Notes under the pieces: model-generated
Told to the model about the DNA's origin: nothing
The model's database searches: none
What the model saw: the letters and a program-made list of their open reading frames with translations, nothing else
Origin: an uncultured Gemmatimonadales bacterium
Lineage (GTDB): Bacteria; Gemmatimonadota; Gemmatimonadetes; Gemmatimonadales; GWC2-71-9
DNA length: 64,000 nucleotides
NCBI GenBank assembly: GCA_963798915.1
Contig: CAWCVB010000002.1
Coordinates: 512,001 to 576,000 of the forward strand
Direction: 5' to 3'
In this document: in pieces, positions 1-64,000 of the stretch
Layout of the letters: each line of letters opens with the position of its first letter
Position numbering within the stretch: position 1 is the first letter of the stretch
Position numbers and translations under genes: made by a program

Positions 1-1026
<1,026 letters not shown>

Positions 1027-1041
1027 CTTTCGAGACAGTTG

Positions 1042-1133
1042 CTAACGCCTTAGCTTTCAGCTGCAAGCACACTACCACCAATGCGGCGAAGCCGCATCCG
1101 AAAAGTGCTTGTCAGCTGCAACGTGTGTTAGGC
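1042..1133 (-). other. integron attC site, R' box interrupted by the IS110
   Basis: Minus strand: GCCTAAC-ACACG-TTGCAGCTG(A)CAAGCAC...GTGCTTGCAGCTGAA...GTTAG; imperfect palindrome with unpaired extra bases in the R''-L'' arm. Confidence 0.8.
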
Positions 1134-1173
1134 TGACGCTTGCGCATATAAGATTCTAAGCGGCAAACACCGC

Positions 1174-1757
1174 TCATCTCGGCCGCGCGGCAAACTCCCG
1201 GAACCCCAACACCATCGCACGAACACAGTCTTTCGGCGTCGGGCCGCCATTGAAGAAACCGCGGCAGGGCTCGCGGATCAATTCCTGGCGGTTTTGCTGA
1301 CCACCCATTCGGCCGCGTCATTGAAAGCCTTCGGATCGTTTGAGGTATTCCGAACCTTAATGATCTTGCCATCTGCCAGAAATAAATGGAAAGTGTCCGT
1401 GACATTAAAGTCGATGCCGAGTGCGCCGATCAGGTCGTCTTTTACGGTAATTGCGCATGTTATCTCCGCCGCAGACTCAAATTTGCAGGGCATCCTCTGA
1501 AGCACCTTATAATTGCCGCCTTGTGCCCAGCCCTGGTAGAACACGACCCGCGGGATCGATGACGCTGCCGATGCCATGGCGGTCTTAAGCTTGTCTGAAT
1601 CGAAGGAATAAAAAGCATCGATAAAGGCTTCAGCTGCTGACAGCTCCGGCGGCCTAGGCGGGGAGGTCTGTCTCGGCGCTCGGTTTGCACAGCCGAGCAG
1701 GCTCGTCAGTACGGCAACCACGACGACGAAGACAAACGAGGAATGTCTGATATGCAT
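1174..1757 (-). pseudogene. cassette-borne lipoprotein (SnoaL/NTF2-like), frameshift near 1300
   Basis: Signal peptide with lipobox LLGC; ORF stops at 1278, but another frame continues ELIREPCRGFFNGGPTPKDCVRAMVLGFREFAARPR to TGA at 1174, about 40 bp from the attC. Confidence 0.6.
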
Positions 1758-1771
1758 TTGATGAGTGTGCG

Positions 1772-1841
1772 GCAGCCTAACAAGTATTCGACTGCGAACC
1801 CGCAGCCTAAGCCAATAAGCACTATACCGGCCGCAGCCTAA
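1772..1841 (-). other. attI-like site (GTTAGGC core plus two direct repeats)
   Basis: GCAGCCTAA at 1772, 1802 and 1833 (period 30-31 bp); the first copy is a full GTTRRRY core just upstream of the cassette ORF and has no palindromic partner. Confidence 0.55.
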
Positions 1842-1963
1842 TCCGGGAAGACTGCGGGCCAGCCGGTCGCACGCACCGCGGAACACGCGATGCGCCCCCG
1901 AGTGGGTCATGTCTCGCAGTCCTTCGCTGGCTTGGCATCGCCAAGCTATCCGCGATGCGCCTT

Positions 1964-2070
1964 GCGCTATGCGCTATGCGCTATTCGCTATCCGCTATGC
2001 ACTCAGCGCTCAGCGCTCAGCGCACAGCGCACAGCGCACAGCCTCAGCGCACAGCCTTCAGCCCACAGCC
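1964..2070. repeat. degenerate heptamer tandem repeats
   Basis: GCGCTAT, GCGCTCA and GCGCACA units seen directly. Confidence 0.8.
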
Positions 2071-2570
2071 TTCAACTCCACCCCGATCTCCGGCCCCACC
2101 CGCAGCGTCTGCAACACCACGCAATAGCGCTCCGTCAACTTGAGCAGCGTGGCCAGCTGCTCCTCGCTGGCACTGGTCTCGAGCTCGAAGCGCAGCCGGA
2201 TCGTGCCAAAGCCCACCCGCGCTTCCTTGCTGACGCCCAGCGTACCCCGGAAATCCAGATCACCCTCGGCGCGGATGCGGCCCGCGGAGACCGGAATGTC
2301 GAGCGCCGTGGCTACGGCACGCAGCGTCACGCCAGCACAGGCCACCAGCGCCTGGAGCAGCAGGTCGCCAGAGCAGGCCTGCAGCCCCGTTCCGCCCGTG
2401 GCCGGATGGAGGCCCGCCTCCACCAGCGCCTGCCCAGTCTCCACTCGGCACGATATGCCGGGATCATCCACCCGAGCCTCCGCCCTCAGCGTGACCACGG
2501 CCCGGTCCGGCTCGGCGCGGTAGAGCTCCTTGAGAGGGGCCTGCAATGCCCGCAGGTCGTCTGGGCGCAC
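2058..2570 (-). CDS. OsmC/Ohr family protein
   Basis: LLQALVACAGVT and TERYCVVLQTL two-Cys motifs. Confidence 0.9.
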   Translation of the reverse strand: MRPDDLRALQAPLKELYRAEPDRAVVTLRAEARVDDPGISCRVETGQALVEAGLHPATGGTGLQACSGDLLLQALVACAGVTLRAVATALDIPVSAGRIRAEGDLDFRGTLGVSKEARVGFGTIRLRFELETSASEEQLATLLKLTERYCVVLQTLRVGPEIGVELKAVG

Positions 2571-2892
2571 GGGTGGCTCCGGTGGTTGGAGGCAGAAGGC
2601 TGAAGGGTGAAAGCTGAATGGCTGAAAGCTAAGCGGTCAGGCGATCGCGAGTGCATCACAGCCCCTGAGATCCAGATGAGGCCGGAGCTTCAGCAGTCTC
2701 CCAAACCCTCTGCGTCCTCCGCGCCTCCGCGTCTCTGCGGTGAGCAGTTGCGGATCCATGAATGGGGCATCGATGTCCGAGCCGCTCAGCCGTGCCAAAC
2801 CGGCATCGCGGCTTGTGAGAGATTCGAGGCGCAGAGCCGCTGGGCCGCTGAGTCGCCGAGCCGCCGAGCCGCCGAGCCTGCTATCTTCCCCC

Positions 2893-4686
2893 ATGGCCAG
2901 TTCCAAATCCCGTCCCGAACCGACCCCGCTCGCCGCCGCAACCGCACCTTTTTTCAACGCCGCCCGGCTTCTCTCCTCCAATCTTGCCGCACTCCGGCAT
3001 GATGAGCAGACCATGCTCGTCATCCTGGCCGGCATCATCGGCACTACCGTCGGGTTCGGCGTCAGCGTGTTCTACCGGCTGATCGACCTGGTCCAGGATG
3101 TCGTGCTCCGCTCGGCGCTCCGCATTCCCATCACCGACTTCATCCTGATCCCGCTCTTCGTCGCCGTCGGTTTGGCGGCCTGCCGCTGGCTCTTTCTCTA
3201 CGGGGCACGGGGCTCCAACGGCGAGAACATTCCGGATGTGATGTACCGGGTGGGCGTGAAGGGGGGCGTGATTCCGCTCACGCCGGTGCTGGCCAAGACG
3301 GTGGCGGCGGCCGTGGTGATCGGGACCGGCGGATCAGTCGGGGCCGAAGGCCCCGTGGTCGTCCTGGGCGCCGGTACGGCCTCCAAGCTCGGCCGCTGGA
3401 TGAAGGCCTCGCCCAACCGCCTCCGCACCCTGGCCGGCTGCGGCGCCGCGGCCGGTATCTCGGCGGCGTTCAACGCTCCCATCGCCGGCGTGATCTTCGG
3501 CATCGAGAAGATTACCGGCGCCGCCGGCGGAATGGCGCTCGCCCCCTATGTGGTCGGCAGCATTCTGGCAGCCACGGTGTCGCGCAGCATCTTCGGCAAC
3601 CGGCCGGTGCTGGCGATGCCGGCAGCCTTTGGGGTGCACAGCCCCTGGGAAATGCTGCTCTACGCGGTGCTGGGTGTGCTCACCGGCATCGTGGCCGTGG
3701 TGTATTCCCGCGGTGTGTGGCGGACCCAGGATCAATTTGCCCGCCTGCGTTCACCCTGGACCCGGATCGTGGTCGGCGCCCTGGTCATCGGCGCACTGGA
3801 CATCCTGTTCCGTCAGGATCTCTGGGGTCACGGCCACCAGAGCCTCAATCTCGGCATTGTGGCTTCCCGCTCCGGCCTGTTCCTGCTCGGCCTCAGCGCC
3901 GCCAAGCTCCTGGCCACGGCGGTCACCTTTGGCGCCGGCGGCACGGGCGGCGTGTTCACGCCGGCACTGTTCATCGGCGCCACGCTGGGCGGCGCGTTTG
4001 GTGTGCTGGCGCGCCACCTGTTCCCGGCGTCGCCCGTGCTGCCCGGCGCCATGGCCCTGGTGGGGATGGCCGGCCTGGTGGCCGGCGCAACCCACGCGCC
4101 CCTCACGGCCATTTTCATGGTGTTCGAGATGACGGGCGACTATGCGCTGATCCTCCCGCTGATGCTCACCAGCGTGCTCGCCTACATGGTCTCGCGCCGG
4201 CTGCATCCGGAATCCATCTATACCGAATGGCTGGTGCGACGCGGCGTGGTGCTCTCCCAGGGCGCCGACGCGGTGGTGCTGGCACGAGCCATCGTGTCCG
4301 ACTGCTACAACCGCGATCCGCTCACGGTGCCGGCCTCGGCAGACGTGCCGGCGATTCTCGAGCTCACCCGTGGAAGCCGCCAGACCGAATTCCCGGTGGT
4401 GAGCGTCCACGGCCGCCTGGTGGGCATGCTGTCGCGCGAGACCCTGCGCGAACTCGACGAAGAGACGCCGCCCGGGGCAGTGCTGGCCACGGACCTGGCC
4501 CGTCTGTCAGTCAAGCCGGTGACGCCGGAGGATTCACTGCTGACCGCGATGCGGCGCCTCGGCGCGGTGGACGTGGACTACCTGCCGGTGGTGTCGGTGC
4601 GAGACCGCGGCCGGCTGGTTGGCGTCGTGGGACGGCATGACCTGACGGCGGCCTACGATCGGATGATGGCGGAAGAAGCACATTGA
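2893..4686 (+). CDS. ClC chloride channel/antiporter with CBS domain pair
   Basis: GGSVGAEGP, AAFNAPIAG, GGVFTP and IY motifs; C-terminal CBS domains; start uncertain. Confidence 0.93.
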   Translation: MASSKSRPEPTPLAAATAPFFNAARLLSSNLAALRHDEQTMLVILAGIIGTTVGFGVSVFYRLIDLVQDVVLRSALRIPITDFILIPLFVAVGLAACRWLFLYGARGSNGENIPDVMYRVGVKGGVIPLTPVLAKTVAAAVVIGTGGSVGAEGPVVVLGAGTASKLGRWMKASPNRLRTLAGCGAAAGISAAFNAPIAGVIFGIEKITGAAGGMALAPYVVGSILAATVSRSIFGNRPVLAMPAAFGVHSPWEMLLYAVLGVLTGIVAVVYSRGVWRTQDQFARLRSPWTRIVVGALVIGALDILFRQDLWGHGHQSLNLGIVASRSGLFLLGLSAAKLLATAVTFGAGGTGGVFTPALFIGATLGGAFGVLARHLFPASPVLPGAMALVGMAGLVAGATHAPLTAIFMVFEMTGDYALILPLMLTSVLAYMVSRRLHPESIYTEWLVRRGVVLSQGADAVVLARAIVSDCYNRDPLTVPASADVPAILELTRGSRQTEFPVVSVHGRLVGMLSRETLRELDEETPPGAVLATDLARLSVKPVTPEDSLLTAMRRLGAVDVDYLPVVSVRDRGRLVGVVGRHDLTAAYDRMMAEEAH

Positions 4687-4687
4687 C

Positions 4688-4728
4688 AGGACGGGCGGGA
4701 CGGGCAGGACGGGCAGGGGCGGGCAGGA
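4688..4728. repeat. 9-mer tandem repeat (GGACGGGCA-like) between convergent genes
   Basis: Seen directly; same unit at 33450-33480 and inverted at 38181-38224. Confidence 0.8.
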
Positions 4729-4775
4729 GGGCCCGGAATCATGCGGTCGGTTCCGGGCCCTCGCTGCGCCGCACA

Positions 4776-5723
4776 TTACTGGTCCGTCGTATCCGGCAGT
4801 GCAGCCGGCAGTTCCTGCTTCCAGCTTCTCACGTACATCACGAACTCCGCGGCCTTTTCGTCCAGGTCCACAGCTGAGACCGCGTCGCCGGCCAGGCCGC
4901 GCATGCGCTCCAGGCTCACCGCCGCCTTGCCGTAGGTCGAGTCCACCTGCAGCGTGCGGTCGAATACGTCCCTTGCCGCCGCGTAGTGACGGCTTCCCTC
5001 GAGGGCAATACCGAGATTGTTGAGGAAGACGGGCGCATTGCCGCGCAGCTCGACCGCACGGGCCAGCGGTGCGATGGCGTCCTCGTAGTTTCCCTGCTCG
5101 ATATAGATCAGGCCCAGGTTGTTCATGCTCCACACATCCTGCTCATCCTGCACCAGCACATTGCGATAGGCGTCGATGGCGCCGGGAACATCACCGGTAT
5201 TGTAGAGCGCGCGGGCGTAGAGGCGCTGCGCATCGATGCTGGCGGAGTCGACGCCCAGGGCGCGTTCGACCCGCTCACGCGCCAGCTCCGGCTTGCCCGC
5301 TTCGAAATACACGCGGGCGGAGTTGAGCAGCGTCTTCAGATGCATCGAATCGATGGCGAGTGCCCGATCAAAGGCGCTGCTGGCCCGTGCCAGGTCGCCG
5401 GCCTTCCAGGCCGAGAGCCCGGCCATGTACTGACCGAAGAGATTGTCGGGCTTCTGCTCGGTATAGGCGGCGAAGATGGTCTCGGCGTCGTCGTATCGGC
5501 CGGCGCGATAGGCAGCTTCGCCGTCTTCGTAGCTGGCGTTCACGGTCGCCGTCGCGGTGGGCACGGCGGCGGCGTGCACCGGCGCAGATGGCGTGCTGGC
5601 GCTGACCGACGTGACGGTGGTGGCACTGGTGTCGCTGGGCCTGGCCTCGTCACCGCAAGCGGCAACGCTGAGTGAGAACAGGGCGGCGAGGGCGGTGAGT
5701 GAATACGCGTGACGGTGTGACAT
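4776..5723 (-). CDS. TPR-repeat lipoprotein
   Basis: Lipobox VAAC; multiple TPR helices (NNLGLIY, FLNNLG); GGAGG RBS. Confidence 0.88.
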   Translation of the reverse strand: MSHRHAYSLTALAALFSLSVAACGDEARPSDTSATTVTSVSASTPSAPVHAAAVPTATATVNASYEDGEAAYRAGRYDDAETIFAAYTEQKPDNLFGQYMAGLSAWKAGDLARASSAFDRALAIDSMHLKTLLNSARVYFEAGKPELARERVERALGVDSASIDAQRLYARALYNTGDVPGAIDAYRNVLVQDEQDVWSMNNLGLIYIEQGNYEDAIAPLARAVELRGNAPVFLNNLGIALEGSRHYAAARDVFDRTLQVDSTYGKAAVSLERMRGLAGDAVSAVDLDEKAAEFVMYVRSWKQELPAALPDTTDQ

Positions 5724-5783
5724 GGGAGCCTCCTCCAGTTGGGCGCCGGGGCGCCGGTGCGTGATGACGACACCCATGGAGAA

Positions 5784-5800
5784 GGCAAGCGGCCGGCCAG
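5784..5800 (-). promoter_or_regulatory. putative sigma54 (-24/-12) promoter for the TPR gene
   Basis: CTGGCCGGCCGCTTGCC gives GG-N10-GC; adjacent to an NtrC-type activator gene. Confidence 0.5.
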
Positions 5801-5972
5801 ACGGGGCGGGCCTTGGTTGTGCCCGGTAATACGTTGCGACGAATGAAGTTGGAAGTGAGGAGTGGGAACTGGGGAAACCGTTTCGTGTTTCGATGGACAC
5901 GCGAAGGGTTAGGACCAAGTGTCCGGGTTGACACGGACAGGACGGACACGGCGGGCAGGTTCTCGTCGAACC

Positions 5973-6067
5973 GTCATTCCCGCGCAAGCGGGAATCCATG
6001 AGGGCTCATGCGATGTGAATCACCATGCCCGAGGCCCTCCTGGACCCCCGCGTTCGCGGGGGTGTCG
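5973..6067. repeat. palindromic repeat pair (ATTCCC-N8-GGGAAT, dRS3/RPE-like)
   Basis: GTCATTCCCGCGCAAGCGGGAATCCA and inverted degenerate TGGACCCCCGCGTTCGCGGGGGTGTC. Confidence 0.75.
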
Positions 6068-6086
6068 ATTGGGCGACCTTCGCTTC

Positions 6087-6155
6087 CCGTCTAGCCGTCT
6101 AGCCGTCTAGCCGTCTAGCCGTCTAGCCGTCTAGCCGTCTAGCCTTGCCGTCTAG
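6087..6155. repeat. (CCGTCTAG)x7 plus one further copy
   Basis: Seen directly. Confidence 0.95.
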
Positions 6156-7504
6156 CCCTCCAGCCGTCTGATGCCCAGTCGCCGCATGATCTTCAGCAGG
6201 CTGGCATGATCCGCCAGGCCCAGCGCCTCGGCGGTGCGGGTAATGTGCCAGCCATGCTGCTCCAGGGCAGCCATGATGATGCGCCGCTCGGCTTCGACTT
6301 TCTGCTCCTGGTAGGAGTTGCCAGGCGTCGCCGGCTGCGTGCCGCCACGAACGTCATCGGGCACGTGCTCCGCCCGCAGTATCTCGCCGTCCGCCGCAAT
6401 GACCATCCGCTCCAGCACGTTCCGCAGCTCACGCACATTGTTCCGCTTCCAGTCATATGCCATCAGCAGGTCCAGTGCTTCACCCGAGAGCCGTTTCTTC
6501 AGCATTCCGAAGCGCTGGCAGATGTCGGTCAGGAAACGGTCGGCAATGGGACCGATATCCGACGTGCGTTCGCGCAGGGGCGGCACCCTGATCACGTGCG
6601 CATTGAGCCGATAGAGCAGGTCTTCCCGGAAGCGGCCCTCGCGCACCTCCACCTCCAGGTCGCGGTTGGTGGCGGCCACCACACGCGCCTGCACTGCCAC
6701 TGCCTTGGTGCTGCCGAGCGGCATGACGCTGTGGTCCTCCAGCACCCGGAGCAGCTTGGCCTGGGCCGGCTGCGCCAGCTCACCGGCTTCGTCGAGAAAC
6801 AGGGTGCCACGTCCGGCCGACTCGAAGGCGCCGCGCCTGGCAGTGGTCGCCCCGGTAAACGCGCCGCGTTCGTGGCCGAACAGCTCGCTCTCGATCAGAT
6901 GTTCCGGCAGTGCGGCACAATTGATGGCAATGAACGGCGCCGCCGGATTGGCGCCCAGCCGATGAAGGTCGCGCGCCACCAGTTCCTTGCCCGTTCCGCT
7001 CTCGCCCAGGATCAGCACGGTGCTCGGGATGGGCGCAAGACGGCGAACGGCGTCCCGAAGACGCTCGAGCGCCGCGCTGCTGCCGGCAAGCGACGATTCT
7101 CCCAGCCGCTCCTGCAACTGCATCACTTCGCGCCGAAGGCGACGCCGCTCCAGGGCGGACTCCACCTCGTGAAGCACCCGTTCCATCGGCTCGCCCTTGT
7201 CGATGAAGCCGTAGGCGCCAAGGCGCACCGCCTGGATGCAGCGATCGAAATTGCCGGTGCCGGTGTAGACAATGACGGGCACCTCGATGCCGCGGTGCTG
7301 CATCGCATCAAGCACCTGGAAGCCGTCCATGCCCGGCATCTCGAGGTCCAGGATCACGCAGTCAATGTCGCCCTGAGTGACCCGGGCCAGCCCGGCCTCC
7401 CCGCCGTTCGCGGTCGCGGTGTCATGGCCACCCAGCCGCTTGAGATCGTATGCGTACTGCTCGGCAAGCGGCTGGACATCATCCACAATGAGAATCCGGC
7501 TCAT
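6152..7504 (-). CDS. sigma54-dependent response regulator (NtrC family)
   Basis: REC domain, GESGTGKE, GAFTGA, NVRELRN, C-terminal HTH. Confidence 0.96.
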   Translation of the reverse strand: MSRILIVDDVQPLAEQYAYDLKRLGGHDTATANGGEAGLARVTQGDIDCVILDLEMPGMDGFQVLDAMQHRGIEVPVIVYTGTGNFDRCIQAVRLGAYGFIDKGEPMERVLHEVESALERRRLRREVMQLQERLGESSLAGSSAALERLRDAVRRLAPIPSTVLILGESGTGKELVARDLHRLGANPAAPFIAINCAALPEHLIESELFGHERGAFTGATTARRGAFESAGRGTLFLDEAGELAQPAQAKLLRVLEDHSVMPLGSTKAVAVQARVVAATNRDLEVEVREGRFREDLLYRLNAHVIRVPPLRERTSDIGPIADRFLTDICQRFGMLKKRLSGEALDLLMAYDWKRNNVRELRNVLERMVIAADGEILRAEHVPDDVRGGTQPATPGNSYQEQKVEAERRIIMAALEQHGWHITRTAEALGLADHASLLKIMRRLGIRRLEG

Positions 7505-9171
7505 GGGCGGTCTTCCCCGGTCGGCGGCTCGGCCGCAACAGGCAGCGAAACCTCGAACCGTGAGCCGACGCCCGGGCTGCTCTTGGCGCGCAGTCCGCCG
7601 CCCAGGTCCATGACCAGCCGGCGCACACTTGAAAGCCCCAGCCCCGTTCCAGTGGGCTTGGTGGTGTGGAAATCACGGAAGGCGCGGTCGAGCTCTGCGG
7701 CGGTCATTCCATGTCCGGTGTCCGCTACGGACATCATCACCATTCCGTCCCGCTGCTCCAGGCCGACCTCCACGGATCCTTCCCCAGCTGGCAAGCTCTC
7801 GAGCGCATTCGCAATCAGATTATGCATGATGCGGCGCACCGCCGCACCATCGGCGGCCGCGCTCGCGGTGGCGCTCTCTTCCGGAACGTGCAGCGTGACT
7901 CGCGCGTCGCCAATGTCACGAATCACGTGGGCCAGGGTGTCGGCCAGCGGCAGACGGGAACCCTCCCCAGACGCGGCCGCGGGCGAGAGCTGGGCGTAGC
8001 TGCGCGCAATCTCCTCGAGATGGGCTACCCCGCCGGTAAGCGTGGATTCGCGCTCGCGAAACACCGATTGCAGCTCGGCTGCATCCGCTTCAGTGGCGAG
8101 CTGCGAAAGATGGCGCAGGACGTTCCGGATCGGGGCGAGCCCATTCTTGATGTCGTGATTGACCTGACGTGCCAGGTCTCCCGTGACGGCGCGCCGCTCG
8201 GCTTCACGAAGCTGACCGAGACTGCGCCGCAGCCGATGTTGCATGCCACCGAGCGCGGTGCTCAGCCGGCCGATTTCGTCCGGACGTCCGCTGGCAAAAT
8301 CCTGGTCAAGATGTTCCAGGTCCATGCCTTCAGCCTGCTCGGTGAGGTCCCGCAACGGCCGGCTGATGCGCGAGCCCAGCAGCAATGCCAGGAGGACAGC
8401 CAGGATCCCGCTGAGCGCAAGCGCCGTGGCAAGCTGGTGCGATAGCGCGGCGCGCATGGTGGCGAGGTCGCTTCTGCGGCGCCAGATCATGATCGTCGCA
8501 ACGGCATCCGTCGCGGCCGAATCGGCGATCAGCGGCAGGATGAAGCGCGCGACAACCGGGTGCGCCGTTGCCTGTTCGCCTGGCAGGACGAGGGAAACCG
8601 CCATCGCCGTATCTGGCGCCAGGCTGGCGAGCCAGAACGAGTCAAGCACTGTCCCACCGCTGACGACGAGGGTCCTGCCAGACACGGTGACGCGTGCCGC
8701 CCGGGCCAGAACCGGTGCCGACCCGCTGGGCTGCCGCGCGAGGAGCACCCGATTCGAGTCTGCATCCACATCCATCAGTGGCGCCGGCTGTCCATACAGG
8801 GCACGGTACTGGCCCGCGCTCAGCACGATCCCGGTTGAGTCCTGCACCTGGAGGACGTCGAGCCGGGCGGTGCGCATGGCCCCATCCGCAAAATTGATGA
8901 GCCAGCGCTTTGCTGCGGCTTCGCCGCGAAGTGCTCCGGCGGCGCGGGGATCCCGTGCCAGATCGCCAGCGACTTCCTGAAGCTGGCGCGCAATCCGCCG
9001 GCCTTCGATCTCGAGGGCGCCCGAAGCCACGGAGGAAGCCTGCCGGTCCTCGGCCGCTTCGCCCTGGGCCAGCCGATCCGTCATCTCGCGGCGGACGCCC
9101 AGGGCAAAGAAGATGAGCGGGATGAGCGCCGCACCCAGCAGCGCCAGCACGAGGCGACCGCGAAAGGTCAC
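7501..9171 (-). CDS. HAMP-domain sensor histidine kinase
   Basis: TM segments, HAMP (DEIGRL), H-box HDIKNGL, NLIANA, DTGHG, GTGLGL. Confidence 0.94.
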   Translation of the reverse strand: MTFRGRLVLALLGAALIPLIFFALGVRREMTDRLAQGEAAEDRQASSVASGALEIEGRRIARQLQEVAGDLARDPRAAGALRGEAAAKRWLINFADGAMRTARLDVLQVQDSTGIVLSAGQYRALYGQPAPLMDVDADSNRVLLARQPSGSAPVLARAARVTVSGRTLVVSGGTVLDSFWLASLAPDTAMAVSLVLPGEQATAHPVVARFILPLIADSAATDAVATIMIWRRRSDLATMRAALSHQLATALALSGILAVLLALLLGSRISRPLRDLTEQAEGMDLEHLDQDFASGRPDEIGRLSTALGGMQHRLRRSLGQLREAERRAVTGDLARQVNHDIKNGLAPIRNVLRHLSQLATEADAAELQSVFRERESTLTGGVAHLEEIARSYAQLSPAAASGEGSRLPLADTLAHVIRDIGDARVTLHVPEESATASAAADGAAVRRIMHNLIANALESLPAGEGSVEVGLEQRDGMVMMSVADTGHGMTAAELDRAFRDFHTTKPTGTGLGLSSVRRLVMDLGGGLRAKSSPGVGSRFEVSLPVAAEPPTGEDRP

Positions 9172-9929
9172 GGACCGGCTCGCGTGATGAGCGTTGCCCG
9201 GGTTTCCAGCAGCGCAGTGAGTCGCGCGTCGCAGAAAAGCACTGGGGCGCGTCCGGTGTTGAGCAGCGGAATGGCGACCACGACACCGGCCTCCCGGCCG
9301 TCACTCAGCGCCCACGCAAACTCGCGCTGGGCTAGCGGAGCCGAGGTCAGCCTGGCGAGTGCTGCCAGCCGCTCGGCGACTTGTCGCGCCACCACGTCGG
9401 ATTGGAGATAGACGATGCGCGGACGGGCCGTCGCGGCACGGGCAATCGTGCTGTCGCACGGGATGGCGAGCGGTGGCGGGGTGATGGACGGTTGCGCGTC
9501 GGTGGTCACGGCGAAGCGGGCGAGATCGTCACGCACGGCGGCGGCCGAACCTGAGTCCGCCAAGCCAGGCACCGGAACGATGCTGTCGGAGACCAGGGCA
9601 TAGAGTCTGCCCCACGGCAGGAGCTCTGCATGAACGACATCGGCGGGCAGCGATGGATGGAACGGGCCGTGGGTCAGCAGCGGAAGCCGGCCCATCGACA
9701 CCAGCGTGGCCGCGTCACCGGTGTCGGCCAGCTGCCAGTGCAGCGCCGCTGCGTGGAGCATACGCGCCAGCGTGTCGGTGGACAGCGCCAGCGTGTCGCG
9801 CGCATCCGTCACCCAGACGGTGACTGTGTCGGATGGTACCGGACCGGGTGCCGCTGCAGGCGCTTGCGGCCCGGCGCACGCGGCAAGCAGCATGAGTGCC
9901 AGGCCAGGCTGTGCCGCCTTCAAGCTCAT
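9168..9929 (-). CDS. hypothetical lipoprotein coupled to the kinase gene
   Basis: Lipobox LAAC; GTGA overlap with the kinase. Confidence 0.7.
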   Translation of the reverse strand: MSLKAAQPGLALMLLAACAGPQAPAAAPGPVPSDTVTVWVTDARDTLALSTDTLARMLHAAALHWQLADTGDAATLVSMGRLPLLTHGPFHPSLPADVVHAELLPWGRLYALVSDSIVPVPGLADSGSAAAVRDDLARFAVTTDAQPSITPPPLAIPCDSTIARAATARPRIVYLQSDVVARQVAERLAALARLTSAPLAQREFAWALSDGREAGVVVAIPLLNTGRAPVLFCDARLTALLETRATLITRAGP

Positions 9930-9966
9930 GCGAGAAAGCTATCCGGTTCCGCCGGGGAGCGCCGCA

Positions 9967-11727
9967 CTATTCGCGCTCCACGAACAGCTGACCCTCCCAG
10001 CCGCTGATGTGGAGGGAGTCAGTGTCATCGCGGGACGCGTAGATGTGATCCAGGGCGAGCAGGAAGCGCCAAGTCGGCACTGACCGCTCCACTCTGAGCG
10101 CGCTGACCTTGGCGCCGCTGTCAGCCAGCTGGAAGTTGTCGTAGATCGAGTCGATCGCGAAGCTCATCTGCGGCATGCTGTCCGGCTGCACCCGAAGTCG
10201 GGCGCGGGTGGAATCGATCCGGATTCGCACCACATGGCCGCCCAGGTGGATGGTGGCCGTGTCATGGCTGGTGCCCACCCGGATCATCCAGTCGTAGCCG
10301 GAGACCGGCACTCCCTCGGACGCTGGCCTGACGACCTGCTGGGGCGCCAGCTGGGATCGTGCGCTCGCCGCCGAATAGCGGATTCCCCGGGATTTCAGCA
10401 GCCGGTTGGCGACGCTGTCGCGTGCGGGCCAGGTGATGGAGGCGAGTTGCACCCCCTGCAAAGCCGAATCGCCGAACACACCCCGGATGGCCCCAGTGGC
10501 ATTGTACTGGAGCAGGAATCCCAGCGCGGCGCTGGCCTGGCGCGCTCGCTCGCGGGTGGCATGCGGCTGGTTCAGCAAGGCCTTCAGGCGATCGGCCTGG
10601 CTGTCCACTGCGAGTGTCCGCACGCCCAGCGGACCGCCAAAGCAGATGGCCAGCACGGCGGCCAGGGAGAGAGGAATGGTCCGGATGCTGGTGCCGCGCG
10701 CGACCGTGTAGAGCACCGCAATGGCGAGCAGCCAGATTCCGAGCACCAGGCCCAGAATGCGGAGCGGAGTGAGGCCGTAAGGCTGGACCCGCTGCCACAG
10801 GGCAAGCAGCAGCATGATGGACGCCGGAATGAGCCCGAGGAAGAGGCCGCGGGTATAGGTGCGGATCCAGGCTTCCTCCGGCAGGGCTCGAAGCGGGTGC
10901 ACCAGCAGGAAGCCAAGGATGCCGGCGACCGACACGCTGGCTACGAGGTAGCCGATCCAGCCGCTGGGCCAGTCGCCGGTGACGATGATCTTGCCCAGGT
11001 AGGCGACCACGATGACCAGGTACACTGCCACCAGCGGCGTCAGCACATACTGGGTGAACAGCTTGAGGGCGCGAGGGTAGGTGGCGTAGCTGAGTTCCTC
11101 CGCCTGGTCGGGCACTCCTGCCAGGAAGATCCACGGATGAACCAGGAACGCCATCAGCAGCCAGAGGCGCAGGTAGGTACGCTCCGGCACATGGATCCCG
11201 AAGAGCTGGTCGAGCGCACCCAGCGCTACGGCCATCCCGGCAAACAGCACTGCGGAAAAGAGTGTCGCGCGGAGGAAGCTCTCGAAGAGCTTGCGGTTGT
11301 ACTGCCAGAACGCGGTCGTCTCACGGCCGCGGATAAAGGGGAGGACCGACACGCCGAGGTGGAAGATGGCAGCGAGCTGCAGGAAGCGAAGCATCTGCTG
11401 CTGCTGCTCCGGACCTGGCCACGTGATGAAGAAGAGCCCAAGGACGACCAGACCGGCGGCCTGCCACACGGACTGCCGGACAACGCTCCAGCCGCGGTAG
11501 GTGGCGAGCAGCGCAACACCGATCGAGAGCGGCAACCCGAGCAGGGCCACCAGCGCAATGCGCCACAACAGGTCATCGCCGCTACTGTCCGCGGCGGCCA
11601 TGGCTGTGCTCGTGGCCACCACCGCAAGGACGAGGGTGAGCGGAAAGCGGCGCAGCACCTGCGTCGCGCGCCGGGTCAGTGCCGACAAAGACGGGAATGG
11701 CATGTGAACTCCCGGGTGCGAGGTCAA
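9967..11727 (-). CDS. DUF4153-like membrane protein
   Basis: Multiple TM helices; LTPLVAVYLVI and RVQPYGLTPLR motifs; start 11727 or 11703. Confidence 0.8.
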   Translation of the reverse strand: MTSHPGVHMPFPSLSALTRRATQVLRRFPLTLVLAVVATSTAMAAADSSGDDLLWRIALVALLGLPLSIGVALLATYRGWSVVRQSVWQAAGLVVLGLFFITWPGPEQQQQMLRFLQLAAIFHLGVSVLPFIRGRETTAFWQYNRKLFESFLRATLFSAVLFAGMAVALGALDQLFGIHVPERTYLRLWLLMAFLVHPWIFLAGVPDQAEELSYATYPRALKLFTQYVLTPLVAVYLVIVVAYLGKIIVTGDWPSGWIGYLVASVSVAGILGFLLVHPLRALPEEAWIRTYTRGLFLGLIPASIMLLLALWQRVQPYGLTPLRILGLVLGIWLLAIAVLYTVARGTSIRTIPLSLAAVLAICFGGPLGVRTLAVDSQADRLKALLNQPHATRERARQASAALGFLLQYNATGAIRGVFGDSALQGVQLASITWPARDSVANRLLKSRGIRYSAASARSQLAPQQVVRPASEGVPVSGYDWMIRVGTSHDTATIHLGGHVVRIRIDSTRARLRVQPDSMPQMSFAIDSIYDNFQLADSGAKVSALRVERSVPTWRFLLALDHIYASRDDTDSLHISGWEGQLFVERE

Positions 11728-12107
11728 CCGCCGCCGAAGACAAAACTGAAGAGCAGCACAGCCAGGACGATGCCGGTGATCACGATGTAGAGTCGGTCCC
11801 GCTGCAGCAGGAACGCAACCAGCGAAAAGACCACCCGTGCTATCGGCGTGGCGATCAGCATGATCATGCCCAGCTGCGTTATGGCCCGGCTGTCCAGCGT
11901 CAGGGCCCCGCGCGCAATTCCACCCAGTGTGGTGAACGTGGCAGGCTCACCCCTGAACAGGTCGTAGCGGGCGATGTCGCTGCCATGGCTGGCCAACCAC
12001 ACCGCGCCGCCAGCCGCGGCCACACCCGCCGCAGACAGCACCCCGATTCGAAGCAGGTTGCTCATCGCCAGCTCGACCTGGTCGCTGTTCCAGCGCGGGG
12101 CCGCCAT
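11724..12107 (-). CDS. DUF1634 membrane protein
   Basis: LIATPIARV motif; usual TauE partner. Confidence 0.88.
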   Translation of the reverse strand: MAAPRWNSDQVELAMSNLLRIGVLSAAGVAAAGGAVWLASHGSDIARYDLFRGEPATFTTLGGIARGALTLDSRAITQLGMIMLIATPIARVVFSLVAFLLQRDRLYIVITGIVLAVLLFSFVFGGG

Positions 12108-12940
12108 CAGATGGTTCCCATGATGCCCTTGTAGAGCATCTCCGCGGCGAGGGTGACCACGACCGCAGTGAACAGGTACCGGAGTGCGCGGGTGGGGACG
12201 CGGGTGAGAACGCGGGCGCCCACCAGCGCCCCCGCCAGCACCCCCAGCATGACCGGCAGGGCCAGCATCGGGTCGATGTAGCCTCGGCTCAGATAGACAC
12301 CGGCACTGGTGGCCGCGGTCACGCCGATCATGAAATTGCTGGTTGTCGTCGAGACCTTGAATGGCAGATGCATGGCGCGATCCATGGCCAGCACCTTGAT
12401 CACGCCGGACCCGATGCCCAGCAGCGCCGAAAGGATGCCAGCCAGGAACATGAGCCCGAAACCCGCCGGCACATTGCGGACCTCGTAGCGCTGCCGGCCC
12501 GCGGGGGTCGGATAGTCGGAGCCGAGGCGAAAGCGGCGGGCCAGGGCATCGGAGTCATCGGTGAGGTGCTCGACATGCGGGCGGAACGACTGCGCAGCGG
12601 TGAAGAGCAGGACAACCGCGAAGATGACCGCGATCACGTTGGGCGAAATCCAGCCGGCCAGGTAGGCACCGCCCAGGGCACCGATCGTGGTGGCGACCTC
12701 CAGCAGCATCCCCACCCGCACGTTGGTGTAGCCCTCGCGCACATACGCGGCCGCCGCCCCGGACGATGTGGCGATGACCGAAATGAGAGACGCGCCGATG
12801 GCATACCTGAGATCCACCCCGAAGGCGAGCGTGAGCAGCGGCACGATCACGATGCCGCCGCCCAGGCCGGTGAGCGCACCCAGCAGCCCGGCGGCGAAGG
12901 CGCCGAGCCCGACCAGCAGGCTCATCATCCATACAGTCAT
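12107..12940 (-). CDS. sulfite exporter TauE/SafE family
   Basis: GLGGGIVIVP, LGIGSG, STTTSNFMIGVT. Confidence 0.92.
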   Translation of the reverse strand: MTVWMMSLLVGLGAFAAGLLGALTGLGGGIVIVPLLTLAFGVDLRYAIGASLISVIATSSGAAAAYVREGYTNVRVGMLLEVATTIGALGGAYLAGWISPNVIAVIFAVVLLFTAAQSFRPHVEHLTDDSDALARRFRLGSDYPTPAGRQRYEVRNVPAGFGLMFLAGILSALLGIGSGVIKVLAMDRAMHLPFKVSTTTSNFMIGVTAATSAGVYLSRGYIDPMLALPVMLGVLAGALVGARVLTRVPTRALRYLFTAVVVTLAAEMLYKGIMGTI

Positions 12941-13083
12941 GAAGACCGGAACCTAGCGGACCACGTCAGGTCTGTCCAAATGGCGCCAAGCCTCCAAGAT
13001 CAGGCGCCTCGCGGCGCATATCTTGGCCACTCACATCATTCGGTTTCGCCCCTGCGACGGGACGAAATCGTGGAGGTTTTCAC

Positions 13084-13494
13084 GTGTTGAAATATCAGAA
13101 TGCGGCCATCGTTGCCGTGATGGCGGCGCTGGTGTCGTGCTCCGACTCGAACAGCCCCAACAACCCGGCGCCCATGGCGGCGACCGTGACGGCCACCACG
13201 TCACAGACGTTCGATCCCAAGACGGTCCAGGTAGCCACCGGCGGCGCGGTGACGTGGAAGTTCCAGTCACTGGGTCATAATGTCACCTTCGACAACGTCG
13301 CTGGTGCGCCGGCCGACATCGGCGGAGTGAACAGCAATACCAGCATCGCGCGCACCTTCGCTACCAACGGGACGTTCACCTACCACTGCACTATCCATCC
13401 AGGCATGACGGGCACGGTGCAGGTCGTTTCGCCGGCCGTGACCACGACGTCCTCCAGCAGCGACGGTGGCGGTGCTCCTGTCAGCGGGTACTAG
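13084..13494 (+). CDS. plastocyanin-like cupredoxin lipoprotein
   Basis: Lipobox LVSC; type-1 Cu ligands HNVTF...YHCTIHPGM. Confidence 0.9.
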   Translation: MLKYQNAAIVAVMAALVSCSDSNSPNNPAPMAATVTATTSQTFDPKTVQVATGGAVTWKFQSLGHNVTFDNVAGAPADIGGVNSNTSIARTFATNGTFTYHCTIHPGMTGTVQVVSPAVTTTSSSSDGGGAPVSGY

Positions 13495-14527
13495 GCGCGT
13501 GCTCGCGGCCGCCGTGGCCCTGCTCACCTTGGCGAGCCCGGCGGCGGCACAGAGCCTGCTCGAACGGGGTCCCAATGTGAGCGGGCCCTGGGCCATTCCG
13601 GTCGGCGTCCTGCAGTTCAACTTTGCCCACCGCTTCAGCCGGAGCCCGGCACCGGAACGCAAGGTGACGGGCTACCCCACGTTCCTGCTGGCGGCAGGGC
13701 TGCCGGGAAGCGTCACGGCCGGGGTGCGATACAGCACCAACTCGACGCTGGTCTCGCGCTATCCCAATGAGTGGGAATTCTTCGGGCAGGTAATGCCGGT
13801 GACGGAGGCGGGCGGCGCTCCGGTGGATGTGGCGCTGACGGGTTCCTGGAACCTCGCCGCTCGAGGCCCGGGCGGGGAACTGTCGCTGGCCCGCACCGCT
13901 GGGCCGGCGCGGATCATTGCCCTGGGCCGATGGATGGCGGATCCGGACAGCAGTGGGAGCGACGCGGCGTTCGGCGGTGGGCTGGTGCTGCGGCTGACCC
14001 GGCATCTTGCGATCGCCGGCGACGCCGTGACCATGGTGCACCGCGACATCGGCGAGCGCGTGGCCTGGAGTGCCGGCCTCCAGGTGGCATTGCCCAATAC
14101 GCCCCACACCCTCTCGCTGCACGTTTCGAATACTGCCACCACCACCGCCCAATCAGGCTCGCGGGGGAGCGGCGATGTGCGGTTCGGTTTCGAGTTCACG
14201 ATCCCCGTGACACTGGCCCGCTATTTCGGCCACCGCGCCAATGGTGGTCCGGCCCAGGTGTCCCGTGACTCCCTGGTCGAGGTCCACATCAAGGATCTCA
14301 AGTTCGCGCCGGCGGTCCTGCAAGTGCGTCCAGGGACCGTGGTGGAATGGGTCAATGATGACCCGCTGGACCACACGGTCACGGCCTCGGATTCTTCCTT
14401 TGCGTCGGGCCTGATCAAGCCCGGTGCCCGGTGGCGTCACCGGTTCACCACCGCCGGAACGACCACCTATGCCTGCACGCCGCATCCCTTCATGCACGGC
14501 GAAGTGCGAGTCGAGCCAGCGCGATGA
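13466..14527 (+). CDS. putative outer-membrane beta-barrel (DUF5777-like) fused to a C-terminal cupredoxin
   Basis: Signal peptide; FAHRF...HTLSLHVSN...FGFEF amphipathic strands; HTVT...YACTPHPFM. Confidence 0.75.
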   Translation: MAVLLSAGTRRVLAAAVALLTLASPAAAQSLLERGPNVSGPWAIPVGVLQFNFAHRFSRSPAPERKVTGYPTFLLAAGLPGSVTAGVRYSTNSTLVSRYPNEWEFFGQVMPVTEAGGAPVDVALTGSWNLAARGPGGELSLARTAGPARIIALGRWMADPDSSGSDAAFGGGLVLRLTRHLAIAGDAVTMVHRDIGERVAWSAGLQVALPNTPHTLSLHVSNTATTTAQSGSRGSGDVRFGFEFTIPVTLARYFGHRANGGPAQVSRDSLVEVHIKDLKFAPAVLQVRPGTVVEWVNDDPLDHTVTASDSSFASGLIKPGARWRHRFTTAGTTTYACTPHPFMHGEVRVEPAR

Positions 14528-14958
14528 CGACTCGCTCGCGGGTCGGTCCTGCGCTCGCGGTGGCGACGGCGCTCGTCGCCGCCGCCTGTTTCTCGGTGCA
14601 CGAGCCATCGACCGACGTTGCGGGCGTCACCTGTGACCGGGCCGCCCAGGCGCCCGGTCCGGATTCCGCGTTCGTGGTCATTCGCGACTTCGCCTTTCAC
14701 CCCGCGACACTCACGGTGGCGGAGGGCACGACCGTCATCTGGATCAATTGTGAAGTGGAAGGAACGCCGGGCCACACCACTACGAGCGATACGTGGGACT
14801 CCCCGACGCTATCACCGGGCGAAAGCTTCGCCGTCATGCCGGAGGTGGGGGAGCATGGCTATCACTGCCGGCCCCACCCCTTCATGACCGGGACGCTGAC
14901 CGTGTCGCCTCAGGCCCTGGCCAGCTCACGGCGGTACCGTGCCGGCGTGATGCCATAG
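14524..14958 (+). CDS. cupredoxin lipoprotein
   Basis: ATGA overlap; lipobox AAAC; GHTTT...YHCRPHPFM. Confidence 0.85.
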   Translation: MTTRSRVGPALAVATALVAAACFSVHEPSTDVAGVTCDRAAQAPGPDSAFVVIRDFAFHPATLTVAEGTTVIWINCEVEGTPGHTTTSDTWDSPTLSPGESFAVMPEVGEHGYHCRPHPFMTGTLTVSPQALASSRRYRAGVMP

Positions 14959-15728
14959 GCGCGCCGGAAATGATTGGTGAAATGACTCTGGTCATAGAAC
15001 CCGGCTCGTTGTGCCACCTGCGCCAGCGGTTCGGCGGAATCGGCGAGTTCGCTCAGGGCGCGCTCCAGCCGCAGCCGGCGCTGCATGTCGCTGATGGAGC
15101 AGCCGAACGCGCGCCGGAAGCCCCGGGCGAGCGTCGCCGGATGCACGCCCACCTCGTCGGCGATCGCGCCCACCGAAAGCGGCGGGGCCACGTGCTCGTG
15201 GATCAGCTCGCGCGCGCGGCGCGCCCATGTCGGGCAGTCGCCGTGATCGGCGGAGTCATCGCGCCGAGCCAGCTGGGCCACCAGTTCGAGCAGCAGGCCC
15301 TCCATGGCAAGCGGCGCGGCGCTGTCGCTCCTCTGGAACTCGAGGTGCAGGCGTCGGGCGATTACCACCTCGGGGCCGGTCAGGAACTGGGCCTGACGCG
15401 ACAGTGCACGGCTGATGTGGGGGTCGGCGCCAAGCCGGGCGGATTCCAGCTCACCCATGAAGCCATGGACGTCCGTACCCCCGAAATGGTTCCAATGACG
15501 CTCACCAGCCGGCATCAGCTTGACCGAAAACGGATGGCAATCGGCCACGTGGCCGGCGCTGTATTCGGAGAACCGTCCGCGGAGTACCAGGCACATCGTC
15601 GGATTCTCGTGCGTGTGCCAGGGGATGACGCCGCCCGCCCGGTGGGTGCCTTCGACGAAGCTGGCACCGGGGACCGTGCGGCGGCGCAATGGCTGGTACT
15701 GGTCGGGGTGGGACATGTCGTGTGCCAT
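14910..15728 (-). CDS. AraC family regulator
   Basis: Cupin WHTHE; HTH GFYDQSHFTNHFRRAYGITP. Confidence 0.93.
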   Translation of the reverse strand: MAHDMSHPDQYQPLRRRTVPGASFVEGTHRAGGVIPWHTHENPTMCLVLRGRFSEYSAGHVADCHPFSVKLMPAGERHWNHFGGTDVHGFMGELESARLGADPHISRALSRQAQFLTGPEVVIARRLHLEFQRSDSAAPLAMEGLLLELVAQLARRDDSADHGDCPTWARRARELIHEHVAPPLSVGAIADEVGVHPATLARGFRRAFGCSISDMQRRLRLERALSELADSAEPLAQVAQRAGFYDQSHFTNHFRRAYGITPARYRRELARA

Positions 15729-15844
15729 GAATGCTCCGAAGCTCTCACGTTCGAATACAAAAATTGACGCCGCCTGCATCAGGCCTTGCACAATCCTTAA
15801 CCGACGGGGACGCGCGCCGGTTCACCTGCGTCCAGGAGGTCGTG

Positions 15845-16831
15845 ATGAAGACATACCGTAACACTACGGGCCAGCTTGCGCTGCTGCTGCTGGGTGTGGT
15901 GGCGTGCGGGGGCTCGGACACCGGCACCAACCCGCCGCCGCCGGATGCGATCATCATCGCCAAGGCCCCAACCGCCAGCGGCGATGCGCAAACCGGCCTG
16001 GTGGGCACGGCGCTCGCCCAGCCAATCCAGATACGTGCCACCCAGAGCGGAAGTCCCAAGGCCGGCGTCACCGTTACGTGGGCGGCGTCGGGAACCGGCG
16101 CCACCGTGAACCCGGCCACGTCCACGACCGATGGCGCCGGCCTCGCCTCCACCACGTGGACCCTTCCCCACGCCGTTGGCAACGCCACGGCGACGGCGAC
16201 GGTCGGATCCGCCACCGGGTCGCCGGTCTCCTTCAGTGCCACGGCCACCGCCGGCGCGGCCAGCCAGCTGGCGATCTTAACCGGAAACGGCCAGACCGGC
16301 ACGGTTGGCGAGGCTCTGGCGGACCCGTTCAGCGTGAAGGTGACGGACGCCTTCGGGAATCCGGTCGCGGGGACGTCCGTGGATTGGGCGGTGACGGCCG
16401 GCAATGGCTCCATCGCTCCGCCCACCGCAACCAGCTCCGCCGCTGGCCTCGCGTCGGCGGTCCTCACCCTTGGCCCCTCGGCCGGGGCAAACACCGCCAC
16501 GGCAAGTGCGACAGGCCTGACCGGGTCGCCGGTCACCTTCAATGCTACTGGCGAAGCGGTTCCGGTGGGTACCGCGGTCACAGTGGGCAATGACTTCTTC
16601 GCGCCGGCAACCCTTCAGACGACGGCAGGTTCCACGGTCACCTGGACTTGGACCAACACCGGCGCGGTGAGTCACAGCGTCCAGTCCACCGGATCGCCGA
16701 GCTTCACGAGCAGCGCCATCATGAATGGGAACGGGAGCACCTATTCGGTCATGTTCACCACCCCCGGCACCTATCACTACGACTGCGCGGTGCATGGGGT
16801 GGCCATGTCGGGCACGATCGTGGTGCAGTAG
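15845..16831 (+). CDS. lipoprotein with two Ig-like domains and a C-terminal cupredoxin
   Basis: Lipobox VVAC; GDAQTG/GNGQTG Ig repeats; HSVQS...YDCAVHGVAM. Confidence 0.85.
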   Translation: MKTYRNTTGQLALLLLGVVACGGSDTGTNPPPPDAIIIAKAPTASGDAQTGLVGTALAQPIQIRATQSGSPKAGVTVTWAASGTGATVNPATSTTDGAGLASTTWTLPHAVGNATATATVGSATGSPVSFSATATAGAASQLAILTGNGQTGTVGEALADPFSVKVTDAFGNPVAGTSVDWAVTAGNGSIAPPTATSSAAGLASAVLTLGPSAGANTATASATGLTGSPVTFNATGEAVPVGTAVTVGNDFFAPATLQTTAGSTVTWTWTNTGAVSHSVQSTGSPSFTSSAIMNGNGSTYSVMFTTPGTYHYDCAVHGVAMSGTIVVQ

Positions 16832-16969
16832 GGCCGGGTGCCGTTCCGCGCTCTGGGGGCGGCTGTGACATTCTTCCGGGCGTCTTCATCAAATCTTCCG
16901 GCGGCGCCCGCCGGGGCCGGCTAGCTTATCAGACGGGAATCATCGGCCCCTGTCCCTGCAGAGGAATTC

Positions 16970-18385
16970 ATGGTGACGGCAAGTGCCATCCCGCCCATTA
17001 TCCAGGGCGGGATGGGAATCGGCGTTTCCAGCTGGAAGCTGGCCCGCACCGTTTCGCGCGCAGGTCAGCTGGGCGTGGTCTCCGGCACGGCCATCGAGTC
17101 AGTGGTGGTTCGCCGGCTGCAGGATGGCGACGTGGGAGGCCACATGCGCCGGGCGCTCGCCCAGTTCCCCATGCCTGATATCGCGGCCGAGGCGTTGCGG
17201 CGCTTCTTTCTGCCGAAGGGCCGGGCGGCCGACGCACCCTACCGGATGCTTCCTGTGTACCGCCTCGGCGCCAGCAAGCTGCGGGAGCGGATGACGATGC
17301 TGGGGAGCTTCGCGGAAACGTGGCTCGCCAAGGAGGGACACGGCGGCCTGGTGGGCATCAATCTCCTCACCAAAATTCAGTTGCCCAATCTCGCCGCGAT
17401 CTATGGCGCCATGCTGGCAGGCGTGGACGTCGTCTTGATGGGAGCGGGGATCCCCCGCGAGATCCCGGCGGCGCTCGATGCCTTTGCCGCCGGCCGGCCT
17501 GCGTCATTGCGACTCGACATTGAAGATGCAGCCGACCGGCGGGAGGACGTGGTGCTCGACCCGGCCGACTACTGGGATGGGGCGCCGCCGCCTGTGGCAC
17601 GCCCGCTCTTTCTCGCCATCATCGCCAGCAACTCGCTCGCCACCATGCTGGCCAGGAAGGCCAGCGGCCGGGTGGATGGCTTTGTCATCGAGGGACCGAC
17701 GGCGGGCGGACATAATGCCCCGCCTCGCGGCGCGCCGACCTTCAATGACCGCGGCGAGCCCATCTACGGCCAGCGCGACGAGGTCGACCTGGAGAAAGTG
17801 CGTGAGCTGGGACTGCCCTTCTGGCTGGCGGGTGGGACGGGATCGCCGCTTGGGTTGAGGCGCGCGCTGGAGCAGGGCGCAGCCGGCATCCAGGTCGGGA
17901 CGCTGTTTGCCTACGCGGAGGAGTCGGGACTCACCGACGGCTATAAGCGCTCGGTGCTGGCACACGCGGCTGCTGGCGATGTGACCATCAGGACTGACCC
18001 CCGCGCTTCACCCACCGGCTACCCCTTCAAGCTGGTGAGTTGGCCGGAAGATCCCGCGCTGGGCGCAGAACCCCGCACGCGCGTGTGCGATATTGGCGGT
18101 CTGCGCGTGCCCTATGTGCGTCCTGACGGACGGCTGGGGTACCGATGCCCGGCGGAACCGGTGGACCAGTACGTGGCCAAGGGCGGGAAGGAAGAAGACA
18201 CCGTGGACCGGCGCTGCCTCTGCAACGCACTCATGGCGAACGTGGGTCACGGCCAGATGCGGAGTGATGGCCGCGAGGAGCCACCCCTGCTGACCAGCGG
18301 CGATGAGTTGGCGGTGATCGGTGACTTTCTTGCGGGGCGGACCAGCTATGGCGCTGAAGAGGTCATCAGCTACCTGCTGGGGTGA
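16970..18385 (+). CDS. nitronate monooxygenase / FabK-like flavoprotein
   Basis: IIQGGMGIGVS, EGPTAGGH, GIQVGTLF; C-terminal Cys cluster. Confidence 0.9.
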   Translation: MVTASAIPPIIQGGMGIGVSSWKLARTVSRAGQLGVVSGTAIESVVVRRLQDGDVGGHMRRALAQFPMPDIAAEALRRFFLPKGRAADAPYRMLPVYRLGASKLRERMTMLGSFAETWLAKEGHGGLVGINLLTKIQLPNLAAIYGAMLAGVDVVLMGAGIPREIPAALDAFAAGRPASLRLDIEDAADRREDVVLDPADYWDGAPPPVARPLFLAIIASNSLATMLARKASGRVDGFVIEGPTAGGHNAPPRGAPTFNDRGEPIYGQRDEVDLEKVRELGLPFWLAGGTGSPLGLRRALEQGAAGIQVGTLFAYAEESGLTDGYKRSVLAHAAAGDVTIRTDPRASPTGYPFKLVSWPEDPALGAEPRTRVCDIGGLRVPYVRPDGRLGYRCPAEPVDQYVAKGGKEEDTVDRRCLCNALMANVGHGQMRSDGREEPPLLTSGDELAVIGDFLAGRTSYGAEEVISYLLG

Positions 18386-18589
18386 AATGGCGTATTCGAA
18401 GATCCTCATGCAACTCCTGGAATAGCTCGATCCCGGTACGCTCCGCCCCCCTGCTGGAGAGTGTGACGAGGATCTCACGGCGGATTCACGCTCGGTTCAT
18501 TGCTGCCGGCGTATACTGTCTCCAGTTGCCGGGCACAGCTGCCTCGACCGGCATCCGCAGACCAAGCGATGGCAGGGAGGGTGGGAATC

Positions 18590-19261
18590 ATGAGAAGCGA
18601 TAAGGAGTTGCGCACCGACGTGATGGAGGAGCTGGAATGGGATCCAAGCATCCGTCATGAGGACATCGCCATTTCCGTCAAGGACGGCGTGGTGACGATC
18701 GCGGGCGTTGTGGACAGCTATGCCCAGCGCTTCGCGGCTGAGCGCGCGGTGACAAGTGTGAAGGGCGTGCAGGCCGTCGCCAATGAACTCAACGTGAAGG
18801 TCCCGGGAGCGTTTGAGCGCTCGGATGCCGAGTTGGCGCATGCGGCGGTCAATGCGCTGCGGTGGAGCATCCAGGTGCCGGACGACAAGATCCAGGTCAA
18901 GGTGGCCAATGGCTGGCTTACCCTCGATGGGACGGTGGATTACTACTTCCAGAAACAAGCCGCCGAGAAGGCCGTCCGCTACCTGGCCGGCGTGAAGGGC
19001 ATGAGCAACCTGATCGTGCTGCGGGCCACGCCGACTTCGGCCGACGTCAAGCAACTGATCCATGCCACGCTCAAGCGCCATGCCGAGCTTGATGCCGACC
19101 AGATCAAGGTCGAAACCAAGGGCGGGAAGGTGATCCTGAAGGGTAACGTGCGCTCCCTGGCTGAGCTGCGCTATGCCGAGCGCGCCGCATGGAACGCGCC
19201 CGGGGTCAGCAGCGTCGAGAACGACCTGACCGTGTCGCCATACGTGGCATCGGCCTTCTAG
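18590..19261 (+). CDS. BON-domain (OsmY-like) protein, three BON domains
   Basis: GVVTIAG, GWLTLDG and GKVILKG repeats; AWNAPGV. Confidence 0.93.
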
Positions 19262-19280
19262 CTCCCACGCGACGTGCAGG

Positions 19281-19316
19281 GCCCCGGCGCACGAAGCATG
19301 GCGCCGGGGCTTTCTG
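19281..19316 (+). terminator. intrinsic terminator
   Basis: GCCCCGGCGC...GCGCCGGGGC stem followed by TTTCT. Confidence 0.6.
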
Positions 19317-19632
19317 TATCTGCGCCCGCCGGATCCTGCCGCAAAGGAGGACGCAACATCAGCGTGGATCTCGGCGTGCCACCACCTCGCTAAACCACGG
19401 CAGGCGCGATAATTTGACGATCTGACCGTCCCCAAGGTGCTTCCACGATGGTTCTGTCGCCCGACCAGCAAATCCTCGAGATCCTTGAAACCACCGGCAA
19501 TGGTACTGATGACCCGCGGACACTGGATGACATCCGCCGAGCCGGAGGGTTCCGTGCGCCGGGTCCTCCAGCTAAAATGGGTGCGGGGAGTTTTCTGCCC
19601 TATGTTCCACCTTTTGTGAAGGAGGTGATCCA

Positions 19633-19695
19633 TTGTCTAGTGACAGTTGCATCGCATGCTCGAATTGGGCAAACGGTCGCCTGGCGACGCGCTAA
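19633..19695 (+). CDS. candidate 20-aa small ORF MSSDSCIACSNWANGRLATR
   Basis: TTG start directly after AAGGAGGTGATCCA (very strong SD). Confidence 0.4.
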   Translation: MSSDSCIACSNWANGRLATR

Positions 19696-19749
19696 GCACC
19701 AATCGGCAATGCGCCGTGGAGACGACGCGTTTCGAGATCGATGCCAACA

Positions 19750-19807
19750 GAAGGGGCCGTGTCGTAGGGGTAAAGCCATGGCTTTACCCCTACGACACGG
19801 CCCCTTC
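19750..19807. repeat. perfect 58-bp palindrome containing a GTAG-type REP
   Basis: All 29 base pairs checked as complementary. Confidence 0.95.
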
Positions 19808-19821
19808 CACTTGTGGGGCTG

Positions 19822-20140
19822 GCCGCTACGGCAATCCCGGCGTGGGCGCGCGGGGCGCCCGCTCCCGTGACGGTGCGGGGGCGGCGGAGATGGAAATGGG
19901 CGTCGGGACGATGCCTGTCCGAGTCAACATCCAAGGGCAGAGGGTACCGGTGCATCCCTGCTGCTCGATATAGCCGCCCATCTCGTCGACGCCATTGAAT
20001 GGCCCTTCGAAGGCAAGGTCCCCATCCTCCAGGCTGAGGCCTGCACGGGATCGGGATTGCCCGGATCGGTGCTATCGCCGCCGCAAGCGAGCGCCGCCGG
20101 CGATGACGGCGATCCTCGGAACCAGACGTAATGTGCGTAA
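19822..20140 (-). pseudogene. frameshifted lipoprotein remnant
   Basis: ALACGGDSTDP lipobox segment and LAFEGPFNGVDEMGG segment lie in different frames. Confidence 0.4.
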
Positions 20141-20362
20141 CAACGGAACTCTGCCATGCATGACGCATGCTCCTTGGTATCGGTGGTCTACACCGTACCT
20201 GCGTCATGCGGGTCAGAAATGCGACATGCGGGCCCGTGGAAGGGGAGCGCGCGCCAAGGTTGCAGCATGGGATGGAATGACCGGGGCAACGGTTGATGCG
20301 CAGTTCACGCCGCCAAGTAAGTTCTCGGACAGGTTCTGGATTTCGTGCGGAGGGGTGCGGGC

Positions 20363-21148
20363 GTGTCTCGGCGATTCGAGCCTTTGGCGGATGACAGACA
20401 GTCAATTCGGCTGCCGGGATATGACTACACGCGGGCAGGTGCGTACTTCGTAACCGTCTGCGTGGCGGCGAGGAAGCGTATCCTGGGCTCCATACGATGT
20501 GGTGTCATGAGGGTGAGCGAGGCGGGGCGGGCGGCGGAAGCGGCATGGTATGGGCTGCCGGCGCATTATCCCCACGTGCGTTTGGACGCGTTCGTGGTGA
20601 TGCCCAATCATGTGCACGGGATCGTAATGTTGGACGCGGGAATGGATCGGGACGTGGGAACCGTAGGGGCGGGTCGGTTCGGGGCATCGGGCGACGGTCG
20701 TGGCGAGGGACAGGCAGGGGCGGGTCGGTTCGGGGCATCGGGCGACGGTCGTGGCGCGGGACAGGTAGGGGCGGGTCGGTTCGGGGCATCGGGCGACGGT
20801 CGTGGCGCGGGACAGGTAGGGGCGGGTCGGTTCGGGGCATCGGGCGACGGTCGTGGCGCGGGACAGGTAGGGGCGGGTCTTAGACCCGCCCCTGCGGGTG
20901 CCCGGGCAACCATCCCAACGTCGGGCGGTGCCCCGTCGCCGCCACGACGTCACGCATTACCCGAAATCGTCCGCGCGTTCAAATCATTTTCCGCCCGCGC
21001 CATCAACATCCATCGCGGAACACCCGGTGCCCTGGTGTGGCAACGGAATTACTATGAGCGCATTGTGCGAGACGTACGCCACCTGAAACAGGTGCGGCGC
21101 TACATTCTGGAGAACCCAGCCGCCTGGGGCGACGACCACTTCCGCTGA
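20363..21148 (+). CDS. REP-associated tyrosine transposase (RAYT, Y1 HUH)
   Basis: RQSIRLPGYDY, YFVTVC, VVMPNHVHGI, FKSFS, WQRNYY, YILENP. Confidence 0.92.
   Translation: MSRRFEPLADDRQSIRLPGYDYTRAGAYFVTVCVAARKRILGSIRCGVMRVSEAGRAAEAAWYGLPAHYPHVRLDAFVVMPNHVHGIVMLDAGMDRDVGTVGAGRFGASGDGRGEGQAGAGRFGASGDGRGAGQVGAGRFGASGDGRGAGQVGAGRFGASGDGRGAGQVGAGLRPAPAGARATIPTSGGAPSPPRRHALPEIVRAFKSFSARAINIHRGTPGALVWQRNYYERIVRDVRHLKQVRRYILENPAAWGDDHFR
20663..20895 (+). repeat. 4 x 51-bp in-frame tandem half-REP units plus one complete GTAG REP
   Basis: Units start at 20663, 20714, 20765 and 20816; REP GTAGGGGCGGGTCTTAGACCCGCCCCTGC at 20867-20895. Confidence 0.93.
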
Positions 21149-21268
21149 TCAGCGCAGGACGAGCTCCTGCTGGTGGCCTTCTCCATGAGCCGCCATCGGG
21201 GAAGTCCCAGCGGGCTGGCGACTTGGCCCCGTCTTTTCGCCGGTGGTCTCCGGGACTATTCTTCTCCC

Positions 21269-21317
<49 letters not shown>

Positions 21318-21786
21318 GAGGCTAGCAGGCCTCTTTTGCAACCGGACGACTCGTTCTAAATCAGTGCCATAATTACCTGCACCAGAACGCCTTACGGTAG
21401 CGATCCGAAGAAACTCACCGATGCATCTCATGCGGCGTTCGCCTCGTGGTGATTCCCATATGCTTCCCATCAGCGATTCGCTGACCCCCAGGCTCACGGA
21501 AGCGGTGGTCTTCGATGTACCAGTGTGTACCAAGGCAGCTTGACGACGACGGTCATGTATGTATGAGGGCCATCTTGATCGGTCGAGCTATTAGGCCAAC
21601 TTGGCCTTCGCGCGCGCCGGTCGGCAGGTTCAATTCCCTGTAGGCAATGCAATCTGCAACAGGTTGGTCATGTACCTGAGGCTAGGTCGTTGCGAGAACA
21701 CCCCTTACACGCCGGCACGGTCCTTCCTAGTGCTTCGTCGAAGGTGGAGCGACTTTTTGCCCCTGAGTGGAAGAGGGAGAAATGCG

Positions 21787-22131
21787 ATGAAGCCGCGCTC
21801 TCGACTAGCCCTTGCTTGCTTGGCCATGCTGATCGCAGGATGCGCGACCGGAGGCGGGTTCCAAAACCTGATGAACTCATGGGTCGGAAATGACGTAAAG
21901 AATACCATCATGGCCTGGGGCGCCACAAGCGACGTGTTCACGCTGCCGAACGGCAATCGAATGTACACATGGCTCTACGTGGGCGGGACGCGGGTGACTG
22001 CGAACTACAACAGCTATCTGAACATGGTCACGGCCGGATCGGTGACCTACTGGTGCAAGACGTCCTTCACTGCGAATGGCGATGATCGGATCATTGCTTG
22101 GCAGGGGCGAAGCAACGCCTGCCGTGCTTGA
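21787..22131 (+). CDS. hypothetical lipoprotein
   Basis: Lipobox IAGC; WG..S and CKTSF...W..C pattern. Confidence 0.7.
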   Translation: MKPRSRLALACLAMLIAGCATGGGFQNLMNSWVGNDVKNTIMAWGATSDVFTLPNGNRMYTWLYVGGTRVTANYNSYLNMVTAGSVTYWCKTSFTANGDDRIIAWQGRSNACRA

Positions 22132-22260
22132 GGAGCTAGCATTGCGAGCGCGAGTGCCCGAACCGCGATCAGGGGGCTCACGGACAGCTGCCTTCGGTTG
22201 TTTCAGCGCTCGGACGGCGCCTAGGAATGGGGAGGGGCAGCGTCCTCCGGGGAGGCGCGT

Positions 22261-22731
22261 GTGAAGTTATGGAGCGTCGCACTGCTCTCTGCCGCCCTGA
22301 ACTCGGGGCTTCCGATTGCGAGAGGTCCAGGTTCCATCTCGAACGAATTGGATCTCAACGAGATCACGCTCTTCGACGCGAACGGGGCACCAGTGGCCTA
22401 CATCGCACCGGACGAAGAGTTGGCGATCTATCTTTGGAATGGAAAGCGGGTGGCCTACCTGGAACATGATGGTGACGCCTTCTCCATCTATGGGTTCAAA
22501 GGCAAGCATCTCGGCTGGTTCGACGAGGGAGTTGTACGCGATAACGAAGGGGATGCAGTCGGATTGATAGAGGGCGCTGTCAACAAGACGACTGAGCTCG
22601 AGCGATTGAAGGCGTTCAAGCAATTTCAGCCTTTTCGTGCGTTCACGCAGTTCGCTCGAATCGGGCTCATTGATTCGAACCGGTGGTCACGGATGCCGCT
22701 AGAGCTCTTCCTAGCCGCCGGGCGCAACTGA
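22261..22731 (+). CDS. 4-fold beta-flower domain protein
   Basis: Repeated hairpins FDANGAPVAYI, YLWNGKRVAYL, YGFKGKHLGWF. Confidence 0.75.
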   Translation: MKLWSVALLSAALNSGLPIARGPGSISNELDLNEITLFDANGAPVAYIAPDEELAIYLWNGKRVAYLEHDGDAFSIYGFKGKHLGWFDEGVVRDNEGDAVGLIEGAVNKTTELERLKAFKQFQPFRAFTQFARIGLIDSNRWSRMPLELFLAAGRN

Positions 22732-23224
22732 ATGTCGATAAGTCGTTTTGCTTGTTGCCACTTGGATCTCGTTGGCGGCTCTGGCGGAACTGTGCCGGTT
22801 CCTGGTGACCTCGATCGACCGCTTCCGATCTGCTTCCGAAGCACCTCTCTGCTGCGATAGCGCCGAAGACCGAGAAAGGCGACACATACGAAGGCGCCAA
22901 GCGCTTGTTCACGCGAGTCTTCTCGCGTATGCCTGCGTGATCGGGTGCCGAGTGTCGGAGAGTCGTTGCTCTGCGTTGTTCTTCACCGGTGACGTGAAGT
23001 GGTATTCGCTGCGAACGTGCTGTCTGTCGCGCTCGAGTCGATCTAAGCGTTCAGATCTCCCAGTATGCGTCTTGCACATACAGTTCACGTACGCCGCCTC
23101 ACCGGTCTCTTTTTGCCTTGACTACGGTGTGATTCTGAGCGGTGGCTGGTGGTAGCATTTGACGCCCGGGGCGCCTTTGTGTTGTTGCGACTGCTTTGGC
23201 TGGCTTATTATCGAATCTCCTGTG

Positions 23225-26200
23225 CTAACTGGCGACGTTGCGTCCTTGTCGCGGGATACGAATCTGGAAGGGGGCAATAGAGGATTGCGACGCGCACCTT
23301 GCGCGCCGCGGAAGTGAGTTGCGCTGCTTGAGACTCGAATCGAACTCGGACCTAGTGTATAGGGCCATGCCGTCGACTATACGTGTGTCGATAATTGATG
23401 GGGTATCAAGCGGAGCAGGTGAAATAGACGATGAGGCACATTCCATGCGTATACCGAGTGGGTCGAGGAAGTGTGCGACAAGTGGGTGCTTCATGGCAGA
23501 GTCCAGCTCGCGATTCCATGACTCCTTCACCTCGACGATCGCGCGGATCCGAGATGCGGTGTCGTGCGCGCCTCGATCGGCAGTGGCCTGCATGTCAAGG
23601 TCGGTCCGATCCCCATCAACGGCTCTTGCCACTCTGGACTGCACAACCAGTTCCTCAATCATCACATTCCGTTGCGTGAGGTCTCGACGGAGATGACGGG
23701 CAACATGATTGGAGAGCGCTTCTTCGTCCTGAGGCCGTTGCCGTTGCCTGCCACACCACGCTCTCAGAGTAGGTCTATCTCTCGCAGCTCACTCTGGAGC
23801 TCGCGCTTTAGCCGCTGAAGACTCTCGGCAATCACCTCTAGCAGCTGTTGACTCGACTCTACTTGACGCGCTTTTGGTCGCTCAGCGAGTGTGAGGAGAA
23901 TTCTCGGTGACGTCTCACGTCAATGATCACTCACTAGTGTCGCTGAGGTTATCAGATAGTAATGCATGAGTTACTCGCGCTTTGGGCTGGTCACGGCTAT
24001 CTGTCGCAGGTACTCTACGCCGCCGGCGTTCGTCGCTCGACAAGCGCATTGAAGGCATTGCTTTGTCAGTGCTCAGCCTCATCTCGAGGGCTCGGTGAGT
24101 AGACACTTACGTGTCAGGGGTCGCTCTCAGGCGGGAAGTGCTCGATAAGAAGGCTCACTAACTCCGCAAGCGTTGTCTCGGGAAGGGGCGCTAGCTGAGT
24201 ATTAGCTCGCTCAAGGAAATGGTGCTTTCACGCTCGGCGACTCGGAGGAGGACGTCGTGCGCGAACGCTGGCTGATCTTGCAGGAGTGAGCTGATGCGTG
24301 GCTAGCTGAGATCCGCGGCTTGAGCAATCAGGACGGCAGTCGCTGCGACTGCAAGCTCGCGGGCGGGTTGTCTCTCGCCTATCCTGCAACAGGAGAAAGA
24401 CACTTTCGCGGCGAGTTCTGCGGCACGGTTGTCGCTCGCCTCGATGAAAGGCTTCACTAAGTTGACAAAGACATAGGGCGGACAGAACGGCGCTGCAGCA
24501 GCAAAGAGGATCTTGTCAACGATGTCGGATAGGCTCGAGGACTTCACAAGGAGTGATTCGCTCAGGTCTCGGAACGGATCGCTTGTCTCGTGGTTGATCG
24601 CCTGTGCAACAAGTTCTTCGACCAAAGCGGTGACATTTTGCGGCGCATGCATGCTCACCACTCGGACGAGTGTCTCGTGTCGCTCTTTCTCGTCTGAGTC
24701 TTTGTAGTCACGTCGCTTCACTATCACTTGGGCTCACGCTGCTCATAGTGCCGAGGAAACCAGATCTGTTTGTTTGGACGCAAACAGGAGCTGCGCCGCG
24801 CTATATCTCTATGCGGCGCTGAACGTCGTCGACTGATCGGGATACGGATCGGCTGGGGGAGCGCAGTCGTTCAAGAACGCCGCTGTCAGGGTGAAGGACT
24901 CGCTCTGGATTGTGGCACTACACTCCTCCCAGAGCGGGGTTGGGTTGGATCGTCATAATGTGACGAGCCGCTCGCTGCATCAGAAGGACTAAAGAGTTCT
25001 ACTCAGACTTGAGGTCACTTTTGCTCAGAGGTCATTGGAGTTGGGTCGGTAAGAGCGTTCTGTACTTGAGAAGCTGAAGGTGACGGCGGGCGGCTCGCTT
25101 CGCTGTGGTCTCTTGTCGTTGTTGTCTGCGTTTCTCTTCGGTCTGCTTAATCGCACGAGCTTGCAGCACGTGGTACACAAAGGCACGGCGTCGCTAAGGC
25201 GCTGGGTTACGTTCGCGAGTTCTTTGAGCAACTGTCGGACATCGGGGTCGGTCAGATGCGCTATCGCTACCTTTGTCTGCTCCAGATCACTCGGATCAAA
25301 GTGCCTCTGAAGCAGGCTGCGCTAAGCGTTGCGGCTTGGGTGCTCAGGCGGGAGACTCGACAGCTGTTTCAGCGCTTATGGCAGGTCACTCAACAGGAAT
25401 AGCGGCTGGTTATGGTATGCGATATAGAACGCTAGCTTGTCGCTTTCTCTTCGCCGGAGCTTATGAGGGTCTGGATCAGTGTTTGTCGTGCTTTTGGCTC
25501 ACTGGACAGGGCGTCGCGGAAACAGTGTGGCTCGTAGTCAGCTGTACCGGGGACGGAGTCGTAGTGTTTCGCGACTTGATTCAGAAAGGTGGTGATCTCT
25601 TGCACCGCGGTCGGATCGCTGTTTGAGCGCGTGACCTCTATAAGCGCTTGAGTGAGCAACAAGTTCGCTAGACGAGATTCGCTGGGTGTGTTACCGCCGC
25701 GACGGCGCCTCACTCACTGCAGGTCGGGGAGGAGATAGCTTTTCTTCAGCCTATCACTGTTCAGTGTCTCGGTAATGCGGTTCAGTGCGACGCTATATGC
25801 GCTCGACAGGTTCGGGCGCTTGGGTCGAGTCAGGTGCTCGAAGAGCATCGCAGGCGAAAGGGTCGGTTAACACGCGCTAAGCGCGGAGCTCTTGAGATCG
25901 TCGTCTTCGTTCTTCACTGGGGGTGAGACGAAGAGCGGGGTCAGAGCGCGACGGTCTGTCTCGGCGCTAGCGGCTCGAACGAGGTCGCTGCACTGGATCG
26001 CAGGGGGCGAGGGTTGGAGTCGGTTAGGGCGACTCGCACGGCTAGAGCAGCTAGTGCGGTCACTTTGTTTCACGTAGCGATCTCTAACGCTAGCTCTCGC
26101 GTTGGGTCGGAGGGTCTTCGTTCTCGATAACGGGGGTTAATTGTGCAGCGATTTTGGATGCTTGAGCTGTTCGTACGGGCGATGGGAATCGAAGCTGCGC

Positions 26201-27520
26201 ATCGGTAGTGTGTTGCGCTGCGAAGCCTCGAGGAGTGCAGTGGTCAGCGCGGCTCGGCGAGCGTCGCTCATGCGGACGACGTCGTTGAGCATGGCCTCGG
26301 GATCGCGCTCTACTCACAGTTGAAGAACTCGGAGTTGAGAGACGCCACTCAAGCCCGGTCTGTCGCAGCTGAGGGACGATTGGCTCAGCGGATCGCCGGG
26401 TCGCTGAAGAGGTCGGTCAATTGTTGAGCTTGAAGGATCGTGCATGTAGCTACGCGCGGCTAAATACTCCGCGAAGGTGGCGTGTGCGGCTGTTAAGCGC
26501 TTCGCACTCTGCTCGGTGAACAGTGCTGTGTTCAGCGCCTCGAAGGACCTGCGCTCGTTTAAGTCGAAAGTTCGGCACTGGATTGTTCAGTGCCGGCAAT
26601 TTCACTCAGGAGCAACGCAATCTGGCTCGACTGCGGGGCGTCGAGACATCGACAACGCGGCGATTGCTAAGCAAAAGGAGGGCGAAGATGCGCTTCGCTG
26701 CAGCTATGCGCTGGCTCGTGCTCAGCAGCAGCGGGCGACGCTCGGAGCCTGGGCGCGCACGCATCATGTCTGTCTGGCAGGACTCGGTGGTCAACAACTC
26801 AAAGAGCTCTGTCTGCGGAAGGGCAAGGGTCATTTCGTCGAGGAAACGTGTGTTAAAGAGCGAAGTGTGATCGGTTGGGCCGCGAATGCGCCGATGCCGG
26901 CGCAGTTCACTGCAGTCATGAACTGCTCAACTTTCTTCTGCACTGGACTCGCTGCCTGAAGCTTCAACCGCTTCGACGCCTCGCGTTCGACATACTGTGC
27001 GACATTCTGACGGCGAAGCGGAAGAATCTCTAGTTGCGTGACTCTGGGGAACGCGTTATTACCAGCCTGATGCCACGCGTCGCTAAACACGGTTGTCAAC
27101 TGGTCGGCAAGTGGGGTGGCAGTACGGCTGTCGGCACTTCAAGCGAAGCCGGAGCCGCTCGGTCGGAAGTTTTGAAATCTTCTCTATGAGCCTGGCCGCG
27201 ATAAGGTGCAGAGCTACTGGAGACTCATCTAATCTGTTCAGAACGAGGTAAAGGCGTTCAGTGTCGCTCTGCCAGCGCGCCAGCTCGGTTGGGTCGAAAA
27301 TCGCACGCGCAAACCTGTCCAAAGTGTCGAAGAGCGAAACGTTTCTTCAATTAAGTAGTGTGGCGATTGTGTGGCGCTCGAACGAGATGACTCTATCAGC
27401 GCTTGAAGGTGTCGGCGTACATGCCGAGCGCGATGAACTTTCTCAGGTCGGGGTTTTGAGGGCCAGAACACATGGATGCGCGTCAGGATCGTTCAGTGAG
27501 CCAAGAGTGTGAATCGCGTC
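23225..27520 (-). pseudogene. STAND/NACHT NTPase with C-terminal PD-(D/E)xK-like domain, hypermutated
   Basis: Degraded Walker A (P-D-L-R-K from P-G-L-G-K, ~27440), Walker B YLVLNRLDE (from LDGLDE, ~27235), HATFAEYLAAR (~26470), C-terminal RTD...EVKESWN; many stops; ends approximate. Confidence 0.8.
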
Positions 27521-28148
27521 ACTGGAGGGTGAGAGGGGGGATGGTTCTGTGAGGTAACTCTTGAACTCAGAGTATGTTCTGCTTGTTCCGTTCAATATCG
27601 AACTCACGGCAGCCGGCGATTGGCAGGATCACGCAAGCGGAGTATGCGATTGGGCATTGCAGTTCCGTTCGGGTTGTGAAGTCGGGACGTTCGTATCCTA
27701 TCCTCTATTCGTGTAAACGGCACTCTCAGCGCGACTTGGCTTGATCATGTCGCTTTCATACCCGACCGGCCGCCAACCTTGATCCGCGCTGGTCGCTCAG
27801 TTCCTTGAGCTGCCAGGCTCACCATCTTTGAGTGAACGCTCTCCACCAGAACCATTCGCGCTCGGCTGTGTGTTACTGCGGTTCAGCAGCGGGTCTCACT
27901 TGAGGCTCTTTGTGTAGTGTACGATGTAGTGAATTCTGGCTTTTGCGCTACTGAGATTCGAAGGCTGCTCGCCGAGGTCACTCTGCAGGAGCGTGGGGCG
28001 GTGTGGCAAAGTGTCATGCGCATCGAGGGTCCACGTCTCCAACAACAGCTCCATCGTGTCCAAGTCCCACCCACCCACCAGAGCAATAGCCAGGGCTATC
28101 TCAGGGGTCGTATCGTGGAAGAACGCCCAATCGTCGAGCTGTAGGCAC

Positions 28149-28252
28149 GTAAGCTTACCCCGATTGGATACAGCGTAAGTTAGACTTTCTCGTGACCCCA
28201 AGGAGGGTTGATGAGGAAGTCCAATTTCACCGAGTCCCAGATCGTGGCGCTT
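28149..28252 (+). mobile_element. IS3-family left-end remnant
   Basis: IR-like AGCTTACCCC..., AAGGAGG RBS, ATG at 28211 encoding MRKSNFTESQIVA (OrfA-like N-terminus), then truncated. Confidence 0.6.
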
Positions 28253-28521
28253 CGACGTCATGCGGCGAACCCCGCTCCGCTACGTCGGGACGGTTCACGA
28301 TGCCGCACTGACGGAGATCTCGCAAGGCGCACGATCCGACACGTAGGCCCTCTGGGGGCGGAGAAAATGAAGTAACGGGATTCGGAAAGTTCTTGCAATA
28401 TCAGGGGGTGTCAGCGCGCGTGTTTGGCGTTTTGTTCGGCTTTTAGGCGGCGGCTCTCCACGCTACGTAGTGCGCGTCTTGGTCCAGCTCCGTTTGGTTT
28501 ACCATGAATTTCACCAGTAAT

Positions 28522-30621
28522 CTATTCCGCTATCCAGAATGGCTGACTTCGGGAGACGGAAAGAATGCCGCGGCCCCCCAACTCCACAGTCAGCCGATAA
28601 TACCCGGGCTGGAGCTCGCTCAAGTGGAGCGACAACCGCACTGCCAAGCTCGTGCCGTCGGCGTGTGCAGTCACCTGTGTCGTGACGCTTCTTCCCTCCG
28701 CGCCATCCGCCGGCTCAATGCGCGTGCGCACCGTCATTGGAGCACCACTCGGCAGGTCCTCAGCCTCCAGCAACACTTCCATATCATCACCCACGCGGTA
28801 TGCGTTAGAGGCGCTGAGTGGAAATGCCCCAGCCGGTGTTGGCCAGCGCAGTTCGGTGTTTGGAGTTCCGAGCAGGAAGACGCAGACCGTCGGTCGCCCG
28901 CCGACGGGCGCCGGGACGTCGACGCCCAGCTGCAGCCCAGACGAACCAGCTGCTGGATCCGCACCAGTCAACAGCCATCTGATTTCGTACTCGCCGGTCG
29001 CGACGGGGAAATCTACGGCTCCCGCGACCCATTGGTTCGGGCGGACCGGACGCGTCGCATCGTAAAGCAGCGTGGTATCGAATGTGACCGGTGATCCTCC
29101 CCCTTTGGAAAGGGCTGTGATCCGGAGTCGGAGCGGTAGTGCCGGTCGGCCTCCTAATGAGATCAGCTCAAGACTCTGAGGCGGGATGCCAAACGCCACG
29201 AGCAGCCGCCCGGGCTGGGCCAGGCCGTACGCGCGCAGGACAGCATTAAGCGAGTGGTCGAAGTGAAGGGGGTACGCGTTCGTCGTCACGGCCAATGTGA
29301 TGTTATCCATGGATGCCGAAGCCACTTGACGTCGTAGTGCGGCCCGGCGCAACGGACGATATTCCTCCAGCCAGCGCGCGTATACCGAATCGTAGTCTGC
29401 CAGCATCGAGAGGTTGTCCCCGCCCAGACCCCCGGCACCAACTTGAAATCGGCGTAGGCACAAAAGGCGATAGGTGAACGCATGAGAGTGAAGTAAAGGC
29501 GAAAGTTCACTATCATGCCGCGATCGGGACCATTTTCGTACAGCCATGAAAACACAGGACAGCCCTGAACAGTCTCGGTGCCCGAACGAAGGACTCGGGT
29601 CGGGGGGCCATGGCGAATAAAGATGACGCCGCGGTCATCCACAAGACGCTGTCCACTGCGATACGGCATAGCTTTGTTGAAATCGCGGTCGTGCACTCGA
29701 AGCGCAAACTCGGCGCGGGCAAAGCGGATGCGTCGTTCATGTTCCGCGAGCCGCTCGCCAACCGAACGGAAGTCGGCCGCTGCACGCCGCTCCCAGAACG
29801 CATGTGCCCAACTAGCTCGCTCCGTCACGCTCAGGGAGTCGAAGGCCTCCATCTCCGCGTCCGTGGCGACCCACGCAAAATCCTGATGAAACACGCTGCG
29901 CGCTGCCTCGCTCCGGACCTCGCCAAATGCCCGGAACCACGTCGCTTCACCCGTGGCCAGTTGACCGCCATGAGCTGGCCCCGGGCTAACGACAACAGCG
30001 CGAGAGCGGAATCGCCCCGAAGCTCAAGTACACGAGCGGCGGCAGCAATCGCACTATCTGGATTGCCCCAGTCCAGCTCGATCTGAGCGCGGGCGAGCAA
30101 TGCCTGCGCATTCGTGGATGTCAGAGATGCAGCGCTTCGAATCGCCGCCGCGTCATCGTTACTGCCGATATGGGCGAGAGTTCGAAGCCGACTGTCGGCA
30201 AGCAGGGTTGCGGCGAGAGCGTAATTTGGATCGCGTTTGAGCGCTTCGCGCAGCGCCACCGCTGCGCGTTGCGCGTAGGACATCCGATAAGCCCGCGATC
30301 GCGTGTGTGAGCAACCACACCCAGAATGGCGAGCTGATACCGCGCTCTGCCTGCCAGATACCACGCTTCTGCGAGGGCGTCACGCTTCAGCAGTGTGGGC
30401 ACCAGAAGGTCAAGGGCCTTGTTCAGGAGCTGAGGGTCACGCTGTGCAACGCCGCTATCAATACGAGCCCGCACTGATGCGAGATCGCCGACAAAGGCAG
30501 GCAGTTCATGGGAGGCGAGGGCGGGTGTGAGTTCGTTGCTGGATTGTCGGGCATGGACCGTCCCGGTCGTCGTCCCGATACCCACGATTGTGGCCAGCAA
30601 GCAACAAGTCGCGTGTCTCAT
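28522..30621 (-). pseudogene. GWxTD-like/TPR exported protein, multiply frameshifted
   Basis: FWERR...RLAEHERR...DDRGVIFIRHGPP; TPR segments spread over several frames. Confidence 0.7.
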
Positions 30622-30784
30622 GGCGAACCATTCCAAGCCGCAGTACCGATTCTTGAAAGCCTGACCGCATTCGGTGCGGAGACCCGTGCAGGCAGCCGGG
30701 GATGCTTGCGCTAGCCTCAACCGACTACCCTGCGCTAGTACACCTGTTAGTAGTATGCTAGCGCAGGGCTCCGGAATCCACTCG

Positions 30785-31213
30785 TCAGCACTCCACGATG
30801 GAAATTGATCCGCACTGGTACCACTCTCCAGTGCCGGGCGAGCATCCGTCGTTGTGGTCCGGGCTAAGTGTCGGGCCACAGCAGTTATTCCCTTGGTAGC
30901 ACGAGGTTCCGCTGTCGTGAATACCGCCACTTCCCTCGCTGCAAGAGGGCTTCGCCCAGCTCCCCTCCCCATCGCCTTCGTTTATCGCTAGGCAGCAGGC
31001 ACCTCGGGGATCGGTTGCAGGGTCCCACCCGCACTGCGCGATGGAGCAACTCCAAGCCGCGCAGCCACTCAGAGCTTTCTGAAAGACCGGGATGGGTGTC
31101 TCGGGGGCGGTCGCCTCGGGGCCGGCGAGCCCTTGCGCATCTGAGCACGCAGCGGCGAGGGAGACGGACAGCAGGACGAACAGTACGGAGCACCACTTCT
31201 GCCTCGAGCGCAT
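30785..31213 (-). CDS. cysteine-rich lipoprotein
   Basis: Lipobox AAAC; 12 further Cys; GGAGG RBS. Confidence 0.7.
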   Translation of the reverse strand: MRSRQKWCSVLFVLLSVSLAAACSDAQGLAGPEATAPETPIPVFQKALSGCAAWSCSIAQCGWDPATDPRGACCLAINEGDGEGSWAKPSCSEGSGGIHDSGTSCYQGNNCCGPTLSPDHNDGCSPGTGEWYQCGSISIVEC

Positions 31214-31259
31214 TGCGACCTCCAGGGGTAGGGTCTACTGCGACGAACCTCCGCTTCCT

Positions 31260-31480
31260 TGTGGCTTCCGGGACGCGGACTTGAGCGCTGCGTGAATCGT
31301 TGCTTCAAATGCCGAGTACGGCAGCGCCCCGCTGAGTACCATGCCGTGGATGCTGTCGACTGCCACGGCCCGGCCAATGATGAACTGAGGGGTGGAGTTG
31401 AGTCCGAGCTTCTGGGCCACGTCGGCATCCTGTCGCACATCCGACAAGTATTTCTCTGTGGAGAAGCACGGGCCGAAGTG
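31260..31480 (-). pseudogene. DsbA/thioredoxin C-terminal remnant
   Basis: DADVAQKLGLNSTPQFIIG...LSGALPYSAF; no CxxC-containing N-terminus. Confidence 0.65.
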
Positions 31481-31499
31481 CGAGGCTGTGCCGGCGGCG

Positions 31500-32301
31500 G
31501 ACCCGAGGCAGCGCATCCCGTGCGCGCAACGTGCGCCGCTAGGGCTAGACGTCGACCCTCCGCCTTGAGCGAGGGAGAGGCACTGCGCATGAGTGCGACG
31601 ATCAGCCCCTTCGGAAGCCCGGCCACACCCAAGCGCTCGACTTCTGCATGAAGGCATGCCAAGAGGCGTCGGGACACGAAGTCGTCATCTGCGACCTGTG
31701 GTTCAGGCGCCAGGAGTGCGAGTACCTCAGCCTGTCGGTGGTGGCACAGGAGCACACGTCTGACGGCCCATAGGGGGTCCTGCGCCAAGGCCAGCTGGAG
31801 CGCTGGGGGCAGGTCGGCCGATGCCGCCGCGATCTGTCGCTGGGCGATGACGGGGCTGCGCGCACACTGCACGATCAGCGTGAGCGGGAGTCGGTTGCCG
31901 GCCGCCGCGGTTACTCGGACGCGAGGCTCCGGGTCCGCAACAAGCCGCTCCAGAACGACCCATGGTAGCCCCCGCCGACGTGCCAGCACGTGGCGAACTT
32001 CGGGCGATGCGTCGGCCGAGAGGCGCGTCAGGACGTGAGACTCAACGCCGCGTCGGCGCGCGACGGCCATCCGGACAAGCGGGTGTGGGTCATTCGCGGC
32101 AAACTCCACTGCCATTTTCACGAGGCGGCCATTCCGGACTAGCGCCGCCCGGACTCGAGCATCAGGGTCGCGCCACAGCAGGTCGAGCACGAGGATCGAC
32201 GTCCGCGTGCTGGCGGCAAGGCGGCGTCGGTCCGTCATTGACCGTGCGCTCACTTGTTCGATCGGCTGGCGGAGCAGCCAGTCCAGGGAGGTGCGGGGCA
32301 T
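31500..32301 (-). pseudogene. HEAT/LRV-repeat protein with a disrupted 3' end
   Basis: Repeats DPDARVR, DPHPLVR, DASPEVR, DPEPRVR, DPLWAVR; 3' boundary approximate. Confidence 0.6.
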
Positions 32302-32594
32302 TGGGTGACTCGTTGGGATGCAAAGTGATGGAGTGGTGAACGGCGGCTGCGGTGAACTAGCTGGTCGGCGTGGCCGGGGTCCCGCGCGGCGGCCAGCTGC
32401 GACAGTCAGTTGTCGTTCGCTGAGGGGCCCAGTTCGACGCTCTCGGGGTCGTCACTCTGGCCGGCCGGGAAGCCGTGAGCCCATAGTGACCGAATGACAA
32501 GCAGCCCGAGAGCCCTGAGCCGGACTGTCTCCGATTCGGCCTCCGCTTCGTCGCCGTCAGAGGAGACACACAGCGCTCCACCCTCAATCGGGAC

Positions 32595-33275
32595 ATGGAC
32601 GCGCTCCGGGCATTCTGGCGATGGATGCTAGATAAGCGGATGGATCTGGGCATGCCGGCCGTGAACTTCAAGAAGACGGGTGAAAAGGAGCTGGAAGATC
32701 TGCGCCAGCGGGACCGGATTCGATGCCTCTCGCTGGACGAGCTGCGACGGATGGAGGCCGCAGCCGGGCCGCGGTGGCAGCCCTTCTTCACAGCGCTCTA
32801 CCAGACCGGCCTGCGAGTGGGCGAGATGCAGGGGCTCCTGTGGGGAGCGGTCACTTTGGATGGCCCGCACCCCAAGATCGAAGTCGAGGGAGAGCATCTC
32901 AAGACTGTGAGCTCCCGCAGGGATGTCGCACTCACTCAGCCGGCCGTGGCTATATTCCGCGCTCGCCGGGATGCGCTGCCCGAGCCCCCGGCCCCCGATG
33001 AGCCGGTCTGGGATGCTGGGCAGCGAAACTACGCGACGGTGCGTTCCGCCTGGGTTCGAATCCGGGCGCGCGCAAAGCTCGGGTCGGCCCGGGTGCACGA
33101 TCTGAGGCATACGTTCGGCGGCCAGATGGTGCGAGCGGGGGTCCCACTGCCGGTCATCAGGACGCTGATGGGGCATAGCAGCCCGAAGACGACCATGCGA
33201 TACTTAGAGTTCGCTGGCGAGAAGGATACCGCGATGGCTGCACGGTTGCTGGAGTCACACTTGGCCGCAGGGTGA
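32595..33275 (+). CDS. tyrosine recombinase/integrase, N-terminally truncated
   Basis: TGLRVGE, HDLRH, LMGH and TMRY catalytic set; upstream in-frame STLNRD suggests a lost 5' part. Confidence 0.88.
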   Translation: MDALRAFWRWMLDKRMDLGMPAVNFKKTGEKELEDLRQRDRIRCLSLDELRRMEAAAGPRWQPFFTALYQTGLRVGEMQGLLWGAVTLDGPHPKIEVEGEHLKTVSSRRDVALTQPAVAIFRARRDALPEPPAPDEPVWDAGQRNYATVRSAWVRIRARAKLGSARVHDLRHTFGGQMVRAGVPLPVIRTLMGHSSPKTTMRYLEFAGEKDTAMAARLLESHLAAG

Positions 33276-33371
33276 TTCCCACATGCTTCCCATTTCATGT
33301 CGGTCAACCCAGATACAGGAACAGGTTGTGCCAGCTAAGTTGTTGTTGGATAACATGAAAGAGTGCTATCC

Positions 33372-33443
<72 letters not shown>

Positions 33444-33500
33444 CTCGACAGGACGGGCGGGACGGGCAGGACGGGCGGGTTGGCAAGCGACGCCGCTCGA

Positions 33501-34877
33501 TCACTCGCTCATGGCCGGCTCGCTCAGCATCCCCGATGCGACCAACTGCAGCACTCCCACCAACGCAATCACGCTGAACACCACATGGAGCGCGCTCGCG
33601 GTTCCCTGGCTTCGCACCACCGAGCCGAACAGGCTGCCCAGCAGGGTGAGCCCCAGTAGTCCACCCAGCGCCCGGAACATGGTAATCCCCGCCGTCGCCG
33701 CTCCCACATCCCGATGGGCCACACTGGCTTGTGCCATGAGCACGGTTGGCTGCGCCGTCATGCCCAGGCCCAGTCCGGCGACGGACATGCCCACCGCCAG
33801 TATCCAGGCCGCCGCGCTTCCGGCCAGCGCAAGGACCGCGAGGCCGGCCAAGCTCAACACCGAACCGGTGATGGGAAAGATCCGGTGACGGCCAAGCCGG
33901 CTGATCAGGTGGCCGCTCACGACCGACGAGAGAAGCAGCCCACCGAAGAAGGGTGCCATCCCCAACCCGGCGGTGGACGGCTTGAAGCCACGGACCGCCT
34001 GAAGAAAGAGCGGCACGAAGGTCGAGATGCCAAGGAACGGCACGCCGCTCGCAAGACTCACGAGCACGAGGGCCATGCCATCGCGACGGCGCAGCAGTGC
34101 CGTCGGCAGGATGGGTCGCCGGGCTCGCCGCTCCACCGGCACCAGCGCGGCGCCTGCCATAATCGCCGTCGCGAACAGGCCGACGACCAGCCGGGACTTC
34201 CATGGAGTGCTGCCGCCAAGGGCGGACGCGAGCACCAGCGCACCAAGCGCGGCACCCAGCAGCAGTGCTCCCGCGACATCAGTCGTGCCGGCTTTCCTGG
34301 GCGGGGTTCGGGGCAGCGCCACGCCGACCACGCTGGCGGCCACCAACCCGATGGGCAGGTTCACATAGAAGATCCAATGCCACGACGCATGCTCAACCAG
34401 CAGACCACCAATCAGCGGGCCGGCAACGGTCGCCAATGCCACCACGGCGCCGAACCATCCCTGGATCCGCCCGCGGTCCCTTGGCGGCGCGATGTCAGCG
34501 ACCACCGCCATGGCCGTCACCGCGAGCCCCGCGGCACCGAGGCCCTGCAGCGCACGCCAGAGAATGAGCTGGCCGACCGAACCGCTCGTGCCGCAGAGCG
34601 CGGAGCCGGTCAGGAAGATTGCGATCGCGCCGAGCAACACCCGACGGCGCCCGATCTGATCACCCAGGCGCCCATGCACCGGCAGGGCGATGGTGGCGGT
34701 GAGCACGTACGCGGTGACGATCCAGGGCAGCCGGTCGGGCCGCCCGAGATCGCGCGCGATAATGGGAAGCGCCGTGACGACGATGGTCTGGTCGAGGGCA
34801 CTCAGCAGGACCACCAGCAGCAGGGCTGGTATGATGAGGCGGTGGCGCTGGATTCCCGGCCTCCCGGCTTGCGCCAT
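33501..34877 (-). CDS. DHA2 (EmrB/QacA) MFS efflux transporter
   Basis: LDQTIV..ALP, GRLGDQIGRR, RALQGLG, WHWIFYVNLP. Confidence 0.93.
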   Translation of the reverse strand: MAQAGRPGIQRHRLIIPALLLVVLLSALDQTIVVTALPIIARDLGRPDRLPWIVTAYVLTATIALPVHGRLGDQIGRRRVLLGAIAIFLTGSALCGTSGSVGQLILWRALQGLGAAGLAVTAMAVVADIAPPRDRGRIQGWFGAVVALATVAGPLIGGLLVEHASWHWIFYVNLPIGLVAASVVGVALPRTPPRKAGTTDVAGALLLGAALGALVLASALGGSTPWKSRLVVGLFATAIMAGAALVPVERRARRPILPTALLRRRDGMALVLVSLASGVPFLGISTFVPLFLQAVRGFKPSTAGLGMAPFFGGLLLSSVVSGHLISRLGRHRIFPITGSVLSLAGLAVLALAGSAAAWILAVGMSVAGLGLGMTAQPTVLMAQASVAHRDVGAATAGITMFRALGGLLGLTLLGSLFGSVVRSQGTASALHVVFSVIALVGVLQLVASGMLSEPAMSE

Positions 34878-34887
34878 GGCGGCGGAC

Positions 34888-36477
34888 TCAGGCGCGTCGG
34901 AGACCGATCGTGCTGACTGCGTGCCCGAGTGCCTTGGCAGCGTCACCCGCCAGCTCACGCGCGCGCCAGGCGATCATGCCGTCCGGTCGGACGAGCACCG
35001 CGCCTGAATCCGAGACGCCATGGAGTGGGGCCCACCGGCGGGCAGGGTCATGGGGGCCAGCCTTCGCCTCGAGTTGGTGACATGTGATTGGTACACCGGC
35101 CTTGGCCAGCTGCTCGGCCGCCTCACACCAGGCGGAACCTTGGCGGCCGGCCAGCAGAACGAATCCGCGGCCAAAGAGGTCATGCACTGGCACCGTCTGG
35201 CCGGCGATTTCCAGCGTCAGGTGCGGTGCACGACTCCCGGGCCGTCCGGTGGGATGAAAAGGATCCTCGAAAGCGGCGTCCTCGAGCGTTGGCTCCTGCA
35301 CCAGTGCGCCGTCCGGATAGAGATAGCCAAAGACCACGTCGGGATAATCGACGATCGGCGCCGGTTCAGGCAGCCGACCGGATGCATCCTTGAACCACTG
35401 CGCCAGCCGGGCCACGGCCTGCGCCACAGTATGCCGGACGACAGGGAGACGTTCGCGATCATAGCTGTCCAGCAGCGAAGCATCCGCCTGACCCTTGAGC
35501 ACAGCAGCAAGTTTCCAGGCCAGGTTATCGCCATCCTGGATGCCGGTATTGCCGCCGAACGCCCCTGTAGGCGGCATGACATGCGCCGCATCGCCCACCA
35601 GGAACACGCGGCCCTGGCGGAACCGGTCAGCCACCAGCGCGGCGACCTCCCACGGCCTGGCATCGACCAGCCGGACCGAGATATCGGACCGGCCCGCGGC
35701 CTTCTGCACCAGGTCGATGCAGCGTGACTCGCCAAAATCTTCCGGTCGCTCGCCCTTGTCGGGAGCGTACTGCAGTGCCAGCAGCCAGCGGCCGCCATTG
35801 TCCCGCGGGAGGATGCTGGCGTTGAGGTCGGTGACAAAGCACGAGGTGAAACGCCGCCCCTGCAGCAGCGGTGCGAGATCGGTCTCGAAAATGATGTTCA
35901 TCCAATGCTGCAGCCGGTCGGTGCCGCTCTGCGCGATGCCGAGCTGTTGCCGGATGGTGCCCCCATGACCGTCGGCCGCCACCATGTAGCGGGCCTCGAC
36001 CATCTCCTCGGCGCCGCTCTGATGATCCTTGATGCGGGCTCGCACACCCGAGTCATCCTGCTCGAATTCCAGCATTTCCGTGTTGAAACGAATGTCCGCG
36101 CCACGTTGCGCCGCGTGGGCCCGCAGGATCGGCTCAAGCCGATCCTGGTCGCAGGTAGCCTGCGCGGGGGCGCAGAGCGCGCTCATGTCGGGCCAGGCGG
36201 GACCACCCCACCGGACCTCCGGATCGCTGAGGTTGCGCACGGTCGCCAGTTCCTCCGTCTGGCTGGCCGTCTGGTTGGCCCGGATCTCCTCCTCGATGCC
36301 GACGGAGCGGTAGATCTCCATGCAGCGGGGCGAGATACCGCGGAACTTGTATTGCACGGTCGTGCCGGCGTGGCGCTCGACCACCAGTGGCCGAATTCCA
36401 TGATGCGAAAGTAAGAGTGCCGTGGACAGGCCGTTCAGGCTGCCGCCCACCACGAGCACGGGCGTCTCGATGGTCAT
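34888..36477 (-). CDS. FAD-dependent aromatic monooxygenase (RdmE-like)
   Basis: VVGGSLNG, ADG, GDAAHVMPPTGAFGGNTGIQD, PGSRAPH, LVRPDG. Confidence 0.93.
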   Translation of the reverse strand: MTIETPVLVVGGSLNGLSTALLLSHHGIRPLVVERHAGTTVQYKFRGISPRCMEIYRSVGIEEEIRANQTASQTEELATVRNLSDPEVRWGGPAWPDMSALCAPAQATCDQDRLEPILRAHAAQRGADIRFNTEMLEFEQDDSGVRARIKDHQSGAEEMVEARYMVAADGHGGTIRQQLGIAQSGTDRLQHWMNIIFETDLAPLLQGRRFTSCFVTDLNASILPRDNGGRWLLALQYAPDKGERPEDFGESRCIDLVQKAAGRSDISVRLVDARPWEVAALVADRFRQGRVFLVGDAAHVMPPTGAFGGNTGIQDGDNLAWKLAAVLKGQADASLLDSYDRERLPVVRHTVAQAVARLAQWFKDASGRLPEPAPIVDYPDVVFGYLYPDGALVQEPTLEDAAFEDPFHPTGRPGSRAPHLTLEIAGQTVPVHDLFGRGFVLLAGRQGSAWCEAAEQLAKAGVPITCHQLEAKAGPHDPARRWAPLHGVSDSGAVLVRPDGMIAWRARELAGDAAKALGHAVSTIGLRRA

Positions 36478-36523
36478 GACGTGGCCTCCAGTACAACGGC
36501 ATCGCGGACATCGCGATGCCATA

Positions 36524-36544
36524 TTATTTTAACCTATTCAAGTA
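36524..36544. promoter_or_regulatory. putative MarR operator
   Basis: AT-rich imperfect inverted repeat TATTTTAA...TTCAAGTA between divergent genes. Confidence 0.4.
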
Positions 36545-36590
36545 GTTCTGGCAGCGTCAAGGCAGAACCTTCCACCGGTGGAGGCGCGGG

Positions 36591-37055
36591 ATGAAAGGAG
36601 CCAGCGAGGGCAGGGCGGTGTGCGCGGCGCGCGCGTGGCAGGTCCTGTTCGACTACCTGATGGCGACGACGCCAGAGCGGAATGCGGAGCTGGAGCGGCG
36701 AGGATTGACGCCCAACGATGCGCGAGGGTTGTTCAGTCTCACCCCGCGGCGTGGCCGCCCCATCGGGGAGCTGGCGCGGGAGTGGGGCTGCGATCCCTCC
36801 AACGCCACCTACATCATCAGCCGCCTGGAGCGGGCCGGCCTGGCCGCACGGCGGCCCGACCGCGACGACCGGCGCGTCAAGCTTGTCCGCCTGACGCCAA
36901 GGGGACTCAGGACGCGGGCGAATCTGCTGGCAGAATTTCGTCGTGCGCCGCATGAACTGCTGCTGCTGAGCAACGCTGAACTGGGAACGCTGGAGCGGAT
37001 CTTCACGCAGGTACTGCGCGTGCGACGTGAGAGCACTGGCGGCGCATCGCCCTGA
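36591..37055 (+). CDS. MarR family regulator
   Basis: DPSNATYIISRLE...DRRVKLVRLTPRG. Confidence 0.92.
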   Translation: MKGASEGRAVCAARAWQVLFDYLMATTPERNAELERRGLTPNDARGLFSLTPRRGRPIGELAREWGCDPSNATYIISRLERAGLAARRPDRDDRRVKLVRLTPRGLRTRANLLAEFRRAPHELLLLSNAELGTLERIFTQVLRVRRESTGGASP

Positions 37056-37085
37056 CCGTTCCTGCGTTCGGCGTGTCATGCACCC

Positions 37086-38117
37086 CTACGTTGTCTCCCG
37101 TCCTTTCACCACCAGCCGCCCGATGGTATTCCGGTCGGTGCCGAACCAGATCGCGCCGCTCCGCGCATCGTACATCATGTTGCGGATGGTATTCTGCGCC
37201 CGCCCGCCGCCCACGTCGACGGTGTCGGTAAAGGCGGCCCGGCCCGGGTCGAAGGCCACCAACCGGTTGGGCTGCAGGCCGGTCTCGGCCACCCAGATTC
37301 GTCCTCGCCCATCGAGCGCCATGCCGTAGGGCAGGGACATGGCGCCCCCCGGGAGCGCATACTCCCGCACCTCACCGTTCCCTGGATTCAGCCGGCCGAG
37401 AAAACCCCGGGAATAATCGCCATACCAGACCATCCCGTCAGCAGTGATGGCCATGCGGCGTGGCCGGGTGCGTTGGTTCGGCAGGTCGAAGGTGCGGATC
37501 TCCATCACCTTCGGATCGATCATGCCCAGCTGGTTGGTGCCGAAGAGGTCGAACCAGACCTTGCCATCCGGCGCGATGCTGATGCCATACGGTCGGCTGC
37601 CATTGGCGGTGCGCCACAGGCGAATTCTTCCGGTCCTGGTCTCCAGGTGTCCCACGGCGTGCGACTGCTGCGCGGTGAACCATGCATTCCCTGCCTCATC
37701 GAACAGCATGGTGTGCGGATCGCGCACCGAGGAGTCGGGCATCATGTAGGTGCTGAGCTTGCCGGTGGCGGGGTCGAGCCGCACCAGCCTGGCATTCTGG
37801 TTGCCGGTAAACCACACCTCGCCCTTCGGGCTCACGACCAGGTTGTGCGGGTGGGTGCCTTCCTCAACCTCGTAGCGCTTGAACTGGCCGGTTGCGGGAT
37901 TGAGATATGCGACATAATTCCCGACCTGCCCCACAAACCATACCCGGCCCTGCGCATCCAGGAACGGATCACGTGGGCGACTGTGATCCCATGGGACGGT
38001 CCATTCGGTGAGCAGGGAATCCGGATCCGCAGATGTCGCAGATTGATCCACGGATTGCACAGGTTGCATCAATGTGATTGTCACCGCGGCGAAGGCAGGA
38101 ATGAGGACCGTCAGCAT
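37086..38117 (-). CDS. exported Vgb-like beta-propeller protein
   Basis: Signal peptide; repeated GxVWF / PYG blades. Confidence 0.85.
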   Translation of the reverse strand: MLTVLIPAFAAVTITLMQPVQSVDQSATSADPDSLLTEWTVPWDHSRPRDPFLDAQGRVWFVGQVGNYVAYLNPATGQFKRYEVEEGTHPHNLVVSPKGEVWFTGNQNARLVRLDPATGKLSTYMMPDSSVRDPHTMLFDEAGNAWFTAQQSHAVGHLETRTGRIRLWRTANGSRPYGISIAPDGKVWFDLFGTNQLGMIDPKVMEIRTFDLPNQRTRPRRMAITADGMVWYGDYSRGFLGRLNPGNGEVREYALPGGAMSLPYGMALDGRGRIWVAETGLQPNRLVAFDPGRAAFTDTVDVGGGRAQNTIRNMMYDARSGAIWFGTDRNTIGRLVVKGRETT

Positions 38118-38222
38118 GAGTACCTCTCAGGGCATATCGGTGGAGTCTAGCCCGCAGCGTGCGCGACGGCAATCAGCTGCTTCCTGCCCGTCCTGCCCGT
38201 CCTGCCCGTCCCGCCCGTCCTG

Positions 38223-41200
38223 TCAGGACGTCGCTCCCTCCGGCATCGCTTTCACCCCCTCCCGCCGCCGGCCCAGCCGCCGCTGGAACGCGTCAAGGTA
38301 GGTGTAGACCACCGGTGTGATGTAGAGCGTGATGAGTTGGGAAAAGGCCAGTCCACCCACAACCGCCACACCCAGCGGCCTCCGGGACTCGGCCCCGGCC
38401 CCGGCGCCGAGCGCAATGGGCAGGGTGCCCATGAGCGCCGCCATCGTCGTCATCATGATCGGGCGAAACCGGACCCGGGCGGCCTCGAGGATTGCCTCGC
38501 GTGCCGTAAGCCCCTGGCTGCGCTCCGCCTCGACCGCAAAATCGATCATCATGATGGCGTTCTTCTTGACAAGGCCAATCAGCATGATGATGCCGACGAA
38601 GGCATAGACGCTGAGATCCATTCGGAACACCACCAGCACCAGCAGCGCTCCGAACCCGGCGAACGGCAGCCCGGACAGGATGGTGAGCGGATGAATGAAA
38701 CTCTCGTACAGGATACCGAGGACCAGGTAGATGACAATGATGGCGAGGATCAGCAGCATCAGCAGGCCGCGTTGCGCTTCCTGGAAGGCCTGCGCCGTGC
38801 CGGAGAAGGCGGTGCTGATGCTGGATGGCAGGACCTCGCGCGCGGCCGCCTCTACGTCCGAGACCGCGGTGCCAAGTGACACGCCCGCTTCCAGGTTGAA
38901 CGACAGCGTCACCGAGGGCACCTGCCCCGAGTGGTTGACGGTCAGGGGCCCCGTACCCGGCGTCACGCTCGCAAGCGAGCCGAGTGGCACGGCGGTACCG
39001 GATCGGCCGGTGATGTGCAGCAGGTTCAGCGCCGACAGGTCCTTCTGGTACTGCGGCAGCAGCTCCATGATCACATAGTACTGATTGTTGGGCGTCAGAA
39101 TCGTGGAGATCTGCCGCGAACCGTAGGCGTTGTAGAGCGCCTGCTCGATCTGGGTGACATCAATACCAAGGGACGCCGCACGGTCGCGATTGATGGCCAC
39201 TTGCACTTGCGGGTTCTTGATCTGCAGGTCGCTGGTGACATCGGTGAGGCCGGGCAGCTGGCGCATGCGAGCCTCCATGCGTTGGGAGCCCGCATAGAGT
39301 TCATCGATGTCCGAACCCTGCAGGGTGAACTGGTACTGGCTCTTGGACCGACGGCCGCCCACGTTGATCACCGGCGGATTCTGGAGGAAAACCCGCAGGC
39401 CTGGGATGGCAGAGATCTTTCGCGTGAGCTCGCGCGCCACCTGGTCGGCGCTGAGATCGCGCTTCGACCGGTCGGTCAGGTGAATGAAGAGCCGCCCCTG
39501 GTTGGTTGACCCCTGGCCGCCGCCCACCGAGGACATGAACCCTTCAACATTGGAGTCGGCCTGGACCAGGGCCGCCGCCGCCAGCTGGTGCTGCATCATG
39601 TTGTCGAAACTGGTGCCCTCGGCGGTCTCGGTGGTGCCAAACAGCTGGCCCTGATCCTCGCTCGGGATGAAGCCCTTGGGGACGATTCTGGCGAGGAACA
39701 AGGTCGCGAGCAGGATGACGGCGCTGAAGACCATGGCCATCCCCCGCCGGTCCATCACCCAGGCGAGGCTCTGGTCATACGCGGTGGCGGTGCGCTCCCA
39801 GGCGCGCTCGGTGGTGTTGAAGAAGCGGCCGTGCTTCTCCTGCTCGGGATGCGGCTTGAGCCAGCGGCTGCAAAGCATCGGCGTGAGCGTGAGCGAGACG
39901 AAGCCCGAGACCAGGATGGCCACGCCGATGGTCACCGCGAATTCGTGGAACAGCCGGCCTACCAGCCCGCCCAGGAACAGCACCGGAATGAAGACGGCAA
40001 CGAGCGAGATCGTCATGGAAACGATCGTGAACCCGATCTCCCGGCTGCCCTTGAGCGCCGCTTCCATCACCCCTTCGCCCCGCTCGATGTGACGGACGAT
40101 GTTCTCCAGCATCACGATGGCATCGTCCACCACGAATCCCACGCACAGCGTGAGCGCCATGAGCGAGAGATTGTCCAGACTGTAGTGGAGCAGGTACATG
40201 ACGGCGAACGTGCCCACCAGTGACATGGGTAGTGCAAGGCTGGGGATAATGGTGGCGCGAATGTTCCGGAGAAACAGGAAAATCACCATCACCACCAGGC
40301 ACAGCGTGATGAAGAGCGTGGTCTTTACGTCGGTCGCCGAGTCCCGGATGGACACCGACCGGTCGTACAACGTCTGGATGTCCACCGATGCCGGCAGCTC
40401 CGGCTTGATGCGGGCGATTTCGTCCTTTACCCGCTGCGCCACGGCCACAGTGTTGGTCCCGGGCTGGCGCTGGATCGCCAGCACGATGGCGCGCTCACCA
40501 TTGTACCAGCTGGCGTTCTTGTTGTTCTCCACGCTGTCAATGACCCGGCCCAGGTCTCGGAGCCGGACCGGCGCGCCGTCCCGGTATGCCACGATCAGCT
40601 TCCCGAAATCGGCCGCGTTGGCGAGCGATCCGCTCGACTCCACCGAGTAGGCCTTGTCCGTGCCCCAGAGAATACCGGTGGGCAGGTTGGCATTGCCGTT
40701 CTGGACGGCCCGCGACACCTCGTCGATGCCGATGTTCCGGAGCGACAGCTGCTGCGGATCGAGCTGGATGCGGACGGCGTACTTCTGCGATCCGTAAACT
40801 TGCACCTGGGCCACGCCGTCGACGGTGGAGAGGTGCTGGGCCAGCGTCGTCTGGGCGTACTCATCGAGCTGCTGCAGCGGAAGCGTGCTGGTGCGCAGCG
40901 CCAGGTACAGGATGGCGCTGGCCGACGGGTCCACCTTGCGGAAACTGGGTGGAAGGATGTCCTGCGGCAGCCGGCGCAGGGTCTGCGAGATCGCCGCCTG
41001 CACATCCTGGGCGGCGGCGTCCACATCCCGGCTCAAGGTGAACTGCAGGGTGATGGATGTGCTGCCCTGGCCGCTGCTCGATGTCATGGCGTCGAGGCCG
41101 GCGATGGTCGAGAAGGTCTTTTCCAGCGGCGTGGCCACCGCCGACGCCATTGTCTCGGGACTCGCGCCCGGGAGGCTGGCATTCACGTTGATGGTGGGAT

Positions 41201-41324
41201 AATCCACGGAGGGCAGATCACTGACCGGCAGCATCCGGTATGCCACGATGCCAAACAGGAGGATACCGGCCATGACCAGGGTGGTCATGACCGGCCGGCG
41301 AATGAAGAGTGCTGCGATGTTCAT
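38223..41324 (-). CDS. RND efflux permease (MdtB/C-like)
   Basis: FIRRPV, GFVVDDAIV, KKNAIMMIDF, RFRPIMMT. Confidence 0.96.
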   Translation of the reverse strand: MNIAALFIRRPVMTTLVMAGILLFGIVAYRMLPVSDLPSVDYPTINVNASLPGASPETMASAVATPLEKTFSTIAGLDAMTSSSGQGSTSITLQFTLSRDVDAAAQDVQAAISQTLRRLPQDILPPSFRKVDPSASAILYLALRTSTLPLQQLDEYAQTTLAQHLSTVDGVAQVQVYGSQKYAVRIQLDPQQLSLRNIGIDEVSRAVQNGNANLPTGILWGTDKAYSVESSGSLANAADFGKLIVAYRDGAPVRLRDLGRVIDSVENNKNASWYNGERAIVLAIQRQPGTNTVAVAQRVKDEIARIKPELPASVDIQTLYDRSVSIRDSATDVKTTLFITLCLVVMVIFLFLRNIRATIIPSLALPMSLVGTFAVMYLLHYSLDNLSLMALTLCVGFVVDDAIVMLENIVRHIERGEGVMEAALKGSREIGFTIVSMTISLVAVFIPVLFLGGLVGRLFHEFAVTIGVAILVSGFVSLTLTPMLCSRWLKPHPEQEKHGRFFNTTERAWERTATAYDQSLAWVMDRRGMAMVFSAVILLATLFLARIVPKGFIPSEDQGQLFGTTETAEGTSFDNMMQHQLAAAALVQADSNVEGFMSSVGGGQGSTNQGRLFIHLTDRSKRDLSADQVARELTRKISAIPGLRVFLQNPPVINVGGRRSKSQYQFTLQGSDIDELYAGSQRMEARMRQLPGLTDVTSDLQIKNPQVQVAINRDRAASLGIDVTQIEQALYNAYGSRQISTILTPNNQYYVIMELLPQYQKDLSALNLLHITGRSGTAVPLGSLASVTPGTGPLTVNHSGQVPSVTLSFNLEAGVSLGTAVSDVEAAAREVLPSSISTAFSGTAQAFQEAQRGLLMLLILAIIVIYLVLGILYESFIHPLTILSGLPFAGFGALLVLVVFRMDLSVYAFVGIIMLIGLVKKNAIMMIDFAVEAERSQGLTAREAILEAARVRFRPIMMTTMAALMGTLPIALGAGAGAESRRPLGVAVVGGLAFSQLITLYITPVVYTYLDAFQRRLGRRREGVKAMPEGATS

Positions 41325-42433
41325 GCGCCCTCCCGCGGCGAAGGCGCCGCTTTCCTGACCTGCACCTTCGCGCCATCGCGCAGCAGTATTTGCCCGTCGG
41401 TCACCACCTGCGTACCGGGAGCGAGGTCGGCGGAAATGACGGCCAGACTGTCGTTGGTGCGCTGCACGGTGACCGGAACCATCGTCGCGGTGCTGTCCGG
41501 CTTGATGGCAAAGACGAATGTGCCCGATTGTCCCGAGACGACCGCCGGTGCCGGCACGGTCAGCGCGCTATCCTGCACGTACAGCCGGATCTTCACATTG
41601 ACGAACTCGCCTGGCCAGAGCGTGCCATCCTCATTGGGGAAACTGGCCTTGAGCAGAATGGTCCCGGTGGTCGTGTCCACGGCATTGTCAATGAAGGCAA
41701 ACGTGCCGGTGCTGGCTTCGCCGCCGGCGGTCGGCTCGACCCGGACCTGAAGCCGATCGTCTCGCCGCCGCTGCAGCTCAGCCAGGTTGCCGGCCGGGAC
41801 GGCGAATCGAGCGAGAATGGGCCGGATCTGGTTGATCGTCACCAGCGGTGATGGACTGGCCGCCCGGACCAGGTTGCCCTCGCGCACCAGCAGGCTCCCG
41901 GTCCGGCCACTGATTGGCGCTCGTATGGTGGCATACTGCAGGTTGAGTCGCGCCTCTTCTACGGCGGCTTCACTGGCAGCGAGCGTGGCGCCCGCCGCGA
42001 GCGCATCGGCCCGTGCCTGGTCACTCTGCTGCGCCGTCACGAATTCCTTCTCCGCCAGCGTCGCATATCGCTTGGCCTGCTGCTCCGTCTGTTCGGCGCG
42101 TGCCTTGGCGCCCGCCAGGTTGGCCTGGGCCTGCTGCAGGGAGGCCCGAAAGGGACGCGGGTCGATCTCGAACAGCACCTGCCCCTTCCGGACATTGTCG
42201 CCTTCGTGAAAAGCAACACGAACGATCTGGCCGCTCACCTGCGGTGCGACGGCCACCGACTGCACCGGCTCAATCGTGCCGGTGGCCGACAGCTCATAGG
42301 GGACCGACTGCCGCTTCACCGGGCCGATCGTCACGGGGGTGGGTGGCGCGGCGGGCGCCTTGGCGTCGCCGCATCCGCTGATCAGGAACACCAGGCTGGC
42401 GACGAATGAGGCGCGCAGGAATGGTTCAGTCAT
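41321..42433 (-). CDS. RND periplasmic adaptor (MdtA-like)
   Basis: IRAPISGRTG, DNAVDTTTGT, LWPGEFV. Confidence 0.95.
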   Translation of the reverse strand: MTEPFLRASFVASLVFLISGCGDAKAPAAPPTPVTIGPVKRQSVPYELSATGTIEPVQSVAVAPQVSGQIVRVAFHEGDNVRKGQVLFEIDPRPFRASLQQAQANLAGAKARAEQTEQQAKRYATLAEKEFVTAQQSDQARADALAAGATLAASEAAVEEARLNLQYATIRAPISGRTGSLLVREGNLVRAASPSPLVTINQIRPILARFAVPAGNLAELQRRRDDRLQVRVEPTAGGEASTGTFAFIDNAVDTTTGTILLKASFPNEDGTLWPGEFVNVKIRLYVQDSALTVPAPAVVSGQSGTFVFAIKPDSTATMVPVTVQRTNDSLAVISADLAPGTQVVTDGQILLRDGAKVQVRKAAPSPREGA

Positions 42434-43952
42434 CAGCGGGAGCCGTTGTCGTTGTGTCCGGAGTCAGGTGGAGCGAGCTGCCGCCCCTGGCATCGAGCAG
42501 GCCGGCATCCCGTGCCAGTTGTGCCAGCGAAACATTCCACTCGAGCCGTGCCTGGATGCGCTGCGCCCGAGCATCTGCCAGCGCGCTTTGGGCGGCAAGC
42601 AGGTCCAGCACGGTACCGACGCCTTCCTTGTATCGCGCCCGCGCCACCGCAGTGGACTGGTCCGCACTTGCCAGCAGGTCATCAGCGGTGCGGACCCGCC
42701 GGGTGGCAGTCTGGAGCGCGTAGTAGGAACTGAAGACCTCGTAGATCACCTGCTGGCGCAGGTTGATGCTCCGGGCGCGCGCGGCGTCGGCCGAATATTG
42801 TGCACCCTTGAGGTCGTACCGGCGAGACAATCCGCTGAAGATGGGAATGTTCAGGCCCAGGGAAATGCTGTAGTTGTCAGAGCCATCAGGGATGCTGGTC
42901 GCGTAGGTTCGCCCGCCATTGGCGCTCAGGCGAAGCTCCGGCAGCAACGCCGAGCGGACATCGCCCACTCGCGCGGCGGCGGCTTCGGCATCGGCACGGG
43001 CGGCTGCGAGGTCAGGGCGGCCGGCCACCGCGGCATCAATGAGCTGTTGCACGCTGTCGGCGAGCACGGCCACCGGGACATCCGCGGCGCTGGTGTCCAC
43101 GTCGTACGGCGCATTGGCCGGAAGTCCCAGGGCCAGCGCCAGGCCACCACGCGTGGTCGCCAGGGTGCCTTCCGTCGTCTGCAGCGTGAGCTGTGCCTGA
43201 CTCAGGGCAGTCCGGGCCTGCAGGACATCGGCGATCGTGGCCAGTCCCACCCGGCGTCGCTCCTCTGCGGCCGACAGATTGGTCCGGGCTTCCTCCAGCG
43301 AGGTCTGCTGTGCCTCCAGCAGGGCGCGGGTCGCCACATACTGGAAATAGCTCACCTCGATCTGCAGCACCGCAGACTGCAGGACCGCATTGTGAGTGTA
43401 GTCGGCGGCAATCAGCTGCTCCCTGGCAGAAGCGATCCGCCCGGTGCGGCCACCAAAGTCCAGGACCAGCCAGGACAACGAGGCGCTGGGAGCAAAGACC
43501 GATTGCTGCACAGCCGTACGTCCCTGACTGGCCGTGGTCTTCAGGCGGGTCGCGTTCACCTGGGCGTCGATTGTGGGAAGCCACTCGCCACGAGCCGAAC
43601 CGTATGCCGCGGCGGCAGCCCGAGCCTCGGCCCAGGATTGCCGGGTGGTCGTATTATTCCGGAGGCCAACGTCGATCAAATCGGCGAGCGTAAGATGGCG
43701 GGCCTGCTCGGCGATATCCGGCGGTAGCGCGATGGCGCTGCGGGCAGTGTCGCCAGCATTCCGCTGCGCCACCTGAAGCGGTGGTACCCATGGCTGGGCG
43801 GGCCCCGGTGCCGTCCCGGCCACTCCAGCTACCGACGGAGTCCCCACACACCCCGCTATAAGGAAAGCAAACGAGGCCTGCGCCAGGCGGGTCAGCACCC
43901 CGGGATCGGCGTGGACCCGGCGGTGCGTGCCCTCCGCCGGGACGAAACCCAT
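42426..43952 (-). CDS. TolC-family outer membrane factor
   Basis: Lipoprotein signal; ARYKEGVGTVLDLL; operon with RND genes. Confidence 0.92.
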   Translation of the reverse strand: MGFVPAEGTHRRVHADPGVLTRLAQASFAFLIAGCVGTPSVAGVAGTAPGPAQPWVPPLQVAQRNAGDTARSAIALPPDIAEQARHLTLADLIDVGLRNNTTTRQSWAEARAAAAAYGSARGEWLPTIDAQVNATRLKTTASQGRTAVQQSVFAPSASLSWLVLDFGGRTGRIASAREQLIAADYTHNAVLQSAVLQIEVSYFQYVATRALLEAQQTSLEEARTNLSAAEERRRVGLATIADVLQARTALSQAQLTLQTTEGTLATTRGGLALALGLPANAPYDVDTSAADVPVAVLADSVQQLIDAAVAGRPDLAAARADAEAAAARVGDVRSALLPELRLSANGGRTYATSIPDGSDNYSISLGLNIPIFSGLSRRYDLKGAQYSADAARARSINLRQQVIYEVFSSYYALQTATRRVRTADDLLASADQSTAVARARYKEGVGTVLDLLAAQSALADARAQRIQARLEWNVSLAQLARDAGLLDARGGSSLHLTPDTTTTAPADD

Positions 43953-44044
43953 GAGAGACTCCGAGAAGTGGACATCTACTGCTTACGGATGAGAGGGAAG
44001 AATTGTTGCCCTCGGCGGGAACGCCAACGCAGGCACGCGCCTGC

Positions 44045-45082
44045 TCAGGCGCCGCCGCTGCGAAGATAGACCATCCCGATGCCGACCAGATAGACGAGGA
44101 TCATCAGCAGGCTTCCTGGCTCAAGCAACGCGAAGCGCCGCCTGGAGCGATAGACAATGGCGGCGAGGCCCAGCCCCATGAGCACGATGCCGACCATGGC
44201 CGTGATGAGATGCACGGGACTGATGATACTGAGGACGGGGCCGCTGCCATGCGCCAGGTCCAGCGCCAGGAACATCACCATGTTCACCGCGTTGCTGCCA
44301 TAGAGATTTCCCACGGCCAGGTCGTAGGCCCCCAGACGCACGGCGGCAATGCAGGTCACCAGCTCCGGGAGCGAGGTGGCGAAGCCCACCAGCCAGGTGC
44401 CCATGAAGGTCGAGCCCAGACCGCTGAGCCGGGCGAGTTCCTTCGCAGTGATCGCGAACAGCGGCGCAAACAGGAGAATGAAAAGCGATCCGGCGGCAAA
44501 GCCGATGACGGCGCGTCGAAGGGAGGGGATGCCCGGGTCGGTGCCGGGTACTGCGGCGCTCTCGCGCTCGTAGCCTGTTGTCTCGACCACCTTGCCGACC
44601 TGCTGGGCCACGGAGCTGTTCCGGAACACGGCGCGCATGCCCAGCGCATACATCACCAGCAGCACCAGCGATCCGGGGCCCACGCCGCCGAGATTCACGT
44701 TGAGACGCAGCAGGACAAAGAGCGCGGCGGTCGCCGTGAGAATGATCGCGAAGCCGGCGGCGAGCGCGTTGTCCAGCGCCGCCTTCCGGAACAGCTCCGC
44801 GCGCGGCATCAGACTCACCAGGGCCAGGATCAGCATGTTGGCCATGGAGCTGCCGAAGAGGTCTCCGGCGGCAAGATCGGGGACGCCGAGCCGGACCGCT
44901 GCGATGTCGGTGGTCAGTTCGGGAAGCGACGTGGCCACGGCCAGGAACAGCGCACCAACCCAGAGACCGCCAAGCCGGGTGCGGGCCGCGATGATGTCGC
45001 CGTTCCTCGCGAGCTGCACGCCTGCCAGTACCACGGCCGTGGCGCTGGCAAGAAAGCCGAGGAATATCAGGAGGGCGTGCAA
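44045..45082 (-). CDS. Na+/Ca2+ antiporter family (CaCA)
   Basis: Duplicated ATSLPEL...G(D/N)L.GS motifs. Confidence 0.9.
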   Translation of the reverse strand: MHALLIFLGFLASATAVVLAGVQLARNGDIIAARTRLGGLWVGALFLAVATSLPELTTDIAAVRLGVPDLAAGDLFGSSMANMLILALVSLMPRAELFRKAALDNALAAGFAIILTATAALFVLLRLNVNLGGVGPGSLVLLVMYALGMRAVFRNSSVAQQVGKVVETTGYERESAAVPGTDPGIPSLRRAVIGFAAGSLFILLFAPLFAITAKELARLSGLGSTFMGTWLVGFATSLPELVTCIAAVRLGAYDLAVGNLYGSNAVNMVMFLALDLAHGSGPVLSIISPVHLITAMVGIVLMGLGLAAIVYRSRRRFALLEPGSLLMILVYLVGIGMVYLRSGGA

Positions 45083-45088
45083 CTGCCG

Positions 45089-46882
45089 TTACCAGCTTCC
45101 GCCGCCGCCGCCGCCACCACCGCCGCCCACCGACCCGCCGCCTCCCGACCCCGAGCTTGACCCGGGCGACGATCCCATCGTCCGGGTGGCGGCGGTCTGA
45201 AAACCGCTGAGTCCGCTGCTGAAGTTGCCGACGTTGAACTGGCCAGTTCCCACGTACCAGTTGGGCGGTGCCGAGCGCAGCACGTCAGCAAACTGGCTGA
45301 CCCAGATATCGCTCACGTCGAGTGCCACGGCATATGGGAGCAATGCCGAGAACAATTCCGTGGTCCGTTCCGGCGCCTGCGAGAGCTCGATCTCCGACTT
45401 CTCGGCCCGCCTGATGTATTCCTCGAGTCCCTTGACCTCGCGCCACCGGCGCGCCCCTTCGGCCGTCTTGGCCGGCATCGCACCGCTGAAGGCGAGCACG
45501 ATGATCCCGACGGAGGCGAGTCCGGCGCCGAGGATGATGTTGCCGGTGGCGGCACCGAGCGGAATGGCCCCGACCGTGAGCAGCATCCCCAACGCGAGGT
45601 ACCCGTTGCGCACCGATGCGGGACTCTTGGGGAAGAGGCGCTGCGACACCAGGAAGTCGTACATGCCTTTTCTGATTCCCGGCAGGTGCGTGTAAAACTC
45701 GTTGTGCAGGTCAGTCATCCGGCGGGTGGTGGATCCCTCGAACACGCCGTCCAGCACGCTGAGCTCGTAGGGCACCAGGTCGCCTGGCAGGGGCTTGTCA
45801 GTACGGGCGAGTTCCCAATCCGTTCTGGAAATACCGAGTGAGCGCAGGGCCTTGGCCGCAAACGAGTTCTCACCCAGCGCGGCGACCAGTCCGTGGGCCG
45901 GCACCTCATTGATGGTCATGTAGCCACGCACTGCCAGATCCAGCAGCGTGGCCACCACATCATCCATGTCGGCTTTCTGGTCAGTGAGCACACCGGCGGC
46001 GCCGGGAGGCAGCCCGGCGGGCGGGTGCCAGTTGGGCATGATGCTGCCCGGGTCCGGCTCCCGGCCGCGGCGCTGCCAGCGCCCGAACATGAGCAGGAAC
46101 CCAAGCACCGGCAGCGCCACGGGCCACCAGAGGCTGCCCTGTTCGAGCAGTCGATCGGCGGCGGTAGGCTCGGGAATCACACCCTTGGGGAATGCCGCCA
46201 CCAGCGTCAGTCCTTCGCCAGGGTCGAGGCGGCCGGCGGCAAACTGATAGCGCCCGGGCTGGACCACCGCGGCGGTGCACTGCTCGTTACTGGAACTTTC
46301 GGCCCAGCCAGCATAACACCACGCCGACGTGCCGGCGGTGTCGCGTGGCAAGTGGCCCGCTAGCACCACTGTGGCTGAGGCGTGCAGGATCGGCACCGGC
46401 CACTCCGTGCCGGTGACCTGCCAGTAGAGCTCGTCGTGGTCGTCAAAGAAGCCGAGGCCGCGCTCCAGGTGATAGCGGATGAGGTAGGTCTGCACGCCGG
46501 TCACCAGCCGATCGGCGCGCCCGATGCGGATCCGCTTGCGCCTGCCGCCGTCGACCGTGAAGGGAATGGCGTGGCCTTCGGCGTCCGAGACTCCCCGGAC
46601 ATCAAGTCCCACCTCGACCGTGCCAGCGCGCAGCGGAATGCCGGCCTTGAGCACCTTGGCGTAGCGTACCGGGATTTCGCGGTAGATGCCGTGTTTCTGG
46701 AGTGCGCCGAAGTCAACGAGGATCCGCTCCGCCACGTCGATGGTACGATCCGCATTCACCTGGTAGCGCGCGTCGAATGACTGGACCGTCCAGCCGACAT
46801 CCTGGGCGAAAAGGCAAGTGGGCAGAAGGAGAATGAGGGTGACAATGACGAACCGCGGCAGCGTAACCGGCCGTGGCATCAC
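45089..46882 (-). CDS. DUF2207 membrane protein
   Basis: HGIYREIP, DELYWQVTG, LLPYAVAL, GGGGGGSW tail. Confidence 0.93.
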   Translation of the reverse strand: MMPRPVTLPRFVIVTLILLLPTCLFAQDVGWTVQSFDARYQVNADRTIDVAERILVDFGALQKHGIYREIPVRYAKVLKAGIPLRAGTVEVGLDVRGVSDAEGHAIPFTVDGGRRKRIRIGRADRLVTGVQTYLIRYHLERGLGFFDDHDELYWQVTGTEWPVPILHASATVVLAGHLPRDTAGTSAWCYAGWAESSSNEQCTAAVVQPGRYQFAAGRLDPGEGLTLVAAFPKGVIPEPTAADRLLEQGSLWWPVALPVLGFLLMFGRWQRRGREPDPGSIMPNWHPPAGLPPGAAGVLTDQKADMDDVVATLLDLAVRGYMTINEVPAHGLVAALGENSFAAKALRSLGISRTDWELARTDKPLPGDLVPYELSVLDGVFEGSTTRRMTDLHNEFYTHLPGIRKGMYDFLVSQRLFPKSPASVRNGYLALGMLLTVGAIPLGAATGNIILGAGLASVGIIVLAFSGAMPAKTAEGARRWREVKGLEEYIRRAEKSEIELSQAPERTTELFSALLPYAVALDVSDIWVSQFADVLRSAPPNWYVGTGQFNVGNFSSGLSGFQTAATRTMGSSPGSSSGSGGGGSVGGGGGGGGGGSW

Positions 46883-47454
46883 TCGGCGGCTCCCAGGTTA
46901 GTCGCCGGCGCGTTGCGCTCGGCGATGTCCGACAGCTCGAAGTAGGCGCCGGCCTGAAATCCGAGCGCATTGGCAACGAGGAGAGTGGGGAAGGATTCCC
47001 GGAGGGTATTGAAGTCGCGGACCACGGCGTTGTAGTAGCGCCGAGCGCTGGCGATGTCGTTTTCGGTCTCGGCGAGCTGGCGCTGCAGGCTGAGCACCGT
47101 GTCGCTGGCCTTGAGCTCCGGATACGCTTCCGCCAGGGCGAGGAGCTGTCGGAGTCCACCGGTCAGTACATTCTCGGCGTGGGCCCTGCTGGTCGTGTCG
47201 CCGGGCCGGCCGCCGGCGCCGAGCGCTTCCTTCCGGGCGGAGGTCACGGCGGCAAGGGTACGCTGTTCGTGGCCCATATAGCCACGAACCGCCTCGACCA
47301 GATTGGGAATCAGATCGGTGCGGCGCTTGAGCAGGGCATCGATGCTGGCCCAGGCGGCGCGCATCCGGTTTCGCAGGGCCACCAGCCGGTTGAACGTCCA
47401 GGCAAACCAGCCCGCGACCAGGACGGCGAGGACCAGCACGATGATGGGAGGCAT
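46879..47454 (-). CDS. lemA: LemA family protein
   Basis: LKRRTDLIPNLV, EAYPELKA, RRYYN. Confidence 0.93.
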   Translation of the reverse strand: MPPIIVLVLAVLVAGWFAWTFNRLVALRNRMRAAWASIDALLKRRTDLIPNLVEAVRGYMGHEQRTLAAVTSARKEALGAGGRPGDTTSRAHAENVLTGGLRQLLALAEAYPELKASDTVLSLQRQLAETENDIASARRYYNAVVRDFNTLRESFPTLLVANALGFQAGAYFELSDIAERNAPATNLGAAE

Positions 47455-47491
47455 GCGGGGAATATAAGTCGTCAGTCGTTGGTCGTCGGTC

Positions 47492-47620
47492 GTCATTGCG
47501 AGGAGGAGGCGTAGGGGCGAGGCTGGTCTCGCCCCGAGCCTCCGACGAAGCAATCTGGTTGGCTGAGACCGATGCGTACGCGACCCGATCGCTTCGGCCG
47601 CTTAGCGCCCTCGCGATGAC
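47492..47620. repeat. GTCATTGCGAG-type palindromic element with a nested GTAG REP (47511-47535)
   Basis: Termini GTCATTGCGAG / CTCGCGATGAC; flanked by GACGACT-type heptamers. Confidence 0.8.
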
Positions 47621-47662
47621 GCATCAGTGACGACTGACGACTGACGACTGACGACCGACGAC

Positions 47663-48154
47663 CTACTTACTCGGATCATCCTCCGGATGCACGTAGGTCA
47701 GCTGGAACGGCCCCATCATATGCACTTGCACGATCGTCTCGCCCTGGGCCTGGACAAAGTGATTCACATGCGCAGGGGCGGTGATGAAGTCGCCGGGCTT
47801 CAGCACGGGGAGCATCACGTCCTTGGAAAACGTGTCGCCCAGCCCCACCAGCAGGTTGCCCTTCAGGACGGTGACGTGCTCATCGGTGGGGTGCCAGTGC
47901 GGCTTGATGACGTAATTGTTGGGAAACTTGAGCCGCACGGTCAGAACGCCGCTGGCCGCGGGATCGCCCTGCAGCACCACAATTTGTGCGCCGGAGGGGA
48001 AGATGGGTGGAGCGGGAGCCCAGGCCAGCTTGTCCGCCCGGCTGGCCGGGTCGGCATTGGCGTGGTCCGCGGACTGAGCCATCAGGCCTGGCGCGGCGGT
48101 GAACGTGGCAAGCGCGATCAGCCAGGCGCTGGAGTGGATGTGACGGGTACCCAT
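47663..48154 (-). CDS. exported cupin-domain protein
   Basis: PHWHPTDEHVTVLKG...H. Confidence 0.88.
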   Translation of the reverse strand: MGTRHIHSSAWLIALATFTAAPGLMAQSADHANADPASRADKLAWAPAPPIFPSGAQIVVLQGDPAASGVLTVRLKFPNNYVIKPHWHPTDEHVTVLKGNLLVGLGDTFSKDVMLPVLKPGDFITAPAHVNHFVQAQGETIVQVHMMGPFQLTYVHPEDDPSK

Positions 48155-48486
48155 TGCAAGCCCTCCTTGGATGGAATCCATTCGATGTAGCTGATCCATA
48201 GATTTCGCAGATTGCGCAGGCATTATGAGCTATCCGTCCTGTCCGACTGTCCGTCTTCAAGAACATACGGGCAGCCCCGGGATCGTCCAGAGGAGGCCCC
48301 ACTGGCATATAGGCGTTTCGCGGAAATTGACGACAGCGGGAAGCGCCGTACGGGCGGGTCTGCGGCGGTCTGCGGCCGCCAGCTGAGAGCTGAGAGTTGA
48401 AGGCTGAAAGGTGCGGCTTTGTCACCGGCGCAAAGCGAAGGGCGGAGCTTGTGACCGCGCTGGGCGTGCTTGTGCAGAGAGCAACC

Positions 48487-48518
48487 TGTACGTATGTTGC
48501 TACGTAACTGTACGTACA
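48487..48518. promoter_or_regulatory. TA operon operator, three TACGTA palindromes
   Basis: TGTACGTA...TACGTA...TGTACGTACA just before the antitoxin RBS. Confidence 0.6.
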
Positions 48519-48531
48519 CAGGAGAAGTCCC

Positions 48532-48747
48532 ATGGCCCAATCCAAGGGCCGCCGCGCCGCGCGCGAAGGCAAAGTCCGCAAGGAATTCTGGCTTGACCCT
48601 GACCTCCTGGCCGAGGCGCAGGATGTCCTGGGCACGGCCACAGAGCGGGAAACCGTGGAAGCAGCCTTGGATCTCGTGGCCTTCAGGGGAGAGTTGGTGA
48701 CTGGCGTGCGAGCACTTCGTGGCATGAAGCTTCGGCGCATTGACTGA
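48532..48747 (+). CDS. VapB-like antitoxin
   Basis: LDPDLLAEAQDVLGTATERETVEAAL; upstream of the PIN toxin. Confidence 0.8.
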   Translation: MAQSKGRRAAREGKVRKEFWLDPDLLAEAQDVLGTATERETVEAALDLVAFRGELVTGVRALRGMKLRRID

Positions 48748-48759
48748 CCGGCGGCTGCC

Positions 48760-49218
48760 GTGCGCAAGTTCGTGCTCGATACCAGCTGCTTCATTGAAGC
48801 CACCCTTGATGGTGGCGCGGCCGCTGCGCTTGAGGCGTTCAGCGTGGCCGTTGCGCCAGGCTTGTTCCTCAGTTCAGTCGTTGCCGCGGAACTCGGTGCA
48901 GGAACCCGCAGTCGGCGTGGTCGCGATCGGCTGGACAGGCTCGTCCTGCGACCGTATCTCCGTCGAGGACGCCTGATCACGCCGTCCGCCGCCTCATGGG
49001 ATGCGCTGGGCAGGACCCTCGCCGCTCTGGTTCAGCGCGAAGGCCTGGAGCTCCGGCGCGTACCTCGAAGCTTCATCTTCGATATCCTGATCGCGCATTC
49101 GTGCCGCGAGGCGGGTGCGACGCTCATTTCACCAAACGTACGTGACATGGAGAGAATCGGCCGGGTGTTTGACTTCGCGCATATGGAGCCGTACCCGGAG
49201 GTGAGGACTGACGGCTGA
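48760..49218 (+). CDS. PIN-domain VapC-like toxin
   Basis: VLDTS, VAAEL, FDILIA, N.RD. Confidence 0.88.
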   Translation: MRKFVLDTSCFIEATLDGGAAAALEAFSVAVAPGLFLSSVVAAELGAGTRSRRGRDRLDRLVLRPYLRRGRLITPSAASWDALGRTLAALVQREGLELRRVPRSFIFDILIAHSCREAGATLISPNVRDMERIGRVFDFAHMEPYPEVRTDG

Positions 49219-49264
49219 AGGATATCCGCGGCTAATAGCCGCGGCTCGGCGTTTGAAAGTCGCC

Positions 49265-49500
49265 GCGGGCGACCCTGGTACATGCGACTTAATTCTGAAG
49301 CCAGGCGTTGACTCGTTGATCATTCAGCGACCCGGCAGGGCCAGCGGCCTGTTTCCCAGGGTCAGCGGCGCGCCGACGTCCGGACGCTTTCGGGCTTGAT
49401 GCTCTTTCCCGACCGCGTTTCTTCCGAACGGCTGATTGGTAGCCGGAGCCAAGGGTCGACAGATATGCCGGTGGTAATGATGTGCTGGGTTGAGCCGTCC
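49265..49500 (+). ncRNA. possible orphan IS110/IS1111 non-coding end (bridge/seek RNA-like)
   Basis: Non-coding stretch with ACTTAATTCTGAAGCC, TTTCCCAGG, GGCTTGATGC and CTGATTGGTAGCCGGAGCC, recalled from regions 3' of IS110-family transposases; not verified. Confidence 0.4.
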
Positions 49501-49631
49501 GAAGCGGACTGAGGGGCAACGAACCGGGCCCGAGTGCTTGGGCGGGCCGCAGGGCGCCCCGACAGGCGCCTCCTCGCCATGATGCGCGCCGCTAGCTTGG
49601 CTCAGCCTTCAGCCTTCAGCCTTCAGCCCCT

Positions 49632-52430
49632 TCACATCCCCAGCCACCACGTGGCCTTGACCGCCAGCACATTGGTGGCCGGTGCGTGCCAGATGGCGCT
49701 GACGTCGCGCCCGAATCGAAAGTCGCCCACGGGATCGATGCCTTGCCGCGCCTGCTGCCAGACGAGAAAGAGCGTGGAGCCCGGCCGATACTCCCAGCGC
49801 AGCACCAGGTTGGCCCGGAGCGAATGGAAGTTGAAATCGGGATTCTGGATCTGGAATGTGGAAGCCGGGCCGGCGCCGTCGGGATCCACGATGTAGGCGC
49901 CCGAAGACTTGTCCTGGCTCACGGTCCCCCGGTCGACGCCATACTCTGCAAAGTCATACTCGCCCGGCGTGGTGAACTCCTTGAACCGGCTGTAGTCGCC
50001 AGCCGAGATGAGGGGCTGCACGTAGAGCTGCAGGGTGAGGGTGGGACTGAAGAGCCAGTCCACCCGGGTGTCGAGCGCCAGCTCGCGCTGCTCCAGCTGG
50101 GCAAAGACGGTACGTGTCCCAAACGTGGCCGTCGCCGTGGGATCGCGTACCGGGCGCACGAACTGGTTGGTGGTGTGGGCTCGCGTGAAGGATGGCTCGA
50201 ACGAGAGGTGGACGCTGGATGAGGGCACCACCTCGAGGCTCGGGCCCAGGTTGACACTCCAGCTCCCTGCCGCATCGTGGAAGATGCTGGACCGCACGCC
50301 GTAGGTCAGCGCACCACGGTTATCACTGGAGATCGAGACGTTCCAGTTGGTGTTGGATGGCGCGCGTGCCAGCGGGCCGCCTCGCGTGAACCGATCGTCC
50401 ATCGAACCGAAGTAATGGAAGACGTTGTAGTCGATGCTCCAGAAGTTGCGCAGGGTGACGTTGATGATATTGCCGACGTAGCTGGTGGTATGGTCGCCGT
50501 CATAGTTCCAGTCATTGCCGGAGAGCACGCCGGCCACCCAGCGACGGAACAGCGGCCCCGGCCTGGTCTGCTCATAGTGCAGGTCGGTCGAGACACCGCG
50601 CCGGCCCACTGCCTGCGAAAAGCCCAGGTCGTTGGTTTCGTAACCAGGGCTCTTCTCCTGGTAGGCCAGATTCCCGCCCCAGTGGCCGCCGCTCACCTTG
50701 GTCACCGCAAGCTGCATGGCGTAGCCGGCGAGCGAGGTGCGGGTGGAGTCATAGTCCAGGTGCACGGCATCGGGCCGCTGGTAGTAACGGGCGCTCGACC
50801 GCTGGGCCCGCGCGATGGCGCCTTCGCTGCCATGGATCAGGCTGGATGCCCAGGAGGCGTCGAGAGCCCACCGACGATTATCCCAGTAGTGCTTGAGGTC
50901 CACCCCGCCGACATACCCGCTGGAGCGAAGCATGGAGGCAAGGGTCGAATCGCCAAGGGAGCGGTTGACCGCCGTGACGAGTGCGCCGATGGAGGTGTTG
51001 CCCTCGCGCAGTTCGCGCCGGATGCGCCCGGCAAAGTAATTGGCGGCAGGCTCGACCGCCTGCTGCAGGACGGGGCCGTCGGGCGCCGTGATGTATCGCC
51101 CGCTCTCGCGAGGTGTCACCGCATCGAGCAGCGCAATGGACCACCCCGACGGGGTCTTGCCGGTCAGCTTGCCCGCCGCGGCAATGGTGGTCTGCTGCGG
51201 GACCTCGGTGACCAGCGCGCCAGGATCGGTAATTTCGCCCTGCGGCGCTCGTCCGATCCGCCGTGAGAAGAACGTTTCAGGCGATCCGAACGAGTTGAAG
51301 GTGCTGAGCCTGCCAAAGGTGAAGAGATCAGACCCCTCCACGAAGAAGGGTCGCTTCTCGTCAAATGACGTCTCGAACGCGCTCAGGTTCACCACCGCCG
51401 GATCCAGCTCCACCTGGCCGAAGTCAGGATTGATCGTCGCGTCGAGGGTAAGGTCGCTGGTGATGCCGAGCTTGAGATCCGCACCGGCAGCGCCGAAATA
51501 GTCGCTGCCCGAGCGGAAGGGATTGCCGGCACCGACCGCCGCGTACTCGGCGCGGCCACTCAGGTATGGGGTGACCTCGACGCGGCGGGGCGGCGCCAGG
51601 CCGCCCATGCCGCTCAGTGTCGCGTAGCGCGCGGGGGTGGAATTTTCCGACCGCGGCACCAGCACCAGGACGTCTGATTCCTGCTTGCGCTGGATGAATC
51701 GCACGACCTGGATGCCCCAGGTGTCGGATGACCGATTGAAGCGCAACTGGGAAAGCGGGATCCTGATTTCAGCGGTCCAGCCCAGGGAATCGACGGTAGT
51801 GGCGACGTCCCAGACCGGGTCCCAGGAGCCATCCTCCTCACCGTCGGCGCCGGCGGAGGCGTCGCCCTTGTTGCCGGCCGGATAGACATCAAACACGAAG
51901 GCGGTCAGCTTGTCATGCCGGGAATCGAGCCGGATCGTGAGGCGGTCGCTGGCCGGCTCGTCGTCGCGCCGGGCCAGCCGGCTCACGATGCGGGCGGGCT
52001 CGTCATCGAACATGCGGGCGCCAAGGTAGAGAGCGCCGTCGCCCACCACGGCCCGGATCTCGGTACGCTCGGTGGCTGGCTTGCCCTCGTCGGGGTCGCG
52101 CTGGAGGTCGAGAGTCATGGGAGTGGCCGTAGTCCATCCCGCGTCATCCAGCGTGCCGTCGAGCTGGATGGCCTGGCCGAGCGGCGCGGCGCGAAACTCC
52201 GGGGCTGAGCCAGAGGGGTGTGAATCGCCAGTACGTGAGGCCGTCTCACTTTGCGCCAACATCATCGTGGGGCAGACGCAGAACATCAGCAGCACACGAA
52301 AACACGAAAGCACGAAAGGGAGCCTGATCGACCTCCCGGATTGCTCAGTCTGACAATTGAATCGGAGACCAGCGAGCCGCGACTCATGCCCCGCGACCGT
52401 CTCGTGCTTTCGTGTTTTCGTGTGAGCCAT
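49632..52430 (-). CDS. DUF5916 protein (CBM9-like N-terminus plus beta-barrel)
   Basis: LDGTLDD..W, GWTAEIRIP, NPDFGQVE, EKRPFF, LRWEYRPGSTLFLVW; start uncertain. Confidence 0.9.
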   Translation of the reverse strand: MAHTKTRKHETVAGHESRLAGLRFNCQTEQSGRSIRLPFVLSCFRVLLMFCVCPTMMLAQSETASRTGDSHPSGSAPEFRAAPLGQAIQLDGTLDDAGWTTATPMTLDLQRDPDEGKPATERTEIRAVVGDGALYLGARMFDDEPARIVSRLARRDDEPASDRLTIRLDSRHDKLTAFVFDVYPAGNKGDASAGADGEEDGSWDPVWDVATTVDSLGWTAEIRIPLSQLRFNRSSDTWGIQVVRFIQRKQESDVLVLVPRSENSTPARYATLSGMGGLAPPRRVEVTPYLSGRAEYAAVGAGNPFRSGSDYFGAAGADLKLGITSDLTLDATINPDFGQVELDPAVVNLSAFETSFDEKRPFFVEGSDLFTFGRLSTFNSFGSPETFFSRRIGRAPQGEITDPGALVTEVPQQTTIAAAGKLTGKTPSGWSIALLDAVTPRESGRYITAPDGPVLQQAVEPAANYFAGRIRRELREGNTSIGALVTAVNRSLGDSTLASMLRSSGYVGGVDLKHYWDNRRWALDASWASSLIHGSEGAIARAQRSSARYYQRPDAVHLDYDSTRTSLAGYAMQLAVTKVSGGHWGGNLAYQEKSPGYETNDLGFSQAVGRRGVSTDLHYEQTRPGPLFRRWVAGVLSGNDWNYDGDHTTSYVGNIINVTLRNFWSIDYNVFHYFGSMDDRFTRGGPLARAPSNTNWNVSISSDNRGALTYGVRSSIFHDAAGSWSVNLGPSLEVVPSSSVHLSFEPSFTRAHTTNQFVRPVRDPTATATFGTRTVFAQLEQRELALDTRVDWLFSPTLTLQLYVQPLISAGDYSRFKEFTTPGEYDFAEYGVDRGTVSQDKSSGAYIVDPDGAGPASTFQIQNPDFNFHSLRANLVLRWEYRPGSTLFLVWQQARQGIDPVGDFRFGRDVSAIWHAPATNVLAVKATWWLGM

Positions 52431-52517
52431 TGGAGCTGACCTGGAAATGGAGTCCCGTTGGAAACGTCCCGGTATGCACCCTCTGACGTCGCTCAGCGCG
52501 AAAAGGTTGCGCAGACC

Positions 52518-53348
52518 ATGACCCTCCCACCTCGGCCACCCTCGCTGCCGCCCGGGTTTCGCACTCGCTATGCACCGAGCCCCACGGGGTATCTCCATCT
52601 GGGACACGTGCTGAACGCATGCTGGACCTGGGAGGTGGCACGGGCATGGAACGGGCGGGTCCTGCTCCGGATCGAGGACCATGACGCCACGCGCTGCCGC
52701 GATGAGTATGTGGATGCGCTGCGGGAAGACCTGGACTGGCTCGGATTCGTGCCAGACGTTGGGGTGCTCCGCCAGAGCCAGCGCCAGGCGCGTTATGAAG
52801 CCGTGCTGGGCGAACTGCGCGCGCGAGGCCTGGCCTACGTCTGCGCCTGCTCGCGCAGGGACATCAGCGAGGCGGCAGGTGATGTCTTCAATGAAGAAAC
52901 CCGCTATCCTGGCACCTGCCGAAGGCTGGGTCTCGAGCCTGGGCCGGGGCGGGGATGGCGGGTGGTCATGGAGCCCGGGAACGAGTCATTCACCGACCTG
53001 CTGCTTGGGACGCTGACACAGGACCCCTCGGCGCAGTGTGGCGACCTTCTGGTGCGCGATCGACTCGGTCACTGGACCTATCAGTTCGCGGTGACGGTGG
53101 ACGACATGGACCAGGAGATTGATCTCGTGATCCGGGGTGAAGACCTGCTGGCGAGCACCGGACGCCAGCTCCGACTGGCGCGGCTCCTGGGACGAACGGT
53201 GATGCCCCTTTTCCTTCACCATCCGCTCATCCTCAAGCCGGATGGCGAGAAGCTGAGCAAGGCGAGCGGGGATACCGGAGTGAGGGAGATGCGCGGCACG
53301 GGCGTCACGCCGGAGGCGGTCATCCGGAAAGCTGCCCAGCTCGGGTGA
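52518..53348 (+). CDS. gluQ: glutamyl-Q tRNA(Asp) synthetase
   Basis: RYAPSPTGYLHLGH, LRIED, CACSR, KLSK; no anticodon-binding domain. Confidence 0.88.
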   Translation: MTLPPRPPSLPPGFRTRYAPSPTGYLHLGHVLNACWTWEVARAWNGRVLLRIEDHDATRCRDEYVDALREDLDWLGFVPDVGVLRQSQRQARYEAVLGELRARGLAYVCACSRRDISEAAGDVFNEETRYPGTCRRLGLEPGPGRGWRVVMEPGNESFTDLLLGTLTQDPSAQCGDLLVRDRLGHWTYQFAVTVDDMDQEIDLVIRGEDLLASTGRQLRLARLLGRTVMPLFLHHPLILKPDGEKLSKASGDTGVREMRGTGVTPEAVIRKAAQLG

Positions 53349-53465
53349 CCATCCTCGAATGGTCAGTGACAGGCGACCGCGCACACGAAAACACGAAAAC
53401 ACGAAAGGACGAAAACACGAACCGACAACAGGACAAGAGAATGATACAACCGACGGTGACCGTAG

Positions 53466-54871
53466 TTATGGCGTGGGTGGTGGGACAGCCACCGGATTGG
53501 TGATGACGTTCTCGCTCGGACCCGACCAGTCGAGCGAGAGTCGAAGTTCATAACGACTCCGTCCGGTTGGTAGAGGCCGTAGACATGGTACTTATTTGCC
53601 GTGACCTCGGACCACGGCCCGCTATTCACGATTTGCTTCTGGTGATACACCCACCCGCCGTTCCAGTACGGGCTATCGCCGATCATCTGGATCAATCCAT
53701 CGGTCGTCACCGCAAGGAATGCGGTGGTCGTGGCCCACACAGCACGCACCGGCGCCGGTCCAAAGGAGGCCATCGGGATGCCGTCATAGGACGTGGGTGC
53801 GTAGACGAAAGGATCGCCGAAGCATACTGCTGCCGGCTCGTCCGCTCGCATTCCGCATGGATTCCAGATGTTGGCCGAGATACTTTGAAGTGGTGGCGCG
53901 CCCTGGCTGCGAGTGGGCACTCGCAGCGTATCCATTGGATAACCTGCGCTCTCTGGATGGGCACCCCAGCACCAGAGCGAATGATCGCTTCGGATACCGC
54001 ATGCGTAGCCATCCGCCGCCGCGACGGAGATCCAGTCGCTGGCGTCGCCTACCGCCACCGGGACGGTACTCTGCGTGGAACTGCCGTCACCCAGGATACC
54101 CCGGCCCCAGCAGAAGATCAGCCGAGCGGCGGTCAGGCCGCACGCCATTCCGCCGGCGTAGGCCAGATCAACGCCGGTGACCTGCAGCCCCGTGGCTGCG
54201 GCGACCGGCACACGACTCGGCTGCATGCTGCCATTCCCGAATACACCGGCGGTATTTGCTCCCCAGCACCAGAGTTGACTGGCGACGTCGATGCCGCAAC
54301 TGGATTCGAATCCGCCCACGAGTGCCGTGAACCGATGATTGCCCGCCACTGACACTGGACTTGCGGCCGTATCTCCGGCAGTAGCTGAGCCGAGCTCCCC
54401 GGAGCGATTGTCGCCCCAGCACCAGGCGTGCTGTTCCGCATCGAGAATGCACATCTGCGCGCCCGGCTCTCCATGCATCAGGGCCTTTGCCTGGAGGCCC
54501 CGGGCCTGGGCGTGAAATGTGAGCGACGTATCGGCGTCCGGCACCTCGGCCTTGGCGGTCTGCGGACCTGCGCCAAGACCGAGCACCCATCTGGCGTAGG
54601 CGACTCCATCAGAGTTGGTGGCGCTGGCCCGTGGCAAAAAGTCGGAGTAGGGTGACTCGGAAGTCCACTCGACCCGAAGCCCGCGGACAGGTCGAGCTCT
54701 TCCGTCGAGGATCCGAACACCGATCGCAAACGGCAGAGTGTCGCGCGCCAAGGCAGACTGCACCGTATCGCTGACTCGCTGGACATGCAGCCCGGTCCCC
54801 CGTGGAGACGTGCTCTCGCTGCAGGCGACAAGCAACACTACCGCGAGAAGCCTGGCCGTGCGTCGATGCAC
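53466..54871 (-). CDS. Ig-like plus RCC1-repeat lipoprotein, probable frameshift near 53552
   Basis: CWGDN, CWGAN and CWG repeats; shifted frame ends ITNPVAVPPPTP-TAA at 53466. Confidence 0.75.
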
Positions 54872-55033
54872 TTTGTCCCCCGGATGGTCGATGGCTTTCG
54901 CAAGTTGGGTTACGAAAGCCGGGGCCGCCAGCCCACCATCCGTCTGTCCCGCCCGCTGGAGCCTCCTCGCCGTCCCTGCTACCTTAGCTGTTCCCCAGCT
55001 GTTCCCCTTGCCCCAGCCCGGGAGCTCAACCGG

Positions 55034-56359
55034 ATGCCGACTGAAGCGTCACCGCGCCGGCGCATGCCGCTGCACACGAAGATCCTGCTTGGGCTCCTGC
55101 TCGGTGCTGCCGCCGGCATCTCGGCCAATGTCTTTCTGCATGACTGGCCCGGCTTGGCCTGGATTGTGGACAACGTCGCGAATCCGGTGGGTCAGATCTT
55201 CCTGCGGCTCCTGTTCATGATCGTGGTGCCGCTCATCTTCTGTTCGATCGCGCTGGGCGTTGCGTCGCTGGGCGACATCGGCCGGGTTGGCCGCGTCGGC
55301 GGCAAGACCATTCTCGTCTTTCTGTTCACCACCGCCTTTGCGGTGTGCATCGGGCTCACGCTGGTGAACACCGTGAAGCCCGGCAGGTCGCTCGCCCCCG
55401 AGACTCGGACGGCCCTGCTCGAGCGCTATGCTGGTGATGCTGCCGAGAAGGCCGCGCTGGCCGAACAGAGCAAGTTCGGCGTGAACACGTTCGTCAACAT
55501 CATCCCGCGCAATCCGGTGGCCGCGGCCGCCAACGGCGACTATCTCGCGCTGATCTTCTTTGCCCTGGTCTTCGGCATGGCGCTTACCATGCTGCCGGCG
55601 GAGAAGAGCAAGCCGGTCATCGATGTGCTGAACGGTATCGGCGAAGCGGTGATGCACATGATTCACTTCGCCATGAAGACCGCGCCGGTCGGCGTGTTTG
55701 GACTCATCTTCAGCGTCACGGCGCTTTTCGGCCTCGATGTGCTCAAGGCCCTGATCATCTTTGTGCTCATGGTGCTTGCGGGGCTGGCGGTGCATCAGTT
55801 CCTGGTGCTGCCGCTGCTGGCCCGCACTCTCGTCGGGATCAACCCCTTCCTCTTCATCCGTCGCGTGCGCGGCCTGATGGTCACGGCCTTCTCGACGTCC
55901 AGTTCGAATGCCACCCTGCCGACCACCATCGAGACCGCCGAGCGCAACTTCGGCGTGCCGAAGGAGATTGCCGGATTTGTCCTGCCGCTGGGCGCGACCA
56001 TGAACATGAACGGCACCGCGCTCTTCGAGGGAATGACGGTGCTGTTCCTGGCCCAGGTGTTCGGGCTCTCGCTCTCGCTGGGACAACAGCTGATCGTCGT
56101 CGGGATGTCGGTTATCACGGCCATCGGTACTGCTGGCGTCCCCGGGGGCTCGATTCCGCTCATGGTGCTGGTGCTGCAAGTGGTGGGCGTGCCGCCGGAA
56201 GGGATCGCGATCATCATCGGCGTGGACCGCATCCTGGACATGAGCCGCACGGTGCCCAATGTCACCGCCGACCTGCTGACTTCGCTCATCATCACGAAGA
56301 GCGAGGGCCTGCCGCTGATCATGCCGCCGGAGGAGGCGCTGCAGCTGGAGGAGACCTAG
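55034..56359 (+). CDS. dicarboxylate/amino acid:cation symporter
   Basis: AFSTSSSNATLP, PLGATMNMNGT, DRILDMSRT. Confidence 0.95.
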   Translation: MPTEASPRRRMPLHTKILLGLLLGAAAGISANVFLHDWPGLAWIVDNVANPVGQIFLRLLFMIVVPLIFCSIALGVASLGDIGRVGRVGGKTILVFLFTTAFAVCIGLTLVNTVKPGRSLAPETRTALLERYAGDAAEKAALAEQSKFGVNTFVNIIPRNPVAAAANGDYLALIFFALVFGMALTMLPAEKSKPVIDVLNGIGEAVMHMIHFAMKTAPVGVFGLIFSVTALFGLDVLKALIIFVLMVLAGLAVHQFLVLPLLARTLVGINPFLFIRRVRGLMVTAFSTSSSNATLPTTIETAERNFGVPKEIAGFVLPLGATMNMNGTALFEGMTVLFLAQVFGLSLSLGQQLIVVGMSVITAIGTAGVPGGSIPLMVLVLQVVGVPPEGIAIIIGVDRILDMSRTVPNVTADLLTSLIITKSEGLPLIMPPEEALQLEET

Positions 56360-56405
56360 TGGTCGACGGTCGACGGTCGACGGTCAACGGTCGACCGTTG
56401 ACGCT

Positions 56406-57506
56406 TCACCCCGCCACCTTCTCCATCTTAGCTTCGAGCCCTTCCAGCAGCTTGTCATAGCTGGCGCTGAACTTCTCGACGCCTTCCTTTTCCAGTTCGT
56501 CCGTGACCTGGCCCAGATCAATGCCCGACTCGGCCAGGGCCTCGAGCGTGTCATCCGCCCGCGCCATGCCGTCGTGAATGCGATCCGTCGGTTCGCCATG
56601 GTCCTTGTAGGCCTTGAACGTCTCCGGCGGCATCGTGTCCACGGTGTAGGGCGCTACCAGCGCTTCCACATAGTAGATGTCGGGATAGGCCGGATCCTTC
56701 GTGCTGGTGGAAGCCCAGAGCGGGCGCTGGAGGTTGCCGCCCTCCGACGCCAGCAGCCGCCAGCGTTCTGACGCCATCGTCGCTTCAAAGAGCTGATACG
56801 CTTTGCAGGCATTGGCGATCGCCGCCTTGCCGCGGACCTTTTTCGGATCGCCTTTCGCGTCGAGCAGCTTGTCCACCTTGGTATCCACCCGGCTCACGAA
56901 GAAGCTGGCCACCGAATGGATCTGCGCAATCGGTTGGCCCTTCTTGACCCGCGTCTCCAGGCCGCGGAAGTAGGCCTCGATCACGTCCTTGTAGCGGTCC
57001 ACCGAGAAGAGCAGGGTGATGTTGACGTTCACGCCTGCTGCCGTCGCCCTTTCGATCGGGTCCAGTCCCGCTTCCGTTCCCGGAATCTTCACGAAGACAT
57101 TGGGGCGGCCCACCGCATCATGCAGGCGGATGGCCTCCTTGAGCGTGGCGTCGGCATCGTAGGCGAGCGCCGGTCCCACCTCGATCGAGACGGTGCCGTC
57201 TCCATTTCCGAGCTCGTCGAACGTGGGGCGGAAGATGTCGCAGGCGCCTTGGATGTCCTCGATGGAAAGCGCATCGAAGACTCCGGCCACGTCGCGCCCA
57301 GCCTCCGTGAGCGAGCGGATATCGTCATCATACAGCTCGCTTCCCGAGACGGCCTTCTCGAAAATGGTCGGGTTCGAGGTCATGCCCCGGAGCCCGTCTT
57401 CCTCGATCAGCCGGGCCAGCTCACCTTCGGTGACCAGGTCGCGGGTGATATAGTCGTACCAGGGACTCTGGCCGAGCTGGCCGAGCCGGATCAATGGATT
57501 GGTCAT
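56406..57506 (-). CDS. tal: transaldolase
   Basis: [36 protein letters not shown]. Confidence 0.96.
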
Positions 57507-59563
57507 GAGGTAGTCCTCCCTGCCAGTTGTCGCACCGCGCGTGCGACGTGCTCGGCGGTAAAGCCGAATTCGCGCATCACCCGCTCGCCCGGCGCGGAGG
57601 CGCCGAAATGATCGATCCCGATCGCGATGCCGTCGTCGGTTACCCAGCGCTCCCACCCCTGAGTCACGGCCGCCTCGATCGACACACGCCGCCGCACGTC
57701 AGGCGGAAGCACGCTGTCGCGGTAGGCCTGGTCCTGCTGGGCAAAGAGTTCCCACGAGGGCATGCTCACCACCCGGGTCCGGATCCCTTCGTTGTTCAGC
57801 GTCTCGGCAGCCGTCAGCGCCAAATGCACTTCGCTTCCGGTCGCCATGACGATTGCTTCGGGCACGCCCTCGGAGTCGCGCAGGATGTAGGCGCCGCGTC
57901 GGGCACCCTCGGCCGGCGCCAGGGTGCTGCGATCCAGGATCGGGAGCTTCTGCCGCGAGAGCGCCATCACCGTCGGGCCGTCGGTCCGGCTCAGGGCGGC
58001 GTGCCAGGCCTCGCGAGTCTCGTTGGCATCGGCGGGACGAATGACGTTCACATTCGGCATGGCTCGCAGCATCGCGAGGTGTTCCACCGACTGATGGGTC
58101 GGACCATCCTCGCCGAGGCCGATGGAATCGTGCGTCCCGATGATGATGACCGGCAGTTTCATCAATGCCGCCAGCCGGATGGACGGTTTCATGTAGTCCG
58201 TGAAGATCAGAAAGGTGCTGCCGAAGGGCCGGACGCCTCCATGCGCCGCCATGCCATTCAGCGCCGCCGCCATGCCATGCTCGCGGATGCCGAAGTGGAA
58301 CAGCCGCCCGGTCTCGACCGGGCCGAAGACGCCGAGGTTCTCCACGTTGAGACCGGTGCTCTCGACCAGGTCGGCTGAGCCCCCCGCCAGCTCGGGTACG
58401 GCATCGGCCAGTGCGACCAGGACCTGCTGCGATGCCTGACGGGTGGCGAGCTTGCCATTCTCGGGTGCGAAGTGTGGCAATCCGGAGTCCCAGCCCTCGG
58501 GTAGGGCGCCACCCAGGAAGCGCTCAAATTCCGCCGCTGCATCGGGATGCTGCGTGCGGTAGCGATCGAACAGCGCATCCCATTCTGCCTCGATCTTCTC
58601 ACCCCGCGGCACTGCCTCGCGCCAGTGCGCCAGGGCGTCGGCCGGCACGGTGAACGGCTCCTGCGGCCAGCCCAGGATCTCCTTGGTGCGCCGCACTTCC
58701 TCGGCCCCAAGGGGGGAACCATGGGCCTCGGCGGTGTCACGCTTGGTGGGCGCCGGGTCGCCAATGTGGGTGCGCAGGACGATGAGCGATGGACGCCGCT
58801 CCTCGCGGCGGGCCGCCTCCAGGGCAAGATGAATGGCGTCGAGATCATTCCCGTCGTCCACGTGCTGCACGTGCCAGCCATAGGCTTCGAACCGCATGCC
58901 GACGTCTTCGCTGAACGCCAGCGACGTGCTGCCGTCGATGGTGATGTGGTTGTTGTCGTAGATGAAGTTGAGTTTGCCAAGGCGCAGGTGGCCCGCCAGG
59001 CTCGCGGCCTCGCTCGAGACCCCTTCCATGAGGTCGCCATCACTGCAGAACCCCCAGACGCGATGGTCCACAATGTCGAGCCCCGGCCGGTTGAACCGGT
59101 GAGCCAGCAGGCGCTCGGCGATGGCCATGCCGACGGCGTTGCCGAATCCCTGGCCCAGCGGTCCCGTGGTCGTCTCCACGCCGACCGTGTGCCCCCGCTC
59201 GGGATGTCCCGGTGTCTTCGAATCCCACTGGCGAAAGTTCTTCAACTCATCGAGCGAGAGGTCATAACCGGTGAGGTAGAGCATGGCGTACAGCAGCATG
59301 GAGGCGTGGCCGCAGGAGAGCACAAAGCGATCGCGGTTACTCCAGTAGGGATTTGCCGGATTGAACCGGTGGAAGTGACGCCAGAGCACGTAGGCAGCCG
59401 GCGCCAGCGCCATCGGCGTTCCGGGATGGCCGGACTTGGCCTGTTCCACGGCATCCATGGCGAGGGTTCGAACGGTATTGATGCTCTTCCACTGGATCGT
59501 ATCGCGATCGGCGAATTCAGCCGAGGAGGGTGTAGGCGTGGTGAGGGATGAAGCGGAACTCAG
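57503..59563 (-). CDS. tkt: transketolase (probable CTG start)
   Basis: [41 protein letters not shown] 6 nt before CTG. Confidence 0.93.
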
Positions 59564-59666
59564 GGTGCGCTCCTGGTGGCAGACAGGCGAAAGTTAGGAG
59601 GATGAGTGGCGGGTTGAAAGTCGGCGCGGTAGGACGGGCACGGCGGGCGGGAACTCAGCCCCACGC

Positions 59667-59900
59667 TGTCATCGCGAGACAGCTGTATTGCGGCGGCCTG
59701 CGCCCGCCCGCAGCTGTCGAAGCAACGTTGCAGCCTTTCCGGGAGACCTTTGGCCAATGGCTGCCTACATCGCGGGCGTCCGCTGGCGCTCGGCCTCAGT
59801 GCGGACTCCGCCGGCAATCGCGGTCGGGCTGCCAGGTTGCTTCGTTGGGCCCTTCAGGGCGCACGGCCGTGCGCCCCTACGGGCCCTCCTCGCAATGACA
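59667..59900. repeat. composite palindromic element with a nested GTAG REP (59856-59880)
   Basis: TGTCATCGCGAG...CTCGCAATGACA termini enclosing several hairpins. Confidence 0.75.
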
Positions 59901-60075
59901 GTGTCGGGCGAGCTTCGGTGTCCGCCGTCTCGCCGTCTCGCCGTCTCGCCGTCTCGATACCGAACATATCCCGAATTGGCCCGGCCCTATATCGTCCCGG
60001 CCCCAAAATTGCTATCTTTCGCCGTTACTCTGGCCTGCCAAGGCGGGCCCATGTTCAACTTAACATAGGGTATTT

Positions 60076-60468
60076 GTGGCACGACGACATCGAAGGCAAT
60101 CGCAGGATCTGCCTACCAACGGGTTCCGCCGCTCACCTGGACGAAGCATGCAATCGCATCGCGAGTGGCTTCTGGAGAGACACGGTTCGGTTTGCGCCTA
60201 CTGTGGGTCCGAAACTTCCCCTGACGTCATCACGCTCGATCATGTGCGGCCGCGACGCGGCCAGACAGCGTATGACCGCCCCGACAATCTCGTCCTGGCC
60301 TGTCGCAATTGCAACGCGGCCAAGGCGGATATGCCTCTCGTGGCGTTCCTGATGCAGAAGCGGGCGCGTGGCGTCTTCCTGCTGCACTACGGGGATCACC
60401 TTTCCGAGCCGCTCAAGGCACTGGCCAAGCAGGCATCGGAACGACCGTTGCTCGCCCGGGACATCTGA
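60076..60468 (+). CDS. HNH endonuclease
   Basis: CAYCG, TLDHVRP, NLVLACRNCN. Confidence 0.88.
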   Translation: MARRHRRQSQDLPTNGFRRSPGRSMQSHREWLLERHGSVCAYCGSETSPDVITLDHVRPRRGQTAYDRPDNLVLACRNCNAAKADMPLVAFLMQKRARGVFLLHYGDHLSEPLKALAKQASERPLLARDI

Positions 60469-60470
60469 GC

Positions 60471-60572
60471 GTAAGGGCGGCCTGCGGGCCGCCCCGATCA
60501 GCGGAACAGGAGAAACGGCCCGCGCGTCCAGCGCGGGCCGTCTGCGTTCGGGGCCCCGCGGGCCGCCCCTAC
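60471..60572. repeat. inverted GTAG-type REP pair (REPIN-like)
   Basis: GTAAGGGCGGCCTGCGGGCCGCCCC ... GGGGCCCCGCGGGCCGCCCCTAC. Confidence 0.7.
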
Positions 60573-63500
60573 CTGGCCTGCGTTCCCAGCGCCTCCGCCA
60601 GGATCCGCGCCTGTTCCGACACGTGAGCGGAGGGATAGCCCTCCGCCGGGCTGGCCCGGTCTGGTCGACCGGCGTAACGCATCGAAACTCCCTCCGGGAG
60701 CAGGCGACGCAGGTGCGGTTCGGCAAAGCGCCACGCTCCCATGTTCCGCGGCTCTTCCTGAGTCCAGACCACTTCCTTCAACCCAGCATAGTGGCCGAGC
60801 ACGGCCCGAAGTTCCTGGTCGGGAAACGGGTAGAGCTGCTCCAGTCGCACGATCGCCGGCGCGGCATCGCCCAGCGCCTTGGCGCTGTCCAGCAACTCGT
60901 AATAGACCTTGCCGGTGCAGACGATCATGCGAGCCACCGCGTCGACGCCGCCCGCGGCGCGGGCATCATCGATCACCGGCTGGAACTTGGCGTCGCTCAA
61001 GTCCTTGATGTGCGACGCAGCCGCAGGCAGCCGCAGCAGGCTCTTTGGTGTCATGACGATGAGGGGCCGGATCCGGTCACTCTTGGCCTGCCGCCGCAGC
61101 AGGTGGAAATACTGAGCTGGGGTGCTGCAGTTGGCGATCCGCATGTTGTTTTCCGCGGCCAGCTGCAGGAATCGCTCCAGTCTTCCACTCGAATGCTCGG
61201 GACCCTGGCCTTCATACCCATGCGGCAACAGCAGGGTGAGACGCGTGGTCTGCCCCCACTTGGCCAGCCCGGCTGCGAGGAACTGGTCGATCATCACCTG
61301 GGCGCCATTGACGAAGTCGCCGAACTGCGCCTCCCAGATGATCATTGTCTCCGGCGCGGCGACACTGTAGCCGTACTCGAAGCCGATGGCGGCGAGTTCC
61401 GAGAGCGGGCTGTTGTGCAACTCCATCGGTGCCAGGGCGCCGGGGAGCCGGGTAATGGGGGCGTACTCGATGCCGGTGTTCACGTCGTGCAGTACCAGAT
61501 GCCGCTGGCTGAAGGTGCCGCGCTCGGTATCCTGACCGGTCATGCGCAGCGGAATGCCCTCCACCAGCAGCGAGGCCAGCGCCAGCTCCTCGGCGTGTGC
61601 CCAGTCGATACCGCCGTCCTCGCCGACGCTGGTCCGGCGCCGTTCCAGTTGCCGAGCCAGCTTGCGGTTGACGGCAAACCCCTCTGGCCAGGTGAGCAGG
61701 GCGTCGTTCAACGCAACCAGCGTCGCGGCCGGCACGGCGGTTTCCACACGCGACTCGGGATTGCCACGTCGTTCCACCATTTCCGGCGCAACCTGCTGGG
61801 AGCCGGCCTGGCCCTTGAAGGCGTGCTGCGCGTTGGCCAGGCGCTCGTAGGCGGCATCATATCTGGCGGCCGCGTCAGTCTCGGAGATGACGCCTTCCTG
61901 CACCAGCTGCGCGGCGTACTTCTGCCGCACAGTCGGCAGCTGACGGATGCGTTCGTACATCAGCGGCTGGGTATAGGCCGGTTCGTCGGCTTCGTTGTGG
62001 CCGTGACGCCGGTAGCCTACCAGGTCCACCACGGCGTCCTGGGAGAAAATTTCGCGATAGGCGAGGGCAAGGCGTGCCGCCACCAGGCAGGCTTCCGGGT
62101 CGTCGGCATTCACATGGACGATCGGGACGTCGAACCCCTTGGCCAGATCACTGGCATAGCGGGTGGAACGGGCATCGGTGATGTCAGTGGTGAAGCCCAC
62201 CTGGTTGTTCGCGATGAGATGCAGCGTGCCGCCGACCGTGTAGGCCGGCAGGCCACCGAGATTGAAGGTCTCGGCCACCACGCCCTGGCCCGCAAAGGCG
62301 GCGTCGCCGTGGATCACGATTGGCAGGGCGGCATCCTTGTCGCGCCGCGCTTCCTGGCCGCGCCGCTGGGTCTGGCGCGCACGGGCCCGGCCAACGACTA
62401 CGGGGCCCACGAACTCGAGGTGGCTCGGATTCGGCGCCAGCGTCACCGTGACGGCTTTTCCCTTGGCTGTCGGGTAGGCGCCTTCCGCGCCATGATGGTA
62501 CTTGACGTCGCCCGTGCCGGAGTCGCTTTCGTCGCTTTCGCTCAGCGACCGCTTGGCACCCTCGAATTCGGCAAAGATCGTCTCGTAGGGACGGCGCACG
62601 GTGTGCGCCAGCACATTTAATCGTCCCCGATGCGCCATCCCGATTGGCACTTCCTGCGCGCCCCGCTCGGCCGCCTGGTTGATCCAGAGGTCCAGCATCG
62701 GGACCATCATGTCGAGGCCCTCGATCGAGAAGCGCTTCTGACCCAGGTAGGACTTCTGCAGCACCTGTTCGAACGCTTCGACTTCGATGAGCCGGTCGAA
62801 CAGCGCCAGCTTCACCTCGGCGGAGAGCGTCTCGCGGAACGAGCCCGATTCGATCCGCTCGCGCAGCCAGACACGTTCCTCGTGGCTGGCGATGTGCTCG
62901 ATCTCGTAGGCAATGGTGCCGCAATAAGCGGCTTGCAGCTGCGGCAACGCCTCGAGCAGCGACCGCCCCGGCACCTTGATGCGCAGTACCTCCGCCGGGA
63001 TCCGTGCCATGATGTCGGGCGTGAGGCCGACCGTTGCTGGATCGAGGGATGGATCGCCGGATGGCTCGCTGCCCAGCGGATCGAGACGAGCCGCGAGATG
63101 GCCGTGCGTGCGGAATGCCTTGACCAGGGCCATGGCTGCGGCGACGTGGCGCATCTCGGCCACGTCGGGCGAGATGGGTGAGATGGGCGAGATGGACAAG
63201 GCGGGCGAGCTGAACGGAATCGTGGGTGCCGATGGGGTGTACGCCAGTCCGAGGCCTGAGTACACCGATTCGTAGAACCCTTCGGCGCCCTGCAGCATGC
63301 CGTCCACGGTGGCCAGGAACTGACCACTTTCGGCGCCCTGGATGATGCGATGATCATACGTGCTGGTCATCGTCATCACCTTGCTGAGCCCGAGCTGCTG
63401 CACGGTGGCCACGGGCGATGCCGAGAACTCGGGCGGGTAGCCAATGGCGCCGACGGCAATGATGGTTCCCTGACCGGCCATCAGGCGTGGCACCGACGCT

Positions 63501-64000
63501 ACCGTTCCGATGCCACCCGGGTTGGTGAGCGTCACTGTCCCGCCGGCGAAATCATCCGGCATCAGGCGGTTGTGACGCGACTTGTCCACCAGTTCCTCAT
63601 ATGAAGCATGAAACCGGCCGAAGTCCATCGCTTCCGCGTGCTTGATGATCGGCACCACAAGGCCCCGCGAGCCGTCCTTGCGCGTGACATCCACGGCCAG
63701 TCCAAGGTGGATGCCATCGGGGACAACGCGCTGGGGGCCATCCTCCCCGGCGCGGAGAAAATGGCCCATGACCGGATGCTGGCGCACACCTTGAACCAAC
63801 GCCCAGGCAATGAGATGGGTAAATGAAATCTTGTCGGAGCGGCCCGCCGACTTGAGAGAAGCGTTCAGGGCCTTGCGCTGTGCCTCGAGCCGAGCCACGG
63901 GGAGTTCGCGAAACGTGGTGGCAGTCGGAACGGTGAGACTCTCGTTCATGTTCTGCAGCAGCCGGAGCGCCGGGCCCTTGATCGCAATGGCTTCCGGCGC
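60569..64000 (-). CDS. sucA: multifunctional 2-oxoglutarate dehydrogenase E2-E1 fusion (Kgd/SucA), 5' partial
   Basis: Acyltransferase YDHRIIQGAESG domain plus E1 motifs GMAHRGRLN, HGDAAF, WEAQFGDF, GPEHSS. Confidence 0.95.
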   Translation of the reverse strand, partial: APEAIAIKGPALRLLQNMNESLTVPTATTFRELPVARLEAQRKALNASLKSAGRSDKISFTHLIAWALVQGVRQHPVMGHFLRAGEDGPQRVVPDGIHLGLAVDVTRKDGSRGLVVPIIKHAEAMDFGRFHASYEELVDKSRHNRLMPDDFAGGTVTLTNPGGIGTVASVPRLMAGQGTIIAVGAIGYPPEFSASPVATVQQLGLSKVMTMTSTYDHRIIQGAESGQFLATVDGMLQGAEGFYESVYSGLGLAYTPSAPTIPFSSPALSISPISPISPDVAEMRHVAAAMALVKAFRTHGHLAARLDPLGSEPSGDPSLDPATVGLTPDIMARIPAEVLRIKVPGRSLLEALPQLQAAYCGTIAYEIEHIASHEERVWLRERIESGSFRETLSAEVKLALFDRLIEVEAFEQVLQKSYLGQKRFSIEGLDMMVPMLDLWINQAAERGAQEVPIGMAHRGRLNVLAHTVRRPYETIFAEFEGAKRSLSESDESDSGTGDVKYHHGAEGAYPTAKGKAVTVTLAPNPSHLEFVGPVVVGRARARQTQRRGQEARRDKDAALPIVIHGDAAFAGQGVVAETFNLGGLPAYTVGGTLHLIANNQVGFTTDITDARSTRYASDLAKGFDVPIVHVNADDPEACLVAARLALAYREIFSQDAVVDLVGYRRHGHNEADEPAYTQPLMYERIRQLPTVRQKYAAQLVQEGVISETDAAARYDAAYERLANAQHAFKGQAGSQQVAPEMVERRGNPESRVETAVPAATLVALNDALLTWPEGFAVNRKLARQLERRRTSVGEDGGIDWAHAEELALASLLVEGIPLRMTGQDTERGTFSQRHLVLHDVNTGIEYAPITRLPGALAPMELHNSPLSELAAIGFEYGYSVAAPETMIIWEAQFGDFVNGAQVMIDQFLAAGLAKWGQTTRLTLLLPHGYEGQGPEHSSGRLERFLQLAAENNMRIANCSTPAQYFHLLRRQAKSDRIRPLIVMTPKSLLRLPAAASHIKDLSDAKFQPVIDDARAAGGVDAVARMIVCTGKVYYELLDSAKALGDAAPAIVRLEQLYPFPDQELRAVLGHYAGLKEVVWTQEEPRNMGAWRFAEPHLRRLLPEGVSMRYAGRPDRASPAEGYPSAHVSEQARILAEALGTQAR

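Follow-up and report, generated by a model that had tools for sequence, protein, structure and literature searches.

APOBEC3G causes G-to-A hypermutation and kataegis and takes the 3' C of CC. RIP of fungi produces dense C>T changes, for which duplicated DNA and a C5-methylase homologue are needed, and favours CpA on both strands. The bacterial deaminase toxins SsdA (BaDTF2), DddA and DddB give C:G>T:A changes in DNA; as described for these proteins, SsdA acts on single strands with a preference for YCY, other contexts being also used, DddA needs TC and acts without clustering, DddB has a broad range and is specific for double strands, and BaDTF3 uses HC (PMC7901873, PMC13346905).

The locus to be compared with these systems lies in a window of 64,000 nucleotides (the whole stretch of DNA analysed, G000:C2:512001-576000) from a genome of 3.31 Mb in 17 contigs, with a GC content of 0.66 and 84.8% completeness. 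It belongs to an island of 12.1 kb at tRNA-Cys that is bounded by a 49-bp direct repeat of 100% identity, is present as a single copy in the genome and contains two small + strand genes, a broken NACHT gene, a TPR/GWxTD-type gene, a HEAT gene and a short integrase (Table 1). DNA matches to the left part of the island were found in 0 of 400 family genomes, those to part of the right arm in 3 of 300 genomes, and none to island DNA among 72,556 plasmids. The sequence upstream of attL matches the tRNA upstream region in six of the eight relatives' loci inspected, and the native promoter does stand before the 5' tRNA fragment and points into the island on the + strand, in agreement with the orphaned tRNA promoter proposed in an earlier note on this DNA. 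Integration kept this promoter on the 5' fragment, the complete tRNA-Cys being located at the far end, behind element sequence; a similar tRNA pair, 14 kb apart, was observed in G012. The short IS-like fragment, which we take to be an IS3-type start, had no Pfam match, and an Atlas search with the ORF at 27896-28261 gave no match either. To the left of attL, an IS200-like transposase gene (20345-21148) contains a 51-bp G-rich repeat, which explains a CC-free run at 20662-20885.

Table 1. Features of the island and of the CC-depleted tract (positions in the window).
Feature	Position	Strand	Basis or remark
attL: 5' 49 bp of tRNA-Cys behind native tRNA promoter	21269..21317	+	100% repeat of 33369-33417
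Left shoulder	21489..23763	+	Partial CC loss, P(C given C) 0.187; changes mainly C>A/C>G, homologue comparisons
Small lipoprotein-like gene	21787..22131	+	Frame open; conserved Pro-Pro reads Ala-Thr
4-fold beta-flower gene (PF21784)	22261..22731	+	Frame open; 5 residue differences from P0111
Broken NACHT gene, ~1,400-1,500 aa	23230..27700	-	Start approximate; profile of homologues
Core scar	23765..27740	+	C>T confined to CC/CCC; P(C given C) 0.069, fitted rates, silent-site test
Short IS-like fragment	28149..28260	+	Near right scar edge; 84% DNA match in G006
TPR/GWxTD-type gene	28522..30972	-	One ORF in relatives; split here by 3 frameshifts
Tyrosine integrase, short (226 aa)	32595..33275	+	PF00589
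attR: complete tRNA-Cys	33372..33444	+	tRNA and repeat comparison

On the + strand, CC was counted 105 times and GG 358 times at 22900-27520, whereas 1000 base shuffles of this segment gave 295±13 CC with a minimum of 253. CC is thus nearly erased with GG being kept, as had been noticed, and the three stretches described as free of CC (25752-26225, 24970-25269 and 23837-24019) are exact, with 52, 25 and 9 GG, respectively. The genome-wide sliding-window check that had been proposed was run on the 3.31 Mb (13,167 windows of 1 kb), giving a mean CC observed/expected ratio of 0.865 (sd 0.085) and a minimum of 0.18 inside the scar, where the 15 lowest windows and the longest CC-free run of the genome (476 bp) were all located. 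The CCC ratio was 0.03 in the scar vs. 0.19 in the lowest window elsewhere, and 8 CCC vs. 114 GGG were counted at 22001-27750. Low GC was rejected as a cause, as other low-GC blocks of the genome show CC ratios of 0.73-1.19. No comparable CC-poor window was detected in about 1.0 Mb of other loci (lowest 0.55), nor did window scans and frame-switch clusters reveal the same GG/CC motif affected elsewhere in the genome. The scar is a real and extreme feature of the assembly. Regarding its extent, the depletion at 22900-27520 was reproduced but the limits were not, the affected span being about 21490-27745; in place of the smooth fading to both sides that had been claimed, change-point analysis of the probability that C follows C gave step-like edges, with the values shown in Table 1 for shoulder and core and 0.27 from 27746 on.

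Two further regions were examined and rejected as second scars. At C3:147000-150000, frames are open and the silent-site odds ratios, calculated with 8 relatives and without L035, were 0.64 and 0.89 vs. 0.81 for the normal remainder; one gene is poor in CC and its convergent neighbour poor in GG, with no switch of skew. The low-GC block of this region (L001:7250-9950, G000:C3:147250-149950) spans the 3' portion of a BTAD-AAA gene together with a convergent HD-GYP gene and is present at the orthologous place in nine of nine relatives' loci, with intact frames and a mild coding-strand CC loss; it is a different, mild GC shift. The tail of contig C17 (L002:5000-11813, G000:C17:63000-69812) is frameshifted, about 80% identical to Bryobacteraceae-family genes and matched in 178 of the 251 genomes of a Bryobacteraceae-centred search and in 0 of 9 of its own genus, and is probably a chimeric contig end, as judged from these similarities. 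It contains private indels, but among 695 near-invariant columns only three C>T changes and one G>A change were counted, and its CC is low by composition, without C>T excess. Seven other frame-switch clusters were also without comparable CC or GG loss. Because the C17 tail and these clusters lack the bias, thin coverage alone does not yield the scar pattern.

The gene affected by the scar was analysed with a profile of 49 homologous proteins, aligned to 27343-23259 at ~30% identity. Along this alignment 24 stops and 15 frameshifts were detected (12 of -1, 2 of +2 and 1 of +1), as expected for the destroyed island gene noticed before. Its homologues are NACHT proteins of 1,150-1,580 aa (PF05729 in homologue P0016). 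Besides the NACHT NTPase, the broken gene has a long helical sensor region and a C-terminal EVKGxW domain; the C-terminal part of one homologue resembles DUF8371. The broken motifs reported before (LNRLDE, PDLRK and EVKESW) are present in the - strand frames, and the suspected conversion of Trp codons into stops was recovered at 11 of the 17 conserved-Trp profile columns (8 TGA, 2 TAA, 1 TAG), the other six being three TGG and three other residues. All nine intact homologues tested match the models of Erebus/Hypnos (EruA/HyoA; NF058535, NF058534), several of them near full length, with E values of 1e-29 to 1e-84, although at 100-283 bits all nine are far below the NCBIfam cut-offs of 1000 and 1200. 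Erebus and Hypnos are described as NACHT antiphage proteins (Avs10; 10.64898/2026.01.04.697583). As the homologues match both antiphage models below cut-off, the broken gene is probably a defence sensor outside the EruA/HyoA equivalogs. No intact close copy of it was found, the best local identity among 102 proteins being 49%, and its C-terminal piece had no match in metagenomes.

Since there was no close intact copy, substitution rates were obtained by a maximum-likelihood fit over possible original codons against the ~30%-identity profile. Over 1181 codons, coding-strand G>A reached 0.985 at the middle of GGG, 0.35/0.26 in GG and 0.0 at lone G, and G>C, G>T and coding C>T were about 0. In the core (818 codons), + strand C>T was about 0.95 for a C in the middle of CCC and 0.2-0.6 for either C of CC: the 5' C was changed at 0.24-0.60 when its partner was kept and at 0.125 when the partner was changed, the 3' C at 0.20-0.49 and a lone C, also after T, at most at 0.02, other changes being about 0.001. 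Double changes in CC are rare because the first change removes the CC context. The context model was better than one without context by 90 log units. Silent sites, which are independent of the amino-acid model, showed a G:A ratio of 26:65 next to G vs. 150:61 alone (odds ratio 0.17), compared to 0.46-0.85 in genome bins and 1.04 in the island neighbour. A mass balance against the island arm over 2701 bp gave a C deficit of about 186 and a T excess of about 176, and TCT was not depleted. By segment, and on the basis of small numbers, the tract from 23.8 to 26.5 kb is almost pure C>T, and transversions appear at 26.5-27.4 kb. These data establish the strand, the context, the C>T outcome and its near-exclusivity within a CC pair; the spectrum check suggested at the outset was thus run on the core by profile alignment and found to be dominated by + strand C>T within CC, either C of the pair being changed and the lone C spared, as first noticed.

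The 15 frameshifts in 4.1 kb and the transversions of the shoulder are features beyond the earlier note. The beta-flower gene was compared with P0111, a 94%-identical protein from ENA encoded on a 12,122-bp contig; the differences (S>R, P>R, N>K, H>N and Q>E) each correspond to a + strand C>A or C>G, and three of the five affect positions that the family conserves. P0111 is itself unusual at two points, with L>W and a premature end, but has none of the shoulder changes, so this protein comparison shows, for the shoulder only, changes private to the copy in the island. The profile supports the shoulder weakly, with log-likelihood gains of 4.8 and 1.7, and no close beta-flower locus was found in metagenome, genome or viral contigs. 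The circle that the island would form measures 12,100 bp, 22 bp less than the P0111 contig; this difference is near the 16 net bases counted as lost, which may be chance. Frame changes are rare in core genes, with 1 in 84 proteins (33,840 aa), and the seven stops found in this check lie in overhangs or shadow frames. In the unscarred arm of the island, the TPR/GWxTD-type gene carries three frameshifts in 2.4 kb without stops, with normal CC and 12 of 12 Trp codons intact, and on visual inspection each of these frameshifts can be explained by the loss of a single base from a C-run of the + strand. This points to low coverage of the island in a long-read assembly, the platform being inferred, although a remnant element in natural decay would give the same picture. 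A genome-wide frame-switch scan flagged nothing in the island and is therefore blind in low-GC genes.

When compared to the described systems, the scar resembles the action of APOBEC3G in its single strand, kilobase tract, CC context, conversion of Trp codons to stops and very high density, and it is a strand-coordinated C>T cluster of that type. It differs in that the 3' C is not the preferred target, either C being changed about equally, and also in that CCC becomes mostly CTC, the host is bacterial, -1 frameshifts are many and no enzyme was found. The YCY, TC and HC contexts of SsdA, DddA, DddB and BaDTF3 do not describe it, as the lone C in TC or CT is changed at most at 0.02, and all change is found in one tract of one strand; a deaminase toxin would come from another cell anyway. 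Dense C>T in DNA not belonging to the host is shared with RIP, but the scar is on one strand of a sequence that is single copy in the genome, and a match to PF00145 is lacking. The two-sided CC rule, as deduced from the fitted rates, thus appears to fit none of the deaminases compared.

The genome (84.8% complete) was also searched for candidate enzymes. No DNA-deaminase family was detected, with only three PF00383 genes present, in line with the previous failure to recognize a deaminase gene. PF14428 and PF14431 had no matches in the genome, so that neither a DddA-like nor a YwqJ family gene was detected, the PF14428 (DddA-like) control having matched nowhere. The C5 methylase PF00145 gave 0 matches, its control having matched in 9 of 14. 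The check for ung that had been proposed was run, and a UDG gene is present. At L122:592-4156 (G000:C2), a DUF6610 gene, a membrane gene, an N6/N4 methylase and an unknown 246-aa gene stand together, a cluster which is a possible source of base modification.

The explanation that we tentatively prefer, as plausible and just short of probable, is a single deamination event on one strand, either fixed or present only on the sequenced molecule. This event would have altered cytosines in C-runs along the + strand over 4-6 kb of the 12.1-kb integrative element, the putative agent being a cytosine deaminase that requires a neighbouring C on either side, which would explain both the either-or changes and the conversion of CCC into CTC. 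The + strand may have been exposed during transfer, gap repair or in an excision intermediate. The lesion would be C>U; uracil read or copied as T would give the core, and its excision to abasic sites would give the -1 deletions and the transversions of the shoulder. As this added step is required, the frameshifts (15 per 4.1 kb) and the transversions count against fixation of U>T. Step edges, as read ends give, and the three substitution-free frameshifts of the island arm are also evidence against deamination. Fixation of the changes by replication is considered rather unlikely, and lesions on one or few native molecules that defined the consensus are unlikely. The pattern looks like that of a DNA-editing enzyme, and the scar may be limited to the small number of long-read molecules from which the assembly was built. 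From the earlier proposal of localized cytosine deamination, the strand, the CC context and the C>T change stand, and the changes may be inherited mutations.

The frameshifts, the shoulder transversions, the signs of a thin long-read assembly and a documented mode of one-strand G>A miscalls lead to a sequencing origin as the main alternative, namely nanopore miscalls of modified or damaged G, or of its neighbours, in - strand G-runs, with the DNA unmutated and the miscalls kept by thin coverage; this is somewhat unlikely. One-strand G>A errors from DNA modification are reported to dominate R10.4.1 assemblies (PMC11610603; 10.1101/2023.09.15.556300), G being called as A near modified bases on one strand in >80% of reads at such sites, where accuracy falls below 20% (PMC11610603), and 8-oxo-dG is reported as miscalled as a deletion (16.4%), C (13.5%) or A (12.5%), a mix resembling the changes of the shoulder (10.1101/2024.05.17.594638). 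Step edges, the frameshifted island arm, the chimeric and frameshifted C17 tail, which points to long reads, and the DUF6610 gene and N6/N4 methylase at C2:592-3341 would also fit. The likeness to the errors described in PMC11610603 includes their single strand, high frequency and capacity to enter assemblies; however, those lie at methylation motifs scattered genome-wide, and the scar is one 4-kb tract at bare GG. A host-wide modification would be expected to affect both strands or further thinly covered places as well, where none was found, and the core is pure, with other changes at about 0.001. Furthermore, the platform is only inferred, no C5 methylase was found in the genome (84.8% complete), and the motifs described for DpdA are GA/GGC (PMC7544227; PMC10484667), of which GA is untouched in the scar.

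It is quite unlikely that the C-runs were rewritten through a faulty segment of a read or by a neural polisher that had a depth of 1-2 to work with. Such an artefact of consensus or signal would account for the step edges, the deletion load and the privacy of the changes to this assembly, but the rough C17 tail and the other frame-switch clusters are without such bias, and polisher behaviour of that kind was not found described in the passages covered by the literature search. Inheritance by another route (deamination associated with transcription from the tRNA promoter, dCTP-starved synthesis, or UV or alkylation) is improbable: the + strand orientation of the native promoter towards the island is in its favour, but read-through from this promoter, which had been offered as the cause, predicts the strongest effect near 21.3 kb, whereas the effect is weakest there and strongest 4-5 kb away, in steps without decay; positions 21731 and 22956 look like terminators, of which 10 were detected where chance would give 6.1, and the spectra expected from UV, alkylation and pool imbalance do not agree with the sparing of lone C, TC and CT and the rarity of TT doubles. 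The earlier interpretation holds for the core spectrum, the promoter position and the failure to find a DNA-deaminase family in the genome (84.8% complete), but not for a promoter-driven cause.

No description of a one-strand tract of this kind on a natural bacterial chromosome was found among the top-listed papers of a mainly open-access library, as judged from titles and starts of abstracts. The suggested system that inactivates foreign or defence DNA is a candidate based on one site and no enzyme. More specifically, we consider it doubtful, though worth stating, that a mutator of soil bacteria with a two-sided CC rule saturates one strand of a mobile element with C>U when that strand is exposed on entry or excision, leaving inherited kataegis-like scars that destroy the genes of the element. 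If the scar is a consensus artefact, genomes assembled from long-read metagenomes can fail in a way that creates false pseudogenes. If it is confined to the sequenced molecule, it marks a place where the bases of native DNA are densely damaged or modified over a short distance. An inherited scar would mean that APOBEC-style hypermutation tracts occur naturally on a bacterial chromosome, here with a context rule that differs from those of the deaminases compared; it would point to a new enzyme, which might serve as an editing tool, and to a fate of mobile DNA that is also new.

Follow-up and report, generated by a model that had tools for sequence, protein, structure and literature searches.

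The analysed window, 64,000 nt of a contig from an uncultured Gemmatimonadales bacterium, contains a 12.1-kb genomic island inserted at a tRNA-Cys gene. The right end of the island is formed by the intact tRNA-Cys (GCA) on the + strand (33,372–33,444) and the left end by 49 nt that repeat the 5′ part of this tRNA exactly, also on the + strand (21,269–21,317), the corresponding repeat copy on the right lying at 33,369–33,417. The orphaned tRNA promoter named in the initial annotation is a real feature in the form of this left-hand copy, an orphaned tRNA 5′ half which points rightwards, so that read-through from it would leave the + strand as the non-template strand. Next to the intact tRNA is a + strand ORF for a tyrosine integrase of 226 aa with the catalytic domain only (32,595–33,275; PF00589, E 1.8e-19).

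The island carries a pseudogene on the − strand (23,268–27,650, following a homologue-guided path) with a P-loop NTPase, HEAT-like repeats and a C-terminal domain. The dead gene comprises about 1,460 codons, with the start near 27,650 placed by eye from an N-terminal W-x-R-x-W motif, and members of its family have about 1,400–1,520 residues. The window aligns over positions 26–1408 of the family profile, a long repeat region following the NTPase. Residues G67, G72, K73, D138 and D141 of the Walker A and Walker B motifs of the N-terminal NTPase are invariant in 30 relatives and, judged by its sequence, the target gene is that of a STAND-like P-loop NTPase, of defence-like architecture. Pfam gave AAA_22 and HEAT_2 for the family, both sub-threshold, and no family for read-through translations of the region; PADLOC matched 0 of 15 proteins, and the best hit of a PDB sequence search with the family profile had an E of 0.036. 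The C-terminal domain carries an invariant D...ExK motif (E55, D97, E120 and K122 being invariant in 19 stand-alone relatives), and its predicted model has a pLDDT of 88. A fold search with this model gave no PDB match at E ≤ 0.001, and only weak matches to MspJI (0.012), Shedu (0.019), EcoO109I (0.021) and Mus81 (0.025) with TM ≤ 0.29; the modelled domain may be nuclease-like and is a candidate for the PD-(D/E)xK, restriction-endonuclease-like fold. Within the homologue-guided path of 1,415 codons there are 25 stops (16 TGA, 5 TAG and 4 TAA), and the path retains 4 TGG and 19 GGN codons against approximately 33 Trp and 86 Gly expected. The broken motifs quoted in the initial annotation were located on the − strand (P-loop at 27,452, Walker B-like motif at 27,241 and EVK-type motif at 23,533), at positions which are invariant or nearly so in the 30 full-length relatives.

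Antisense to this dead gene, CC is almost gone from the + strand across 3.9 kb of the island with GG intact, the remnants reading TC, CT or TT. This hypermutated tract (C-to-T, with minor C-to-A) extends over 23,800–27,750, the edges being approximate. The three CC-free stretches reported earlier proved exact, with 0 CC and 52 GG at 25,752–26,225 (about 50 GG in the previous hand count), 0 CC and 25 GG at 24,970–25,269, and 0 CC and 9 GG at 23,837–24,019. Mononucleotide shuffles of each stretch, 5000 each with base composition preserved, were used as the null model, and for each of the three the observed CC count was reached in 0 of 5000 shuffles; for the tract core, 25,752–26,225 (474 nt), the shuffles averaged 24 CC and never fell below 11. 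Over 23,800–27,500, 62 CC were observed where shuffles averaged 229.7 (sd 11.4, minimum 192; 0 of 5000 as low), and over 22,900–27,520 the counts were 105 CC and 358 GG, those of the whole window being 5556 and 5939. The log2(CC/GG) of 500-nt windows outside 21,000–28,500 has a mean of −0.01 (sd 0.48) and falls to a minimum of −4.27 in the tract (2 CC vs 57 GG in 500 nt); of the 15 longest gaps without CC in the whole window, 9 are in the tract. The depletion of CC is confirmed as real, far beyond chance and limited to one strand.

Depletion is greatest at 25,000–26,200 and patchy in the remainder of the tract. The tract is bounded at 27,702–27,761 on the right and at 23,756–23,835 on the left, beyond which 23,500–23,800 appears unmutated and 23,300–23,500 forms a weaker CC-poor patch. 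The depletion had been described as fading toward both sides, which holds only in part, the left edge being fairly sharp. No rearrangement junction, IS end or repeat was found at 23,756–23,835 or 27,702–27,761. A promoter and terminator scan of 21,000–28,600 detected one promoter-like site (2.4 expected) and ten terminator-like sites (7.2 expected), with nothing at either tract edge.

As stated in the initial annotation, cytosine in other contexts is still common (301 TC, 356 GC and 162 AC in 23,800–27,300) and CC alone is erased. In the same interval the products are in excess on the + strand, with 301 TC vs 239 GA, 293 CT vs 245 AG and 180 TT vs 146 AA; CA shows a mild skew only (186 vs 251 TG). 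The signature of UV is C-to-T at all dipyrimidines, TC included, and UV damage would have removed the TC that is in excess here. A bias of the dNTP pools (low dCTP) was rejected because isolated Cs are untouched (131 GCG vs 133 CGC). Survival of trinucleotides relative to the complementary-strand count was 0.03 for CCC, 0.11 for TCC, 0.17 for ACC and 0.49 for GCC. Compared with other − strand genes, products of a hit on the 3′ C were in excess by 17.8 (GCT), 10.6 (ACT) and 10.2 (CTA) per kb, with +5.4 per kb for GTC, where the 5′ C is hit, and +3.1 per kb for CTG, where the C stands before G. It had been proposed that either C of a CC can be hit; the 3′ C is favoured, yet the GTC excess indicates that the 5′ C is hit too, which argues against a single enzyme whose specificity depends on the −1 base alone. 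Graded preferences of this kind at the −2 and +1 bases are a structure typical of an enzyme.

To the part of the pseudogene at 24,209–26,063 (− strand) a nearly unmutated relative could be aligned in three fragments (P0153, P0006 and P0003; 521 residues), all from one 12,122-nt public contig. Of the 521 aligned residues 86 differ, and after two start codons were set aside, G-to-A on the coding strand alone accounts for 66 of the 84 differences left. From this protein-level comparison, which covers amino-acid-changing sites only in 1.56 kb of the 3.9-kb tract, 99 base changes were inferred on the coding strand: 79 G>A, 7 G>T, 4 C>G, 2 C>A, 2 T>G and one each of A>C, T>C, A>G, C>T and G>C. The spectrum is therefore dominated at this level by + strand C-to-T in CC, as had been anticipated, and the changes affect one strand only (79 G>A vs 1 C>T), GG on the + strand being normal. 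At 64 of the 76 sites in the G>A-only class a neighbouring base is G, at 12 the neighbour is an A only (possibly a former G), and no site lacks both; nine G>A sites with a 5′ G and a pyrimidine as 3′ neighbour correspond to a hit on the 5′ C of CC. The direction of change was set by outgroups, with a stop in the window at 8 of 13 Trp columns conserved in the 30 relatives and Gly kept at 2 of 9 conserved Gly columns. Alkylation prefers G after a purine, whereas 20 of the 76 sites are preceded by a pyrimidine and followed by G, and oxidation of GG yields mainly G-to-T, which makes up only 7 of the 99 changes. Besides G-to-A and G-to-T, about three ordinary amino-acid substitutions in about 500 residues separate the window from the relative, which points to a burst and not to slow decay. 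A genome-contig search with P0003 gave two distant loci with 41% identity over 56–70 residues (L001 and L002) and recovered neither the relative nor the genome of the window itself; blastn of 23,000–27,700 against plasmids gave no match, and no longer relative of P0002 obtained a score. Of the flank, a 2% stretch in an RND pump gene was matched in plasmid or chromid records at 72–77% identity (Azospirillum, Roseomonas and others).

The relative is itself broken, with short ORFs and frame breaks of its own, and about six frame differences separate it from the window in 1.56 kb against about three ordinary substitutions, an odd ratio. The initial annotation had hypermutation destroy the gene, a claim that is not supported: the reading path switches frame at least 10 times, and deamination cannot cause frameshifts. 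Both copies leave the family reading frame within approximately 24,205–24,235; this putatively shared frameshift was dropped as proof of gene death before hypermutation, the two copies being compared at protein level. For the tract, which was read from assembled sequence, many frameshifts in one region would also fit a local artefact of sequencing, amplification, polishing or assembly, as would a mutated copy known from a single contig. Such an artefact is considered very unlikely: intact ORFs of 1,016 to 1,126 codons in the rest of the window speak for good overall quality, the graded −2 and +1 preferences are those of an enzyme, and to our knowledge no error mode is CC-specific, one-stranded and limited to 4 kb.

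The strand, context, direction and density of the changes follow directly from these counts, and the tract is probably best explained by a strand-coordinated burst of a CC-preferring cytosine deaminase on a single-stranded + strand. Enzymatic deamination, a single-stranded substrate and one or few events would be involved. It is suspected that the + strand was single-stranded over about 3.9 kb, that its cytosines adjoining another cytosine were deaminated to uracil, and that these uracils were later copied as T, with a minority of sites becoming A, in line with excision of some uracils and bypass of the resulting abasic sites. A cytosine deaminase that prefers CC (best YCC) and is encoded outside this window would be responsible; it could be resident, derived from a mobile element, or a deaminase toxin received from a different cell. 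Same-strand clusters over kilobases are attributed in one cited account to deaminases acting near DNA breaks (PMC3628087), cells surviving attack by a deaminase toxin are described as bearing its mutations (PMC7901873), and a 175-enzyme screen presents bacterial toxin deaminases as having many flanking-base preferences and mostly preferring ssDNA (10.1101/2023.06.29.547047). The scar would have been tolerated, and would be visible here, because the target was a dispensable and presumably already decaying island gene; a gene needed by the cell would not outlast an equal hit, which would kill its carrier or be purged, so that no targeting need be assumed. Several observations count against a deamination burst. 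Near-saturation, with 0 CC against 24 expected over 474 nt, is an extreme outcome for a single event, depletion along the tract is uneven, with 23,500–23,800 apparently spared, and the frameshifts, at least 10 in number, are left unexplained by deamination. In addition, no deaminase-fold family was detected in 59 scanned ORFs of the window, in agreement with the initial annotation, and reverse-transcriptase and uracil-glycosylase families were absent from the same ORFs; a zinc-motif pattern for deaminases had one match, which was out of frame and spurious.

Among possible origins of the single strand, an intermediate of repair, recombination or DNA uptake was ranked first, a transcript-linked process second and read-through from the tRNA promoter third. 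In the last of these, the promoter of the orphaned tRNA-Cys (about 21,269) would expose the non-template + strand, on which a resident deaminase would act over time. The exact duplication of the tRNA 5′ half, directed into the island with the + strand as non-template, is in keeping with this proposal of the initial annotation, but depletion would then be expected from 21,318 on. Instead, the first 2.5 kb is weakly CC-poor (124 CC vs 186 GG in 21,400–23,800) and within the tail of ordinary genes, its last part at 23,500–23,800 looks unmutated, and the + strand carries terminator-like hairpins at 21,731 and 22,956. The three or so ordinary substitutions also favour a burst over chronic exposure, and read-through is regarded as quite improbable.

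The mutations fall on the template strand of the gene, and the sense strand accordingly reads GG-to-AG/GA, which is the retroviral hypermutation pattern, and the right edge of the tract at 27,702–27,761 lies about 50–110 nt upstream of the inferred start, where the 5′ end of a transcript would be expected. This would suit a scheme in which the mRNA was reverse-transcribed, the cDNA, of + strand sequence, deaminated at CC in the manner of APOBEC3G on retroviral minus-strand DNA, and the edited cDNA recombined into the chromosome in place of the resident copy, and an error-prone polymerase might also have yielded the many frameshifts. However, the 59 scanned ORFs lack a reverse transcriptase, the left edge, instead of coinciding with the 3′ end of the gene, is about 0.55 kb within it, and the agreement of edge and start depends on a start codon placed by eye. 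Also, we know of no cDNAs of about 4 kb and no cDNA gene conversion in bacteria, and editing through such an intermediate is judged improbable. It is equally doubtful that the transcript of the gene, or its transcription, directs CC-specific editing to the template or cDNA strand, as a prokaryotic counterpart of APOBEC3G restriction or a programmed mutational silencing of a foreign or defence gene; this idea draws on the start of the tract upstream of the gene, the restriction to the template-sense strand and the unusually many frameshifts.

The length of about 3.9 kb and the fairly sharp edges would suit a recombination patch, the edges being joints. DNA of a sibling cell that a DNA deaminase had killed, or DNA edited outside the cell, could have been taken up single-stranded and recombined into the homologous island gene, and import as a single strand would mean that only one strand's uracils were inherited. 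On this route the enzyme could also be one that acts on double-stranded DNA and has a degree of CC preference, for instance DddB as characterised in the cited report (PMC13346905). There is no evidence of competence genes or a donor, the interior patchiness is unexplained, and a heavy uracil load should have been repaired back from the recipient strand. An imported scar is a variant of the deaminase burst with the same chemistry, and is held to be unlikely.

Processive action and an undescribed system that inactivates foreign or defence DNA, both suggested in the initial annotation, are speculative; with regard to its location, a random hit surviving in dispensable DNA accounts for the tract as well as targeted inactivation does. 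A dedicated system which inactivates foreign or defence genes by editing, in effect a programmed bacterial counterpart of RIP, could be read from a target that is an island gene of defence-like architecture and from a tract edge near the gene start. The scar is a single instance, however, the window lacks candidate machinery, and a search of 19,000–34,000 revealed no long second copy of the gene. Such a system, or in its place the non-enzymatic lesions by UV, alkylation or oxidation discussed above, is considered extremely improbable. RIP in fungi needs duplicated sequence, acts mainly on CpA, affects both strands in the end and is tied to the sexual cycle. It shares with the tract a dense C-to-T that fills dispensable or foreign sequence with stops, but the tract is CC and not CpA, is on one strand, and has no long repeat of the gene in that interval.

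DNA-editing deaminases leave such scars in viruses and tumours. APOBEC3G causes one-strand C-to-T at 5′-CC of retroviral minus-strand cDNA, read as GG-to-AG on the sense strand, by deaminating the 3′ C with a pyrimidine preferred at −2. The tract resembles this in its restriction to one strand and to CC, in favouring the 3′ C and a −2 pyrimidine (survival order CCC, TCC, ACC, GCC), and in the many Trp codons of the pseudogene that are now stops. It differs in that hits extend to the 5′ C (GGC-to-GAC type), a C followed by G is spared in part, and the host is bacterial, with no retroelement or reverse transcriptase in the window; its density is also far above that usual for a single viral genome. 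Diversity-generating retroelements are adenine-directed, cover about 100–200 nt, have a nearby reverse transcriptase and template repeat, and leave the gene open. They are likewise bacterial and rewrite a defined stretch base-specifically in one direction via a nucleic-acid intermediate, whereas the tract has no adenine-specific changes, template repeat, nearby reverse transcriptase or open gene. Kataegis is described in the cited accounts as APOBEC/AID showers on ssDNA near breaks, and the tract is similarly a same-strand cluster of C:G substitutions over kilobases for which an exposed single strand is proposed (PMC3628087, PMC3542020). In contrast to kataegis, with its TC context and one change per hundred or more bases, the tract has a CC context with TC in excess, is near saturation, lacks a rearrangement junction at its edges and lies in a natural bacterial chromosome. 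The bacterial enzymes DddA (TC in dsDNA), SsdA (ssDNA, no context) and DddB (dsDNA, broad) also deaminate DNA cytosine and mutagenise surviving cells as set out in the cited reports (PMC7901873, PMC13346905). The CC-restricted, one-strand spectrum of the tract differs from these, none of the three being given as CC-restricted in the cited portions of those reports, where the mutations described are genome-wide and not in one saturated 4-kb tract; the window has no such gene.

Deaminase-driven mutation showers are central to animal antiviral defence and to cancer genomes. Bacterial deaminase toxins mutagenise cells in the laboratory, and a full-text literature search gave no account of an editing scar in a bacterial chromosome that was natural, saturated, one-stranded and context-specific. 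If reads confirm the tract, such events occur and are inherited in nature, and the clean specificity recorded in vivo (YCC, a C followed by G being spared) could guide the search for the enzyme. Base editing would gain a useful tool in a small ssDNA deaminase specific for CC. Local CC/GG skew provides a simple genome-wide screen for further scars, and would separate random survivorship in dispensable DNA from targeted attack on mobile or defence genes. Within the present window, a GG-rich outlier at 20,100–20,900 was ruled out as a scar and represents a tandem repeat. A second, weaker scar at 21,800–22,700 (log2(CC/GG) of about −1.3 to −1.4) is not claimed, since similar values occur in ordinary genes at 5,501 and 59,201.

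The initial annotation had described a near-erasure of CC from the + strand with GG left intact, and a recount of all the stretches concerned gave exact agreement. CC and GG numbered 0 and 52 in 25752–26225, 0 and 25 in 24970–25269, 0 and 9 in 23837–24019, and 105 and 358 over 22900–27520, compared with 5556 and 5939 in the whole window. When each stretch was shuffled 5000 times with its base composition preserved, none of the 5000 shuffles was as CC-poor as the real sequence in any case; for 23800–27500, 62 CC were observed, whereas the shuffles averaged 229.7 and never fell below 192. Measured in 500-nt windows, log2(CC/GG) falls to −4.27 in the tract, the background outside 21,000–28,500 having a mean of −0.01 (sd 0.48). 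On the left the tract has its edge within 23,756–23,835, on the right within 27,702–27,761, and in its uneven interior CC is most depleted at 25,000–26,200.

The dinucleotide loss is confined to CC, with the other C dinucleotides remaining abundant in 23800–27300 (TC 301, GC 356, AC 162). In the same interval the products expected of C-to-T change exceed their complements (TC 301 vs. GA 239, CT 293 vs. AG 245, TT 180 vs. AA 146), and among trinucleotides of the tract CCC and TCC have fallen to 2 and 8, compared with 73 GGG and 71 GGA. UV damage was rejected as a cause as TC is undepleted in the tract, and a shortage of dCTP was rejected as isolated Cs are unaffected.

The tract lies within a 12.1-kb island (21,318–33,368), which was delimited on the basis of an exact 49-nt direct repeat (21269–21317 and 33369–33417), representing the 5′ part of tRNA-Cys, and a short integrase ORF (32595–33275); the intact tRNA-Cys is found at 33372–33444. 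The G+C content of the island is 55–62%, compared with about 66%. The tract is antisense to a single long dead gene on the − strand (23268–27650). Relatives were sought with its read-through translation (stops as X) against 1.84 billion representatives, with 477 proteins matching at E ≤ 0.001. Those of full length have about 1,400–1,520 residues and are of distant kinship only. An alignment of 30 of these showed an invariant P-loop (G67, G72, K73) and invariant Walker B-like aspartates (D138, D141), then an extended helical region, with a C-terminal domain that is again conserved. This domain also occurs on its own, and in 19 such proteins E55, R79, E80, D97, E120 and K122 are invariant, a pattern resembling that of a PD-(D/E)xK nuclease. 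Its structure, although predicted with confidence (pLDDT 88), gave no significant fold match in the PDB, the weak matches including some restriction-type nucleases, and no family name for the pseudogene was obtained from Pfam, PADLOC or a PDB sequence search.

When a profile was built from the 30 relatives, its positions 26–1408 could be aligned to the window, and the homologue-guided reading path requires at least 10 frame changes. This path of 1,415 codons holds 25 stops (16 TGA, 5 TAG and 4 TAA), with 4 TGG and 19 GGN codons left, compared with about 33 Trp and 86 Gly in the relatives. It should also be noted that 23500–23830, inside the pseudogene and flanked by CC-poor DNA to the left and right, has a normal CC density; it spans the region of the C-terminal domain that is best conserved, its 95 codons contain no stop, and it may have been protected or may result from a later conversion.

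Close relatives of the pseudogene were found as three protein fragments, P0153 (266 aa), P0006 (79 aa) and P0003 (192 aa), all from one other public contig of 12,122 nt, a length near the 12,100-nt spacing of the island end repeats. They represent an almost unmutated copy and correspond to 24209–26063 of the window. The comparison was made at the protein level, with each residue placed on the window frame giving the best local match and 16 of 537 residues excluded as lying in segments of fewer than 8 residues or being unassigned. Among the 521 residues compared, 435 were identical and 86 different, of which two start codons were set aside, leaving 84 for analysis. Coding-strand G-to-A alone suffices for 66 of these. 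The 99 minimal base changes comprise G>A (79), G>T (7), C>G (4), C>A (2) and T>G (2), with A>C, T>C, A>G, C>T and G>C once each. Going from relative to window, Gly is typically replaced by Ser, Lys, Asn, Asp or Glu, Asp by Asn, Glu by Lys, Arg by Gln, Ala by Thr and Trp by a stop. The spectrum is thus dominated, at the protein level, by + strand C-to-T in CC, as the initial annotation had proposed. The direction of change, G-to-A in the window copy, is judged certain from these alignments because Trp residues of the relative are stops in the window and because, where the 30 distant relatives share a conserved Trp, 8 of 13 columns read as a stop in the window, and where they share a conserved Gly, only 2 of 9 still encode it.

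All but 12 of the 76 sites explained by G>A only have a G neighbor; these 12 have only an A neighbor, which is possibly a former G, and none has neither. The claim that either C of a CC can be hit was borne out, with 20 sites having a 3′ G alone and nine a 5′ G with a 3′ pyrimidine, a further 17 having G on both sides. Taking background chemistry for comparison, alkylation was rejected as its neighbor rule does not match the G>A sites, and guanine oxidation as its product does not match (G>T, 7 of 99).

Eighteen other − strand genes, read on the + strand, served as the reference for product excess, which is given per kb. Loss of GCC was accompanied by GCT (+17.8), GTT (+10.4) and GTC (+5.4), that of ACC by ACT (+10.6), that of CCA by TCA (+11.3) and CTA (+10.2), and that of CCG by TCG (+13.2; ambiguous, as CCCG changed at its middle C also gives TCG), TTG (+7.8) and CTG (+3.1). 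CC survival by 5′ flank is 0.03 for CCC, 0.11 for TCC, 0.17 for ACC and 0.49 for GCC, with GCC making up 39 of the 62 CC remaining in the tract. These excesses and survival values indicate that the 3′ C is preferred, that a pyrimidine further 5′ is favorable and that C before G is partly spared. Such a graded context looks like an enzyme recognition surface, and the profile is similar, though not identical, to that of APOBEC3G. A sequencing or assembly artefact is unlikely given this enzyme-like profile and the presence of long intact genes in the rest of the window. The feature is real and very unusual, being a ~3.9-kb tract of near-saturated, one-strand C-to-T change in CC context that overlies a dispensable pseudogene of the island.

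Counted by eye, with G>A, G>T and small clusters beside frame breaks left aside, there were about three ordinary substitutions (Leu/Ile, Val/Ala, Leu/Arg) among the 18 non-G>A differences from the relative. This near identity outside the hypermutation argues for one or a few bursts. About six frame differences separate the two copies within 1.56 kb; the family profile places breaks on the window side near 25,985 and 25,445 and on the side of the relative near 25,882, 25,793, 25,360 and 25,097. The indel-to-substitution ratio is therefore high, and the surplus indels might stem from abasic sites bypassed with errors, from faults in assembling the other contig or from each copy decaying independently. 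The relative is also broken, and both copies have lost the family frame within about 24,205–24,235, by the same mutation or by different ones, so that hypermutation need not be what killed the gene.

The strand polarity is correct for read-through from the orphaned tRNA-Cys half, which had been proposed to expose the + strand. However, the equal or stronger depletion that this predicts at 21,318–23,800 was not seen (CC 124 vs. GG 186 in 21,400–23,800), with 23,500–23,800 apparently spared. A substrate displaced by sense transcription does not fit, because the mutations lie on the strand that serves the gene itself as template. Some weight may be given to a transcript-linked origin, for example edited cDNA, since the right edge of the tract lies about 50–110 nt upstream of a start codon inferred near 27,650; however, no reverse transcriptase was matched among the 59 ORFs scanned. 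The length and edges of the tract would be equally compatible with resection at a break, with a long gap, or with uptake of a single strand that then recombined into the homologous gene.

The tract is best and most economically explained, as far as sequence can tell, by a burst of ssDNA cytosine deamination by a CC-preferring enzyme. Cytosines in CC context on the + strand would have been deaminated while single-stranded and the strand then replicated, with some uracils perhaps excised and the abasic sites bypassed to give the seven G>T changes. RIP was rejected for its different context, the restriction of change to one strand and the lack of a long repeat within 19,000–34,000, and a diversity-generating retroelement for the mutated base and the lack of a reverse transcriptase and template repeat. 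Pfam searches of the 59 ORFs scanned gave no match to deaminase, reverse transcriptase or uracil glycosylase families and the sole match to a zinc-motif pattern was out of frame, in keeping with the earlier statement that no deaminase gene is recognisable there. The enzyme would therefore be encoded elsewhere or be external. The location needs no targeting, since a load of about 250–300 changes in 4 kb can persist only in dispensable DNA (survivorship).

Bacterial toxin deaminases are described as mutagenising surviving cells (PMC7901873) and, collectively, as having many flanking-base preferences and mostly preferring ssDNA (10.1101/2023.06.29.547047). Of the characterised enzymes described in PMC13346905, DddA acts on TC in dsDNA, SsdA acts regardless of context, and DddB is broadly active on dsDNA while favoring CC to some degree; none of the three is described as CC-restricted. 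The tract is alike in action to APOBEC-type editing and kataegis, yet falls outside strict membership of each known signature tested, and no report of a natural bacterial scar of this kind was found in the full-text literature searched.

A perfect 29+29-nt palindrome without spacer (19750–19807) lies a short way beyond the left boundary of the island. An IS200-like Y1 transposase ORF is found at 20345–21148 (+), with PF01797 matching its C-terminal part only. In this ORF a G-rich unit of 51 nt is repeated in tandem about 4–5 times (20647–20901), and an inverted partner follows (20883–20902). The highest GG excess of the window is found here (110 GG per 500 nt, with a 224-nt CC-free gap); it was rejected as a mutation scar, being a tandem repeat instead. 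The island also carries an intact ORF for a 4-fold beta flower domain (22261–22731, +; PF21784, E 9e-29), situated between the pseudogene and the orphaned tRNA half, and the DNA around it (21,800–22,700) is mildly CC-poor, inside the range of ordinary genes. Elsewhere in the window are an IS110-family transposase at its left end (73–1026, +), a sigma-54 activator (6152–7504) and a 2-oxoglutarate dehydrogenase E1 fused to an N-terminal acyltransferase (E2-like) domain (60569–63949, −), the gene of which is adjoined by transketolase and transaldolase genes.
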